In this document: one piece after another, positions 1 through 24,000 of the stretch
Numbering within the stretch: position 1 is the first letter of the stretch
Layout of the letters: each line of letters opens with the position of its first letter
Notes under the pieces: generated by a model
What the model was told of the DNA's origin: nothing
The model's database searches: none
Seen by the model: the letters and a program-made list of their open reading frames with translations, nothing else
Origin: an uncultured Thermoleophilaceae bacterium
GTDB lineage: Bacteria; Actinomycetota; Thermoleophilia; Solirubrobacterales; Thermoleophilaceae
Assembly: GCA_963722245.1 (NCBI GenBank)
Contig: CAVRKM010000003.1
Location: 28,572 to 52,571 of the forward strand
Length of the DNA: 24,000 nucleotides
Direction: 5' to 3'
Position numbers and translations under genes: made by a program

Positions 1-907
1 TGCTGGGGCTGGTCGCGGAGCAGACGGGCTACCCCGAGGATCTGCTCGACATGGACCTCGATCTCGAGGCCGACCTGGGGATCGACACGGTGAAGCAGGC
101 CGAGGTGTTCGCCGCGATCCGCGAGGCCTACGGGATCGAGCGCGATGACACGCTCAAGCTGCGCGACTACCCGACCATCAACCACGTCGTGGGCTTCGTC
201 CGCGAACGGGCTCCCGGCGAGGGCAGCGCGACTGCTGCCGCGGCGCCGCCGGCCGCTCCGCCCGCTCCCGCCGTTCCCGCTCCCGCGGCAGCACCCGTGG
301 CTCCTGCTGCTGTCGCTCCCGTCCCGGCGGGTGATGTCGAGGCGCGGGTGCTGGGGCTGGTCGCGGAGCAGACGGGCTACCCCGAGGATCTGCTCGACAT
401 GGACCTCGATCTCGAGGCCGACCTGGGGATCGACACGGTGAAGCAGGCCGAGGTGTTCGCCGCGATCCGCGAGGCCTACGGGATCGAGCGCGATGACACG
501 CTCAAGCTGCGCGACTACCCGACCATCAACCACGTCGTGGGCTTCGTCCGCGAACGAGCTCCCGGCGAGGGCAGCGCGACTGCTGCCGCGGCGCCGCCGG
601 CCGCTCCGCCCGCTCCCGCCGTTCCCGCTCCCGCGGCAGCACCCGTGGCTCCTGCTGCTGTCGCTCCCGTCCCGGCGGGTGATGTCGAGGCGCGGGTGCT
701 GGGGCTGGTCGCGGAGCAGACGGGCTACCCCGAGGATCTGCTCGACATGGACCTCGATCTCGAGGCCGACCTGGGGATCGACACGGTGAAGCAGGCCGAG
801 GTGTTCGCCGCGATCCGCGAGGCCTACGGGATCGAGCGCGATGACACGCTCAAGCTGCGCGACTACCCGACCATCAACCACGTCGTGGGCTTCGTCCGCG
901 AACGGGC
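1..907 (+). repeat. 348-bp tandem repeat (2.6 copies in the window, continuing upstream) encoding the ACP-plus-linker units
   Basis: Units start at 1, 349 and 697. Copies are identical at nucleotide level except one synonymous change (cgg at 205-207 vs cga at 553-555). Identity ends at 907. Confidence 0.95.
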
Positions 908-3533
908 CGGAGGGGGTGCGGACGCGCCGGACCTCGCCGACGCCGCCGAAGAGGAGGCCGGACCCGCCGAGGCCGTACCGGAGCGTGCTGAGCTCCCCGG
1001 CGAGACGGCCACCGCCGACGCGCAATCCGAGCACGAGGGCTACCCGCGCCGCGTTCCGGAGCCGGTCCTGCGCCCGCCCCTCGGCGTCTGCGTCGAAACG
1101 GGAGTGAAGCTCGGCGAGGGCAACCGCGTCGTCGTGATGCCGGATCGGGGCGGCGTGGCCAAAGCGCTCGCCAAGCGGCTCGCCACATCGGGTGTGGAGG
1201 TGCTCGCGATCAAGGGCGCGCCCGAGGTCGAGCAACTCGAGCAGCAAATCGAGGAGTGGAAGGCGGCCGGTCCGATCCAGGGCGTCTACTGGCTCCCCGC
1301 CCTAGACGAAGAGGGCGACATCGGCTCGCTGGAGCCCGCGGATTGGAGACAGGCTCTCCACATCCGGGTCAAGCTGCTCGCCACGACCATGCGCGCCCTG
1401 GCCGACCAGGTCGAGGAGCCGGGCACCTTCCTCGTCAGCGCCACCCGGCTCGGCGGGCGCCACGGCTACGATCGGGCGGGATCCACATCCGTGCTCGGCG
1501 GCGCGGTCAGCGGCTTCAACAAGGCGCTGGCGCGTGAGCGCGAGAAGGTGCTCGTGAAGGTCGTGGACTTCGCGGTCAGCCGCAAGAAGGCGGCGCTCGC
1601 CGACATCCTGGTGGAGGAGACTCTGCGCGATCCGGGAGCGGTCGAGATCGGCTATGCCGACGACCTGCGCTGGAGCGTCGCGCTGGTCGAGCGGGACGCG
1701 GAGGCCGATCCGGCACGCAAGCTCTCGGGCGACACGGTGTTCGCGATCACCGGGGCAGCGGGCAGCATCGTCTCCGCGATCACGGCGGACCTCGCCGCGG
1801 CCTCGGGCGGCACGTTCCATCTGCTCGACCTGGTTCCCGAGCCTGATTCCGGCGATCCCGATCTGGACCGCTCCGTCTCCGATCCCGACGGCCTGAAGCG
1901 CGAGCTCGCCGAACGCATCCAGCAGCGCGGTGAGCGGCCGACGCCGAAGCTCGTCGAGCGCGAGCTTGCGCGCATCGAGCGCGCCCGCGCCGCACGGGAC
2001 GGGATGCAGGCCGTTCGGGCGGCCGGCGGCACGGCGCACTGGCACCAGTGCGATCTCACCGACCCGAAGGCGGTCGAGGGAGCGCTGGCCGACGTGCGCG
2101 ACGCCGGGCGTGTGGACGTGCTGATGCACTGTGCGGGCCTCGAGGTCAGTCACTTCCTCCCGGACAAGCCCCAGCGCGAGTACGACCTGGTATTCGACGT
2201 GAAGGTGGACGGCTGGCTATCCCTGCTGCGAGCCCTACGCGCAACAGAGATCGGCACGGCGGTCGTGTTCAGCTCCATAGCCGGCCGCTTCGGGAACGCC
2301 GGACAGACCGACTACTCGGCCGCCAACGACCTGCTCTGCAAGAGCATTTCGAACCTGCGTCGACTCGGCGGGCACGCGCGGGATCGCGATCGACTGGACG
2401 GCGTGGGCCAGCATCGGCATGGCGAGCCGCGGCTCCGTTCCCAAGATGATGGAGATGGCGGGCATCGACATGCTGCCGCCCGAGCTCGGTATTCCAGTGG
2501 TCCGGCGCGAGATAACGGCCGCAGGCGACGGCGGCGAGGTGCTGGTCGGCGGCTCGCTCGGCGTGCTCGCCGACGAGCGCCACCCGACCGGGGGCATCGA
2601 CCCCGACGCCGCAAGCGAGAAGGTGGCGGCTCCGCCGGGGCCGATGAGCGGGCGGATCGTCTCCATGCCGCTTGGGACAGGGCTTGACCGTGCTGATCGA
2701 CCTCGATCCCAGCCGCCAGGCGTTCCTCTACGACCACCGCATCGACGGCACCCCGGTGCTGCCCGGCGTGATGGGGATGGAGGGGTTCGCCGAGGCAGCG
2801 CACGCACTGCTGCCCGGATGGCACCTCAGCGCGCTCGAGGACGTCGATCTCCAAGCCGCTTTCAAGTTCTACCGCGACGAACCGCGCACGCTCGAGCTGC
2901 ACGCGCTGCTGCGCGACGGCGGCGAGGGCACGATCGTGGCCGACTGCCGCCTGATCGGGCGTCGAGCGCTGCCCGGGCGCGGCGAAGAGGAGACCGTGCA
3001 CTTCACCGGCCGCGCGCGGCTGACGAAGGCGCCGCCGCCCGCCCCTCAAGGGCGCGAGAGCCCGAGCGCATCAGCGCGTGAGAGTGGCGAGGTGGACCGC
3101 GAGGCCGTCTACCGCGTGTACTTCCACGGCCCCGCCTACCAGGTGCTCGAGCGCGCCTGGCGAGCGAACGGCGCAATCGTGGGGGCACTGGCGCCGAACC
3201 TGCCGCCCGCGCACGAGCCGCCCGGACAGCCGACGGAGATCGCTCCGCGCCTGATCGAGCTCTGCTTCCAGACCGCCGGGCGTGTGGGAGCTCGGGAGGT
3301 TCGGCCGCATGGGCCTGCCGACCCACGTGGACCGCGTCGTCCGCTTCGAGGGTGCGGACGAGGGCGGCGCGCTGTTCGCCGTGGTCCACCCGCGCGACGG
3401 CGACGGCGTCGATGCCGAGGTGATCGACGAGAGCGGGACGGTGCGCGTCCGCCTCGAGGGCTACCGGACCACCGCGCTGCCGGGCGGACTCGATCCGGAG
3501 GCGCTCGATCCGATCCGCGCCGCCATGGACTAG
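1..3533 (+). CDS. C-terminal part of a PfaA-like type I PUFA/polyketide-type synthase (tandem ACP x>=3, KR, PKS-type DH). The 5' end lies outside the window and the reading frame is broken 3 times as assembled.
   Basis: ORF 51..2687 is open to the window start. It gives three near-identical 116-aa units ([45 protein letters not shown]...) joined by Ala/Pro-rich linkers, the PfaA tandem-ACP layout. These are followed by a Rossmann motif [15 protein letters not shown] and [12 protein letters not shown] (KR). The conserved sequence continues in frame 1 from ~2380 ([45 protein letters not shown]). It moves to frame 2 from ~2670 ([35 protein letters not shown], the DH HxxxGxxxxP motif) and back to frame 0 from ~3280 ([19 protein letters not shown]...). 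Stop TAG is at 3531-3533. Confidence 0.85.
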
Positions 3534-3549
3534 GAGCGTTGCCGCGGAC

Positions 3550-6500
3550 ATGGCCCAGCAACGACGGTTCACCCGGCTTGCGATCGTCAACCGCGGCGAA
3601 GCGGCGATGCGGGTCGTGCACGCCGCTCGCGAGCTGAACGAGGAACGCGAGGAGCAGCTCCACCTGATCGCGCTCTACACCGAGCCGGAGGCCCAGGCGA
3701 TGTTCGTGCGTCGCTCCGACGAGGGCTACTGCCTGGGACCCGCCACCTACACCGCTGCGGACGGCAGCCACCGCGCCGGCTACCTCGACTACGGGGCCCT
3801 GGAACGAGCCCTGACCGAGACCGAAGCAGAGGCCGCCTGGGTCGGCTGGGGCTTCGTCGCCGAGCATCCGGACTTCGCGGAGCTGTGCGAGCGGCTCGGG
3901 GTCGTGTTCGTCGGACCGAGCTCCGAGACCATGCGGCTCCTGGGCGACAAGATCCGCTCAAAGCAGCTAGCCGAATCCATGGGCGTCCCGGTAGCCCCCT
4001 GGAGCGGAGGTCCGGTCGACACGCTCGCTGAGGCCGTGCGCCATGCCGAGACGATCGGCTATCCGCTGATGATCAAGGCCACCGCGGGCGGCGGCGGGCG
4101 CGGGATCCGCCGGGTCGAGGCGGCAGACCAGCTCGCCCCGGCGTTCGAGCGGGCCCGGGCGGAGGCCGAGCAGGCCTTCGGTGACCCGACGGTTCTCCTG
4201 GAGCATCTTGTGACGCCGGCCCGCCACATCGAGGTCCAGGCGATCGCCGACGGCGCGGGCGGCGCCTGGGCGGTGGGCGTGCGCGACTGCAGCCTGCAAC
4301 GGCGCCACCAGAAGGTGATCGAGGAGTCGGCCAGCACGGCGCTGACGCAGGCGCAGGAGGATGAAGTCAAGGAGGCGGCGCGGCGCCTGGTTCTCGAGGC
4401 GGGCTACCGCGGCGCGGCGACGGTGGAGTTCCTCTACGAGCCGGCGGAACGGCGCTTCTCCTTCATGGAGGTCAACGCCCGCCTCCAGGTGGAGCACCCG
4501 GTGACCGAGATGACGACCGGGCTCGACCTGGTCAAACTCCAGCTCCACGTCGCCGAGGGCGGGACGCTTGAGGGCGAGCCGCCGCCCGCCGCCGGCCACG
4601 CGATCGAGGCGCGGCTGAACGCCGAGGATCCCGCCATGGACTTCGCTCCGGCACCCGGGCGCGTGGAGCTGCTGACCCTGCCGAGCGGCCCGGGGCTGCG
4701 CTTCGACCGGGGCGTGGAGACCGGCGACGTCATCCCGCCTGAGTTCGACTCGATGATCGCGAAGGTGATCGCTGTCGGCCGTGATCGAAAAGAGGCCATC
4801 GCACGTCTTCGCCGCGCGCTGCGCGAGACGACCGCTCTGATCGAGGACGGCAGCACGAACCGGGGCTTCCTGCTCAGGCTGCTGGAGCACCCCGACGTCG
4901 TGGCCGGCCGCGTGGACACCACCTGGCTCGACCGGCATCGGATCGGTGCCGATGCGGACCGGCTCGCCCACGCCGACGTCGCACTGCTCCAGGCCGCGAT
5001 CGAGCTCGGCGGAGCAGAGGACGCCGCCGACCGGGCGCGCTTCTATGCCTACGCCCGACGCGGGCGGCCCGAGGCCCGTGACGAGGTGGGCCGCACCGTC
5101 GATCTTGCCTACGAGGGACAGAGCTACCGCTTCCGGGTGCTTCAGGTCGCGCCGGGGTGCTCCCGCGTCACGGTCGACGGCGCCACCGTCGAGGTGGACG
5201 TCGAGCAGCTCAGCGCGCACGAGCGACGGCTGGCCGCGAGCGGCCGCAGCCACCGGACGGTGATCTCCGAGCAGGGCAGCCACCTGCTCGTCGAGGTCGA
5301 CGGCGTGCCGCACCGCGTCTCCCACGACGAGGGCGGCATCGTGCGCAGCCACGCCCCCGGGATCGTCGTGTCGCTCCCGGTGGCCGAGGGCGACGAGGTG
5401 GACGCCGGGGACGTGGTGGCTGTGCTCGAGAGCATGAAGATGGAGTCGTCGCTCACCGCGCCGCGCGCGGGCCGGGTGCGCCGGGTGCTGGTGGGCCCGA
5501 ACACACAGGTCGGCGCGCGCACGCCGCTGGTCCAGATCGACGAGGCGCAGCGCGGCCCGGCCCAGGACGGCGGGGAGCGGATCCGGTTCGAGGGCGGCGA
5601 CGCCGAGCTGCCCGAGTCGCCGCAGCGATGCGTGGACAACCTGCGCCGGCTGGAGTGGCTCATCCTGGGCTACGACGTGACCGACGCCGACGTTCGGCGC
5701 ATCGTCGCGGATCTGCACGGCGCCTGCTCCGACCTTTCGTGCAGCCCGGAGCTGATCCCCGGCGAGCACCGGCTGCTGCGGCTGTTCGCGGACCTGCGAG
5801 CGCTGACGCGGCCGCGTCACGAGGAGGACCCGGAGGGCGAGCTGCTGCGCAGCCCGCAGGAGTACCTGCACGCGTTCCTGCGCTCGCTTGACGCGGAGTC
5901 CGAGGGCTTGCCCGACCGGTTCGTCGCGCTGCTCGAGCGCGCGCTCGCGCATTACGGGATCACAGAGCTCGACCGCACGCCCGCGCTCGAGGATGCCTGC
6001 TACCGCATCGCCCTCTCCCAACAGCGCGCGCCCGCCCAGCGCGCCGCGATTACCGCGGTCCTCGACCGCCGCCTCGAGCTGGCCGACGAGCTCGCCGGCA
6101 ACGTTCCCGACGACTTCCGCGAGGTGCTCGACCACCTCGAGACGACGATGGAGGGCCGCGACCCGGCGCTGGCCGACCTCGCTCGCCAGGTGCGCTACCG
6201 CTACTTCGACGAGCCGGTGATCGCGGCCCGCCGCGACGCGACGTACCGCGAGGTGGCGGACCAGCTGGCGGCGCTCGCGTCGGCGCCCGACGCGCCAGAC
6301 GCGCGCCGACCGGATCAGCGTGCTGGTCGAGTGTCCCCAGCCGCTGGCGCCGCTGCTCTCGAGCCGCATGCGTGCGGCTGATCCACCCTTGCGCCGGGCG
6401 CTGGTCGAGACAATGGCGCGCCGCTACCACCGCCTGGGCACGCTGTCCCCGTTCACCGAGGCGAGTGCAGGAGGAGTGTCCTTCATGTGCTCCGACCACG

Positions 6501-9158
6501 AGCGCGACGGCAAGACCCGGCGCCTCGCCGCCGCCTTCGTGGAACTCGATCAGGTCGGCGCGGCCGGCCACGCGCTGGCCGAGCTCGCGGGCGAGACCGA
6601 CGAGTCGATCGAGTTCGTGGCCGACTTCTACGCCGCCCACCCCGAGCCCGCCGAGTCGCACGACGAGCTTCGCGCCCGGCTGCGGCAGGAAATCGCGGAG
6701 GCCGCCCTGCCGACCCGGGTGGAAAGCGTGGTGTTCGCGTTCGCCGAGCCCGCGCGCGGGCGCGGCATGTCCGCCGTCGACTTCGTCAGCTTCCAGCCGG
6801 ACTGCCGACGGCACCCTCGCGGAGGACGACTCGCTGCGCGACCTCCATCCGATGATGGCCGAGCGCCTGCGGCTCTGGCGCCTTGCCGAGTTCGACCTGA
6901 CGCGGCTTCCCTCCGCCGAGGATGTCTACCTCTACAGCGGCGTGTCGAGGGCCAACCCGAAGGACGAGCGCCTCTTCGCGCTCGCCGAGGTGCGCGACCT
7001 GACACCCGTCAACGACGAGACGGGCCGTCTGCACGGGCTGCCCGAGCTGGAGCGGGTGCTGGTCGAGGCGCTCGAGGCGATGCGTGCCTTCCAGGCTCCC
7101 CGCGAGCCGCGCCGGCGCCTGCTCTGGAACCGAGTCCTGCTCTACGCCTGGCCCACGATCGACTTCGCCCCCGACGACGTGCGCCGCGTCATCGAGCGCT
7201 ACGCCCGCGCGACCGGGGGCCTCGGGATCGAGATGGTCGAGCTGCGCGGCACGATGCGCGATGAGGCCGGCGGGGAGTCGGAGCGCGAGCTGCGCTTCTT
7301 CAGCCCCACCGGACGCGGCGTGGTGGTGGAGGTGGACGATCCGCCCACCCGCCCGCTGCAGCCGCTCGACGAGGGCGCGCGACGGGTCGTGCAGGCGCGG
7401 CGCCGCGGCACCGTCCATCCCGCCGAGCTCGTGAAGCTGCTCGCCCCTGCGCGCGGGGACCGCGACCACGGGGGCCGGCCCCCCGGCGCCTTTGTCGAGC
7501 ATGACTTTGACGCTCGCGGCCGACTCGCGCCCGTCAGCCGCGGCCCGGCCCTGAATGAGGCCAGCGTCGTGGTGGGAGTGGTGAGCAACTACACCGATCG
7601 CTATCCCGAGGGCATGCAACGCGTCGCCCTGCTGAGCGACCCCACACGCGCGCTGGGCTCGCTGGCCGAACCGGAATGCACCAGGATCATCGCCGCGCTC
7701 GACCTCGCCGAGAAACTCGGGGTGCCGGTCGAATGGTTCGCCCTGTCGGCTGGCGCCAAGATCGCGATGGACTCCGGCACGGAGAACATGGACTGGATCG
7801 CCGCGGTGCTGCGCAGGATCATCGAGTTCACCCAGCGCGGGGGTGAGCTGAACGTCGTCGTGACCGGCATCAACGTCGGCGCTCAGCCGTACTGGAACGC
7901 CGAGGCGACGATGCTCATGCACACGCGCGGGATCCTCGTGATGACGCCCGACAGCGCGATGGTGCTGACAGGCAAACAGGCGCTCGACTACTCGGGCGGC
8001 GTCTCAGCCGAGGACAACTTCGGCATCGGCGGCTACGAGCGGATCATGGGACCCAACGGGCAGGCCCAGTACTGGGCGCCCGACCTGGCGGCAGCCTGCA
8101 GGGTGCTGCTGTCGCACTACGAGCACACCTACGTGGCGCCCGGCGAACGCTTCCCGCGCCGCGCTCAGACCTCCGACCCGATCGAGCGCGACGTGTGCGG
8201 CTCGCCCCACTTCGCACCGGGGTCGGACCTGCGCGAGGTGGGCGAGATCTTCTCGGACGAGACCAACCCCGGCCGCAAGAAGCCGTTCGACATCCGCTCC
8301 GTGATGCTGGCGACGGTCGACCGCGACCATCCGCCGCTCGAGCGCTGGGCCGGGTGGCGCGAGGCGGAGGTCGCCGTGGTCTGGGACGCCCATCTGGGCG
8401 GCTGGCCGATCTCGGTGCTCGGCATCGAGTCCCGGCCCCTGTCGCGCCACGGGGCGCTGCCGGCCGACGGCCCCGAGCAGTGGACCTCGGGCACGCTCTT
8501 CCCCCAGGCGTCGCGCAAGATCGCCCGTGCGATCAACGCCGCCAGCGGTCGCCGCCCGGTCGTGGTCGTCGCAAACCTCGCCGGCTTCGACGGCTCACCC
8601 GAGTCGATGAGCCGCTGGCAGCTGGAGTACGGCGCCGAGATCGGCCGTGCCGTCGTGAACTTCAGCGGGCCGATCGTGTTCTGCGTCGTCTCGCGCTACC
8701 ACGGCGGCGCGTTCGTGGTGTTCTCCCAGCGGCTGAACGACGATCTCGAGGCAGTGGCGCTCGAGGGCTCACGCGCCTCGGTGATCGGAGGGGCACCGGC
8801 GGCGGCCGTCGTGTTCGCCCAGCAGGTGAAGCGGCGCACGACGCGCGATCCCCGGATCGTCGAGCTGGACGAGCGGATCGAGGCGGCCGAGGGGGCCGAG
8901 CGCCAGCGGCTGCGCGCGCAGCGTGCCGACGCCTGGTCTGAGGTCCACGCGCAGCATCTCGGAGAGCTGGCCGCGGAGTTCGACTCGATCCACTCAGTGG
9001 AGCGAGCGCTTCGGATGGGGTCGGTTAGCCGCATCATCGAGCCGGGCAACATGCGGCCGTTCCTGATCGACGCGGTCGAGCGCGGCATGGAGCGCACGCT
9101 CAAGCGAGACCACCCTGGTCATGACCTCGCCGGGCTGGCTGACGCGCTCCATCGCTGA
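3550..9158 (+). CDS. Single-chain multidomain acyl-CoA/acetyl-CoA carboxylase (biotin carboxylase, BCCP, carboxyltransferase), ~1850 aa. The frame is broken twice as assembled (~6300 and ~6803).
   Basis: The N-terminus FTRLAIVNRGEAAMRVV, KATAGGGGRGIRRV and MEVNARLQVEHPVTE identify the BC/ATP-grasp domain. The biotinylation motif is VLESMKMESS, with the Lys codon at 5437-5439. The CT domain shows VVTGINVGAQPYWNAEATMLMHTRGILVMTPDSAMVLTGKQALDYSGG and VVANLAGFDGSPESMSRWQLEYGAEIGRAVVNFSGPIVFCVVSRYHGGAFVVFS. The conserved reading passes from frame 1 (ORF 3550..6381) to frame 2 (ADRISVLVECPQPLAPLL..., ORF 6320..) to frame 0 (ADGTLAEDDSLRDLHPMMAERL..., ORF 6372..9158). Confidence 0.85.
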
Positions 9159-9834
9159 CGTCCCGGCGGACGACGGCTGGCTCGGTCCGGGCGAGCGCGA
9201 GGTGCTCGCCCGACTTCGGTTCGAGAGGCGCCGCCTGGACTGGCGGCTCGGCCGCTTCACGGCGAAGGCCGCCGTGGCGGCCTGGCTGGGCCTACCCGCC
9301 ACCGGCGTGGTGATCGCGGCCGCATCCGACGGCGCGCCAGAGGCCCGCGTCGGCGACGACCCGGCCCCGGTCTCGCTGTCGCTGAGCCATCGGGGCGGGC
9401 GCGCGCTCGCTGTGGTGGGCGAGGCGGGCATTGCGATGGGATGCGATCTCGAGTTAATCGAGCCGCGCAGCCGGGCCTTCGTGGCCGACTGGCTTGCGCC
9501 GGCCGAGCAGGCTCTGGTGGCCGATGCCTGCGCCTCCGACCGCGACCTGCTCACGAACCTCCTGTGGACCGCGAAGGAGGCCGCCGCCAAGGCACGGCGG
9601 GAGGGGCTCCGCCTTGATCCCCGGCACGCCGTGGCGACGCCCACCGGGATCGGTTCCACGACCCCCGGCTGGCGCCGGCTCGAAGTCATCTGGAGCGACG
9701 GCGGCGGGTGCGCCGCGGGCTGGTGGCGAGGCGAGCCGGGTTGGGTGATGGCAATCGCCGGCGAGCCGGCGCCCGGTGTCCCGCGGGCGCTCGACGCCGT
9801 GGCGACCGAGCCTGCACTGGACGATGGACCGTAG
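9121..9834 (+). CDS. Sfp-type 4'-phosphopantetheinyl transferase
   Basis: 237-aa ORF with IAMGCDLELIE (metal-binding GxD..E) and LLWTAKEAAAKARREG (W/FxxKEAxxK). It overlaps the carboxylase stop by 38 nt and sits next to a multi-ACP synthase. Confidence 0.8.
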   Translation: MTSPGWLTRSIADVPADDGWLGPGEREVLARLRFERRRLDWRLGRFTAKAAVAAWLGLPATGVVIAAASDGAPEARVGDDPAPVSLSLSHRGGRALAVVGEAGIAMGCDLELIEPRSRAFVADWLAPAEQALVADACASDRDLLTNLLWTAKEAAAKARREGLRLDPRHAVATPTGIGSTTPGWRRLEVIWSDGGGCAAGWWRGEPGWVMAIAGEPAPGVPRALDAVATEPALDDGP

Positions 9835-9975
9835 TTCGCCCGCATCAGGTCAAGCGACTCCCTCGGATGCTCCGGCCTCGGCCTTCATCCGGCCGTCTTA
9901 AGACCCCTCGTTTCTCGCGGTCGTTGCCGCAAGCTCAGCGAAGCGCGACGACGGTCATCGACGGCACCGGTCCAG

Positions 9976-10010
9976 CAGTAACCCGCTCTCACCGAGCACG
10001 AGCGTTACTG
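9976..10010 (-). terminator. Stem-loop on the chromosomal side of the island junction, possibly the native terminator downstream of the original tRNA-Phe 3' end
   Basis: CAGTAAC(cc)GCTC, an 11-nt loop, then GAGCGTTACTG form an 11-bp stem with a 2-nt bulge. It abuts and overlaps the direct repeat at 10007. There is no T tract. Confidence 0.3.
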
Positions 10011-10050
10011 ATGGCGAGGGCCGGAATCGAACCGGCGACACCACGATTTT
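10007..10050. repeat. Distal att-type direct repeat: a copy of the 3' 39 nt of tRNA-Phe plus 5 nt of flank
   Basis: The 44 nt are identical to 22493-22536. A degenerate extension (10052-10059) matches 22537-22548 with indels. Confidence 0.9.
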
Positions 10051-10272
10051 TCAGTTGCTTCCGAAGGGTGTCGGGTGGTGCACTCGGGTGTTCCGTGGCT
10101 TGGTAGCGGGATAGCAGGTGCCTCGTGGTGCGCTCCGGTGCACCTGGAGGTTTCCAAGCCGTTTCGAAGACGGTGAAGGGCTGAGCGAGAGGCGAGCCCG
10201 CTTGCACGGCGGGTTCCTGCACGGACCTTTCCGGCGCCGCAAGCGGTCGAAGCTTCCCTGGAAGCGCTGAGT

Positions 10273-10317
10273 GGCCGGGCACCCGGGGACCGCAAAGGGC
10301 CCCGCGGATGCCCGGCC
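10273..10317 (-). terminator. Long GC-rich hairpin immediately downstream of the FAS1 gene
   Basis: GGCCGGGCACCCGGGGACC, loop gcaaa, then GGGCCCCGCGGATGCCCGGCC form an imperfect ~19-bp stem. It starts 10 nt after the stop codon (10327-10329). There is no U tract, as is common in high-GC actinobacteria. Confidence 0.45.
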
Positions 10318-10326
10318 TGCTCAGGG

Positions 10327-10845
10327 TCAGCGCGGAGGAAGCAGGACGGCGTTGATCGCGTGGATCACGCCGTTGGATGCCTTGACGTCGGCCTGGATCA
10401 CCTTCGCGCCGCCCACCCGCACGGTGCTTCCGCGGGTGCGGACGCGGACGCGAGGCCCGGCCAGGGTCTTGAGCGAGTCGACCTTCACTACCCGCGCGGC
10501 CGGGTAACGGCCGGCCACGGCGTGGTAGAGCAGCACGCGCTTCAGCGCCTTCGGGTCCTCACCAAGCGCCTCGAGGGTCTCGGCCGGGACCTTCTTGAAG
10601 GCCTTGTCGGTCGGGGCGAAGACCGTGAACGGCCCCTTCCCCGACAGTGTCTTTGCGAGCCCGGCGCTCTTGACGAGCGAGACGAGCGTGTCGAAGCGCC
10701 CGTCGGCGGCGGCTGTCTTCACGATGTTCTTCCGTGCCTGCTTTGCAGCGGGCTCCGCGGTGGAGCCGTTGCCGCCCCCGAGCGCGACGGCCGCGGTGGC
10801 GAGTCCCGCTACGGCGACCAGGACGAGGATTGCGAGCTTACGCAT
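10327..10845 (-). CDS. Secreted fasciclin (FAS1) domain protein
   Basis: 172 aa with signal peptide MRKLAILVLVAVAGLATAAVA. FAS1 motifs are FTVFAPTDKAF, LLYHAV and NGVIHAINAVLLP. AAGGAG (10857-10852) lies 6 nt before the ATG. Confidence 0.9.
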   Translation of the reverse strand: MRKLAILVLVAVAGLATAAVALGGGNGSTAEPAAKQARKNIVKTAAADGRFDTLVSLVKSAGLAKTLSGKGPFTVFAPTDKAFKKVPAETLEALGEDPKALKRVLLYHAVAGRYPAARVVKVDSLKTLAGPRVRVRTRGSTVRVGGAKVIQADVKASNGVIHAINAVLLPPR

Positions 10846-10869
10846 TAGTCACTCCTTCTGTCGATGTGC

Positions 10870-10919
10870 TGTACCACTCTTGTCCAAGAACTGTATAGCA
10901 CACGTCGAGCTACTGTCAA
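10870..10919 (-). promoter_or_regulatory. Predicted promoter of the FAS1 gene (TTGACA, 18-nt spacer, TACAGT) overlaid by 11-bp-phased TGT/ACA repeats; candidate LitR/CarH operator
   Basis: On the minus strand TTGACA is at 10919-10914 and TACAGT at 10895-10890. On the plus strand TGTAC starts at 10870, TGTCC at 10881, TGTAT at 10892, CGTCG at 10903 and TGTCA at 10914, an exact 11-bp phase. The 10-mer ACTGTATAGC (10890-10899) recurs at the litR promoter. Confidence 0.5.
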
Positions 10920-10975
10920 GACTGCCTCTTCCGGCGCCGTCCACGCCGGGGGCCGGGCAGGTCGTGCACCGGGCG

Positions 10976-11829
10976 CTAGAGCGTGGCGGCGACCGCTACC
11001 GGGTCGCCCGCCAGCACGCGGCAGCCGAGTGAGCGCGCCACGTCATCGCTGGCGCCCAAGCCGGCGATGGCGAGCGCATGGTCCTGAGCGAGCGCGGCCA
11101 GCTTGCTCGCCTCGGCGGCGGAAGCCCTGGGACGTCACGGCGGTTACGACGACGAGCGCCGGGCGCACCCGGTCGGCCGTCTCCGCCACGCTCGCCGCGG
11201 GTGTGTCGGCGCCGAGGAAGACGATCCTCCAGCCCCGTTCCCGCAGCGCCAAGCCGAACACGATGAGCGGCAGATCGTGCTGCTCGCCGGCCGCGCATGC
11301 GAGCAGGGCGATGCGGCCACCGCCCCGTTCCCATCCTCGCGCCAGGGCGAGTAGCCGGCCACGAATCAGGTTGCTGGCGAAGTGCTCCTGCGCGATCGAC
11401 ACCGCGCCTTGCTCCCAGCGGCTACCCAGGTCCCGCAGGTACGGGAGGATCACCCCGGACAGGGCGGTCTCGACCATGAACGTCCAGAAGACCTCGTCGA
11501 GCGCGGCATGGGCATCCTCGGCGTCCATAGTCGTCGAGGGCGGCCGTGAGCCGCTCGCGCGCGAGATGCAGTGCGCTCTCGTTGCCTCCCGTGCCGAGCT
11601 CAGGCTCCGCGAGCGCCAAGCGCGCGGCCTCGGCGGCGGAGATGCCGCGCTCGAGCTCTGCCTGCATCGCCCGGACCCGACGCTCGTCGTCGGGCGAATA
11701 CAGGCGCAGGCCGCCACCGGTGCGCGCGGGGTCGAGGAGCCCGTAGCGGCGCTCCCAGGCTCTCAGGAGCTCCGGACTCACACCGGTCCGGCGGCTGAGC
11801 TCGCCGATCCGCAGGGTGTGCACGCTCAT
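10976..11829 (-). CDS. litR: MerR-family, B12-binding light-responsive regulator (LitR/CarH type). The frame is broken twice as assembled (~11525 and ~11115-11135).
   Basis: The N-terminal MerR HTH is MSVHTLRIGELSRRTGVSPELLRAWERRYGLLDPARTGGGLRLYSPDD. The Wx9EH motif is RWEQGAVSIAQEH (W codon 11417-11415). The B12-binding segment GEQHDLPLIVFGLALRERGWRIVFLGADTP has its His codon at 11279-11277. The C-terminus is recovered in a third frame (AAEASKLAALAQDHALAIAGLGASDDVARSLGCRVLAGDPVAVAATL, stop at 10978-10976). Confidence 0.8.
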
Positions 11830-11832
11830 CGC

Positions 11833-11865
11833 TGTACTGTATAGCTTTTGTACAGAGGTGTGGAA
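11833..11865 (-). promoter_or_regulatory. Predicted leaderless litR promoter (TCCACA, 17-nt spacer, TACAGT) with TGT/ACA repeats; candidate autoregulatory operator
   Basis: TACAGT is at 11841-11836 and the A of the ATG (11829) is the 7th nt after it. TCCACA is at 11864-11859. Plus-strand TGT starts at 11833, 11838, 11849 and 11859. ACTGTATAGC at 11836-11845 is identical to 10890-10899. Confidence 0.45.
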
Positions 11866-11910
11866 GGACACGGGCGCCTCGCCCGCGAAGCTGTCTCGCC
11901 CCTGACGCTT

Positions 11911-12621
11911 ATGGCGGTCCAGCTCTTTCGCCATCGCGATCAGGACCCGTCCGTAGATGACAACGCACTGGTGACCTTCGCCCAAGAAGGTTTGCCGGTG
12001 ACCGAGGAGTACGACGGAGGCCGTCTCTTGACGCGCGTCAACGGGCGGCGGATGATCACGCCGCTCGTCCTCGTGCTGCTTGCGATCGGCAGCACGGACA
12101 TCCTGTTCGCACTGGACTCCATCCCGGCGGTCTTCGGCGTCACGGAGGAGACGTTCATCGTGTTCGCGGCCAAGGCGTTCGCCTTGCTCGGCCTGCGCGC
12201 GCTGTTCTTCCTGGTCACTGGACTGCTGGACCGGCTCGTCTACCTCTCAACGGGCCTATCGCTCATCCTCGCCTTCATCGGCGCCAAGCTCGTGCTGCAC
12301 TGGGGCCACCTCCAGAACCCCCATGTCCCTGAAATCTCCACCGGGGCATCGCTCGTGGTCATCGCGGTCGTGCTCGGTATCACGACCCTCGCCAGCCTCA
12401 CCGAAGTGCGCCGGAACCCGACCGGCGAGCGCATGCTGGTTCGCTGCGCTCGCACCCGCCGGAGTCCCCGCCCCGCCGCGGGCCGACCGAAACACCGTCA
12501 AAGGCGCCCAAGGGCCCATGGCAACGAAGCGGCCGAAGTGATTCGGCACCCTCGACCTCCTGAACGGCAAGCGGAACGTGAAGTGCCCGTTCGCCGCGGA
12601 TATCCCTGCAAACACGCATGA
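11911..12621 (+). pseudogene. TerC-family membrane protein, C-terminal half only (5'-truncated remnant)
   Basis: GRRMITPLVLVLLAIGSTDILFALDSIPAVFGVTEETFIVFAAKAFALLGLRALFFLV matches the TerC core. The N-terminal ~4 TM segments are absent and the remnant begins at the litR promoter. The Arg-rich tail after ~12430 looks non-native. Confidence 0.6.
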
Positions 12622-12797
12622 TCAGGCGGTTGCGGGCGACGAGCCAGGCGCGGGCGCGGTCGTGACGTTCTGCACCATCCCGGGAACGTCTTAACCGGCG
12701 CGGACGGAGCCCGGTTTGTGCGACAGCCCCCATGGGAAGCGGCAGCGGCGGGCCGGGCGGCGGCGTCGCTCCAGACCTGTGGCCCGCCCGCGTCCGC

Positions 12798-13583
12798 TCA
12801 GCCGCCTGCGAGCGCGCCGGCGTAGACCTGCCATGCCAGCGCGCTCTTGGCGACCAAGCTGAGGATCAGGTAGACGCGCTCGGCGAACGCCGGGTCCGCC
12901 CAACGGCCGCGCTCACGGTACTGCAGCCACATGTTGACCGCGAACGTGTTGAAGAGCAGGAACAGCGTGACGAAGATCGCGACGACGAACCCGGGGACCC
13001 CGTTGCCGTCGCTAGTCGAGACGACGAGTTGGGCCGTGATCGCGATCCACGGGACGGCGCCAACCACGCACCCGAAGATGAACGGCCGCCAGTCCACCTC
13101 GTCACGGCCGGCGTTCACCTGCTCCTGCACAAGCCCGAAAAGGATCATCGCCGCATTCGCCCCGAACAGCGCGATCAGCGCGACGAGCTCGCTGACCCCA
13201 GCGAGCATCGCGATGAGCACGACCATGAGCGACGCGCTGACCGAGTACTCCCACCAGCGCGCCGGATTGATCCCGCGCGCAACGTTCGCCTCGTACCAGC
13301 GGCGCGGCCGCCCGCCGCTCAGCGTGAGGTGGTCGACCGCGGCGAGCAACAGAAACGCCGCGACCAGCCAGTCGATCCGCACACTGCCCAGGCTCGCGGA
13401 GCCGAAGTCGCCGGCGCCGGGCGGGCCGACCAGGAACGACGCCGTGATCGGGAGCGAGGCGGCAGTCGCGATCGCGAGCAGGACGACCGCCTGAAGCGCG
13501 TGCACGGAACCGACGATGACGTTCAGACGGCGCAGTCGGGAGGCCGCCGCGGCGTCGAGCTGGGCTGGCGCACGATCGGGCAT
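12798..13583 (-). CDS. Heliorhodopsin (7-TM retinal protein, HeR family)
   Basis: The 261-aa product is colinear with the 48C12 prototype as I recall it: LNVIVGSVHALQAVVLLA, RWWEYSVSASLMVVLIAMLAGVSELVALIALFGANAAMILFG, FGCVVGAVPWI, VPGFVVAIFVTLFLLFNTFAVNMWLQY and YLILSLVAKSALAWQ. H28, H85, E112 and K246 align with H23, H80, E107 and K241 at a constant +5 offset. The Lys codon is at 12848-12846. Confidence 0.9.
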   Translation of the reverse strand: MPDRAPAQLDAAAASRLRRLNVIVGSVHALQAVVLLAIATAASLPITASFLVGPPGAGDFGSASLGSVRIDWLVAAFLLLAAVDHLTLSGGRPRRWYEANVARGINPARWWEYSVSASLMVVLIAMLAGVSELVALIALFGANAAMILFGLVQEQVNAGRDEVDWRPFIFGCVVGAVPWIAITAQLVVSTSDGNGVPGFVVAIFVTLFLLFNTFAVNMWLQYRERGRWADPAFAERVYLILSLVAKSALAWQVYAGALAGG

Positions 13584-13795
13584 GTCCCCAAAGGTACGGT
13601 CGCGGGAGAGAAACGGACCCCGCGTGCCCGGAGGGGTGTCACGGGGATGCCGGACAACAGCGAAGCACGGCGCAAGCTGTAGCCCGAGAGAGCGACTTCT
13701 ACGGAGGGTGGATGACCGCCGACCTGATCGATCCCCTTCAAGGGACCGCCGGGCAGGCTCGGCTGGTGAGGCCGGGGCTGCCGGCGGCTTCGCCT

Positions 13796-14227
13796 TCAGC
13801 GATTGAGTTCGCGCTCGAGCCCGGCCCTCGCGTTGTCCCCGAGGCGCTTGAACATCAGGCCCAGGATCGGATCGGCGAGCTTCAGCAGGCCCTTGGGACG
13901 CAGGTCGGCATCGTAGGTGACCTCGGAGCCGCCGTCAGCGCCGGGCCGGAATGTGATCGTGTCTTCGGAGACGACCGTCGAGCTTTCGGCCCGGACAACG
14001 ATCCGCTCCGGCCGCTCGAAGGTCATGGTCCGGTAGACGAACGGCAGCTCCCGGCCTGCGAAGCGAACGACGACCTCGAATTCCGTGCCGAGCCCCGGTT
14101 GTTCGCCGAGCATCCGGGCGCTGACCGCGGTCTCGTCCCACTCCCTGACGGAGCTGAAGTCGGCCAGGTAGTCGAAGGCCTCGCCCTGGGGCTTGCGTGA
14201 GTGCACGGTGGCCACGTAGCGGGCCAT
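13796..14227 (-). CDS. SRPBCC (START/polyketide cyclase-dehydrase-like) family protein
   Basis: The 143-aa reading starts at the ATG at 14227, preceded by AAGGAGG. MARYVATVHSRKPQGEAFDYLADFSSVREWD...TYDADLRPKGLLKLADPILGLMFKRLGDNA is typical of the small SRPBCC ligand-binding fold. Confidence 0.7.
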   Translation of the reverse strand: MARYVATVHSRKPQGEAFDYLADFSSVREWDETAVSARMLGEQPGLGTEFEVVVRFAGRELPFVYRTMTFERPERIVVRAESSTVVSEDTITFRPGADGGSEVTYDADLRPKGLLKLADPILGLMFKRLGDNARAGLERELNR

Positions 14228-14338
14228 CAGTCGCCCTCCTTGCCGCCGGAGGCGATCGTCGGCACCGTCCCGGCATCCTCGCTCCAGCCGGAGAGACGGG
14301 AGCATTCGTCCCAAAGTCGCTCGCGGTCGGCCTCGGAC

Positions 14339-15247
14339 TCACGCGTCCACGGCACCCGGTGGGTGGACCGCGGGCGCGCGGTCGTGCCAGAACAGACCCG
14401 GGCGCTCGGCAGGCTCGGCGGCCGTCGCGAGCCAGACGATCGTGTCGGCCGCCTGGTCGGCGCTGCGGAGCAGCGGGCGCATCAGCTTGCGGAAGCGGGG
14501 CAGTGACGTCTGCACGCCGGGCGTGTCCGCCCAGCCCGGGTGCATGGCGTGGACGCCGATTCCGGTTTCGCGAAGCCGCTCAGCCCAGAGTTCGGTGAGG
14601 ATCACCTCGCAGCGTTTGGTGTGTGCGTAGAACGCCGGCGGGTCGTACTCGCGGCGCTCCAGCTGGAGGTCATCGGCGCAGAGCCGTTGCGTGTACATGC
14701 CGCCCGAGGAGACGTTGATCACCCGCGAAGGCGCGCCGCGGCGCAGGGCCGGCAACAGCAGGTTGGTGAGCAGAAACGGGCCGAGCACGTTGGTCGCGAA
14801 GGTGAGCTCGAAACCCTCCTCGGTGTGAGTGCGCGTGGACGGCATCACGCCGGCGTTGTTGACGAGCACATGAAGCTCGCCGTGCTCGCTGACGAAGCGA
14901 GAGCTGAACTCACGCACCGAGGCGAGGCTGGACACGTCGCAGACCTCTACCTCCAGGTGGTCGGAGCCGGTGCGCTCGGAGATGCGAGCCCTGGCTCTCT
15001 CGCCCTTTTCACGGTCACGGACGAGCATGTGCACGGTAGCGCCAAGGCCCGCGAACCGCTCGCACGCGGAGGCGCCGATCCCCGCTCCGGCGCCGGTGAC
15101 CAGCACCGACCAACCTGCCGGGGCCGCCTTCGGATCGGGGTCGTTCCAGAACCGCTCCCGCACGGCAAACCCGAGCCTGCTGTAGCCGGGCAGGACAGTC
15201 CAATCGAGGGTCTTGTCGAGGAGGCCGGAGATCAAGGCTCCATTCAC
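14339..15247 (-). CDS. Short-chain dehydrogenase/reductase (DHRS12/retinol-dehydrogenase-like subfamily)
   Basis: GTG start at 15247 follows AGGAGAGG. Motifs are VLVTGAGAGIGAS (TGxxxGxG), NNAG and YAHTKRCEV (YxxxK), with the N-terminal LDKTLDWTVLPGYSRLGF extension. The rest of ORF 14339..15967 upstream is out-of-frame overlap with the next gene. Confidence 0.8.
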   Translation of the reverse strand: MNGALISGLLDKTLDWTVLPGYSRLGFAVRERFWNDPDPKAAPAGWSVLVTGAGAGIGASACERFAGLGATVHMLVRDREKGERARARISERTGSDHLEVEVCDVSSLASVREFSSRFVSEHGELHVLVNNAGVMPSTRTHTEEGFELTFATNVLGPFLLTNLLLPALRRGAPSRVINVSSGGMYTQRLCADDLQLERREYDPPAFYAHTKRCEVILTELWAERLRETGIGVHAMHPGWADTPGVQTSLPRFRKLMRPLLRSADQAADTIVWLATAAEPAERPGLFWHDRAPAVHPPGAVDA

Positions 15248-15885
15248 GCTACCTCTCCTGACTCTGCGGGCGTCCTCATGGCCTTCGTCGAGCGCGACGG
15301 CTGAGCGGAGTAATGGCCCGACGACCCTCGATGCGCAGGCCGCTCGCAACCGGACGAAGACCAGAAGCCCCGAAGTGCGAGCCGCCATCCGGCGCAGACG
15401 TGCCAGCGATCGGCCCGGACGTGCGCACACCAGCGGTCGCGCAGCGCGGCGATCTCGGCAAAGGCCTGTGGGTGCTCTGTCCCGAGCAGCGTGTAGGCCT
15501 CGGGCTTGGCCACCGTCAGCGAGGCCAGCACCTGCGGCGTCGTGACCGCCACATACAGCCCGGTCGCCCCACCCCAGAAGAACCCGATGAGATGAACCGG
15601 CTCGCCGACATGGTTCACGACGGCATGGACCTGGTCGGCGTAGTCGTCGAGGGTCCTCTGCCCTGGAGTGCCGGAGCCGTCGCCGTCGCGGTACGCGTCC
15701 ACCGCGATCAGCCGGTACCCCTCTGGCCACAGCGAGAACACCGCCCGCCACTCGCCGGCGCTGCCCACGCCACTGTGCAGGAACACCGCCGCGGTGCCGT
15801 TGCCGCGCTCGACGATCCGGTTTGCTGTGGCGGTACGTCGCGACGGCGGTCGACCGGGTGCTGCCGGGGCTCGGGCGAGGTGCAC
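15244..15885 (-). CDS. Alpha/beta-hydrolase-fold protein, short and probably degraded, with Phe at the nucleophile position
   Basis: GTAAVFLHSGVGSAGEWRAVF...YRLIAVD...VHLIGFFWGGATG fits the fold (oxyanion HG, nucleophile elbow GxSxG read as GFFWG). The C-terminal ~60 aa is Trp/Cys/Arg-rich and lacks the Asp/His region. The stop overlaps the SDR start in GTGA. Confidence 0.5.
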   Translation of the reverse strand: MHLARAPAAPGRPPSRRTATANRIVERGNGTAAVFLHSGVGSAGEWRAVFSLWPEGYRLIAVDAYRDGDGSGTPGQRTLDDYADQVHAVVNHVGEPVHLIGFFWGGATGLYVAVTTPQVLASLTVAKPEAYTLLGTEHPQAFAEIAALRDRWCAHVRADRWHVCAGWRLALRGFWSSSGCERPAHRGSSGHYSAQPSRSTKAMRTPAESGEVA

Positions 15886-15899
15886 TGCGGCGGCCCGGC

Positions 15900-16345
15900 G
15901 TGGCGGGCAGCCCGTCGAGGGCCGCGGTCGACGAACTCCTCAACGGCGCCGCCGGGCTGCGGCGCAAGCTGGTGATCGTGCTTGGCGATCTCCACGCGGT
16001 GACCAGCCAGGAATGCCTGGCGTCGATCGACTACGCCCTCGCGCACTTTCCTGCGAACACGCACGTCGTCCTCGTTACACGCGTCGATCCGGCGCTCAGG
16101 CTCGCGCGTTTGCGCGCCGGGCGATGCGCTCGCCGAGGTGCGTGCTGATCTCGCGTTGACCCACGCCGAGGCCCACGAGCTGGTCGTGGTGCTCGGTCAT
16201 CTCGAGCTCGCTGCGGAGCAGATCGACGTGCTCGTCGAGCCCACCGAGGGCTGGCCCCGCGGCGCTCGTCCCCGCCTGGCTGTGGCTGCGGACCGTCGAC
16301 GATCCGGCGCGGGCCCGTGCGGGCGTTCGGAGGAGACCACCGCCT
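15900..16345 (+). pseudogene. Central fragment of a MalT/LuxR-type large ATP-dependent regulator (both ends missing, several frame breaks)
   Basis: KLVIVLGDLHAVTSQECLASIDYALAHFPANTHVVLVTRVDPALRLARLRA is followed, in other frames, by DLALTHAEAHELVVVLGHLELAAEQIDVLVEPTEGWP, AALV..WLWLRTVDDP and VRAFGGDHR. There is no NTPase P-loop and no C-terminal HTH. Confidence 0.55.
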
Positions 16346-16642
16346 TCATGCGCCGAGTGCATGGCCGACCTTGACGATGACATAGCCGAGGCCCGCCGCC
16401 CCGAATGCGCGGCGCAGCCAGTTCGTGCCGTCCGCCAGCTCCTCCCACGCCCACGCCGCGAGGCCGGTGTAGAACGTGGCACGCGCGTAGGCATGCGCCG
16501 AGCCGTCCGTCAGCGCCGCGACGAGCCACCCGCCCAGCGCGACGAGCAGCGGCGCGTTCGGGAACTGCGCGACCGGGTAGCTCGCCGGCCAGCCGTGCTG
16601 CCCGCGCCGCCAGGGGTCCCTCGGTGTCGATGTGGTGCTCAC
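16346..16642 (-). CDS. Small hypothetical membrane protein
   Basis: ~98 aa from the GTG at 16642: FPNAPLLVALGGWLVAALTDGSAHAYARATFYTGLAAWAWEELADGTNWLRRAFGAAGLGYVIVKV. It is protein-like in composition and divergent from the acyltransferase gene. The start codon is uncertain. Confidence 0.45.
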   Translation of the reverse strand: MSTTSTPRDPWRRGQHGWPASYPVAQFPNAPLLVALGGWLVAALTDGSAHAYARATFYTGLAAWAWEELADGTNWLRRAFGAAGLGYVIVKVGHALGA

Positions 16643-16732
16643 CGGTGCTGAACCTAGCGGTCGCCCGCCGGGATCGCAGAGAATGGCGACGTGGAGCGGG
16701 GAGGCGTCGACGAGACCCGCGCGGAGACCGTC

Positions 16733-17734
16733 ATGCGACGGCTGCGCACGATCCCGCCGCGCGTGCTGGGGTTGCTGCTGGTCACGGTGCTGCTGCCCGG
16801 TGCTGCTCGTCGTCGCCGTCGTGATCGACGCGCTGCGCCGGGTGGCGTTTGGCGTGCCGCCGACGGCCGCGCGGCTCGTCCTGTTCCTCTGGGTGTACCT
16901 CGCCGCCGAGGTCGCGGGCGTCGCCGCGCTGGCGACGCTGTGGGTCGCGAGCCTCGGCGGCCGGCGCAGCGCCTGGCTGCGTGAGATGACCTGGCGCGTC
17001 CAGCAGCTGTGGGCCGGCGCGCTGCTCGGCGCGGTGCGTGCGCTGTTCCGGCTGCGGCTCGAGGTCGCGGGTGGCGACGAGGTCGCGCCGGGGCCCGTGA
17101 TCGTGCTGATCCGCCACGCGAGCATCGTCGACAACCTGCTGCCGGCGAACCTCGTCGCCCGCCCGCACGGGATCCGCCTGCGCTACGTGCTCAAGCGCGA
17201 GCTGCTCGCCGATCCCTGCCTCGACATCGCCGGGCGACGGCTGCCGAACTACTTCGTGCGCCGCGGAACGGGCGAGGCGCAGGAGCTCGAGCGGGTGCGG
17301 GCGCTCGCCCACGGCCTCGGGACCCGGCGACGGCGTGCTGATCTATCCCGAGGGGACCCGCTTCACGCCGGAGCGCCGCGCCCGCGCGATCGCGCGCATC
17401 GCCGAGCGCGACGCGCGACCTGGCCGCGCGGGCGGAGCGGATCCGGCATCTGCTGCCGCCGCGCCTCGGCGGCGTCGGCGCGCTGCTCGACGGCGCACCG
17501 GACGCCGACGTCGTGGTGATCGCCCACCACGGCTTCGACGGCCTGCGGCTGATCTCGGACATCTGGCGCGGCGGCCTCGTCGGGCTCGTGGTCCGGGTGC
17601 GCGTGACGCGGGTGCCGCGGTGCGCGGTGCCCGAGGCGGATGCCGCCCGCGCGGACTGGCTCTACGAGCTCTGGCAGGACGTCGACGACTGGCTCGACGA
17701 GCAGTTCGAAGAGCGCCGCCGCGCGGATACCGGC
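16733..17734 (+). CDS. PlsC-family lysophospholipid/1-acyl-glycerol-3-phosphate acyltransferase. The frame is broken 3 times as assembled (~16798, ~17320, ~17410).
   Basis: MRRLRTIPPRVLGLLLVTVLLP continues in another frame as VLLVVAVVIDALRR. Motifs follow: VLIRHASIVDNLL (HxxxxD), GDGVLIYPEGTRFTPERR (next frame) and RIRHLLPPRLGGVGALLDG...VVVIAHHGFDG (next frame). No stop precedes the DUF1295 start in that last frame. Confidence 0.7.
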
Positions 17735-18520
17735 ATGAGCACCGCGGGCCTGCTGGCCGTCGAGGCGCGGTGTCATCTGGTGCTGGTCACGGGGCTGTGG
17801 GCGGTGAGCGTCGCCGTGCGCGACACCTCGATCGTCGACGTCTTCTGGGGCAGCGGCTTCGTCGTCGTCGCGTGGGTCGCCTTCGCGCTGGCGGACGGGA
17901 GTCGCGACCGTCGCCTGCTCCTGGCGCTGCTCGTGACGGCCTGGGGCCTGCGCCTGACCGTCTATCTCGGCCGCCGCAACCTCGGCAAGGGCGAGGACCG
18001 CCGCTACGCGGCGATGCGCCGCCGGCACGGCGACCGCTGGCCGCTGCGCAGCCTGGTCGTCGTGTTCTGGCTGCAGGGCGCTCTGATGTGGGTCGTCTCG
18101 CTTCCGGTCCCGGTCGCGATGACCGACCCCACGCCCGCGGGCCTCGGCGCGCTCGACTGGGTCGGCGCCGCGCTGTGGGCGGTCGGGCTCGCGTTCGAGG
18201 CCGTCGGCGACGCGCAGCTCGCGCGATTCAAGGCCGATCCGGCGAACCGCGGCAAGGTCATGGACCGCGGGCTGTGGCGCTACACGCGCCATCCGAACTA
18301 CTTCGGCGACTTCTGCGTCTGGTGGGGGATCTGGCTCATCGCGCTGAGCACCGGCAGCGCGTGGTGGACGGTGGTCGGTCCGGTGGTCATGTCGGTCCTG
18401 CTGATCCGGGTCAGCGGCGCGGCGCTGCTCGAGCGATCGCTGATCCGGCGGCGCGAGGGCTACGCGGACTACGTCGCCCGCACCAGCGCGTTCTTTCCCT
18501 GGCCGCCGCGTCGCCGCTGA
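17735..18520 (+). CDS. DUF1295 / steroid-5-alpha-reductase-like membrane protein
   Basis: The 261-aa product has DTSIVDVFWGSGFVVVAW, GEDRRYAAMRRRHG, GLWRYTRHPNYFGDFCVWWGIWLIAL and LLERSL..RREGYADYVARTSAFFPWPP, the characteristic DUF1295 pattern. Confidence 0.8.
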   Translation: MSTAGLLAVEARCHLVLVTGLWAVSVAVRDTSIVDVFWGSGFVVVAWVAFALADGSRDRRLLLALLVTAWGLRLTVYLGRRNLGKGEDRRYAAMRRRHGDRWPLRSLVVVFWLQGALMWVVSLPVPVAMTDPTPAGLGALDWVGAALWAVGLAFEAVGDAQLARFKADPANRGKVMDRGLWRYTRHPNYFGDFCVWWGIWLIALSTGSAWWTVVGPVVMSVLLIRVSGAALLERSLIRRREGYADYVARTSAFFPWPPRRR

Positions 18521-18562
18521 GCGCCGGGCCGGGCCTTAGGTCTCCGTCGGAGCCGGCCCGCC

Positions 18563-19520
18563 TCAGTGATCGTGCGGCGGCGGTGGACGGGATGGAGAAC
18601 CGGCCGGGGTGGGCGCCCCCTCATCCTCGCCAAGCGCCCTGCGCAGCGCCTCCGTGAAGGGGATCGGGTGCACGTCGAAGAGCGCCGCCCCCGAGCTGTC
18701 CGTAACGGTGGTCGGCGTCGACAGCCCCTCTACGAGTGGCCGGGCGACTCCGGCGTCGACCGGGGTCACGAGTCCGATCCAGAGCGAGGACAGCCAGGGC
18801 GTGAGGAGCGGCACCGGCACCCGGGGGCGGCGCCGCACGCCGAGGGCATCGGCCATCAGGTCGAGCATCTCGCCGTAGGAGAGGACGTCGGGACCTGCGA
18901 TCTGCACCTCGCGGCCCGCTGAGGCTGGGACGTCGGGCGCCGCCACTAGGTAGGTCATCACGTCGTCGATCGCGATCGCCTGCGTGGGCGTCTTGAGCCA
19001 CGCGGGGCCGATCATCGCCGGGAGCCGCTGCACGAGGTAGCGCAGTGTGCGGTAGGACTCGCTTCCCTCCCCCACGATCATCCCGGCTCGGAAGTAGGTC
19101 AGCGGCGGCCCCCGCTCGGAGAGAATCTCGGCGGTCCGGTGGCGGCTGCGAAGGTGCGCCGACCCCGGGCGATCACCCAGCCCGCCCAGGTAGACGACCC
19201 GGGCGATCGCCCTCTCGCGTCGCCATCTCGGCGAAGTTCCGCGCGCTGTGCCGCTCGCGTTCCTCAAACTCGCCCCGTGCCCCGCGTCCCATCGCGTGAA
19301 TGAGGTAGTAGGCGATCTCGACTCGTTCCCCGGCCCCGCGCAGCGCGTTTGCATCGAGCACGTCGGCCTCGTGCAGCTCGAAGCCACGATCGGCCAGCTC
19401 CTGCGCTCGCGAGCGGTCGCGCACGAGACAGCGCACCTCCCAGCCGCGGTCGGCGAGCGCAGCGGCCAGCCGCCCGCCCACGAACCCGGTGGCGCCGGTC
19501 ACGAGCGCACGCCGCGGCAA
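18563..19520 (-). CDS. NAD(P)H-binding NmrA/atypical-SDR-like protein. The frame is broken once as assembled (~19210).
   Basis: MPRRALVTGATGFVGGRLAAALADRGWEVRCLVRD has a TTG start after GAGAGGA. The sequence then continues in another frame as IARVVYLGGLGDRPGSAHLRSRHRTAEIL...GREVQIAGPDVLSYGEMLDLMADALG. Confidence 0.75.
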
Positions 19521-19580
19521 GCCTACGGTCCTCTCAGCTCCGGGCCGCCCACTGGCGAGATTATGCAGAGGCCGGTGCTC

Positions 19581-19873
19581 TCAGCCTGCGAGCGCGCCGG
19601 CGTAGACCTGCCATGCCAGCGCGCTCTTGGCGACCAAGCTGAGGATCAGGTAGACGCGCTCGGCGAACGCCGGGTCCGCCCAACGGCCGCGCCCACGGTA
19701 CTGCAGCCACATGTTGACCGCGAACGTGTTGAAGAGCAGGAACAGCGTGACGAAGATCGCGACGACGAACCCGGGGACCCCGTTGCCGTCGCTAGTCGAG
19801 ACGACGAGTTGGGCCGTGATCGCGATCCACGGCACGGCGCCAACCACGCACCCGAAGATGAACGGCCGCCAGT
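19581..19873 (-). pseudogene. 3' fragment of a second heliorhodopsin gene (last ~96 codons, TM6-TM7 including the retinal Lys)
   Basis: The 293 nt match 12798-13093 with 2 substitutions and one in-frame 3-nt indel. There is no 5' part and no credible start. Homology stops 13 nt from the MFS stop codon. Confidence 0.85.
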
Positions 19874-19886
19874 AGACCCGAGTCCT

Positions 19887-21588
19887 TCATGGGCGCATCA
19901 GACGGCGCGGTCGAGGAGCGTCAGGCGCGTGCGGGGTTCGCCCGGACGAGCGTCCGAGGCCGCCGGCTGCTCCTCCCGCTGCCGCGCCGCCGGGTCGTCC
20001 GCGCGGCAGCGCCAGGCTCATCAGCAGGCCGAGCACGATGAATCCGGTCGCCAGCAGGGCGGTGCGGCGTACGGCGCTGACGTATGCGTCGTCGAGAGCC
20101 GTGGCCTGCGCCTGGGACCCCGGCAGGGCGCGCACCCCGAGCAGGCTCGTCCCGAGGCTGTCCTCGAACGCCGTCGCGGTCGCGTGGGCCCGTGCGGCCG
20201 GCACGTTCGCCGCCGCCAGTTCGTCGCGCGCGAACGAGCCGAGGCTCAGCGCGAGCACCGTCCCGAGCATCGCGATCCCGAGCGCGGAGCCGAGCTGACG
20301 CGCGGTGCTCTGCAGGCCCGACGCCTGACCGGACTGCTCCGGCGGCACATCGATGAGGATCACGCTCGTCAGCTGCGCGGTGGCGAAGCCGACGCCCAGG
20401 CCGTAGACGAACAGGATCGCCGCGATCTCCCCTTCGCTGATCGTGGTCGATGCCGAGAGTGCGAACGCGCCCACGCCGATGGCCTCGAGCAGCATGCCGG
20501 CCGTGACGACGCGGCGACCGCCGAAGCGCTGGGCCAGGAGCGCGGCAGCGGGCCCCGCGAGGAACGCGCCGGCCGCCATCGCCGCGATCACGACGCCCGT
20601 CTCAGCGCGCTGTAGCCGAGGACCGTCTGCAGGAACAGCGGCAGGACGAACAGGATCCCGAACTCGCCGAGGCTCACGAGCAGCGCCGTCGCGCTGCCGA
20701 GGCTGAAGCTGCGCAGCCGGAACAGGCGGAAGTCCAGCAGCGCGACGCGCCCCGCCTGCTGACGGCGCCACTCGACCGCCAGGAACACGCCGAGCCCGAT
20801 CACCCCGCACGTGAACGCGAACGGCACAGGCGAGGCGCCACCGGCCGAGGCCGACAGCGGCCCGATCGACCAGGCCTCCTTCGCTCCCCACCAGCCGTAG
20901 TGCTGACCCTCGATGAGCCCGAACACGAACAACCCGAGCCCGAACGACGAGAGCAGAATCCCGCGCCAGTCGATCCCCGCTTCAGCATGCTCGTCCTTCG
21001 TCTCGGGGACGAAACGCAACGCCCCGAGGATGCAGACGACGCCGATCGGGACGTTGATGAGGAAGATCCAGCGCCAGCTCGCTTCGGTGACGAGCCAGCC
21101 CCCAACGAGCGGCCCGAGCGCCGCCATGCCGCCGATGACCGAGCCCCACACGCCGAACGCGATCGCCCTGTCGCGCCCGCGGAAGATCGCGTTGACCGAC
21201 GAGAGCGTCGAGGGCAGGATCGCGGCGCCGCCGACGCCCTGCAGCACCCGCGCGGCGATCAGCGCTCCGCCGCTCTGCGAGACCGCCGCGAGCAGACTGG
21301 CGAGCGCGAAAATGACGACGCCGAAGACGAAGACGCGCCGCCGGCCGACACGTCGCCCAGGCGTCCGAGCGTCAAGAGCAGCGCAGCGAAGACGAGCGGG
21401 TAGACCGAGTTGATCCACTCGGCCTGCGTCGTGCCGAGCCCAAGGTCGCGGATGATCGTCGGCAGCGCGACATTCACCACGGTCGCGTCAACGATGATGA
21501 TCGAGACGCCGAGACTCAGAACGGCGAGGCCGATCCAGCGCCCGCGATCCTGCGCCGCACCGGCCATGCGCGCGTCACGCTGGTTCAT
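19887..21588 (-). CDS. DHA2-family (EmrB/QacA-type, 14-TMS) MFS transporter. The frame is broken twice as assembled (~21348 and ~20607).
   Basis: VSIIIVDATVVNVALPTIIRDLG and LTLGRLGD are followed in the next frame by VGRRRVFVFGVVIFALASLLAAV...LQGVGGAAILPSTLS...WRWIFLINVPIG. The next frame gives ETGVVIAAMAAGAFLAGPAAALLAQRFGGRR...LTSVILIDVPPEQSGQASGLQSTARQLG. The start could be the ATG at 21588 or the one at 21567. Confidence 0.8.
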
Positions 21589-21807
21589 CGGGCGCAAGCT
21601 CGGGTCCACGAGCGCCAACTGTCGCACCTCGGGCGATCGACGCTTCCCCGGCTGGACGTGGTACGACACCTACCGGATCGTCCGTTGCCGGGGGGCCTGA
21701 CGCCTGCTCGGTCGAGCGCGGAAACGCCTCCCTGTTCGTGGCAGGCTGGGCCGGGTTGGGTCTCGGGGGAGACCGGGCTTGATGGGTTCCTCAATTGAGC
21801 TGGTTTC

Positions 21808-21880
21808 TCGAACCGGCGACACCATGTTCTGACGCGTGGTCTCCAGCGTTCTAGTCCAGCGCCCGATCCAGGGGCGCACC
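21808..21880 (-). other. Degenerate tRNA-like relic / possible third att copy
   Basis: 21808-21824 (TCGAACCGGCGACACCA) is identical to 22513-22529 of tRNA-Phe and to 10027-10043. Weaker anticodon-arm and D-arm-like similarity extends to ~21880. It cannot fold into a canonical cloverleaf because the second half of the T-loop and the acceptor 3' strand are missing. Confidence 0.45.
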
Positions 21881-21893
21881 ACGCGCCCAAAGC

Positions 21894-22388
21894 ATTGGAC
21901 TCGTCTGGGGCAACATCGACTTCGGCAAGGAAGCGATCCGAGTCACCGGACAGCTTCAGCGTGGACGCAAAGAGGACGACCTTTGGATTCCGCTCATCGC
22001 GTCGAGTACGCGAAGACCGATGCTGGCTCGCGCATCGTGGAACTCATCCCGTCCGATCTGTTCAAGGCGCTCAAGAAGCACAAGCTCGGGCTCACCTCAC
22101 TGACGACGAAGACCTAGTTTTCTGCACGGCAGACGGGACGCCCCCGGTCCATCGCAACGTCTCCAAGCGAGGCTTCGTCTCAGCCAAGGAGAGGGCCAAA
22201 CTCGATGGACCTGGCAAGCCCAACCTGCGCTTCCACGATCTGAGGCACACCTACGCCTCAGCCAACATCGCGGCAGGCGTAGATGCGATCTACCTCGCTA
22301 ACCAGCTAGGGCACCAGCGAGCTTCACGATGGACATTTACGCGGACCTGTTCGAGGCCCGGGAGAAGGCGGACTCGTCTCGAACCTAG
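21894..22388 (+). pseudogene. Tyrosine recombinase (phage-type integrase), C-terminal catalytic half only, with >=3 frame breaks
   Basis: GLVWGNIDFGKEAIRVTGQLQRG (frame 0), AKTDAGSRIVELIPSDLFKALKKHKL (frame 2), DLVFCTADGTPPVHRNVSKRGF...NLRFHDLRHTYASANIAAGVDAIYLANQLGH (frame 1) and FTMDIYADLFEAREKA (frame 0, catalytic Tyr). Stop TAG is at 22386-22388. Confidence 0.8.
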
Positions 22389-22451
22389 CTCGAAGCGAGC
22401 GGCTACAGCGGTCTCGTCTGAGACCTCGCGTTCCCAAATCCGTTTCCAAAC

Positions 22452-22485
22452 GAGGCTCCGGCGCAACTCGGAGCCTCCGTTTTGG
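22452..22485 (+). terminator. Intrinsic terminator hairpin between the integrase remnant and tRNA-Phe
   Basis: GAGGCTCCG, loop gcgcaact, then CGGAGCCTC form a perfect 9-bp stem followed by CGTTTTGG. Confidence 0.6.
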
Positions 22486-22497
22486 CTCTAGGACTGA

Positions 22498-22570
22498 TGG
22501 CGAGGGCCGGAATCGAACCGGCGACACCACGATTTTCAGTCGTGTGCTCTACCAACTGAGCTACCTCGCC
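22498..22570 (-). tRNA. tRNA-Phe (anticodon GAA)
   Basis: The minus-strand reading is GGCGAGG TA GCTC AGTTGGTA GAGC A CACGA CTGAAAA TCGTG GTGTC GCCGG TTCGATT CCGGC CCTCGCC A. It is a perfect cloverleaf of 73 nt, and CCA is not encoded. Confidence 0.95.
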
Positions 22571-22619
22571 GCGCAGGGCTGAGAGCCTATCCGTCCGGCG
22601 CGCGGGCGACGCTGGCGAA

Positions 22620-23255
22620 ATGCAGCCCAAGAACAGGGAGTGGCTCGCACCGCTCACCGGCGTCGGGTTCATCGTGCTCGGGATCGTGAGCTTCATCGTG
22701 GGGGGCGAGCCGAAGAGCGCGGACCACCCGGTCAAGGAGGTCGTCGCCTTCTACGTTGACAACAAGGACTCGGTGGAGGTCGGGGCGTTCATCGGCGTGG
22801 CCGCGATGGTGCTGCTGGTCTTCTTCGGCGGCTATCTCCGCAAGGTCCTGCGCGCGGCGGCGGGCGAGGGGGAGATGCTGTCGCTGATCTCGTTCGTCGG
22901 CATCGCGATCGTGGCGGTCGGGTTGGCGGTGGACACGACCATCCTGATCGCTCTCAGCGAGGCTGCGAACGACATCGATCCCGTCGCCGTTCAGGCCTTG
23001 CAGGCGCTCTGGGACAACGACTTCATCCCCCTCGTGGTGGGTGTGCTGCTGTTCCTCTGGGGCACCGGGCTGTCGGTCATCCGCACCGGCGTGCTGCCGA
23101 AGTGGCTCGGCTGGGTGATGATCGGGCTGGGGGTAATCGGCTTTACGCCGATCGGCTTCGTCTCGGCCGTGGGCGCAGCGATCCTGGTGCTGGTGCTCAG
23201 CGTTCTCTTGACGCTCCGTGCGCGCTCGCCAGTGGCTGACGCGCCGGGTACGTAG
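22620..23255 (+). CDS. Hypothetical integral membrane protein (about 6 TM segments)
   Basis: The 211-aa ORF has repeated hydrophobic helices (VGFIVLGIVSFIVGG, GAFIGVAAMVLLVFFGG, LISFVGIAIVAVGLAV, LVVGVLLFLWGTGL, WVMIGLGVIGFTPIGFV...). No family could be assigned from memory. Confidence 0.6.
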   Translation: MQPKNREWLAPLTGVGFIVLGIVSFIVGGEPKSADHPVKEVVAFYVDNKDSVEVGAFIGVAAMVLLVFFGGYLRKVLRAAAGEGEMLSLISFVGIAIVAVGLAVDTTILIALSEAANDIDPVAVQALQALWDNDFIPLVVGVLLFLWGTGLSVIRTGVLPKWLGWVMIGLGVIGFTPIGFVSAVGAAILVLVLSVLLTLRARSPVADAPGT

Positions 23256-23774
23256 CTACGCCAGGCCCTCGCTCTTGTACTCGCGCAGGAAGCCCTCGAA
23301 GAGTCGTCGGTGGCCCTCTTCGTCGCGCAGGATCGTGATCACCATGTCCTGGGTCACCGGGTCCTTGCCTTCGCAGAACTCGATGATCTGGTTGTAGTAC
23401 TCGATCGCGCCGGTCTCGGCCTCGATCACGCCCTGGATCACGTGCACGACGTCGATCTGGTCGTCGGGCGGCTGGAGGTACGACTGCTCGGCCTGGAAGT
23501 CGAGCGAGCCGGGCACCACGCCGTAGAGCTCCTTGACGCGCTCGCCGAACTGGCGGGCGTGCCCGAGCTCCTCCTGGATGTCGCCCTCGAGCGACTCGAT
23601 GATCTCCTGGGCCCTGACCCCCTCGGGGTTGATCGAGTTGGCGATGTAGCTCATCACGGTCTCGATCTCCATCCAGTAGGCCTTGATCAGCATCTCGATG
23701 AGCTGAGCCCGGTCCTCCCGCAACTCGTCGCTGAGGATGCCGTGGCGCAGTGAAGTGTTGGTGTCGGTGGCCAT
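23256..23774 (-). CDS. Ferritin-like (diiron four-helix-bundle) protein
   Basis: The reading starts at the ATG at 23774 (MATDTNTS...). Two ExxH motifs are present (IQEELGHA, RDEEGHRR), and the sequence reads as a helix-bundle protein. The upstream TTG at 23807 is a less likely start. Confidence 0.7.
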   Translation of the reverse strand: MATDTNTSLRHGILSDELREDRAQLIEMLIKAYWMEIETVMSYIANSINPEGVRAQEIIESLEGDIQEELGHARQFGERVKELYGVVPGSLDFQAEQSYLQPPDDQIDVVHVIQGVIEAETGAIEYYNQIIEFCEGKDPVTQDMVITILRDEEGHRRLFEGFLREYKSEGLA

Positions 23775-23821
23775 AGCAAGCTGGTACCGCACCGGCCTTC
23801 CCGCCAAACTACGCTGCGCTC

Positions 23822-24000
23822 ATGAGAACTCGCGCGAAGCTGGCCCTGGCCCTCGTCCTGCTCCTCGTCGCCGCCGTTCCCGCGGTTGCGGCGACCACTC
23901 CGACCGGCAAGAGCGCCGAGCAGATACGCCAGTACAGGGACTCGGGCGAGTGGGCCAGGGCCGTCTCGAAGCAGGCCACGAAGGCAAAGGCCTGGCTCAA
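23822..24000 (+). CDS. 5' part of a secreted protein (signal peptide), continuing beyond the window
   Basis: The ATG at 23822 gives MRTRAKLALALVLLLVAAVPAVAATTPTGKSAEQIRQYRDSGEWARAVSKQATKAKAWL. This is a clear signal peptide and more protein-like than the antisense ORF 23809..24000. Confidence 0.5.
   Translation, partial: MRTRAKLALALVLLLVAAVPAVAATTPTGKSAEQIRQYRDSGEWARAVSKQATKAKAWL

What the first reader, a model, noticed from the sequence alone, without database searches (positions are those of the whole stretch)
10007..22570. Eroded ~12.5 kb integrative island in tRNA-Phe, bounded by a 44-bp perfect direct repeat
10007-10050 is identical to 22493-22536, that is, the 3' 39 nt of the tRNA-Phe(GAA) gene plus 5 nt of flank, with a degenerate extension. 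A tyrosine-recombinase remnant sits next to the intact tRNA. It has HDLRHTYAS and the catalytic-Tyr segment FTMDIYADLF but lacks its N-terminal half and needs >=3 frame changes. Between the repeats lie cargo genes unrelated to the flanking lipid cluster. There are also gene stumps: a TerC C-terminal half cut exactly at the litR promoter, the middle of a MalT-like regulator, and a heliorhodopsin 3' end. This is the classic signature of a fixed, decaying tRNA-targeting island. It implies that the photoreceptor genes inside were acquired horizontally.
Basis: partly seen in the sequence, partly recalled or inferred. Interest (0 to 1): 0.6.

Follow-up and report, generated by a model that had tools for sequence, protein, structure and literature searches.

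The report
Dead tRNA island in stacked array
A 12.4-kb piece of once-mobile DNA carrying light-sensing genes sits in a tRNA gene of a soil bacterium as the newest of several islands stacked at the same spot; this is a known kind of genomic island, with unusually clear traces of its history.

Summary
The 44-bp repeat is real. With one extra T it reaches through the tRNA-Phe anticodon loop. Both ends carry the same paired 8-bp motif, found 4 times in the genome and also behind sister integrases: inferred arm sites of one split attP. Relative G018 has the predicted empty site. The integrase breaks, the TerC junction and the MalT-like stump recur in short-read contigs of other soil runs, so they are real. 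Several cargo frameshifts look like long-read errors (core baseline: 24 of 98 genes). Main correction: the 'flanking' lipid cluster is not backbone. It lies in an older, integrase-less ~34-38-kb island, 97-99% identical in G018, whose other genes are ~76% identical. The finding is the newest layer of a tandem array whose modules share one ~150-bp arm (5 of 211 family genomes). Horizontal origin of the litR block and of heliorhodopsin is supported by identities, not by composition. This is a known kind: a tDNA island with CIME-type accretion. The scan noted similar integrase-less tRNA-Phe scars and arrays in two other genomes.

The parts
10007..10055 (-). attR core: displaced 3' part of tRNA-Phe from the anticodon loop to CCA plus 5-nt flank; one extra base in the A-run (also in G018)
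10056..10208 (-). P arm of attP, ~150 bp, shared at 81-92% by 7 other module ends in 5 genomes including G000
10150..10168 (-). paired 8-bp direct repeat (TTGGAAAC-like) in the P arm; arm-type integrase sites by inference
10327..10845 (-). fasciclin-domain protein, intact
10976..11830 (-). MerR + B12-binding (CarH/LitR-type) regulator; two extra bases (~11114, ~11531) against the intact G081 copy, real or error not settled
11914..12504 (+). TerC/Alx C-terminal half
   Evidence: junction matched by X2 contig 11779-12167
12798..13583 (-). heliorhodopsin, intact
   Evidence: PF18761 E=3e-90
13682..13766 (+).
13796..14227 (-). SRPBCC / polyketide-cyclase-like protein, intact
14230..15245 (-). short-chain dehydrogenase, one frame change at ~14372
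15244..15825 (-). alpha/beta-hydrolase, partial
15900..16350 (+). internal stump of a MalT-like regulator, broken over frames (ends approximate)
   Evidence: X1 contig 15769-16374 with 0 differences
16690..17710 (+). acyltransferase (PF01553), 2-3 frame changes
17735..18520 (+). DUF1295 membrane protein, intact
18563..19520 (-). NAD(P)-binding epimerase-like protein; frame change near 19207 is probably an assembly error
19584..19873 (-). 290-bp duplicate of the heliorhodopsin 3' end (99.3%)
19887..21590 (-). DHA2-family MFS transporter in three frames (ends approximate)
21855..22421 (+). tyrosine-integrase remnant: catalytic domain only, 3 frame changes and a stop; GC 62% over 21701-22430
   Evidence: X1 21969-22232 (0 differences) and X3 21557-22082 (1 mismatch, 0 gaps)
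22430..22449 (-). P'-arm paired repeat directly behind the integrase stop, also behind sister integrases L087, L089 and on C16
22493..22570 (-). attL: restored tRNA-Phe(GAA) 22498-22570 plus 5-nt flank
1..10006 (+). tRNA-proximal end of the older outer island: multi-ACP type I PKS/FAS, fused acetyl-CoA carboxylase, PPTase; continues left to about C3:4500

Best explanation
An integrative element with a three-domain tyrosine integrase recombined its attP into the anticodon loop of tRNA-Phe. This restored the tRNA (attL, 22493-22570) and displaced the 3' part 12.4 kb away (attR, 10007-10055). SHOWN: the repeat, matching paired motifs at both ends, the empty site in G018, the broken integrase. INFERRED: the paired motifs are arm-type binding sites and the inverted repeat CACGA-N7-TCGTG is the core site. 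The integrase then lost its N-terminal half, so the island cannot excise by itself. Its cargo is a patchwork from a light-response gene pool that circulates among tRNA-adjacent islands in this order. It landed at a tRNA that already carried older modules of the same family, so the array grew by accretion at the tRNA end. INFERRED, about 55% on its own: the integrase-less outer modules moved between species as passengers, when an intact inner element recombined its own attL with the outermost attR (cis-mobilisation).
For: Repeat and tRNA. The paired motif occurs 4 times genome-wide: both ends, an orphan arm at C3:6987, and a sister integrase tail at tRNA-Ser(GGA) on C16; it also follows sister integrases L087 and L089. 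Only 4 of 49 tRNAs carry the stem CACGA-N7-TCGTG, among them both tRNA-Phe and the tRNA-Ser(GGA) beside the sister integrase tails. Empty site in G018. G087 has two modules, each ending in arm plus core; its first core sits where G000 and G018 keep only an orphan arm. Outer island: 0.8-2.9% substitutions against G018, versus 75.5% identity over 9 non-island segments. No PF00589 match lies on the array contigs of G018, G009 or G087. Of 8 tRNA-proximal ends tested, only this island's attL keeps the P' doublet.
Against: No intact element carrying this arm was found, so the autonomous ancestor is reconstructed, not seen: 0 of 80 genus genomes match the integrase DNA, and the best genus protein match to P0002 outside G000 is 41% over near full length. 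No relaxase, conjugation or phage gene appears among 25 island and 23 outer-region ORFs, so the vehicle between cells is unknown. Composition does not set the island apart. G018's empty site could be ancestral or post-excision. G000 lacks the outermost attR that G018 keeps. In the HeR tree the G000-G131 fork is unresolved.
Confidence: 0.85

Rival explanations
1. The island is still mobile in trans: both att cores and both arm doublets are intact, so a sister integrase elsewhere in the cell could excise it.
For: C16 ends inside the tail of a sister integrase with the same doublet at tRNA-Ser(GGA); that tRNA shares the anticodon stem. The genome is 76% complete.
Against: Only the last ~10 codons of that gene are assembled; no other close match to P0001/P0002 in G000. 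The extra base in attR may block strand exchange (inference).
Confidence: 0.12
2. The island is real, but the 97-99% identical outer lipid block crossed species by another route (plasmid, transformation, homologous recombination through shared arms or duplicated WS/DGAT genes), not by cis-mobilisation.
For: No helper element was found next to any array. Modules contain repeated genes and arms that could recombine. Part of the arm plus litR cargo sits in a tRNA-Met island in G081, so cargo also moves by other routes.
Against: The block ends at the same tRNA-Phe junction in both species while the genes on the tRNA's 5' side are not homologous, which argues against flank-guided recombination.
Confidence: 0.3
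3. Repeat and decay are artefacts of a long-read metagenome assembly (collapsed strains, indel errors).
For: Frame changes in 24 of 98 core orthologues. A second haplotype (C14) is in the bin. One-base differences that fit assembly errors at 6796 (3 of 4 runs) and 19207 (4 of 4 runs).
Against: Contigs of independent runs match the integrase breaks, its truncated 5' junction, the TerC junction and the MalT stump at 99-100% without gaps. The arm-core junction recurs in G018, G087 and G009.
Confidence: 0.03

Closest known systems
tDNA-targeted genomic islands, anticodon-centred attP site A (Islander, PMC4383910; passages read)
   Same: Intact tRNA plus displaced 3' fragment downstream in the same orientation, 2-200 kb apart, with a tyrosine integrase at one end.
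   Different: The integrase is a remnant, and the outer modules have none, so Islander's integrase filter would drop them.
CIMEs and tandem accretion, as reviewed in PMC5704250 (passages read; Pavlovic 2004 and Bellanger 2011 seen only as references)
   Same: Decayed elements that keep att sites; a newcomer integrates at the target-gene end; composite arrays can transfer together.
   Different: No functional ICE or IME is adjacent. The outer modules keep only the P-arm end and have lost the P' doublet. Transfer is inferred from identity, not tested.
Additive flexible genomic islands (Alteromonas, PMC5217437; passages read)
   Same: Same position across relatives, variable cassettes, near-identical cassettes across species.
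   Different: Here the module ends share one conserved arm, which lets the order of accretion be read.
Heliorhodopsin neighbourhoods with MerR regulators, TerC, SDR and alpha/beta-hydrolase (PMC11109279; passages read)
   Same: All four neighbour types occur in this cargo.
   Different: Here they are shuffled and partly broken inside an island.

Membership tests
tDNA genomic island (Islander definition) | Intact tRNA with its end fragment downstream, same orientation, 2-200 kb apart | tested here: met
   12.4 kb
tDNA genomic island (Islander definition) | Tyrosine integrase that is not Xer or integron type | tested here: met
   Remnant hits PF00589 and phrog_1; full-length relatives carry PF14659+PF22022+PF00589 and score far below the Xer and IntI cut-offs; gene broken
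tDNA genomic island (Islander definition) | Uninterrupted site in a relative | tested here: met
   G018; G016 has tRNA-Phe followed directly by the genus-typical flank
CIME (cis-mobilisable element) | Integration and transfer genes lost | tested here: met
CIME (cis-mobilisable element) | attL and attR retained | tested here: met
   Met for the 12.4-kb island (both cores, both doublets). The outer modules lack the P' doublet and G000 lacks the outermost attR.
CIME (cis-mobilisable element) | Excised and transferred together with an adjacent functional element | not testable with these tools
   Inferred only from 97-99% cross-species identity
ICE / IME | Functional integrase plus relaxase or conjugation module | tested here: not met
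   None among 48 island, flank and outer-region ORFs scanned
Prophage | Virion or phage replication genes | tested here: not met
   Pfam scan; PHROGs hits only for the integrase among 5 window ORFs; the best viral-contig relative of the integrase is 35% identical
Integron cassette array | IntI-type integrase, attI and attC bottom-strand hairpins | tested here: not met
   Relatives score 49-62 bits against the IntI cut-off of 265; module ends are tRNA fragments; no Rfam hit other than tRNA in 9500-24000

The most novel reading that the evidence does not exclude
The ~150-bp arm plus tRNA-Phe core is a living, genus-specific cassette end. Modules of unrelated cargo (a 25-kb PKS/carboxylase lipid block, PPK2, light sensing, WS/DGAT) are capped by the same arm and stacked, swapped and carried across species by a shared integrase subfamily that reads the stem CACGA-N7-TCGTG in both tRNA-Phe and tRNA-Ser, acting in cis or in trans. 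This would be an integron-like, tRNA-anchored platform in soil Thermoleophilia rather than a pile of dead islands.
Probability: 0.12. Interest if true: 0.6.

Novelty: new member of a known kind. Interest (0 to 1): 0.3.

Why it matters
As given, the finding is ordinary: 9 of 49 tRNA genes in this assembly have a displaced 3' fragment within 150 kb. Its value is as a clean worked case. Three species show successive layers of one array. A ~34-38-kb integrase-less lipid-synthesis island is near-identical in species whose other genes are about 76% identical. The sister integrases offer a testable reason for a tRNA-Ser/tRNA-Phe target switch (same anticodon stem). It also shows that 'decay' read from long-read assemblies needs a frameshift baseline.

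Tried and rejected
Composition: island GC 70.4% (20th percentile of 290 windows); tetranucleotide measures at the 25th and 66th percentiles; no signal. Search for an intact cognate element: none in 80 genus genomes by DNA; 0 of 89 family genomes passed 1e-45 with profile A2 in a 301-genome order sample; 3 of 9 metagenome loci were 66-81% relatives, all on contigs under 2 kb; viral contigs gave 35% at best. Excision junctions: none among the 15 of 148 joints shown by read laying; contigs cannot show absence. The 17 of 20 runs with word shares under 0.2 were not used as habitat evidence; one of them, X6, was laid. An outer attR in G000 C3:1-62000 was not found at up to 3 mismatches. The C14 27-bp repeat first looked like the same family, but it starts at the T-stem and has other arm motifs, so it is a different element. 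Rfam gave only the tRNA. PDB sequence search gave only distant tyrosine recombinases. A paper search for heliorhodopsin + B12-binding + MerR returned 0. Whether litR's two extra bases are real stayed open: no listed contig covers them.
Full report
SETTING. The window is G000:C3:28572-52571, in a 3.7-Mb, 16-contig bin that is 76% complete. Two public contigs carrying the same att-arm motif are titled uncultured Thermoleophilaceae MAGs; I take the host to be of that group (inference). The best-holding sequencing runs are soil metagenomes.

THE REPEAT. 10007-10050 equals 22493-22536 and overlaps tRNA-Phe(GAA) at 22498-22570, minus strand. With one extra T the match runs to 10055/22540, so it begins at the 5' side of the anticodon loop. 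Islander calls this the anticodon-centred site A, used by 2083 of its 3919 islands (PMC4383910, passages). G018's attR has the same extra base, G009's has one at a nearby place, and G087's two copies have none, so it may be real or a homopolymer error. Such islands are common here: 9 of 49 tRNA genes have a displaced 3' fragment within 150 kb.

THE ARMS. Inside attR lies a ~150-bp stretch with a paired TTGGAAAC-like repeat (10150-10168); the same pair follows the integrase stop (22430-22449). A loose pattern finds it 4 times in the genome: these two, an orphan at C3:6987, and the end of C16 beside tRNA-Ser(GGA). Two metagenome integrases 66-81% identical to P0002 carry the pair directly behind their stops; L089 is followed by tRNA-Ser(GGA). 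That tRNA and tRNA-Phe share the anticodon stem CACGA-N7-TCGTG, present in 4 of 49 tRNA genes. I read the pairs as arm-type sites and the stem as the core site; the labels come from my knowledge of lambda-type integrases and binding was not tested.

THE INTEGRASE. The remnant matches residues ~175-364 of P0001 in four pieces at 50-73% identity, with an in-frame stop near the end; the N-terminal half is absent from the assembly. Full-length relatives (364 and 397 aa) carry PF14659, PF22022 and PF00589, hit phrog_1 at 1e-64 and stay far below the Xer and IntI cut-offs. The lysine, HxxR, histidine and tyrosine motifs are present but spread over three frames; the first arginine box is degenerate. 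GC over the remnant is 62% against 71% genome-wide.

REAL DECAY OR ERROR? Against proteins from four relatives with 100 or more contigs (taken as short-read; 184 queries, 98 passing the orthology filter), 24 G000 genes show a frame change, 0.33 per kb. Seven cargo genes with full-length relatives show 5 frame changes over about 5.2 kb, about three times that rate on small numbers; the integrase has 3 in 0.56 kb. Contigs of 4 runs (3 studies; one may be the source sample) settle part of this. Matched without gaps: 21969-22232 (0 differences), 21557-22082 (1), 15769-16374 (0) and 11779-12167 (1). So the first two integrase breaks, its truncated 5' junction, the MalT stump and the TerC junction are real; the third break and the stop lie beyond the listed pieces. 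One-base deletions appear at 6796 (3 of 4 runs, inside the carboxylase) and 19207 (4 of 4 runs, contigs about 90% alike), and gapped pieces cover the SDR and acyltransferase breaks, so several cargo breaks are probably errors. The tables were cut, and litR is not covered.

EMPTY SITE AND THE LARGER ARRAY. In G018 the PPTase is followed after ~320 bp by intact tRNA-Phe, and window 9930-10055 matches straight into it. But G018:C5:7132-44909 is itself bounded by an attR with the same arm (90%), and matches G000 C3:4502-38580 with 0.8-2.9% substitutions, while 9 non-island segments average 75.5%. This outer island carries two WS/DGAT genes, a beta-lactamase-fold protein, an aminotransferase, an HMG-CoA-reductase-like protein, a GH65, ETF, an acyl-CoA dehydrogenase, a KS-AT-multi-ACP-KR-DH synthase (PfaA-like; label recalled), a fused carboxylase and the PPTase. 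G087 has tRNA, a 6.6-kb module, attR, a 4.1-kb module, attR; both modules match parts of this outer region at 86-97%, and its first attR is complete where G000 and G018 keep only an arm fused to a cut oxidoreductase gene. G009 has the arm on a 1.7-kb PPK2 module. The arm is in 5 of 211 family genomes, all one genus. The order of accretion in G000 is thus: 4-kb module, 6-kb module, lipid block, then this island (inference from position). C14, a sister haplotype 88-95% identical to C3, lacks all 47 kb and has a different 4-kb island with a 27-bp T-stem repeat.

HOW THE OUTER BLOCK MOVED. G018, G009 and G087 have no PF00589 match on their array contigs, and of 8 tRNA-proximal ends tested only this island's attL has the P' pair. 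G000 and G018 share the same integrase-less junction, so the block crossed species after losing its integrase. An inner element's attL and the outermost attR together make a full attP, which is the CIME accretion and cis-mobilisation route described in PMC5704250 (passages). I put this step at about 55%; no helper was found.

CARGO ORIGIN. Fasciclin-litR (with part of the arm) and SRPBCC-SDR are 94% and 92% identical in G081, inside a 7-kb tRNA-Met island, against 77.6% for 17 non-island segments; SRPBCC-SDR is 93% in G072 and 89% in G012. Heliorhodopsin is found in 3 of 81 genus genomes, G000 included and one of them a half gene. Its best match among 301 order genomes is G131 of another family, 91% in protein and 88.6% in DNA, against 71.7% for 19 non-island segments; there it precedes the acyltransferase and DUF1295 beside tRNA-Gly. 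Against this: the tree leaves the G000-G131 fork open, litR-like and fasciclin genes occur at 65-76% in many genus members, and composition is unremarkable. The transfer is therefore within the order, not from a distant donor. TerC, MerR, SDR and alpha/beta-hydrolase genes are listed as frequent heliorhodopsin neighbours in PMC11109279 (passages); G048 has litR-terC-heR in a row.

LITERATURE. Seen as passages only: PMC4383910, PMC5704250, PMC5217437, PMC11109279, 10.1101/2020.11.02.365908 and 10.1101/2021.02.01.429150. Williams 2002, Pavlovic 2004 and Bellanger 2011 were seen only as reference-list entries. No supplements were opened; those of PMC11109279 list neighbour genes and may bear on the cargo. 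The listings showed no paper on these arrays in Thermoleophilia; the library lacks most subscription journals.

VERDICT. Observation confirmed; interpretation right in kind, wrong about the flank, overstated about erosion. A new member of a known kind; interest 0.3.

Noticed in passing
window 1-9834 (G000 C3:4502-38580; G018 C5:8024-44591): A PfaA-like multi-ACP synthase, a fused acetyl-CoA carboxylase and a PPTase with ETF, acyl-CoA dehydrogenase and WS/DGAT genes form a mobile lipid block 97-99% identical in two species; product unknown.
   Followed up: partly
G000 C14 (L001): Sister haplotype in the same bin, 88-95% identical to C3, with a second tRNA-Phe and a different 4-kb island (DUF389, TetR, DUF6653, SnoaL) bounded by a 27-bp T-stem repeat.
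   Followed up: yes
G000 C16:183161-183365 (L051): The contig ends in the last codons of a sister integrase with the same arm doublet at tRNA-Ser(GGA); the rest of the gene is unassembled.
   Followed up: partly
G009 C5:658012-662032 (L025); G000 C16:103165-107182 and C13:158585-162512: A 4-kb ABC-transporter plus two-component module sits in G009's tRNA-Phe array and in two copies in G000 at 93-97%; the C16 copy lies between two tRNA-Arg 3' repeats.
   Followed up: partly
window 11830-11866 and L065:3480-3850: G081 carries different TerC scraps (residues 73-88 inverted, 104-126) at the same place beside the litR promoter, so a full terC there decayed separately in two lineages.
   Followed up: partly
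G000 C10 end (199942) versus G018, G009, G087: The lipoprotein and helicase genes that flank tRNA-Phe's 5' side in G018, G009 and G087 lie at the end of G000's C10, while G000's tRNA is flanked by a membrane protein and a ferritin-like gene; this suggests an inversion of the tRNA-plus-array segment.
   Followed up: no
L026, L041, L042, L036 (downstream of tRNA-Phe or its fragment): A conserved genus-typical hairpin-like flank ending in a partial inverted copy of the tRNA 3' end follows unoccupied tRNA-Phe sites.
   Followed up: no
window 16346-16600: Small membrane-protein gene with no Pfam, NCBIfam or PHROGs hit; 79% DNA match in G053.
   Followed up: no

What the first reader, a model, noticed from the sequence alone, without database searches (positions are those of the whole stretch)
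10870..10919. Canonical promoter of the FAS1 gene overlaid by five 11-bp-phased TGT/ACA elements (candidate CarH/LitR operator)
Read in the direction of the fasciclin gene, the stretch contains TTGACA (10919-10914), an 18-nt spacer and TACAGT (10895-10890). About 38 nt later come AAGGAG and the ATG. Superimposed on this, TGTAC, TGTCC, TGTAT, CGTCG and TGTCA start at 10870, 10881, 10892, 10903 and 10914, exactly one helical turn apart from upstream of -35 to downstream of -10. As I recall it, the Thermus CarH operator is a set of tandem 11-bp direct repeats with a conserved ACA (nAnnTnnACAn) overlapping the promoter. The regulator gene ends only ~50 nt away, and its own promoter shares the 10-mer ACTGTATAGC. 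This predicts dark repression and light induction of a secreted FAS1 adhesion-type protein, an unusual LitR target, since the known regulons are mostly carotenoid genes.
Basis: partly seen in the sequence, partly recalled or inferred. Interest (0 to 1): 0.7.

Follow-up and report, generated by a model that had tools for sequence, protein, structure and literature searches.

The report
Light-switch operator on a fasciclin gene promoter
The promoter of a secreted fasciclin-domain gene is overlaid by six helical-turn-spaced repeats that match the known binding site of the vitamin-B12 light sensor CarH/LitR encoded next door, and the same arrangement recurs in dozens of related soil actinobacteria, so this gene is very probably switched on by light.

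Summary
On the minus strand, 10923-10858 holds six in-phase 11-mers, not five: AGTCTTGACAG TAGCTCGACGT GTGCTATACAG TTCTTGGACAA GAGTGGTACAG CACATCGACAG. They run from the -35 (TTGACA) through the -10 (TACAGT) to the Shine-Dalgarno. No shuffle reproduces this.

The unit matches the published CarH operator repeat, 5'-nnnnTnnACAn-3', tandem at 11 bp. The adjacent regulator is a class I CarH/LitR: MerR HTH plus B12 domains, Wx9EH, His ligand, and a full-length match to Thermus CarH.

Among 80 related litR loci (all Thermoleophilia), 53 carry arrays of at least three full repeats. The arrays are 287-fold concentrated next to litR. A fasciclin gene, usually preceded by a DUF378 gene, is the commonest neighbour (45 of 80).

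Strain-level variants change only the "n" positions of the repeats.

The two frameshifts in the window's litR are absent from all eight independent assemblies that cover them (seven for the first site), so they are probably assembly errors.

Verdict: a genuine CarH/LitR-type operator, a new member of a known kind, with an undescribed conserved target (DUF378-FAS1, sometimes heliorhodopsin). Binding and light induction remain untested.

The parts
10858..10923 (-). Operator: six contiguous in-phase 11-bp repeats. DR1 10923-10913 AGTCTTGACAG; dr2 10912-10902 TAGCTCGACGT; DR3 10901-10891 GTGCTATACAG; DR4 10890-10880 TTCTTGGACAA; dr5 10879-10869 GAGTGGTACAG; DR6 10868-10858 CACATCGACAG. Four are full nnnnTnnACAn repeats and two are pseudo-repeats.
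   Evidence: register, uniqueness, shuffles; scores against a matrix built from related loci are 12.4, 1.6, 10.7, 12.1, 2.0 and 7.0, against a window background of -20.6 +/- 7.1; strain variants change only non-consensus positions.
10914..10919 (-). -35 hexamer TTGACA of the FAS1 promoter. Its ACA is the core of DR1.
   Evidence: Invariant in alignment A1 with L002, L003, L004, L006 and L015.
10890..10895 (-). -10 hexamer TACAGT of the FAS1 promoter. Its ACA is the core of DR3. The 18-nt spacer follows from the two ACA cores lying 22 bp (2 x 11) apart.
   Evidence: The spacer arithmetic comes directly from the sequence.
10852..10857 (-). Shine-Dalgarno AAGGAG, immediately after DR6 and 6 nt before the FAS1 ATG.
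   Evidence: sequence.
10327..10845 (-). FAS1 (fasciclin-domain) gene, 172 aa, with an N-terminal hydrophobic signal-like segment. Predicted target of the operator.
   Evidence: PF02469, E 9.5e-39. (PDB relatives: TGFBIp, Fdp, CupS, MPT70, AstaP). (linked to litR in 45 of 80 related loci).
10976..11829 (-). litR/carH gene: MerR HTH plus B12-binding_2 plus B12-binding. In this window it is broken by two single-base insertions, near 11529 and near 11115.
   Evidence: domains, three reading frames. (Thermus CarH 5C8D/3WHP, E 3e-29, full length). (NCBIfam CarH best hit). (intact 283-aa gene in sister assemblies; both insertions unique to the window).
11837..11858 (-). Two full repeats at the litR promoter, CCTCTGTACAA and AAGCTATACAG. 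They overlap a TACAGT -10 (11841-11836) that ends 6 nt before the litR ATG, which suggests a leaderless or near-leaderless transcript. Probable autoregulatory site. It contains the shared 10-mer.
   Evidence: (scores 12.6 and 13.9; the only other positive site in the window).. (both repeats invariant among strain variants).

Best explanation
The 66-bp array is the operator of the adjacent class I (adenosylcobalamin-dependent) CarH/LitR repressor, laid over the sigma-A-type promoter of the fasciclin gene.

In the dark, AdoCbl-bound LitR oligomers (tetramers in the characterised homologues) would place one DNA-binding domain on each 11-bp repeat, all on one face of the helix. They would cover the -35 (DR1), the spacer (dr2), the -10 (DR3) and the first ~25 nt of the transcribed region (DR4 to DR6), excluding RNA polymerase. 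Light would photolyse the cofactor, the oligomer would fall apart, and FAS1 would be transcribed. A two-repeat site over the -10 of litR itself would give autoregulation.

Six contiguous repeats are twice the Thermus operator. This suggests two adjacent oligomers or alternative binding registers.

Shown here: the sequence architecture, its non-randomness, its match to the published CarH repeat, its conservation beside litR in related genomes, and the CarH signature of the regulator. Inferred: binding, dark repression, light induction, stoichiometry, and the transcription start (about 10883).
For: 1. Non-random six-slot phasing that is unique in the window, over a canonical promoter.

2. The unit fits the published CarH operator repeat nnnnTnnACAn, tandem at 11 bp and overlapping -35/-10 (PMC9304148, PMC8156234).

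3. The regulator 56 nt upstream has a MerR HTH plus both B12 subdomains. It aligns full-length to Thermus CarH/LitR (E 3e-29) with W-x9-EH, the lower-ligand His and the recognition-helix motif LRxWERRYG conserved. It carries the GxxW, EH, GxxH and GxxxP signature elements of PMC11796333. NCBIfam's best hit is 'repressor CarH'.

4. In 80 litR loci from Thermoleophilia genomes, 53 have arrays of at least 3 full repeats. 55 arrays lie in the 220 bp at the litR start, against 7 in the other 638 kb, a 287-fold difference in density. 200 Markov simulations gave none.

5. Five of the seven arrays found elsewhere sit before a DUF378-led operon (DUF378-FAS1 in L002, L006 and L015; DUF378-UvdE in L004) or beside a second litR copy (L010). 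In L015 uvdE separates litR from the array, so the array tracks the FAS1 operon and not only litR.

6. FAS1 is linked to litR in 45 of 80 loci and DUF378 in at least 35.

7. In the closest relatives the same TTGACA-N18-TACAGT promoter with 4-5 in-phase repeats precedes DUF378-FAS1 or DUF378-UvdE, and the promoter hexamers and T/ACA columns are the invariant ones.

8. Among 7 strain-level variants that encode the identical FAS1 protein, 12 of 66 operator columns vary. Eleven are at 'n' positions, none of the 18 ACA columns varies, and the single change at position 5 restores the consensus T (Fisher p = 0.023).

9. A position matrix from the related loci finds only two sites in the 24-kb window, the FAS1 promoter and the litR promoter.
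Against: - No binding, footprint, transcription start or expression data exist for this or any Thermoleophilia LitR.
- In this window litR carries two frameshifts. If they are real, the operator has no cognate repressor in this strain.
- Six contiguous repeats exceed any characterised CarH operator (3 to 5), and the window is the only one of 81 loci with a run of six. Stoichiometry is therefore a guess.
- Two of the six units are imperfect (ACG; G at position 5).
- The A at position 2 of the Thermus consensus is not conserved here.
- The regulator has ExHxxP rather than ExHxxG, and Glu rather than His after the signature Trp. Its photochemistry may differ in detail.
- The NCBIfam CarH score (141 bits) is far below the equivalog cut-off of 400.
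Confidence: 0.8

Rival explanations
1. The operator is genuine but orphaned. In this strain litR is a pseudogene with two real frameshifts, so FAS1 is expressed constitutively and the repeats are a recent relic.
For: The window's litR switches reading frame twice. Neither insertion lies in a long homopolymer (C/A to CTA; CGCG to CGCCG), so they are not the classic long-read error type.
Against: Both insertions are absent from all 7-8 independent assemblies that carry the identical FAS1 protein, and five of those have an intact 283-aa litR called. Apart from the two extra bases the reading frame is fully preserved, with no stop codons or degraded motifs. The window has frame breaks in several other genes: a multidomain acetyl-CoA carboxylase split over three frames, PKS pieces, and an integrase. 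A near-identical long-read-style contig (L082) shows its own private single-base indels. This pattern points to assembly noise.
Confidence: 0.12
2. The 11-bp phased repeats are bound by some other regulator that uses direct repeats one helical turn apart (for example an OmpR/PhoB-type response regulator), and the neighbouring LitR is coincidental.
For: Direct repeats at 11-bp spacing are also used by winged-helix response regulators (own knowledge; ArcA direct repeats appear). No binding data tie LitR to this DNA.
Against: The arrays track litR in 53 of 80 genomes with 287-fold local enrichment. One also lies beside a second litR copy (L010). The repeat unit equals the experimentally defined CarH repeat. 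No response-regulator gene is among the recurrent neighbours.
Confidence: 0.05
3. The pattern is a by-product of a strong promoter plus chance. TTGACA and TACAGT with an 18-nt spacer automatically place two ACAs 22 bp apart, and the rest is AT-rich promoter and leader sequence.
For: Two of the five ACAs are indeed the promoter hexamers (direct reading of the sequence). The core region is 48% GC, against 61% for the whole 132-nt intergenic region.
Against: Local shuffles that keep composition never reach 5 in phase (0 of 5000). Three more ACAs and the ACG fall in the same register. Position 5 is T in 5 of 6 units. The pattern is conserved across genomes and across strain variants.
Confidence: 0.02

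Closest known systems
Thermus thermophilus CarH (LitR) operator at the carH/crt promoter (structures 5C8D/5C8E)
   Same: Tandem 11-bp direct repeats with T at position 5 and ACA at positions 8-10. One repeat contains the -35 element. The regulator is a MerR-HTH plus AdoCbl-binding protein with Wx9EH. The window's LitR aligns to it over its full length (E 3e-29).
   Different: Thermus has three repeats and this site has six contiguous ones. The A at position 2 is not conserved here, while C4, K7 and R11 are preferred. The target is a fasciclin gene, not carotenoid genes. The regulator has Glu rather than His next to the signature Trp, and ExHxxP rather than ExHxxG.
Bacillus megaterium CarH operators and the Myxococcus/Cystobacter P_crt operators
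   Same: Four (B. megaterium) or five (Myxococcus DR1-dr2-DR3-DR4-dr5) 11-bp units that mix full repeats (DR) and pseudo-repeats (dr), covering -35 and/or -10. TTGACA lies inside a DR. In Cystobacter two units bind overlapping sites. The window's DR-dr-DR-DR-dr-DR mix is the same design logic.
   Different: The window's array is longer (66 bp) and extends through the 5' untranslated region to the ribosome-binding site. In most Thermoleophilia relatives it is replaced by two separate three-repeat arrays that are out of phase with each other.
Class II LitR light regulons of Pseudomonas (PplR/PmlR)
   Same: LitR-family control of non-carotenoid light-response genes: photolyase, short-chain dehydrogenase, FAD oxidoreductase, and the cyclopropane/furan fatty-acid synthase UfaM. 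The Thermoleophilia litR neighbourhoods also hold amine-oxidase-type flavoprotein, CMAS and SDR genes, and UvdE.
   Different: Class II proteins lack the Rossmann B12 subdomain and depend on LOV partners. The protein here has both B12 subdomains and the AdoCbl signature (class I). No fasciclin, DUF378 or heliorhodopsin targets are reported there.

Membership tests
CarH/LitR operator (tandem 11-bp direct-repeat operator) | Tandem direct repeats of exactly 11 bp | tested here: met
   Six consecutive units in one register, 10923-10858. Period 11 is the only period from 7 to 15 with more than 3 in-phase ACA.
CarH/LitR operator (tandem 11-bp direct-repeat operator) | Unit sequence 5'-nnnnTnnACAn-3', with pseudo-repeats tolerated (PMC9304148) | tested here: met
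   Four units match fully. Two are pseudo-repeats (ACG; G at position 5, which is T in sister strains).
CarH/LitR operator (tandem 11-bp direct-repeat operator) | Overlaps the -35 and/or -10 of a sigma-A-type promoter | tested here: met
   DR1 contains TTGACA and DR3 contains TACAGT. The promoter is predicted, not mapped.
CarH/LitR operator (tandem 11-bp direct-repeat operator) | Linked to a carH/litR gene and conserved at orthologous loci | tested here: met
   litR ends 56 nt upstream. 53 of 80 related loci carry arrays of at least 3 full repeats, with 287-fold enrichment at litR.
CarH/LitR operator (tandem 11-bp direct-repeat operator) | Bound by the AdoCbl-loaded regulator in the dark and released by light | not testable with these tools
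   Needs EMSA or footprinting in dark versus light.
Class I (AdoCbl-dependent) CarH/LitR photoreceptor-repressor | N-terminal MerR-type winged-helix DNA-binding domain | tested here: met
   PF13411 E 9.6e-17 and PF00376 E 4.6e-11. Recognition helix LRAWERRYG versus LRQWERRYG in Thermus CarH.
Class I (AdoCbl-dependent) CarH/LitR photoreceptor-repressor | C-terminal four-helix bundle plus Rossmann B12-binding module with Wx9EH and a lower-axial His | tested here: met
   PF02607 and PF02310. W-EQGAVSIAQ-EH and GEQH align with W131/E141/H142 and H177 of Thermus CarH. GxxW, EH, GxxH and GxxxP are all present. The classical ExHxxG reads ExHxxP.
Class I (AdoCbl-dependent) CarH/LitR photoreceptor-repressor | Intact open reading frame | tested here: inconclusive
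   Broken by two 1-nt insertions in the window. An intact 283-aa gene is called in five independent assemblies with the identical FAS1, and neither insertion is present in any of the 7-8 assemblies covering the sites.
Class I (AdoCbl-dependent) CarH/LitR photoreceptor-repressor | Meets the curated equivalog threshold (NCBIfam NF052513 TransRegCarH) | tested here: not met
   Best hit, E 3e-41, full length, but 141.5 bits against a cut-off of 400. It is a distant homologue, not an equivalog by that model.
Class I (AdoCbl-dependent) CarH/LitR photoreceptor-repressor | AdoCbl binding, dark oligomerisation, photolysis-driven disassembly | not testable with these tools
   Biochemistry required.

The most novel reading that the evidence does not exclude
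In Thermoleophilia the B12 photoreceptor LitR controls a conserved, previously undescribed light-induced cell-envelope module rather than carotenoid genes. The module is a small DUF378 membrane protein plus one to three secreted fasciclin proteins, and in some genomes heliorhodopsin in the same operon. The fasciclin protein could act as an extracytoplasmic photoprotective or chromophore (carotenoid/retinal)-handling protein, by analogy with the carotenoid-binding, photo-oxidative-stress-induced fasciclin AstaP. That would make one photoreceptor (B12-LitR) the transcriptional gate for another (heliorhodopsin). The six-repeat contiguous operator would hold two LitR tetramers side by side.
Probability: 0.2. 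Interest if true: 0.75.

Novelty: new member of a known kind. Interest (0 to 1): 0.55.

Why it matters
CarH/LitR operators have been characterised in only a few organisms (Thermus, Bacillus, myxobacteria, Streptomyces), almost always in front of carotenoid genes.

This result extends the same 11-bp repeat code to a deep actinobacterial class that is abundant in soil. It gives a lineage-specific consensus, WnnCTnKACAR.

It also points to a conserved set of predicted light-induced genes with no ascribed role in light responses: DUF378, bacterial fasciclin proteins, and in some genomes heliorhodopsin, whose physiological role is still largely open.

Two cultured species (Conexibacter arvalis, Solirubrobacter soli) carry the same layout, so the prediction can be tested directly with dark/light RNA measurements.

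The compact promoter-operator (about 80 bp), with repeats that double as the -35 and -10, could also serve as a green-light switch for high-GC hosts.

Tried and rejected
- A crude GC3-based gene caller over-extended ORFs and missed small genes such as DUF378. I replaced it with HMMs built from clustered ORFs and searched against six-frame translations, then recounted without overlap filtering.
- I looked for a LitR site upstream of the window's heliorhodopsin/SRPBCC/SDR genes. None was found by reading 13584-13860 or by matrix scan. In this window heliorhodopsin is therefore not predicted to be under direct LitR control.
- I considered whether the litR-proximal repeats in the window share the orientation seen in relatives. 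They do not. In most relatives the repeats point away from litR, while here the two repeats are on the litR sense strand. The region abuts a short TerC gene that is equally short in sister assemblies, so this is not a misassembly.
- No intrinsic terminator was found between litR and FAS1, so read-through from litR cannot be excluded.
- Literature searches combining CarH or LitR with fasciclin, DUF378, Solirubrobacter or Conexibacter found nothing relevant. The heliorhodopsin context papers list MerR-family and TerC neighbours but do not mention B12, LitR or fasciclin.
- L082 shows insertions that would break the 11-bp phase. I treated these as long-read noise, because that contig has other private single-base indels, and excluded it from the variation test.
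- I did not use the metagenome scan, structure prediction or the large protein searches. The genome scan and the exact-protein look-up already answered the question.

Full report
**1. What is in the sequence**

On the minus strand the region reads:

...ggcAGTCTTGACAG TAGCTCGACGT GTGCTATACAG TTCTTGGACAA GAGTGGTACAG CACATCGACAG AAGGAGtgactaATG.

- TTGACA (10919-10914) and TACAGT (10895-10890) are separated by 18 nt. This is the only strong sigma-70-like site the scanner reports in 10200-12100 (10 of 12 matches; 0.0 expected).
- A sixth, at 10859-10861, was missed. The array therefore has six slots (five ACA, one ACG) and runs from the -35 to the base before the Shine-Dalgarno.
- Five of the six units also have T at position 5.
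- The two promoter hexamers supply two of the ACA cores. Because those cores must lie 22 bp (2 x 11) apart, the spacer has to be 18 nt.

**2. Is it more than chance?**

- ACA is rare in this window (135 per strand). No other site reaches more than 3 in-phase ACA at any period from 7 to 15.
- The six-slot pattern is found once, and never in 100 whole-window shuffles.
- Dinucleotide shuffles of the local 132-nt and 85-nt segments never reach five ACA at period 11 (0 of 5000).
- They never reach five for any trinucleotide at periods 8 to 14 (0 of 1500).
- The 10-mer ACTGTATAGC is present exactly twice, at the FAS1 promoter and at the litR promoter, with 0.01 expected.

**3. The genes**

- Downstream is a 172-aa fasciclin-domain protein (PF02469, E 9.5e-39) with a hydrophobic N-terminal segment.
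- Upstream on the same strand is a MerR-HTH plus B12-binding_2 plus B12-binding protein, split over three reading frames.
- Repaired, or taken intact from a sister assembly (283 aa), it aligns over its full length to Thermus thermophilus CarH/LitR (5C8D, 3WHP; E 3e-29).
- The Wx9EH motif, the lower-axial His and the recognition helix LRxWERRYG are conserved.
- It has the GxxW, EH, GxxH and GxxxP signature elements.
- NCBIfam's best hit is 'repressor CarH' (E 3e-41), although far below the equivalog cut-off.
- It is therefore a class I, AdoCbl-type member of the LitR/CarH family as defined in PMC9758184.
- Further upstream lie a short TerC gene, a heliorhodopsin gene (12798-13583; PF18761 E 3e-90; NCBIfam HeR equivalog), and SRPBCC and SDR genes.

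**4. The published operator**

PMC9304148 and PMC8156234 state that CarH tetramers bind tandem 11-bp direct repeats of sequence nnnnTnnACAn (nAnnTnnACAn in Thermus).

- There are three repeats in Thermus, four in B. megaterium and five (a mix of full and pseudo-repeats) in Myxococcus.
- The repeats overlap -35 and/or -10, and TTGACA can lie inside a repeat.

The window array is DR-dr-DR-DR-dr-DR under this definition.

**5. Comparative test**

A genome-collection scan with the repaired LitR returned 80 loci. All are Thermoleophilia (Thermoleophilaceae, Gaiellaceae, Solirubrobacterales), at 49-68% identity. They include the cultured Conexibacter arvalis DSM 23288 and Solirubrobacter soli DSM 22325.

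- Arrays of at least three full repeats occur in 53 loci.
- 55 such arrays lie within 220 bp of the litR start (17.5 kb in total), against 7 in the remaining 638 kb. That is a 287-fold difference in density. None appeared in 200 Markov simulations of the litR-proximal segments.
- Of the seven arrays elsewhere, three lie just downstream of litR in front of DUF378-FAS1 or DUF378-UvdE (L002, L004, L006). This is the window's layout.
- One precedes DUF378-FAS1 although uvdE separates it from litR (L015).
- One lies beside a second litR copy (L010).
- Two sit in the leader of another gene (L011, L013).
- The lineage consensus is WnnCTnKACAR.
- A matrix built from these repeats, excluding the window, picks out only two places in the 24-kb window. 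At the FAS1 promoter, six consecutive units score 12.4, 1.6, 10.7, 12.1, 2.0 and 7.0 against a background of -20.6 +/- 7.1. At the litR promoter, two units score 12.6 and 13.9.

**6. What the operator controls in relatives**

HMM maps of the loci give the following picture.

- The gene set most often placed divergently from litR is a small DUF378 membrane protein (35 loci) or another small membrane protein (11 loci).
- This is followed by one to three FAS1 genes. 41 loci have FAS1 on the divergent side, and four more have it downstream of litR.
- Heliorhodopsin, UvdE, or SDR-SRPBCC-UvdE sometimes follow.
- Other recurrent neighbours are uvdE downstream of litR and an amine-oxidase-type flavoprotein with CMAS and SDR. 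That set resembles the Pseudomonas LitR light regulon.
- No carotenoid genes were among the recurrent neighbours.

In the divergent layout there are usually two three-repeat arrays.

- One covers the litR promoter, and its TTGACA serves as the -35 of the divergent promoter.
- The other covers the 5' leader down to the ribosome-binding site (...ACAG GAGGTnnACAG nnATG).
- The two arrays are out of phase with each other.

In the window's own clade the promoter TTGACA-N18-TACAGT carries 4-5 contiguous repeats. The invariant alignment columns are the hexamers and the T/ACA positions.

The longest uninterrupted run of positive-scoring in-phase units is 3 in 54 loci, 4 in 14, 5 in 2 (L002 and L006, the closest relatives) and 6 only in the window.

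The window and its strain-level siblings lack the DUF378 gene, so the operator feeds straight into FAS1.

**7. Strain-level footprint and the frameshifts**

An exact-sequence look-up of the FAS1 protein found eight further contigs from independent metagenome assemblies.

- Five have an intact 283-aa litR called, in the same position.
- The two extra bases that break the window's litR are a T near 11529 and a C near 11115. The T is absent from all seven assemblies that cover that site. The C is absent from all eight.
- The window also has frame breaks in a multidomain acetyl-CoA carboxylase, PKS pieces and an integrase.
- A near-identical contig (L082) has its own private single-base indels.
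- I therefore rate the frameshifts as probable assembly errors (about 0.8). A real, recent inactivation remains the alternative.

Across the strain variants, 12 of 66 operator columns vary.

- Eleven are at unconstrained positions.
- None of the 18 ACA columns varies.
- The one change at position 5 turns the window's pseudo-repeat 5 into a full repeat in other strains (Fisher p = 0.023).
- The two litR-promoter repeats are invariant.

**8. Mechanism**

The best-supported reading (0.8) is classical CarH-type steric repression.

- In the dark, AdoCbl-LitR oligomers occupy the repeats on one DNA face and block RNA polymerase at -35/-10 and just downstream.
- Light photolyses the cofactor, the oligomer dissociates, and FAS1 is transcribed.
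- litR is autoregulated through its two-repeat site over a TACAGT box that ends 6 nt before its ATG. This suggests a leaderless mRNA.

Shown: the architecture, the statistics, the conservation and the regulator signature. Inferred: binding, the direction of regulation, the stoichiometry on six repeats (two tetramers is my guess) and the transcription starts.

**9. Rivals**

- Orphaned operator with a truly dead litR (0.12).
- A different direct-repeat-binding regulator (0.05).
- Promoter hexamers plus chance (0.02).

**10. Comparison and novelty**

This is a CarH/LitR operator by every sequence-level criterion I could test. The functional criteria cannot be tested with these tools.

It is a new member of a known kind, with three distinguishing features:

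- a contiguous six-unit array;
- promoter hexamers that double as repeat cores;
- a conserved target set (DUF378-FAS1, sometimes heliorhodopsin) that I could not find described in the searched literature.

The FAS1 protein has solved relatives that include the carotenoid-binding, photo-oxidative-stress-induced AstaP (8C18, E 2e-10). Others are FAS1 proteins of photosynthetic complexes (CupS, LRC6). This makes a photoprotective or chromophore-handling role conceivable, but it is speculation.

Interest: moderate (0.55). It is a solid, directly testable extension of B12-based light regulation with a new output, not a new principle.

Noticed in passing
window 10007-10050 and 22493-22536; tRNA-Phe 22498-22570 (-); integrase fragment 21895-22491: A perfect 44-nt direct repeat consists of the 3' part of tRNA-Phe(GAA) plus 5 nt, with copies 12,486 bp apart. 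A Phage_integrase-family ORF fragment lies next to the complete tRNA. Together they look like the att sites of a ~12.4-kb tRNA-Phe-integrated island (10051-22492) that carries FAS1, litR, TerC, heliorhodopsin, SRPBCC, SDR, an acyltransferase and MFS genes. The same tRNA fragment lies ~280 nt after FAS1 in L081 and L082, but the DNA beyond it differs among the three assemblies.
   Followed up: partly
window 12804-13098 and 19584-19878: A 295-nt repeat at 99% identity duplicates the 3' third of the heliorhodopsin gene next to an MFS transporter gene. It is either a recent rearrangement scar or an assembly artefact.
   Followed up: no
window 12798-13583 (-); L032 3145-3996; L054, L067, L077: A heliorhodopsin gene sits 1 kb upstream of litR. 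In some relatives heliorhodopsin appears to be under the LitR operator. In L032 it is directly divergent from litR, with the TTGACA of the third repeat as its -35. In L054, L067 and L077 it closes a FAS1 operon that starts at the operator. This would make a B12 photoreceptor the gate for a rhodopsin gene. No LitR site lies upstream of heliorhodopsin in the window itself.
   Followed up: partly
window 51-9158 (+): A PKS-like region (ACP, KR, DH pieces) and a eukaryote-type multidomain acetyl-CoA carboxylase (BC-BCCP-BT-central-CT) are split over several reading frames, followed by a PPTase (9121-9834). The many frame switches suggest indel errors in this assembly.
   Followed up: partly
window 11848-12621 (+): The TerC-family gene lacks about 110 N-terminal residues relative to the 336-aa TerC in L002, and it begins right at the litR promoter. 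It is equally short (197-220 aa) in sister assemblies L081 and L082, so the junction is real and not a misassembly.
   Followed up: partly
L001-L080 (litR flanks): Recurrent litR neighbours in Thermoleophilia form a UV/light-damage set without carotenoid genes: UvdE endonuclease (often directly downstream of litR), an amine-oxidase-type flavoprotein with cyclopropane-fatty-acid-synthase-like CMAS and SDR, SRPBCC, and a 75-aa membrane protein with no Pfam match.
   Followed up: partly
L011 2265-2297; L013 1848-1880: Three-repeat arrays lie in the leader of a minus-strand gene about 1.7-2 kb from litR, possibly the ~616-aa 'fam12' protein that also follows FAS1 in L017, L027 and L035. This is a further candidate regulon member and was not identified.
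   Followed up: no
LitR protein (window 10976-11829; L083:452-1303): The residue after the signature Trp is Glu (RWEQG), whereas Thermus CarH has His (AWHRG). That His forms the bis-His adduct after photolysis. The classical ExHxxG also reads ExHxxP. The post-photolysis chemistry of this LitR may therefore differ.
   Followed up: no

Follow-up and report, generated by a model that had tools for sequence, protein, structure and literature searches.

The window, by which we mean the whole 24,000-nucleotide stretch analysed (contig CAVRKM010000003.1 of assembly GCA_963722245.1, positions 28,572 to 52,571, from an uncultured Thermoleophilaceae bacterium), carries a predicted B12-dependent LitR/CarH-type regulator gene and a heliorhodopsin (HeR) gene side by side, on an island bordered by tRNA-derived repeats. 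The features that enter the analysis are the following.

10007-10050, no strand assigned: left 44-nt direct repeat (family D4), corresponding to the 3' part of tRNA-Phe and 100% identical to 22493-22536; an att-like boundary
10327-10845, minus strand: intact gene for a fasciclin-domain protein of 172 aa (Pfam Fasciclin, 9.5e-39)
10859-10919, minus strand: candidate CarH-type operator of six tandem 11-bp direct repeats, from repeat scans and promoter overlap
[quoted passage not shown]
11836-11873, minus strand: region upstream of litR, conserved with the related locus L003 and containing repeat-like hexamers
11908-12621, plus strand: terC fragment, C-terminal half (Pfam TerC, 3.9e-23, profile 73-177 of 178 only)
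12798-13583, minus strand: intact HeR gene, 261 aa (Pfam PF18761 and a match to a solved HeR)
13588-13619, minus strand: HeR-specific conserved upstream block (GGTCCGTTTCTCTCCCGCGACCGTACCTTTGG), recognised by its conservation upstream of related HeRs
19581-19886, minus strand: HeR stump of about the last 100 codons (repeat D2, 99%; Pfam HeR profile 159-242 only; tblastn query residues 160-260)
21836-22491, plus strand: tyrosine-recombinase remnant, C-terminal only, in two frames (Pfam Phage_integrase, 7.1e-08, profile 89-159 of 172)
22493-22570, minus strand: tRNA-Phe (22498-22570) with the right 44-nt repeat (22493-22536), from repeat and tRNA/Rfam searches

The regulator was assigned to class I LitR/CarH on its domains and ligand motifs. 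Pfam searches returned MerR_1 (1.9e-16), B12-binding_2 (2.2e-08) and B12-binding (1.7e-07), the last of which, scored on a frame fragment, reached 31.5 bits where the cut-off is 32.1; TtCarH (5c8d/3whp) aligned to residues 7-272 across both domains with an E value of about 1e-28. The Wx9EH motif, which caps the adenosyl group as defined in PMC8156234, reads RWEQGAVSIAQEH, its W-EQGAVSIAQ-EH aligning to W-HRGEIGVAE-EH of TtCarH; GEQH aligns with the lower-ligand His of TtCarH, and FLGADTP is also present. All four signature elements of light-responsive B12 domains, GxxW, EH, GxxH and GxxxP (PMC11796333), were recovered, as GSRW, EH, GEQH and GADTP. The classical motif ExHx2G-x41-SxV/T-x22-27-GG is departed from at three positions: ExHxxG reads EQHDLP, SxV reads TAV after 41 residues, and GG reads AG after 24 residues, the P for G in the first being common to intact relatives in L003 and L030. 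Domains, Wx9EH and lower-ligand His are shared with CarH and class I LitR proteins (T. thermophilus CarH, PDB 5C8D; Myxococcus xanthus CarH; Bacillus megaterium and Streptomyces LitR), from which the window LitR differs in that EQHDLP variant and in a gene that is frame-broken in the assembly.

By tblastn, litR occupies three reading frames (11829-11533, 11528-11115 and 11113-10979) rather than a single uninterrupted one, equivalent to two single-base frameshifts near 11528-11533 and 11113-11115. These shifts are probably an assembly or sequencing artefact, because frameshifts are widespread in the window, outside the island as well; because litR genes in sister assemblies of the same long-read MAG project are shifted at other positions; and because an intact 283-aa ortholog, P0121, matches with 94% identity and 100% length coverage. 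Outside the shifts, the gene contains zero in-frame stops and shares 93-96% identity with an intact ortholog. Real pseudogenisation was rated less likely on the grounds that frameshifts affect almost all long genes in the window; should both shifts prove genuine, the window LitR would be a pseudogene.

The HeR gene is intact. PF18761 matched over its full length (3.2e-90; protein residues 17-258, profile 1-242 of 242), as did the solved HeRs 48C12 (PDB 6SU3, E 1.5e-60) and TaHeR (PDB 6IS6, a full-length homolog, E 1e-53). In 48C12, K241 is the retinal Schiff-base Lys in helix 7, E107 is the counterion Glu in helix 3, and H23 and H80 are conserved His residues; we take H27, H84, E111 and K245 of the window protein to be the counterparts, by alignment position, of H23, H80, E107 and K241, and all four are invariant or nearly so across 18 relatives. 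On this alignment, the predicted protein keeps all key residues, with the retinal Lys, the counterion Glu and both His in common with 48C12 and TaHeR. It differs from those proteins in an identity of only about 45-50%, as estimated by eye from the alignment, and in falling within a clade of soil Solirubrobacterales whose members are often multi-copy and carry a conserved private upstream block. The 3' end of the gene recurs as repeat D2 (12804-13098 vs 19584-19878), a 295-nt copy at 99% identity that forms the stump, which lies directly against the 3' end of an MFS transporter gene, itself frame-broken. The first-pass annotation had reported a complete heliorhodopsin, a stump of a second one and two neighbouring photoreceptor genes, all of which we confirm; its MerR-HTH and B12-binding protein with both photoreceptor hallmarks stands as to domains, Wx9EH, GEQH and FLGADTP, with the qualification that the gene lies in three frames and the classical motif is degenerate.

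Directly ahead of HeR, the block at 13588-13619 includes TACCTT, a -10-like hexamer immediately preceding the ATG. It was found at 21 related places, all upstream of HeR and nowhere else in the loci scanned. Judged by this conservation, HeR appears as a separate cassette with its own promoter-like leader in all contexts. CarH repeats are absent from the block. As a candidate RNA element, the block was rejected (RNAalifold about 0 kcal/mol, zero covariation), and an Rfam search of the window returned tRNA only, with no cobalamin riboswitch.

The array at 10859-10919, between litR and the fasciclin gene, has the minus-strand repeat cores TTGACA, TCGACG, TATACA, TGGACA, GGTACA and TCGACA and overlaps the fasciclin promoter TTGACA-18-TACAGT (10919 to 10890; 10 of 12 matches). 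In published CarH operators, the 11-bp repeat nAnnTnnACAn occurs three to four times in tandem (PMC8156234). The window array resembles them in its tandem 11-bp direct repeats, in a TnnACA core (T5 and A8-C9-A10 match; in the family-wide consensus, built from all loci, position 2 is mostly C rather than A) and in the overlapping sigma-70-type promoter, and differs in having six repeats. Scans of about 1.55-1.6 Mb of loci yielded 37 triple-repeat matches against 0-1 in shuffles and 46 weight-matrix matches against 0, nearly all of them beside litR or fasciclin genes. Within the window, the fasciclin promoter was the sole scorer. Inspection of the litR promoter by eye shows two hexamers with a weaker likeness to the repeats, TGTACA (11854-11849) and TATACA (11843-11838), which lie 11 bp apart with a -10-like TACAGT 7 nt before the ATG; homology to L003 upstream of LitR stops at 11873. 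TGTACA was also considered as a palindromic LitR site, and its two occurrences in the window against 0.39 expected are uninformative alone. No CarH-type array was found upstream of HeR, upstream of the SDR-SRPBCC genes preceding HeR, or elsewhere in the window.

The fasciclin-domain protein has a hydrophobic, signal-like N-terminus; in L003, a fasciclin with 98% identity to it comes after the LitR ortholog. From the operator position, the likely direct LitR target is the fasciclin gene, not HeR. Of eight distinct LitR-centred loci, seven lack HeR in the flanks covered (5-10 kb upstream; the downstream flank of L003 is incomplete), and the conserved unit is LitR-operator-fasciclin, usually without HeR. 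CarH is known for carotenoid and photolyase targets; the predicted targets here differ, being a secreted fasciclin-domain protein next door and, in some genomes, terC-heR. A defined CarH-type operator with so unexpected a conserved target would extend LitR regulons beyond carotenoids and photolyase.

Direct repeats of the tRNA 3' end border the island on both sides, the right copy overlapping tRNA-Phe. No functional integrase lies by the tRNA: what is left is a C-terminal piece of some 200 aa, spread over two frames. GC content is 0.68-0.76 in the island, 0.70-0.74 in the left flank and 0.64-0.66 in the right flank. The terC fragment separates LitR from HeR and is inverted relative to both. 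In L030 and L032, a full terC stands immediately before heR, and the fragment is 76-78% identical to it at the nucleotide level. The mobile light-response module proposed earlier is upheld in part: tRNA-Phe repeats bound the region and an integrase remnant lies within it, but the LitR-HeR pair is not a conserved mobile module, most LitR-fasciclin modules being without HeR.

We then assessed recurrence across 80 species-representative HeR loci of Solirubrobacterales, a single bacterial order, using 10-kb flanks; such a survey for MerR/B12 genes around HeR had been called for in the first-pass annotation, and the pairing does recur among these related loci. A full LitR lies within 10 kb of HeR in 11 of the 80 loci (12 LitR genes), and 10 of the 12 genes lie less than 2 kb away. 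LitR density is 32.7 per Mb within 2 kb of HeR vs 1.8 per Mb at 2-10 kb, an approximately 18-fold difference (binomial p about 1e-5, in a test that ignores shared ancestry). LitR-HeR adjacency is thus above chance in this order. No LitR was present within 10 kb at 69 of the 80 loci, and among HeRs less than 85% identical to the window HeR, LitR is nearby in 2 of 53. The HeR-adjacent LitRs fall into at least six lineages, at most 57% identical to each other, and the pairs occur in at least six gene orders; the HeRs beside them are mostly 88-97% identical to the window HeR.

Several arrangements are operon-like. L030 has a compact litR-terC-heR with gaps of 12 nt and -8 nt, behind tandem repeats; L044 has the operator, then fasciclin, then heR 65 nt on; and in L108, litR is divergent from epimerase-heR. 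At L147, the regulator adjoining DUF378-heR-TudS is a B12 photoreceptor whose DNA-binding domain is of another (XRE) type. Together, L108 and L147 place the pairing in a second, different HeR clade; the search of the distant HeR clade used a single distant HeR as query.

The interpretation that we favour, and hold to be moderately probable, is that two separate light-related units lie side by side in a rearrangement-prone, tRNA-Phe-flanked region of a Solirubrobacteraceae-type genome and that the link between them is facultative light co-regulation. The first unit would comprise a LitR/CarH repressor of class I and the gene it controls. On the model of CarH, LitR would bind adenosyl-B12 and sit in the dark as a tetramer on the six 11-bp repeats over the fasciclin promoter; light would cleave the B12 cofactor, the tetramer would fall apart, and fasciclin would be transcribed. 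LitR probably also controls itself through the two repeats at its own promoter. The second unit would be the heliorhodopsin cassette with its conserved promoter-like leader, which in some genomes (L030, L044 and L108) appears to lie inside a LitR-controlled transcription unit. Because the two genes are recurrent neighbours and HeR would be part of the LitR unit in some genomes, facultative co-expression is the most likely link: light-gated expression of HeR as a member of a LitR light regulon, rather than two sensors in one fixed machine. The domains, the motifs, the layout of the operator, the recurrence figures and the operon-like arrangements in other genomes are observed; B12 binding, the light response and any regulation of HeR are inferred. 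In the window itself, the link is scrambled, with an inverted terC between the genes, no operator near HeR and a litR that is frame-broken as assembled. The window is therefore a pointer rather than a model case.

A stronger version, which we regard as improbable, is that HeR is a regular, direct member of AdoB12-LitR/CarH regulons in several bacterial lineages, by way of arrangements like litR-terC-heR, operator-fasciclin-heR and the B12-XRE regulator next to DUF378-heR-TudS, with the co-encoded membrane or secreted proteins (TerC, fasciclin, SDR/epimerase) as its partners and possible HeR feedback on LitR. If so, one photoreceptor would gate the synthesis of another. HeR function is still debated and most leads come from neighbouring genes; repeated placement inside B12-photoreceptor regulons could help to narrow its role to a light-stress or light-adaptation response.

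The same recurrence could arise by hitch-hiking, if HeR and LitR-fasciclin both occupied flexible, tRNA-adjacent, recombination-prone regions with zero functional or regulatory connection. Segments that border HeR in one genome or another are pieced together in the window, and frequent recombination is suggested by HeR fragments and by MAGs with more than one HeR copy; tRNA genes lie less than 10 kb from HeR in 16 of 37 loci, LitR-fasciclin modules in L169-L172 sit beside transposases and integrases, and the window HeR promoter has no operator. Hitch-hiking is nevertheless at odds with the clustering of LitR within 2 kb of HeR, where genes should be spread over the 10-kb flanks, with the tight layouts of L030, L044 and L108, and with the XRE-type regulator of L147, which adjoins HeR despite its other DNA-binding domain; we consider it a tentative alternative and, overall, unlikely. 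Decay offers another account of the disorder, in which LitR is a genuine pseudogene, the HeR neighbourhood an old island wreck and light regulation lost. It would fit the two litR frameshifts, the truncated terC and integrase, the HeR stump and the frame-broken NmrA, SDR, acyltransferase and MFS genes. Against it, large core-type genes outside the island (PKS, 51-3637; carboxylase, 3550-9158) have frameshifts just as often, litR is otherwise 93-96% identical to its intact ortholog with in-frame stops absent, and related long-read MAG contigs are shifted at different sites, a pattern that indel errors fit better. Decay is rated quite improbable.

Direct two-photoreceptor signalling, with membrane HeR physically modulating LitR or its targets, appears highly improbable, even though it has precedents. 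In Pseudomonas mendocina, a short LOV protein acts via an adjacently encoded class II LitR (PMC9758184), Gloeobacter rhodopsin acts on an HTH regulator (PMC11217422), and HeRs are reported to act by binding partners encoded next door (PMC9529153, PMC11109279); recurrent LitR-HeR adjacency would also be compatible with it. The P. mendocina system resembles the window in placing a LitR-family regulator beside a second, unrelated photoreceptor. It differs in that its class II LitR has no Rossmann B12 domain and is LOV-dependent, whereas the window LitR has the complete B12 signature. With the full B12-photoreceptor motif set, LitR would therefore need no upstream sensor; moreover, orientation, spacing and LitR lineage vary, which is unexpected for a co-evolving protein pair, and most LitR modules are without HeR.

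Facultative co-regulation, the reading we prefer, also differs from what has been proposed for HeR partners. Ten kinds of gene that often share an operon with HeR are given by Cho et al. (2024, Nat Commun 15:4306, PMC11109279), and these include a MerR family regulator, TerC, SDR and alpha/beta hydrolase; the MerR group comprises four HeRs only. A MerR regulator, TerC, an SDR oxidoreductase and an alpha/beta hydrolase likewise all surround the window HeR. The earlier suggestion that a LitR/CarH-HeR link was undescribed must be narrowed, MerR regulators being already among the reported partners; the portion of that paper accessible to us makes no mention of B12 or CarH for these MerR neighbours, and to that extent the suggestion holds. 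Protein-protein modulation is proposed there, not transcriptional light control. The partners in that study share an operon, whereas in the window heR and the regulator lie outside one operon, heR having its own leader and the inverted terC fragment intervening; heR and a MerR-type regulator do occur within one predicted operon in the related locus L030.

The first-pass annotation had placed two photoreceptor genes at 10976-13583 and proposed that a heliorhodopsin (HeR) and a LitR/CarH-type regulator (MerR-HTH plus B12-binding domain) form a mobile light-response module. In substance the observation holds: the HeR gene is complete and the regulator carries Wx9EH and the lower-ligand His, but the broken reading frame of litR had been overlooked. 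The features concerned are as follows:

10859-10919, minus strand: predicted operator of six repeats (TTGACA, TCGACG, TATACA, TGGACA, GGTACA, TCGACA)
10976-11829, minus strand: litR, start ATG at 11829, stop codon at 10978-10976, three frames, 283 aa when joined
12798-13583, minus strand: HeR, 261 aa, matching Pfam PF18761 end to end (3.2e-90)
13588-13619, minus strand: HeR upstream block CGTCCGTTTCTCTCCCGCGCCCGTACCTTGGG, 32-45 nt, immediately 5' of HeR
19584-19878: HeR stump, a second copy of the gene's last 295 nt at 99% identity (PF18761 profile positions 159-242)
22498-22570: tRNA-Phe

Bridging two single-base shifts yields a 283-aa LitR, with the MerR HTH in frame one (11829-11533), a second frame (11528-11115) covering most of the Rossmann domain as well as the B12 four-helix bundle, and the final 45 residues in a third (11113-10979). 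An intact 283-aa ortholog (P0121) covers the whole joined protein at 94% identity; hundreds of proteins that carry the JGI name 'light-induced transcriptional regulator' match it as well. Residues 7-272 align to Thermus CarH (3WHP, 5C8D; E ~1e-28), with Wx9EH and the lower-ligand His in register, confirming the earlier reading of both. All four elements of the proposed signature of light-responsive B12 domains, GxxW, EH, GxxH and GxxxP (PMC11796333), are present as GSRW, EH, GEQH and GADTP. The classical B12 motif, ExHx2G...SxV/T...GG (PMC8156234), shows three departures (G to P, S to T, GG to AG), and the G-to-P change is common to intact LitR relatives in two comparison loci, L003 and L030.

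Two origins were weighed for the broken litR, pseudogenisation and assembly error. Counted by comparison with intact homologs, frameshifts number two in litR, one in the NmrA-like gene, one in the SDR gene, two in the acyltransferase gene and zero each in fasciclin, HeR and DUF1295. Frame switches also occur in the MFS gene and, outside the island, in a large PKS-like gene (51-3637) and a fused carboxylase gene (3550-9158). Measured at 10976-11829, 14284-15235, 16770-17728 and 18599-19514, single-base frameshifts fall about every 1-2 kb of coding sequence, within and beyond the island. A single soil MAG project based on long reads (records MFD...) is the source of all the window's closest relatives. 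This suggests that the assembly retains some indel errors; because the shifts are window-wide, and because litR is shifted at other positions in L001, L002 and L004 and intact in many other copies, assembly indels are rated more likely than pseudogenisation.

The window HeR aligns with the solved 48C12 heliorhodopsin across 243 residues (1.5e-60). Its H27, H84, E111 and K245 correspond to H23, H80, E107 and K241, the critical residues of 48C12, and are invariant or nearly so among 18 relatives compared. The upstream block recurs at 21 related places (e.g., L011:336-367), each time directly preceding HeR irrespective of which gene lies next to it, and the loci searched hold no copy elsewhere. 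In the window, whose GC content is high (~0.70), the ATG is immediately preceded by a -10-like TACCTT within the block; no support for RNA structure was found in the block. It looks like a private promoter, possibly giving a leaderless transcript or serving an alternative sigma factor.

The recurrence of the HeR–LitR adjacency was surveyed in 80 Solirubrobacterales loci holding a HeR with 60-95% identity to the window's, each GTDB species being represented once. Their six-frame translations were searched with an HMM made from 120 LitR homologs. A full MerR-plus-B12 LitR lay within 10 kb of HeR at 11 of the 80 loci, and 10 of 12 LitR genes were at most 2 kb away. LitR enrichment near HeR was thus borne out, at 32.7 per Mb within 2 kb versus 1.8 per Mb further out (binomial p ~1e-5, shared ancestry ignored, in one order). 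Most pairs come from the HeR clade to which the window belongs: 9/27 loci with HeR at least 85% identical to the window's hold LitR, versus 2/53 below 85%. The HeRs beside LitRs are mostly 88-97% identical to the window's, and the adjacent LitRs represent at least six lineages with mutual identity of 57% or less.

Gene order and orientation vary among these pairs. HeR may be convergent with litR or followed by an inverted fasciclin-litR pair; L043 has litR-operator-fasciclin-heR, all co-directional, and L044 has operator-fasciclin, a 65-nt gap and heR. In L030, a short-read Thermoleophilaceae MAG, fasciclin is divergent from litR-terC-heR, whose gaps are 12 and -8 nt and which lies behind tandem TGTCTA repeats. 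Since the window terC fragment (11918-12487) is 76-78% identical to L030 terC, the window looks like a scrambled relative of this layout.

A second, independent sample of 80 metagenome contigs (557 kb, many short), centred on relatives of a HeR that shares 55% identity with the window's, added two B12-regulator cases, both ~1.2 kb or less from HeR. In L108, a canonical CarH-type LitR is divergent from an epimerase/DUF1731 gene, with heR 10 nt beyond it. In L147, the regulator (62-958, minus strand) has both B12 subdomains, Wx9EH and ExHxxG, with a C-terminal XRE-type HTH replacing the N-terminal MerR HTH, and is divergent from DUF378-heR-TudS/DUF1722; it is a putative, differently built B12 photoregulator next to heliorhodopsin.

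Viewed from LitR, the constant partner is fasciclin. Among eight distinct LitR-centred loci (L003, L030, L085, L086/87, L088, L169-172, L173, L174-177), HeR was near LitR in L030 only within the flanks covered (5-10 kb upstream, with a shortened downstream side in L003), and the window LitR ortholog in L003 adjoins NucS; LitR plus fasciclin, often with DUF378, is what these loci share. The conserved unit is therefore LitR-operator-fasciclin, with HeR an optional neighbour, and a conserved mobile HeR–LitR module is not supported. The secreted fasciclin-domain protein and LitR, often with the small DUF378 membrane protein, are seen at window 10327-10919, L003, L086-L088 and L169-L177, and transposases and an integrase flank some modules (L169-172). 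At L085:6001-8060, a LitR paralog sharing 67% identity with the window protein precedes a phytoene/squalene synthase gene, with DUF378, an NmrA-like epimerase and TudS/DUF1722 upstream; this is the classical carotenoid-type context in the window's own organism group.

Upstream of litR genes in related loci lie tandem TGTnnA hexamers at exactly 11-bp spacing. Three such repeats gave 37 matches in 1.55 Mb of loci versus 0-1 in shuffled sequence, and a weight-matrix scan gave 46 versus 0; nearly all array matches adjoin litR or fasciclin genes. On the opposite strand the core reads TnnACA, as in nAnnTnnACAn, the published repeat that makes up CarH operators in three or four tandem copies (PMC8156234). 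The window array follows the litR stop and precedes the fasciclin start, with the region's best sigma-70-like promoter (TTGACA-18-TACAGT) inside it and directed towards fasciclin. LitR and fasciclin form a conserved Solirubrobacterales module in which the fasciclin promoter bears predicted operators of the CarH type, built from 11-bp repeats. Two hexamers of this kind, again spaced by 11 bp, lie in the litR promoter (11854-11838); the window scan found no comparable repeats upstream of HeR or of the preceding SDR-SRPBCC genes.

The HeR–LitR link is accordingly partly supported: it is recurrent, sometimes operon-like and spread over different regulator lineages, but facultative and clade-restricted, and no regulation of HeR by LitR is visible in this window. 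The preferred interpretation is co-expression gated by light, in which HeR would come under LitR control in some genomes only.

The association is also less new than first proposed. Cho et al. 2024 classified HeR operons and listed a MerR-family regulator, TerC, SDR and alpha/beta hydrolase as frequent partners, with four HeRs in the regulator group (PMC11109279); B12 is not named as a partner there, appearing in the text only in one unrelated reference-list title, and the accessible part of the supplementary files does not mention it. Bulzu et al. 2021 mention neither MerR nor B12, and rhodopsins go unmentioned in the B12-photoreceptor mining paper (PMC11796333). Regulators paired with a second photoreceptor have precedents in an adjacent LOV with class II LitR (PMC9758184) and Gloeobacter rhodopsin with an HTH regulator (PMC11217422). 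What is clearly new is the pairing of LitR with fasciclin, together with the operator defined here; the word fasciclin was absent among top-ranked literature results for fasciclin, LitR/CarH and light regulation.

A perfect 44-nt repeat (10007-10050 and 22493-22536) includes the tRNA-Phe 3' end, and an integrase C-terminal fragment abuts this tRNA gene, so the region is plausibly an element that integrated long ago and whose integrase is now dead. The island's content is pieced together from segments found next to HeR in other genomes (NmrA-like, SDR-SRPBCC, acyltransferase-DUF1295, MFS). The stump noted earlier is indeed present and directly adjoins the frame-broken MFS transporter gene. Recombination between HeR copies would explain both the stump and the changing neighbourhoods, as the pattern suggests. 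Multiple HeR copies per MAG are frequent, several MAGs having at least two copies or fragments of the gene (L026:900-1211; L074:3969-4763 and 9824-10759; pairs L026/L027, L014/L032, L012/L044), and fragments recur beside LitR-fasciclin modules. Of 37 loci checked, 16 have tRNA genes no more than 10 kb from HeR (L001:13860-13932, L020:11825-11900, L002:12913-12987 and others), and in L001 and L020 tRNA-Phe is a few kb from HeR, as in the window.

Outside the island, three tandem 348-nt repeats at 1-996 are read from ORF translations as putative repeated ACP domains of a PUFA/PKS-like synthase, followed by putative ketoreductase and dehydratase pieces in shifted frames (1-3637). By the appearance of its translation, 3550-9834 holds a fused acetyl-CoA carboxylase-type gene (putative biotin carboxylase, carrier and carboxyltransferase parts) split across three frames, after which comes a 4'-phosphopantetheinyl transferase (Pfam), next to the PKS-like gene.

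What the first reader, a model, noticed from the sequence alone, without database searches (positions are those of the whole stretch)
12798..13583. Complete heliorhodopsin with all key residues, carried on a mobile island
The 261-aa product is colinear with the 48C12 prototype. It keeps the Schiff-base Lys (K246, codon 12848-12846, in SLVAKSALAWQ), the counterion Glu (E112, in RWWEYS) and both conserved His residues (H28, H85). All four sit at a constant +5 offset from K241, E107, H23 and H80. Unlike many neighbours, it has no frame breaks. No retinal biosynthesis genes (blh/crt) are visible in the window, so the chromophore source is unexplained. Location inside a tRNA island is direct evidence for lateral spread of heliorhodopsins.
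Basis: partly seen in the sequence, partly recalled or inferred. Interest (0 to 1): 0.6.

Follow-up and report, generated by a model that had tools for sequence, protein, structure and literature searches.

The report
Heliorhodopsin riding a tRNA-targeted island
A soil actinobacterium picked up an intact light-sensing membrane protein (heliorhodopsin) on a 12.5-kb piece of DNA inserted at a tRNA gene, and close copies of the gene sit on similar inserts in other bacterial families, so this well-known protein spreads sideways in soil.

Summary
Confirmed. 12798-13583(-) is an intact heliorhodopsin (Pfam and NCBIfam models matched end to end; TM-score 0.85 to 48C12; K246, E112, H28, H85 present). 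It lies in a 12.5-kb island bounded by a 44-bp repeat of the tRNA-Phe 3' end. Two congeners show the empty site. The gene is in 3 of 81 genomes of the genus and is 89-92% identical to copies in other families whose rpoB is 79-85% identical; the trees disagree (AU p=0.029). Seven of 23 close copies also lie between tRNA repeats, one in an integrase-relaxase element. Lateral spread therefore holds, on this evidence rather than on location alone. Corrections: 'all key residues' is too strong (Ser76->Ala, Phe79->Asp, Tyr226->Pro, clade-wide); the open frame says little (22% of tested genes look broken); missing blh is a published heliorhodopsin pattern. The neighbouring CarH-type B12 repressor has its operator before fasciclin, not before the rhodopsin, which has its own leaderless-type promoter. 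The scan had noted the CarH-heliorhodopsin pairing on other DNA. Verdict: new member of a known family with a well-supported mobile context and an untested helix-B variant.

The parts
12798..13583 (-). Heliorhodopsin, 261 aa, intact; helix-B variant (Ala81, Asp84-His85)
13584..13630 (-). Conserved 5' leader of the clade; TACCTT -10-like hexamer (13596-13591) 7 nt before the ATG: probable leaderless promoter; no CarH operator
   Evidence: alignment; operator scan; promoter role inferred
10007..10050 (.). Left attachment site: 44-bp copy of the tRNA-Phe 3' end
   Evidence: empty site
22493..22536 (.). Right attachment site, overlapping the tRNA-Phe gene
22498..22570 (-). tRNA-Phe(GAA), integration target
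21895..22491 (+). Tyrosine integrase remnant (C-terminal part only, frame-broken)
   Evidence: PF00589 residues 68-143; three-frame reading
10327..10845 (-). Secreted fasciclin-domain protein
   Evidence: PF02469
10858..10923 (-). CarH-type operator: six 11-bp units (4 with perfect TnnACA) over a TTGACA-18-TACAGT promoter, upstream of fasciclin
   Evidence: consensus from PMC8156234
10980..11829 (-). CarH/LitR-type MerR + B12-binding repressor, frame-broken in this assembly; Wx9EH motif present
11914..12498 (+). TerC fragment (5' part missing)
13796..14290 (-). SRPBCC / polyketide cyclase family protein
14284..15240 (-). Short-chain dehydrogenase, one frame break
15244..15885 (-). Alpha/beta hydrolase
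15822..16148 (+). Fragment of a MalT-like regulator
16346..16642 (-). Small membrane protein, no Pfam family; recurs beside close heliorhodopsins (7 of 24 loci)
16667..17730 (+). Acyltransferase (PF01553), three frame breaks
17726..18520 (+). DUF1295 membrane protein
18600..19520 (-). NAD-dependent epimerase / NmrA-like protein, one frame break
19584..19878 (-). Second, 3'-only piece of the heliorhodopsin gene (residues about 163-260), direct repeat of 12804-13098
19965..21570 (-). MFS transporter, two frame breaks

Best explanation
An ordinary-fold, retinal-binding, non-pumping heliorhodopsin photosensor carried as cargo on an eroded integrative element. Shown: the gene, its fold, the att-bounded 12.5-kb insertion at tRNA-Phe, the empty site, and transfer between families of Solirubrobacterales. 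Inferred steps: (1) a tyrosine integrase inserted the element at the tRNA-Phe 3' end, regenerating the tRNA and leaving a 44-bp copy at the far end; the ancestor was probably an integrative mobilizable element like the one in L025; the integrase has since decayed, so the island is now fixed or moves only with a helper. (2) The gene brings its own short leaderless promoter, so it is expressed wherever it lands and independently of the CarH repressor, which controls fasciclin. (3) The protein inserts N-terminus-in, binds retinal at K246 with E112 as counterion, and after light holds a long-lived state whose change on the cytoplasmic face tunes partner proteins of membrane-lipid or redox upkeep, the kind of genes it travels with (SDR, NAD-epimerase, acyltransferase, DUF1295), without one fixed transducer. 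(4) Retinal is taken from the environment or made by an unrecognised route.
For: Family and fold. Inverted charge pattern: K+R 4,4,2,4 in N-terminus, BC, DE, FG loops and 0 in AB, CD, EF loops. Island. Distribution: 3 of 81 in the genus, 7 of 211 in the family, 46 of 401 in the order. Transfer: 90-92% nt to genomes with rpoB 79-85%, but 79% to the congener whose rpoB is 89%; dN 0.03-0.06 against 0.11-0.15 for rpoB; rpoB joins the window with that congener at 100/100, the heliorhodopsin tree rejects it, p-AU 0.029. tRNA repeats flank 7 of 23 close loci, 3 of 37 more distant ones, 5 of 300 control windows. L025 holds integrase, excisionase and TrwC relaxase. Selection: dN/dS 0.10-0.22. Promoter; no operator before 25 of 25 close heliorhodopsin starts. 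18 of 24 close loci share at least one of nine island gene families, none more than 8 of 24. blh in 1 of 30 carrier genomes, the one that also has a type-1 rhodopsin.
Against: No expression, retinal-binding or partner data: steps 2-4 are inference. Synonymous divergence to the closest copies (dS 0.23-0.37) is no lower than for rpoB (0.27-0.44, probably compressed by codon bias), so no sampled genome is the direct donor and the transfer is not very recent. The AU test is on two rows and p is modest. Six of 24 close loci have none of the shared neighbours, and 16 of 23 show no flanking tRNA repeat within 8 kb. The island's cargo looks partly decayed (8 frame breaks in about 8.9 kb of compared genes, against 0.30 per kb elsewhere). 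The genome is 76% complete, so retinal genes may be unassembled.
Confidence: 0.72

Rival explanations
1. The Asp84-His85 / Ala81 form has altered photochemistry: the helix-B carboxylate replaces the Ser76 hydrogen bond and acts as a built-in proton acceptor or fixed anion in the Schiff-base cavity, giving a different photocycle, colour or even proton transport.
For: D84 in 80 of 80 and A81 in 79 of 79 aligned Thermoleophilia loci. Among 113 cluster representatives covering the helix, Asp at this place occurs with Ser76 in 1 of 52 and without Ser in 31 of 61; 20 of 21 Asp/Glu carriers among 95 near-full-length rows lack Ser76. Position 79 is named among cavity-side differences in 10.1101/2025.11.27.691015; Ser76 reorientation is argued to be a prerequisite of proton transfer in PMC9726877.
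Against: Phylogenetically independent contrasts are too few (2 on supported branches, sign test median p 0.5). I could not measure side-chain distances on the model. A Geodermatophilaceae heliorhodopsin from a group with Ser76->Ala absorbed at 559 nm and did not pump (10.1101/2024.05.16.594530); whether it has the Asp was not checked. S76A shifts 48C12 by only 6 nm.
Confidence: 0.25
2. The gene is a near-neutral passenger in this host: it came in with the island, lacks retinal, and is waiting to decay like its neighbours.
For: No blh, crtI, lycopene cyclase, carotenoid oxygenase or type-1 rhodopsin found in the genome; truncated TerC, MalT, integrase and a second heliorhodopsin piece in the island; broken heliorhodopsins in 3 of the 6 other carriers of the family (G244, G220, G137); an open frame is expected by chance.
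Against: Purifying selection in all pairwise comparisons, though that may predate arrival here; leader and start are intact; near-identical island pieces occur in independent soil runs; lack of blh is shared by 29 of 30 carriers.
Confidence: 0.2
3. The heliorhodopsin is an output of the CarH/B12 light switch: light lifts repression and induces the rhodopsin with the rest of the cassette.
For: CarH lies within 8 kb in 8 of 24 close loci against 2 of 56 distant ones; in L034 CarH, TerC and heliorhodopsin are co-oriented and abut.
Against: Operator arrays lie before fasciclin, HtaA or carH, never within 200 nt of a close heliorhodopsin start (0 of 25); here a convergent TerC piece separates the two genes; carH is frame-broken in this assembly.
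Confidence: 0.1
4. No lateral transfer: an old gene kept at a variable tRNA site and lost in most relatives, or an assembly chimera.
For: Long-read-type assembly with many frame errors and a sibling haplotype (contig C14) in the same bin; no run spans the island.
Against: Empty site with 94-99% identical left flank in G018; tree conflict; protein more conserved than RpoB across families; left-flank/att junction shared with G018.
Confidence: 0.05

Closest known systems
Heliorhodopsin 48C12 (PDB 6SU3, 6SU4, 6UH3, 9LJJ), subfamily 1 of Kovalev et al. 2020 (PMC7049168)
   Same: 42% identity, TM-score 0.85, seven helices with AB-loop beta-hairpin; N16, H23, Q26, H80, Y92, N101, R104, W105, E107, Y108, S111, N138, E149, Q216, E230, R231, S237, K241, W246 all matched
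   Different: S76->A81, F79->D84, Y226->P231, Q213->M218; soil Thermoleophilia host; on a tRNA island
TaHeR, Thermoplasmatales archaeon (PDB 6IS6, 7U55, 7CLJ)
   Same: 41% identity, TM-score 0.82; Met at the Q213 position and Asn before it
   Different: TaHeR keeps Ser78 and has Ala before its helix-B His; archaeal
Geodermatophilaceae heliorhodopsins, e.g. BagHR (10.1101/2024.05.16.594530)
   Same: Terrestrial actinobacteria, Ser76->Ala, high mutual identity, varied neighbours, some broken copies
   Different: No island or transfer analysis in the passages read; no helix-B Asp mentioned in section 14
Heliorhodopsin neighbour groups of Cho et al. 2024 (PMC11109279) and Chazan et al. (10.1101/2021.02.16.431466)
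   Same: MerR regulator, TerC, SDR, alpha/beta hydrolase, DUF1295 beside the gene; blh absent unless another rhodopsin is present
   Different: Here these genes are one shuffled mobile cassette; the MerR is a CarH-type B12 photoreceptor whose operator serves fasciclin; the rhodopsin is not in an operon with them
tRNA-targeted integrative mobilizable elements (tyrosine integrase, excisionase, MOBF/TrwC relaxase; general class recalled)
   Same: att repeats from a tRNA 3' end, integrase next to the tRNA, accessory cargo; complete set in L025
   Different: The window's element has only an integrase remnant, and no TrwC-like relaxase was found in its genome

Membership tests
Heliorhodopsin | Full-length match to the family model | tested here: met
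   PF18761 1-242/242, 302 bits; NF038020 1-244/244
Heliorhodopsin | Seven helices with AB-loop beta-hairpin | tested here: met
   Model pLDDT 86.6, strands 43-51 and 60-69; TM-score 0.81-0.85 to ten heliorhodopsin chains
Heliorhodopsin | SxxxK in helix 7 with Schiff-base Lys; counterion Glu in helix 3 | tested here: met
   S242, K246, E112
Heliorhodopsin | Inverted topology (N-terminus inside; positive-inside, negative-outside) | tested here: met
   By charge count only: 14 K/R on the N-terminal side, 0 on the other; not shown by experiment
Heliorhodopsin | Schiff-base cavity residues H23, H80, N16, Y92, N101, R104, Y108, E230, S237, S111, E149 | tested here: met
   list from PMC7049168
Heliorhodopsin (48C12 pattern) | Ser76 and Tyr226, highly conserved in the family | tested here: not met
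   A81 and P231, with D84 at Phe79; clade-wide. Ser76->Ala is known in other members, so this marks a variant, not exclusion
Heliorhodopsin | Binds all-trans retinal, slow photocycle, no ion pumping | not testable with these tools
   needs expression and spectroscopy
tRNA-integrated genomic island | Direct repeat of the tRNA 3' end at both ends | tested here: met
   44 nt, 100%
tRNA-integrated genomic island | Empty site in relatives | tested here: met
   G018 and G195; sibling contig C14 has other DNA there
tRNA-integrated genomic island | Deviant base composition | tested here: not met
   70.3% GC against 70.2-71.9% for the contigs; expected if the donor is a high-GC relative
Active integrative mobilizable element | Intact integrase and relaxase | tested here: not met
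   Integrase remnant only; no TrwC-like hit in the genome
Active integrative mobilizable element | Excised circle | not tested
   the stretch laid did not include the right end, and only contigs were available
CarH/LitR regulon member (heliorhodopsin gene) | Three or more tandem 11-bp TnnACA units at the promoter | tested here: not met
   none within 200 nt of the start; array lies before fasciclin

The most novel reading that the evidence does not exclude
A young, abundant soil clade of heliorhodopsins with a distinct helix-B chemistry (Ala-x-x-Asp-His in place of Ser-x-x-Phe/Ala-His) is a portable, self-promoting one-gene light module. It is spreading among Thermoleophilia families on tRNA-targeted mobilizable elements, mostly into hosts that make no retinal by known routes, so it works alone, on scavenged chromophore and without a dedicated transducer, possibly with the new Asp as the proton acceptor that 48C12 lacks.
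Probability: 0.22. Interest if true: 0.68.

Novelty: new member of a known kind. Interest (0 to 1): 0.42.

Why it matters
What heliorhodopsins do in cells is unsettled, and most arguments rest on gene neighbours. This case shows that in soil Thermoleophilia the neighbours are shuffled cargo of mobile islands, which weakens partner assignments made from adjacency, and that the gene is kept under selection while moving alone into hosts without blh. It also offers natural with/without pairs (island versus empty site within one genus) and a natural Asp-beside-His variant for testing the unresolved proton-acceptor question. The protein family, its neighbour types and the missing retinal pathway are all published.

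Tried and rejected
Cross-phylum transfer: L018 (90% nt) comes from a genome titled 'delta proteobacterium' (rpoB 73%). Rejected as a probable mis-binned contig: 97-98% identical over 5 kb to L015 of a Solirubrobacteraceae genome, same tRNA-Phe att variant as those hosts, and a helicase 75% identical to the window's genome; PMC8612252 reports a like contaminant. Very recent transfer from a sampled donor: not supported by dS. The single squalene/phytoene synthase gene as a carotenoid pathway: it scores best to HpnD, below cut-off, beside a geranylgeranyl-reductase-like gene, with no crtI. GC content as island evidence: flat. Single-sequence fold: pLDDT 56, unusable; replaced by the alignment-based model. 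Independent-contrast test of Ser76/Asp79 coupling: underpowered. Sequencing runs: no RNA holder listed; no listed piece spans the stretch, and the run guessed to be RNA was not used as expression evidence. The careful protein tree did not finish; the quick tree was read. No complex prediction was run, since no neighbour exceeds 8 of 24 loci. Paper searches for heliorhodopsin with island, transfer, Thermoleophilia or a helix-B Asp listed nothing that describes these, but their rankings were swamped by papers without the word heliorhodopsin.

Full report
1. The gene. Window 12798-13583(-) encodes 261 aa without a stop. It matches Pfam PF18761 over 1-242 of 242 positions (302 bits) and NCBIfam NF038020 over 1-244 of 244. 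All six PDB sequences hit are heliorhodopsins, 48C12 first. A model built on a 28-row alignment (pLDDT 86.6) has seven helices and the AB-loop hairpin and matches ten heliorhodopsin chains at TM-score 0.81-0.85. Lys and Arg lie only on the N-terminal side (14 against 0), the inverted pattern described in PMC7049168 (passages). H28, H85, R109, E112, S116, S242 and K246 are in place. Of the residues that paper lists as conserved, Ser76 is Ala81 and Tyr226 is Pro231, and Phe79 has become Asp84, next to His85. These changes are clade-wide: D84 in 80 of 80, A81 in 79 of 79, P231 in 79 of 80 aligned loci.

2. The island. A perfect 44-nt repeat (10007-10050, 22493-22536) copies the 3' end of tRNA-Phe (22498-22570) and bounds 12,530 bp at 70.3% GC. 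A broken C-terminal piece of a tyrosine integrase lies beside the tRNA. In congener G018 the window's left flank (94-99% identical) runs straight into a whole tRNA-Phe; in G195 the flank lies 30 bases from the tRNA, with the ferritin gene behind it. These are empty sites. Contig C14 of the same bin, a sibling haplotype, also carries other DNA at this tRNA. The fatty-acid/polyketide cluster on the left is itself patchy (9 of 81 genomes of the genus, 97-98% identical in two), so the site collects insertions in tandem. Cargo: fasciclin, a CarH-type MerR/B12 repressor, a TerC fragment, the rhodopsin, SRPBCC, SDR, alpha/beta hydrolase, a MalT fragment, a small membrane protein, an acyltransferase, DUF1295, an NAD-dependent epimerase, a second 295-nt 3' piece of the rhodopsin gene (2 differences in the first 290 nt), and an MFS transporter. 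The repeat pair suggests that the 6.8-kb block between the copies came in by recombination at the gene's 3' end (inference). Short contigs from three soil DNA runs match island pieces with 0-25 differences, none spanning it.

3. Lateral transfer. The family model rings in 3 of 81 genomes of the genus, 7 of 211 of the family and 46 of 401 of the order, own genome included. The 80 best loci of 160 found in genome contigs are mostly titled Solirubrobacterales or Actinomycetes; the nearest congener carrier is titled Thermoleophilaceae. Eighteen genomes hold the gene at 89-92% nt identity. RpoB was found in 16 of these and is 79-85% identical in 15 (the other is the mis-binned case below). The congener's copy is only 79% identical although its rpoB is 89%. 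Close copies lie in at least two other families of the order. Non-synonymous divergence to the close copies is 0.03-0.06 for the rhodopsin and 0.11-0.15 for RpoB; for the congener the order is reversed (0.125 against 0.064). On 24 genomes the rpoB tree joins the window and the congener at 100/100, while the rhodopsin tree rejects that pair (p-AU 0.029). Against a very recent event: dS to the closest copies is 0.23-0.37, no lower than for rpoB. dN/dS is 0.10-0.22 in 23 of 24 pairs and 0.33 for the most distant.

4. The vehicle recurs. Repeats of a tRNA 3' end flank the gene within 8 kb in 7 of 23 full-length close loci (Phe three times, Gly twice, Thr, Arg; L016 was too short), in 3 of 37 full-length more distant loci (19 short ones left out) and in 5 of 300 random windows of the own genome (slightly different rule). 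L025 shows the complete form at tRNA-Arg: integrase, excisionase, TrwC relaxase (split in two ORFs), toxin-antitoxin pair and light-related cargo. No TrwC-like gene was found in the window's genome. Homology among close copies starts about 45 nt before the ATG and ends at the stop. The leader has a TAnnnT hexamer 5-7 nt before the start in 21 of the 23 aligned copies (TACCTT here), the layout of a leaderless promoter (layout recalled; PMC8156234 gives TACCTC as a sigma-A -10 element). Neighbours are drawn from one pool: 18 of 24 close loci have at least one of nine island families, CarH 8, fasciclin 7, SRPBCC 7, small membrane protein 7, SDR 6, epimerase 6, acyltransferase 6, DUF1295 3, TerC 1 (40% identity threshold). 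No partner is constant.

5. CarH. The MerR/B12 gene has the Wx9EH motif and scores best to the CarH model, below its cut-off; it is frame-broken here. Six 11-bp units fitting the published CarH consensus (PMC8156234, passages) overlie the fasciclin promoter at 10858-10923; they give 4 of the 7 hits at that score in the 3.7-Mb genome. Arrays at that score occur in 10 of the 80 related loci, and none lies within 200 nt of 25 close rhodopsin starts. So the two photoreceptors are neighbours, not one circuit, in this window. An earlier scan note (e1-2462114) read another genome this way; I tested it here and it holds. L034, with co-oriented CarH-TerC-rhodopsin, may differ.

6. Retinal. Not found in the genome (76% complete): blh, carotenoid oxygenase (15), crtI (31, 66), lycopene cyclases (32; 33 gave only weak partial hits), type-1 rhodopsin (65). 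Among 30 genomes carrying close copies, blh is in 1, crtI in 6 (35 candidates scored per genome), carotenoid oxygenases in 9, type-1 rhodopsin in 1. The one with blh is the one with the type-1 rhodopsin, in an idi-crtI-crtB-blh-crtY cluster, which also shows that the searches work. Chazan et al. (10.1101/2021.02.16.431466, passages) report this pattern family-wide; Kornilov et al. (10.1101/2025.11.27.691015, abstract and passages) propose uptake of outside carotenoids. The gap is real but known.

7. Frame breaks. 26 of 116 orthologous genes (from 166 congener ORFs tested) look broken in this assembly, 0.30 per kb, so an open 786-bp frame is expected about 79% of the time. The island shows 8 breaks in about 8.9 kb of compared genes (my sum). 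Two acyltransferase indels are absent from contigs of three runs. Decay and assembly error cannot be separated here.

8. The helix-B variant. Among 113 of 150 cluster representatives that cover the helix, Asp at the Phe79 position occurs with Ser76 in 1 of 52 and without it in 31 of 61. It appears in at least two parts of a fast tree (9 changes on 95 rows), but only 2 independent contrasts are supported. Ser76 is argued to be needed for proton transfer to Glu107 (PMC9726877, passages). Ser76->Ala is reported for Geodermatophilaceae (10.1101/2024.05.16.594530, passages and section 14). I found no mention of the Asp (searches; passages of PMC7049168 and PMC9601134), but the alignments in these papers' supplements were not seen and may show it. 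This is a lead, not a finding.

9. Comparison and verdict. MerR, TerC, SDR and alpha/beta hydrolase are published neighbour groups (PMC11109279, passages), and DUF1295 too. Restriction to monoderms is published (PMC8612252, passages) and fits the rejection of the 'delta proteobacterium' copy as mis-binned. I saw no paper placing heliorhodopsins on tRNA islands (searches; listings only, and noisy); lateral transfer of microbial rhodopsins in general is well known (recalled). The protein is a new member of a known family. What this window adds is a documented insertion with empty sites, a recurring vehicle and a natural variant worth a bench test. Interest 0.42. The genus tallies (and probably 29, 97) include G192 and G193, flagged unpublished; no other claim rests on them.

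Noticed in passing
window 1-9834 (G000:C3 about 4080-38577): Iterative PKS/fatty-acid synthase, fused acetyl-CoA carboxylase and PPTase cluster, found in 9 of 81 congeners and 97-98% identical in two, where it also lies just before tRNA-Phe: probably an older island at the same site.
   Followed up: partly
window 10070-10208 and G000:C3:6888-7023: A 140-nt non-coding stretch just inside the left att recurs at 86% identity 32 kb upstream; may mark an element end.
   Followed up: no
G000:C14 (L008): A 19-kb contig 87-97% identical to C3 around tRNA-Phe, with its own tRNA-Phe and a 27-nt att copy at 6544: a sibling strain binned into the genome.
   Followed up: partly
L025:462-15342: Complete-looking integrative mobilizable element at tRNA-Arg carrying heliorhodopsin, fasciclin, ECF sigma/anti-sigma, HtaA-like protein and a PIN toxin-antitoxin pair.
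   Followed up: partly
L033:105-8786: Cluster idi-crtI-crtB-blh-crtY with a type-1 rhodopsin (PF01036) and a heliorhodopsin 1.3 kb apart in a Solirubrobacteraceae genome; the type-1 protein's motif was not analysed.
   Followed up: partly
L043, L050, L052 and 17 more loci: His23-equivalent replaced by Phe in 17 and Ala in 3 of the related heliorhodopsins; 10 of the 56 distant loci lie beside a photolyase-related (DPRP) gene.
   Followed up: no
L024:6731-7855, L025:1740-2804, L030:9833-10936, L033:6811-7875: Secreted HtaA-like proteins recur beside close heliorhodopsins (4 of 24 loci), twice directly behind a CarH operator.
   Followed up: no
window 16346-16642: 98-aa membrane protein without a Pfam family, present in 7 of 24 close heliorhodopsin loci.
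   Followed up: no
L018 (G049:C3): 102-kb contig of actinobacterial character in a genome titled delta proteobacterium; probable binning error.
   Followed up: yes
window 11830-11875: Before carH, two TnnACA units 11 bp apart and a third 10 bp away, over a TACAGT hexamer close to the ATG: possible weakened autoregulatory operator.
   Followed up: partly
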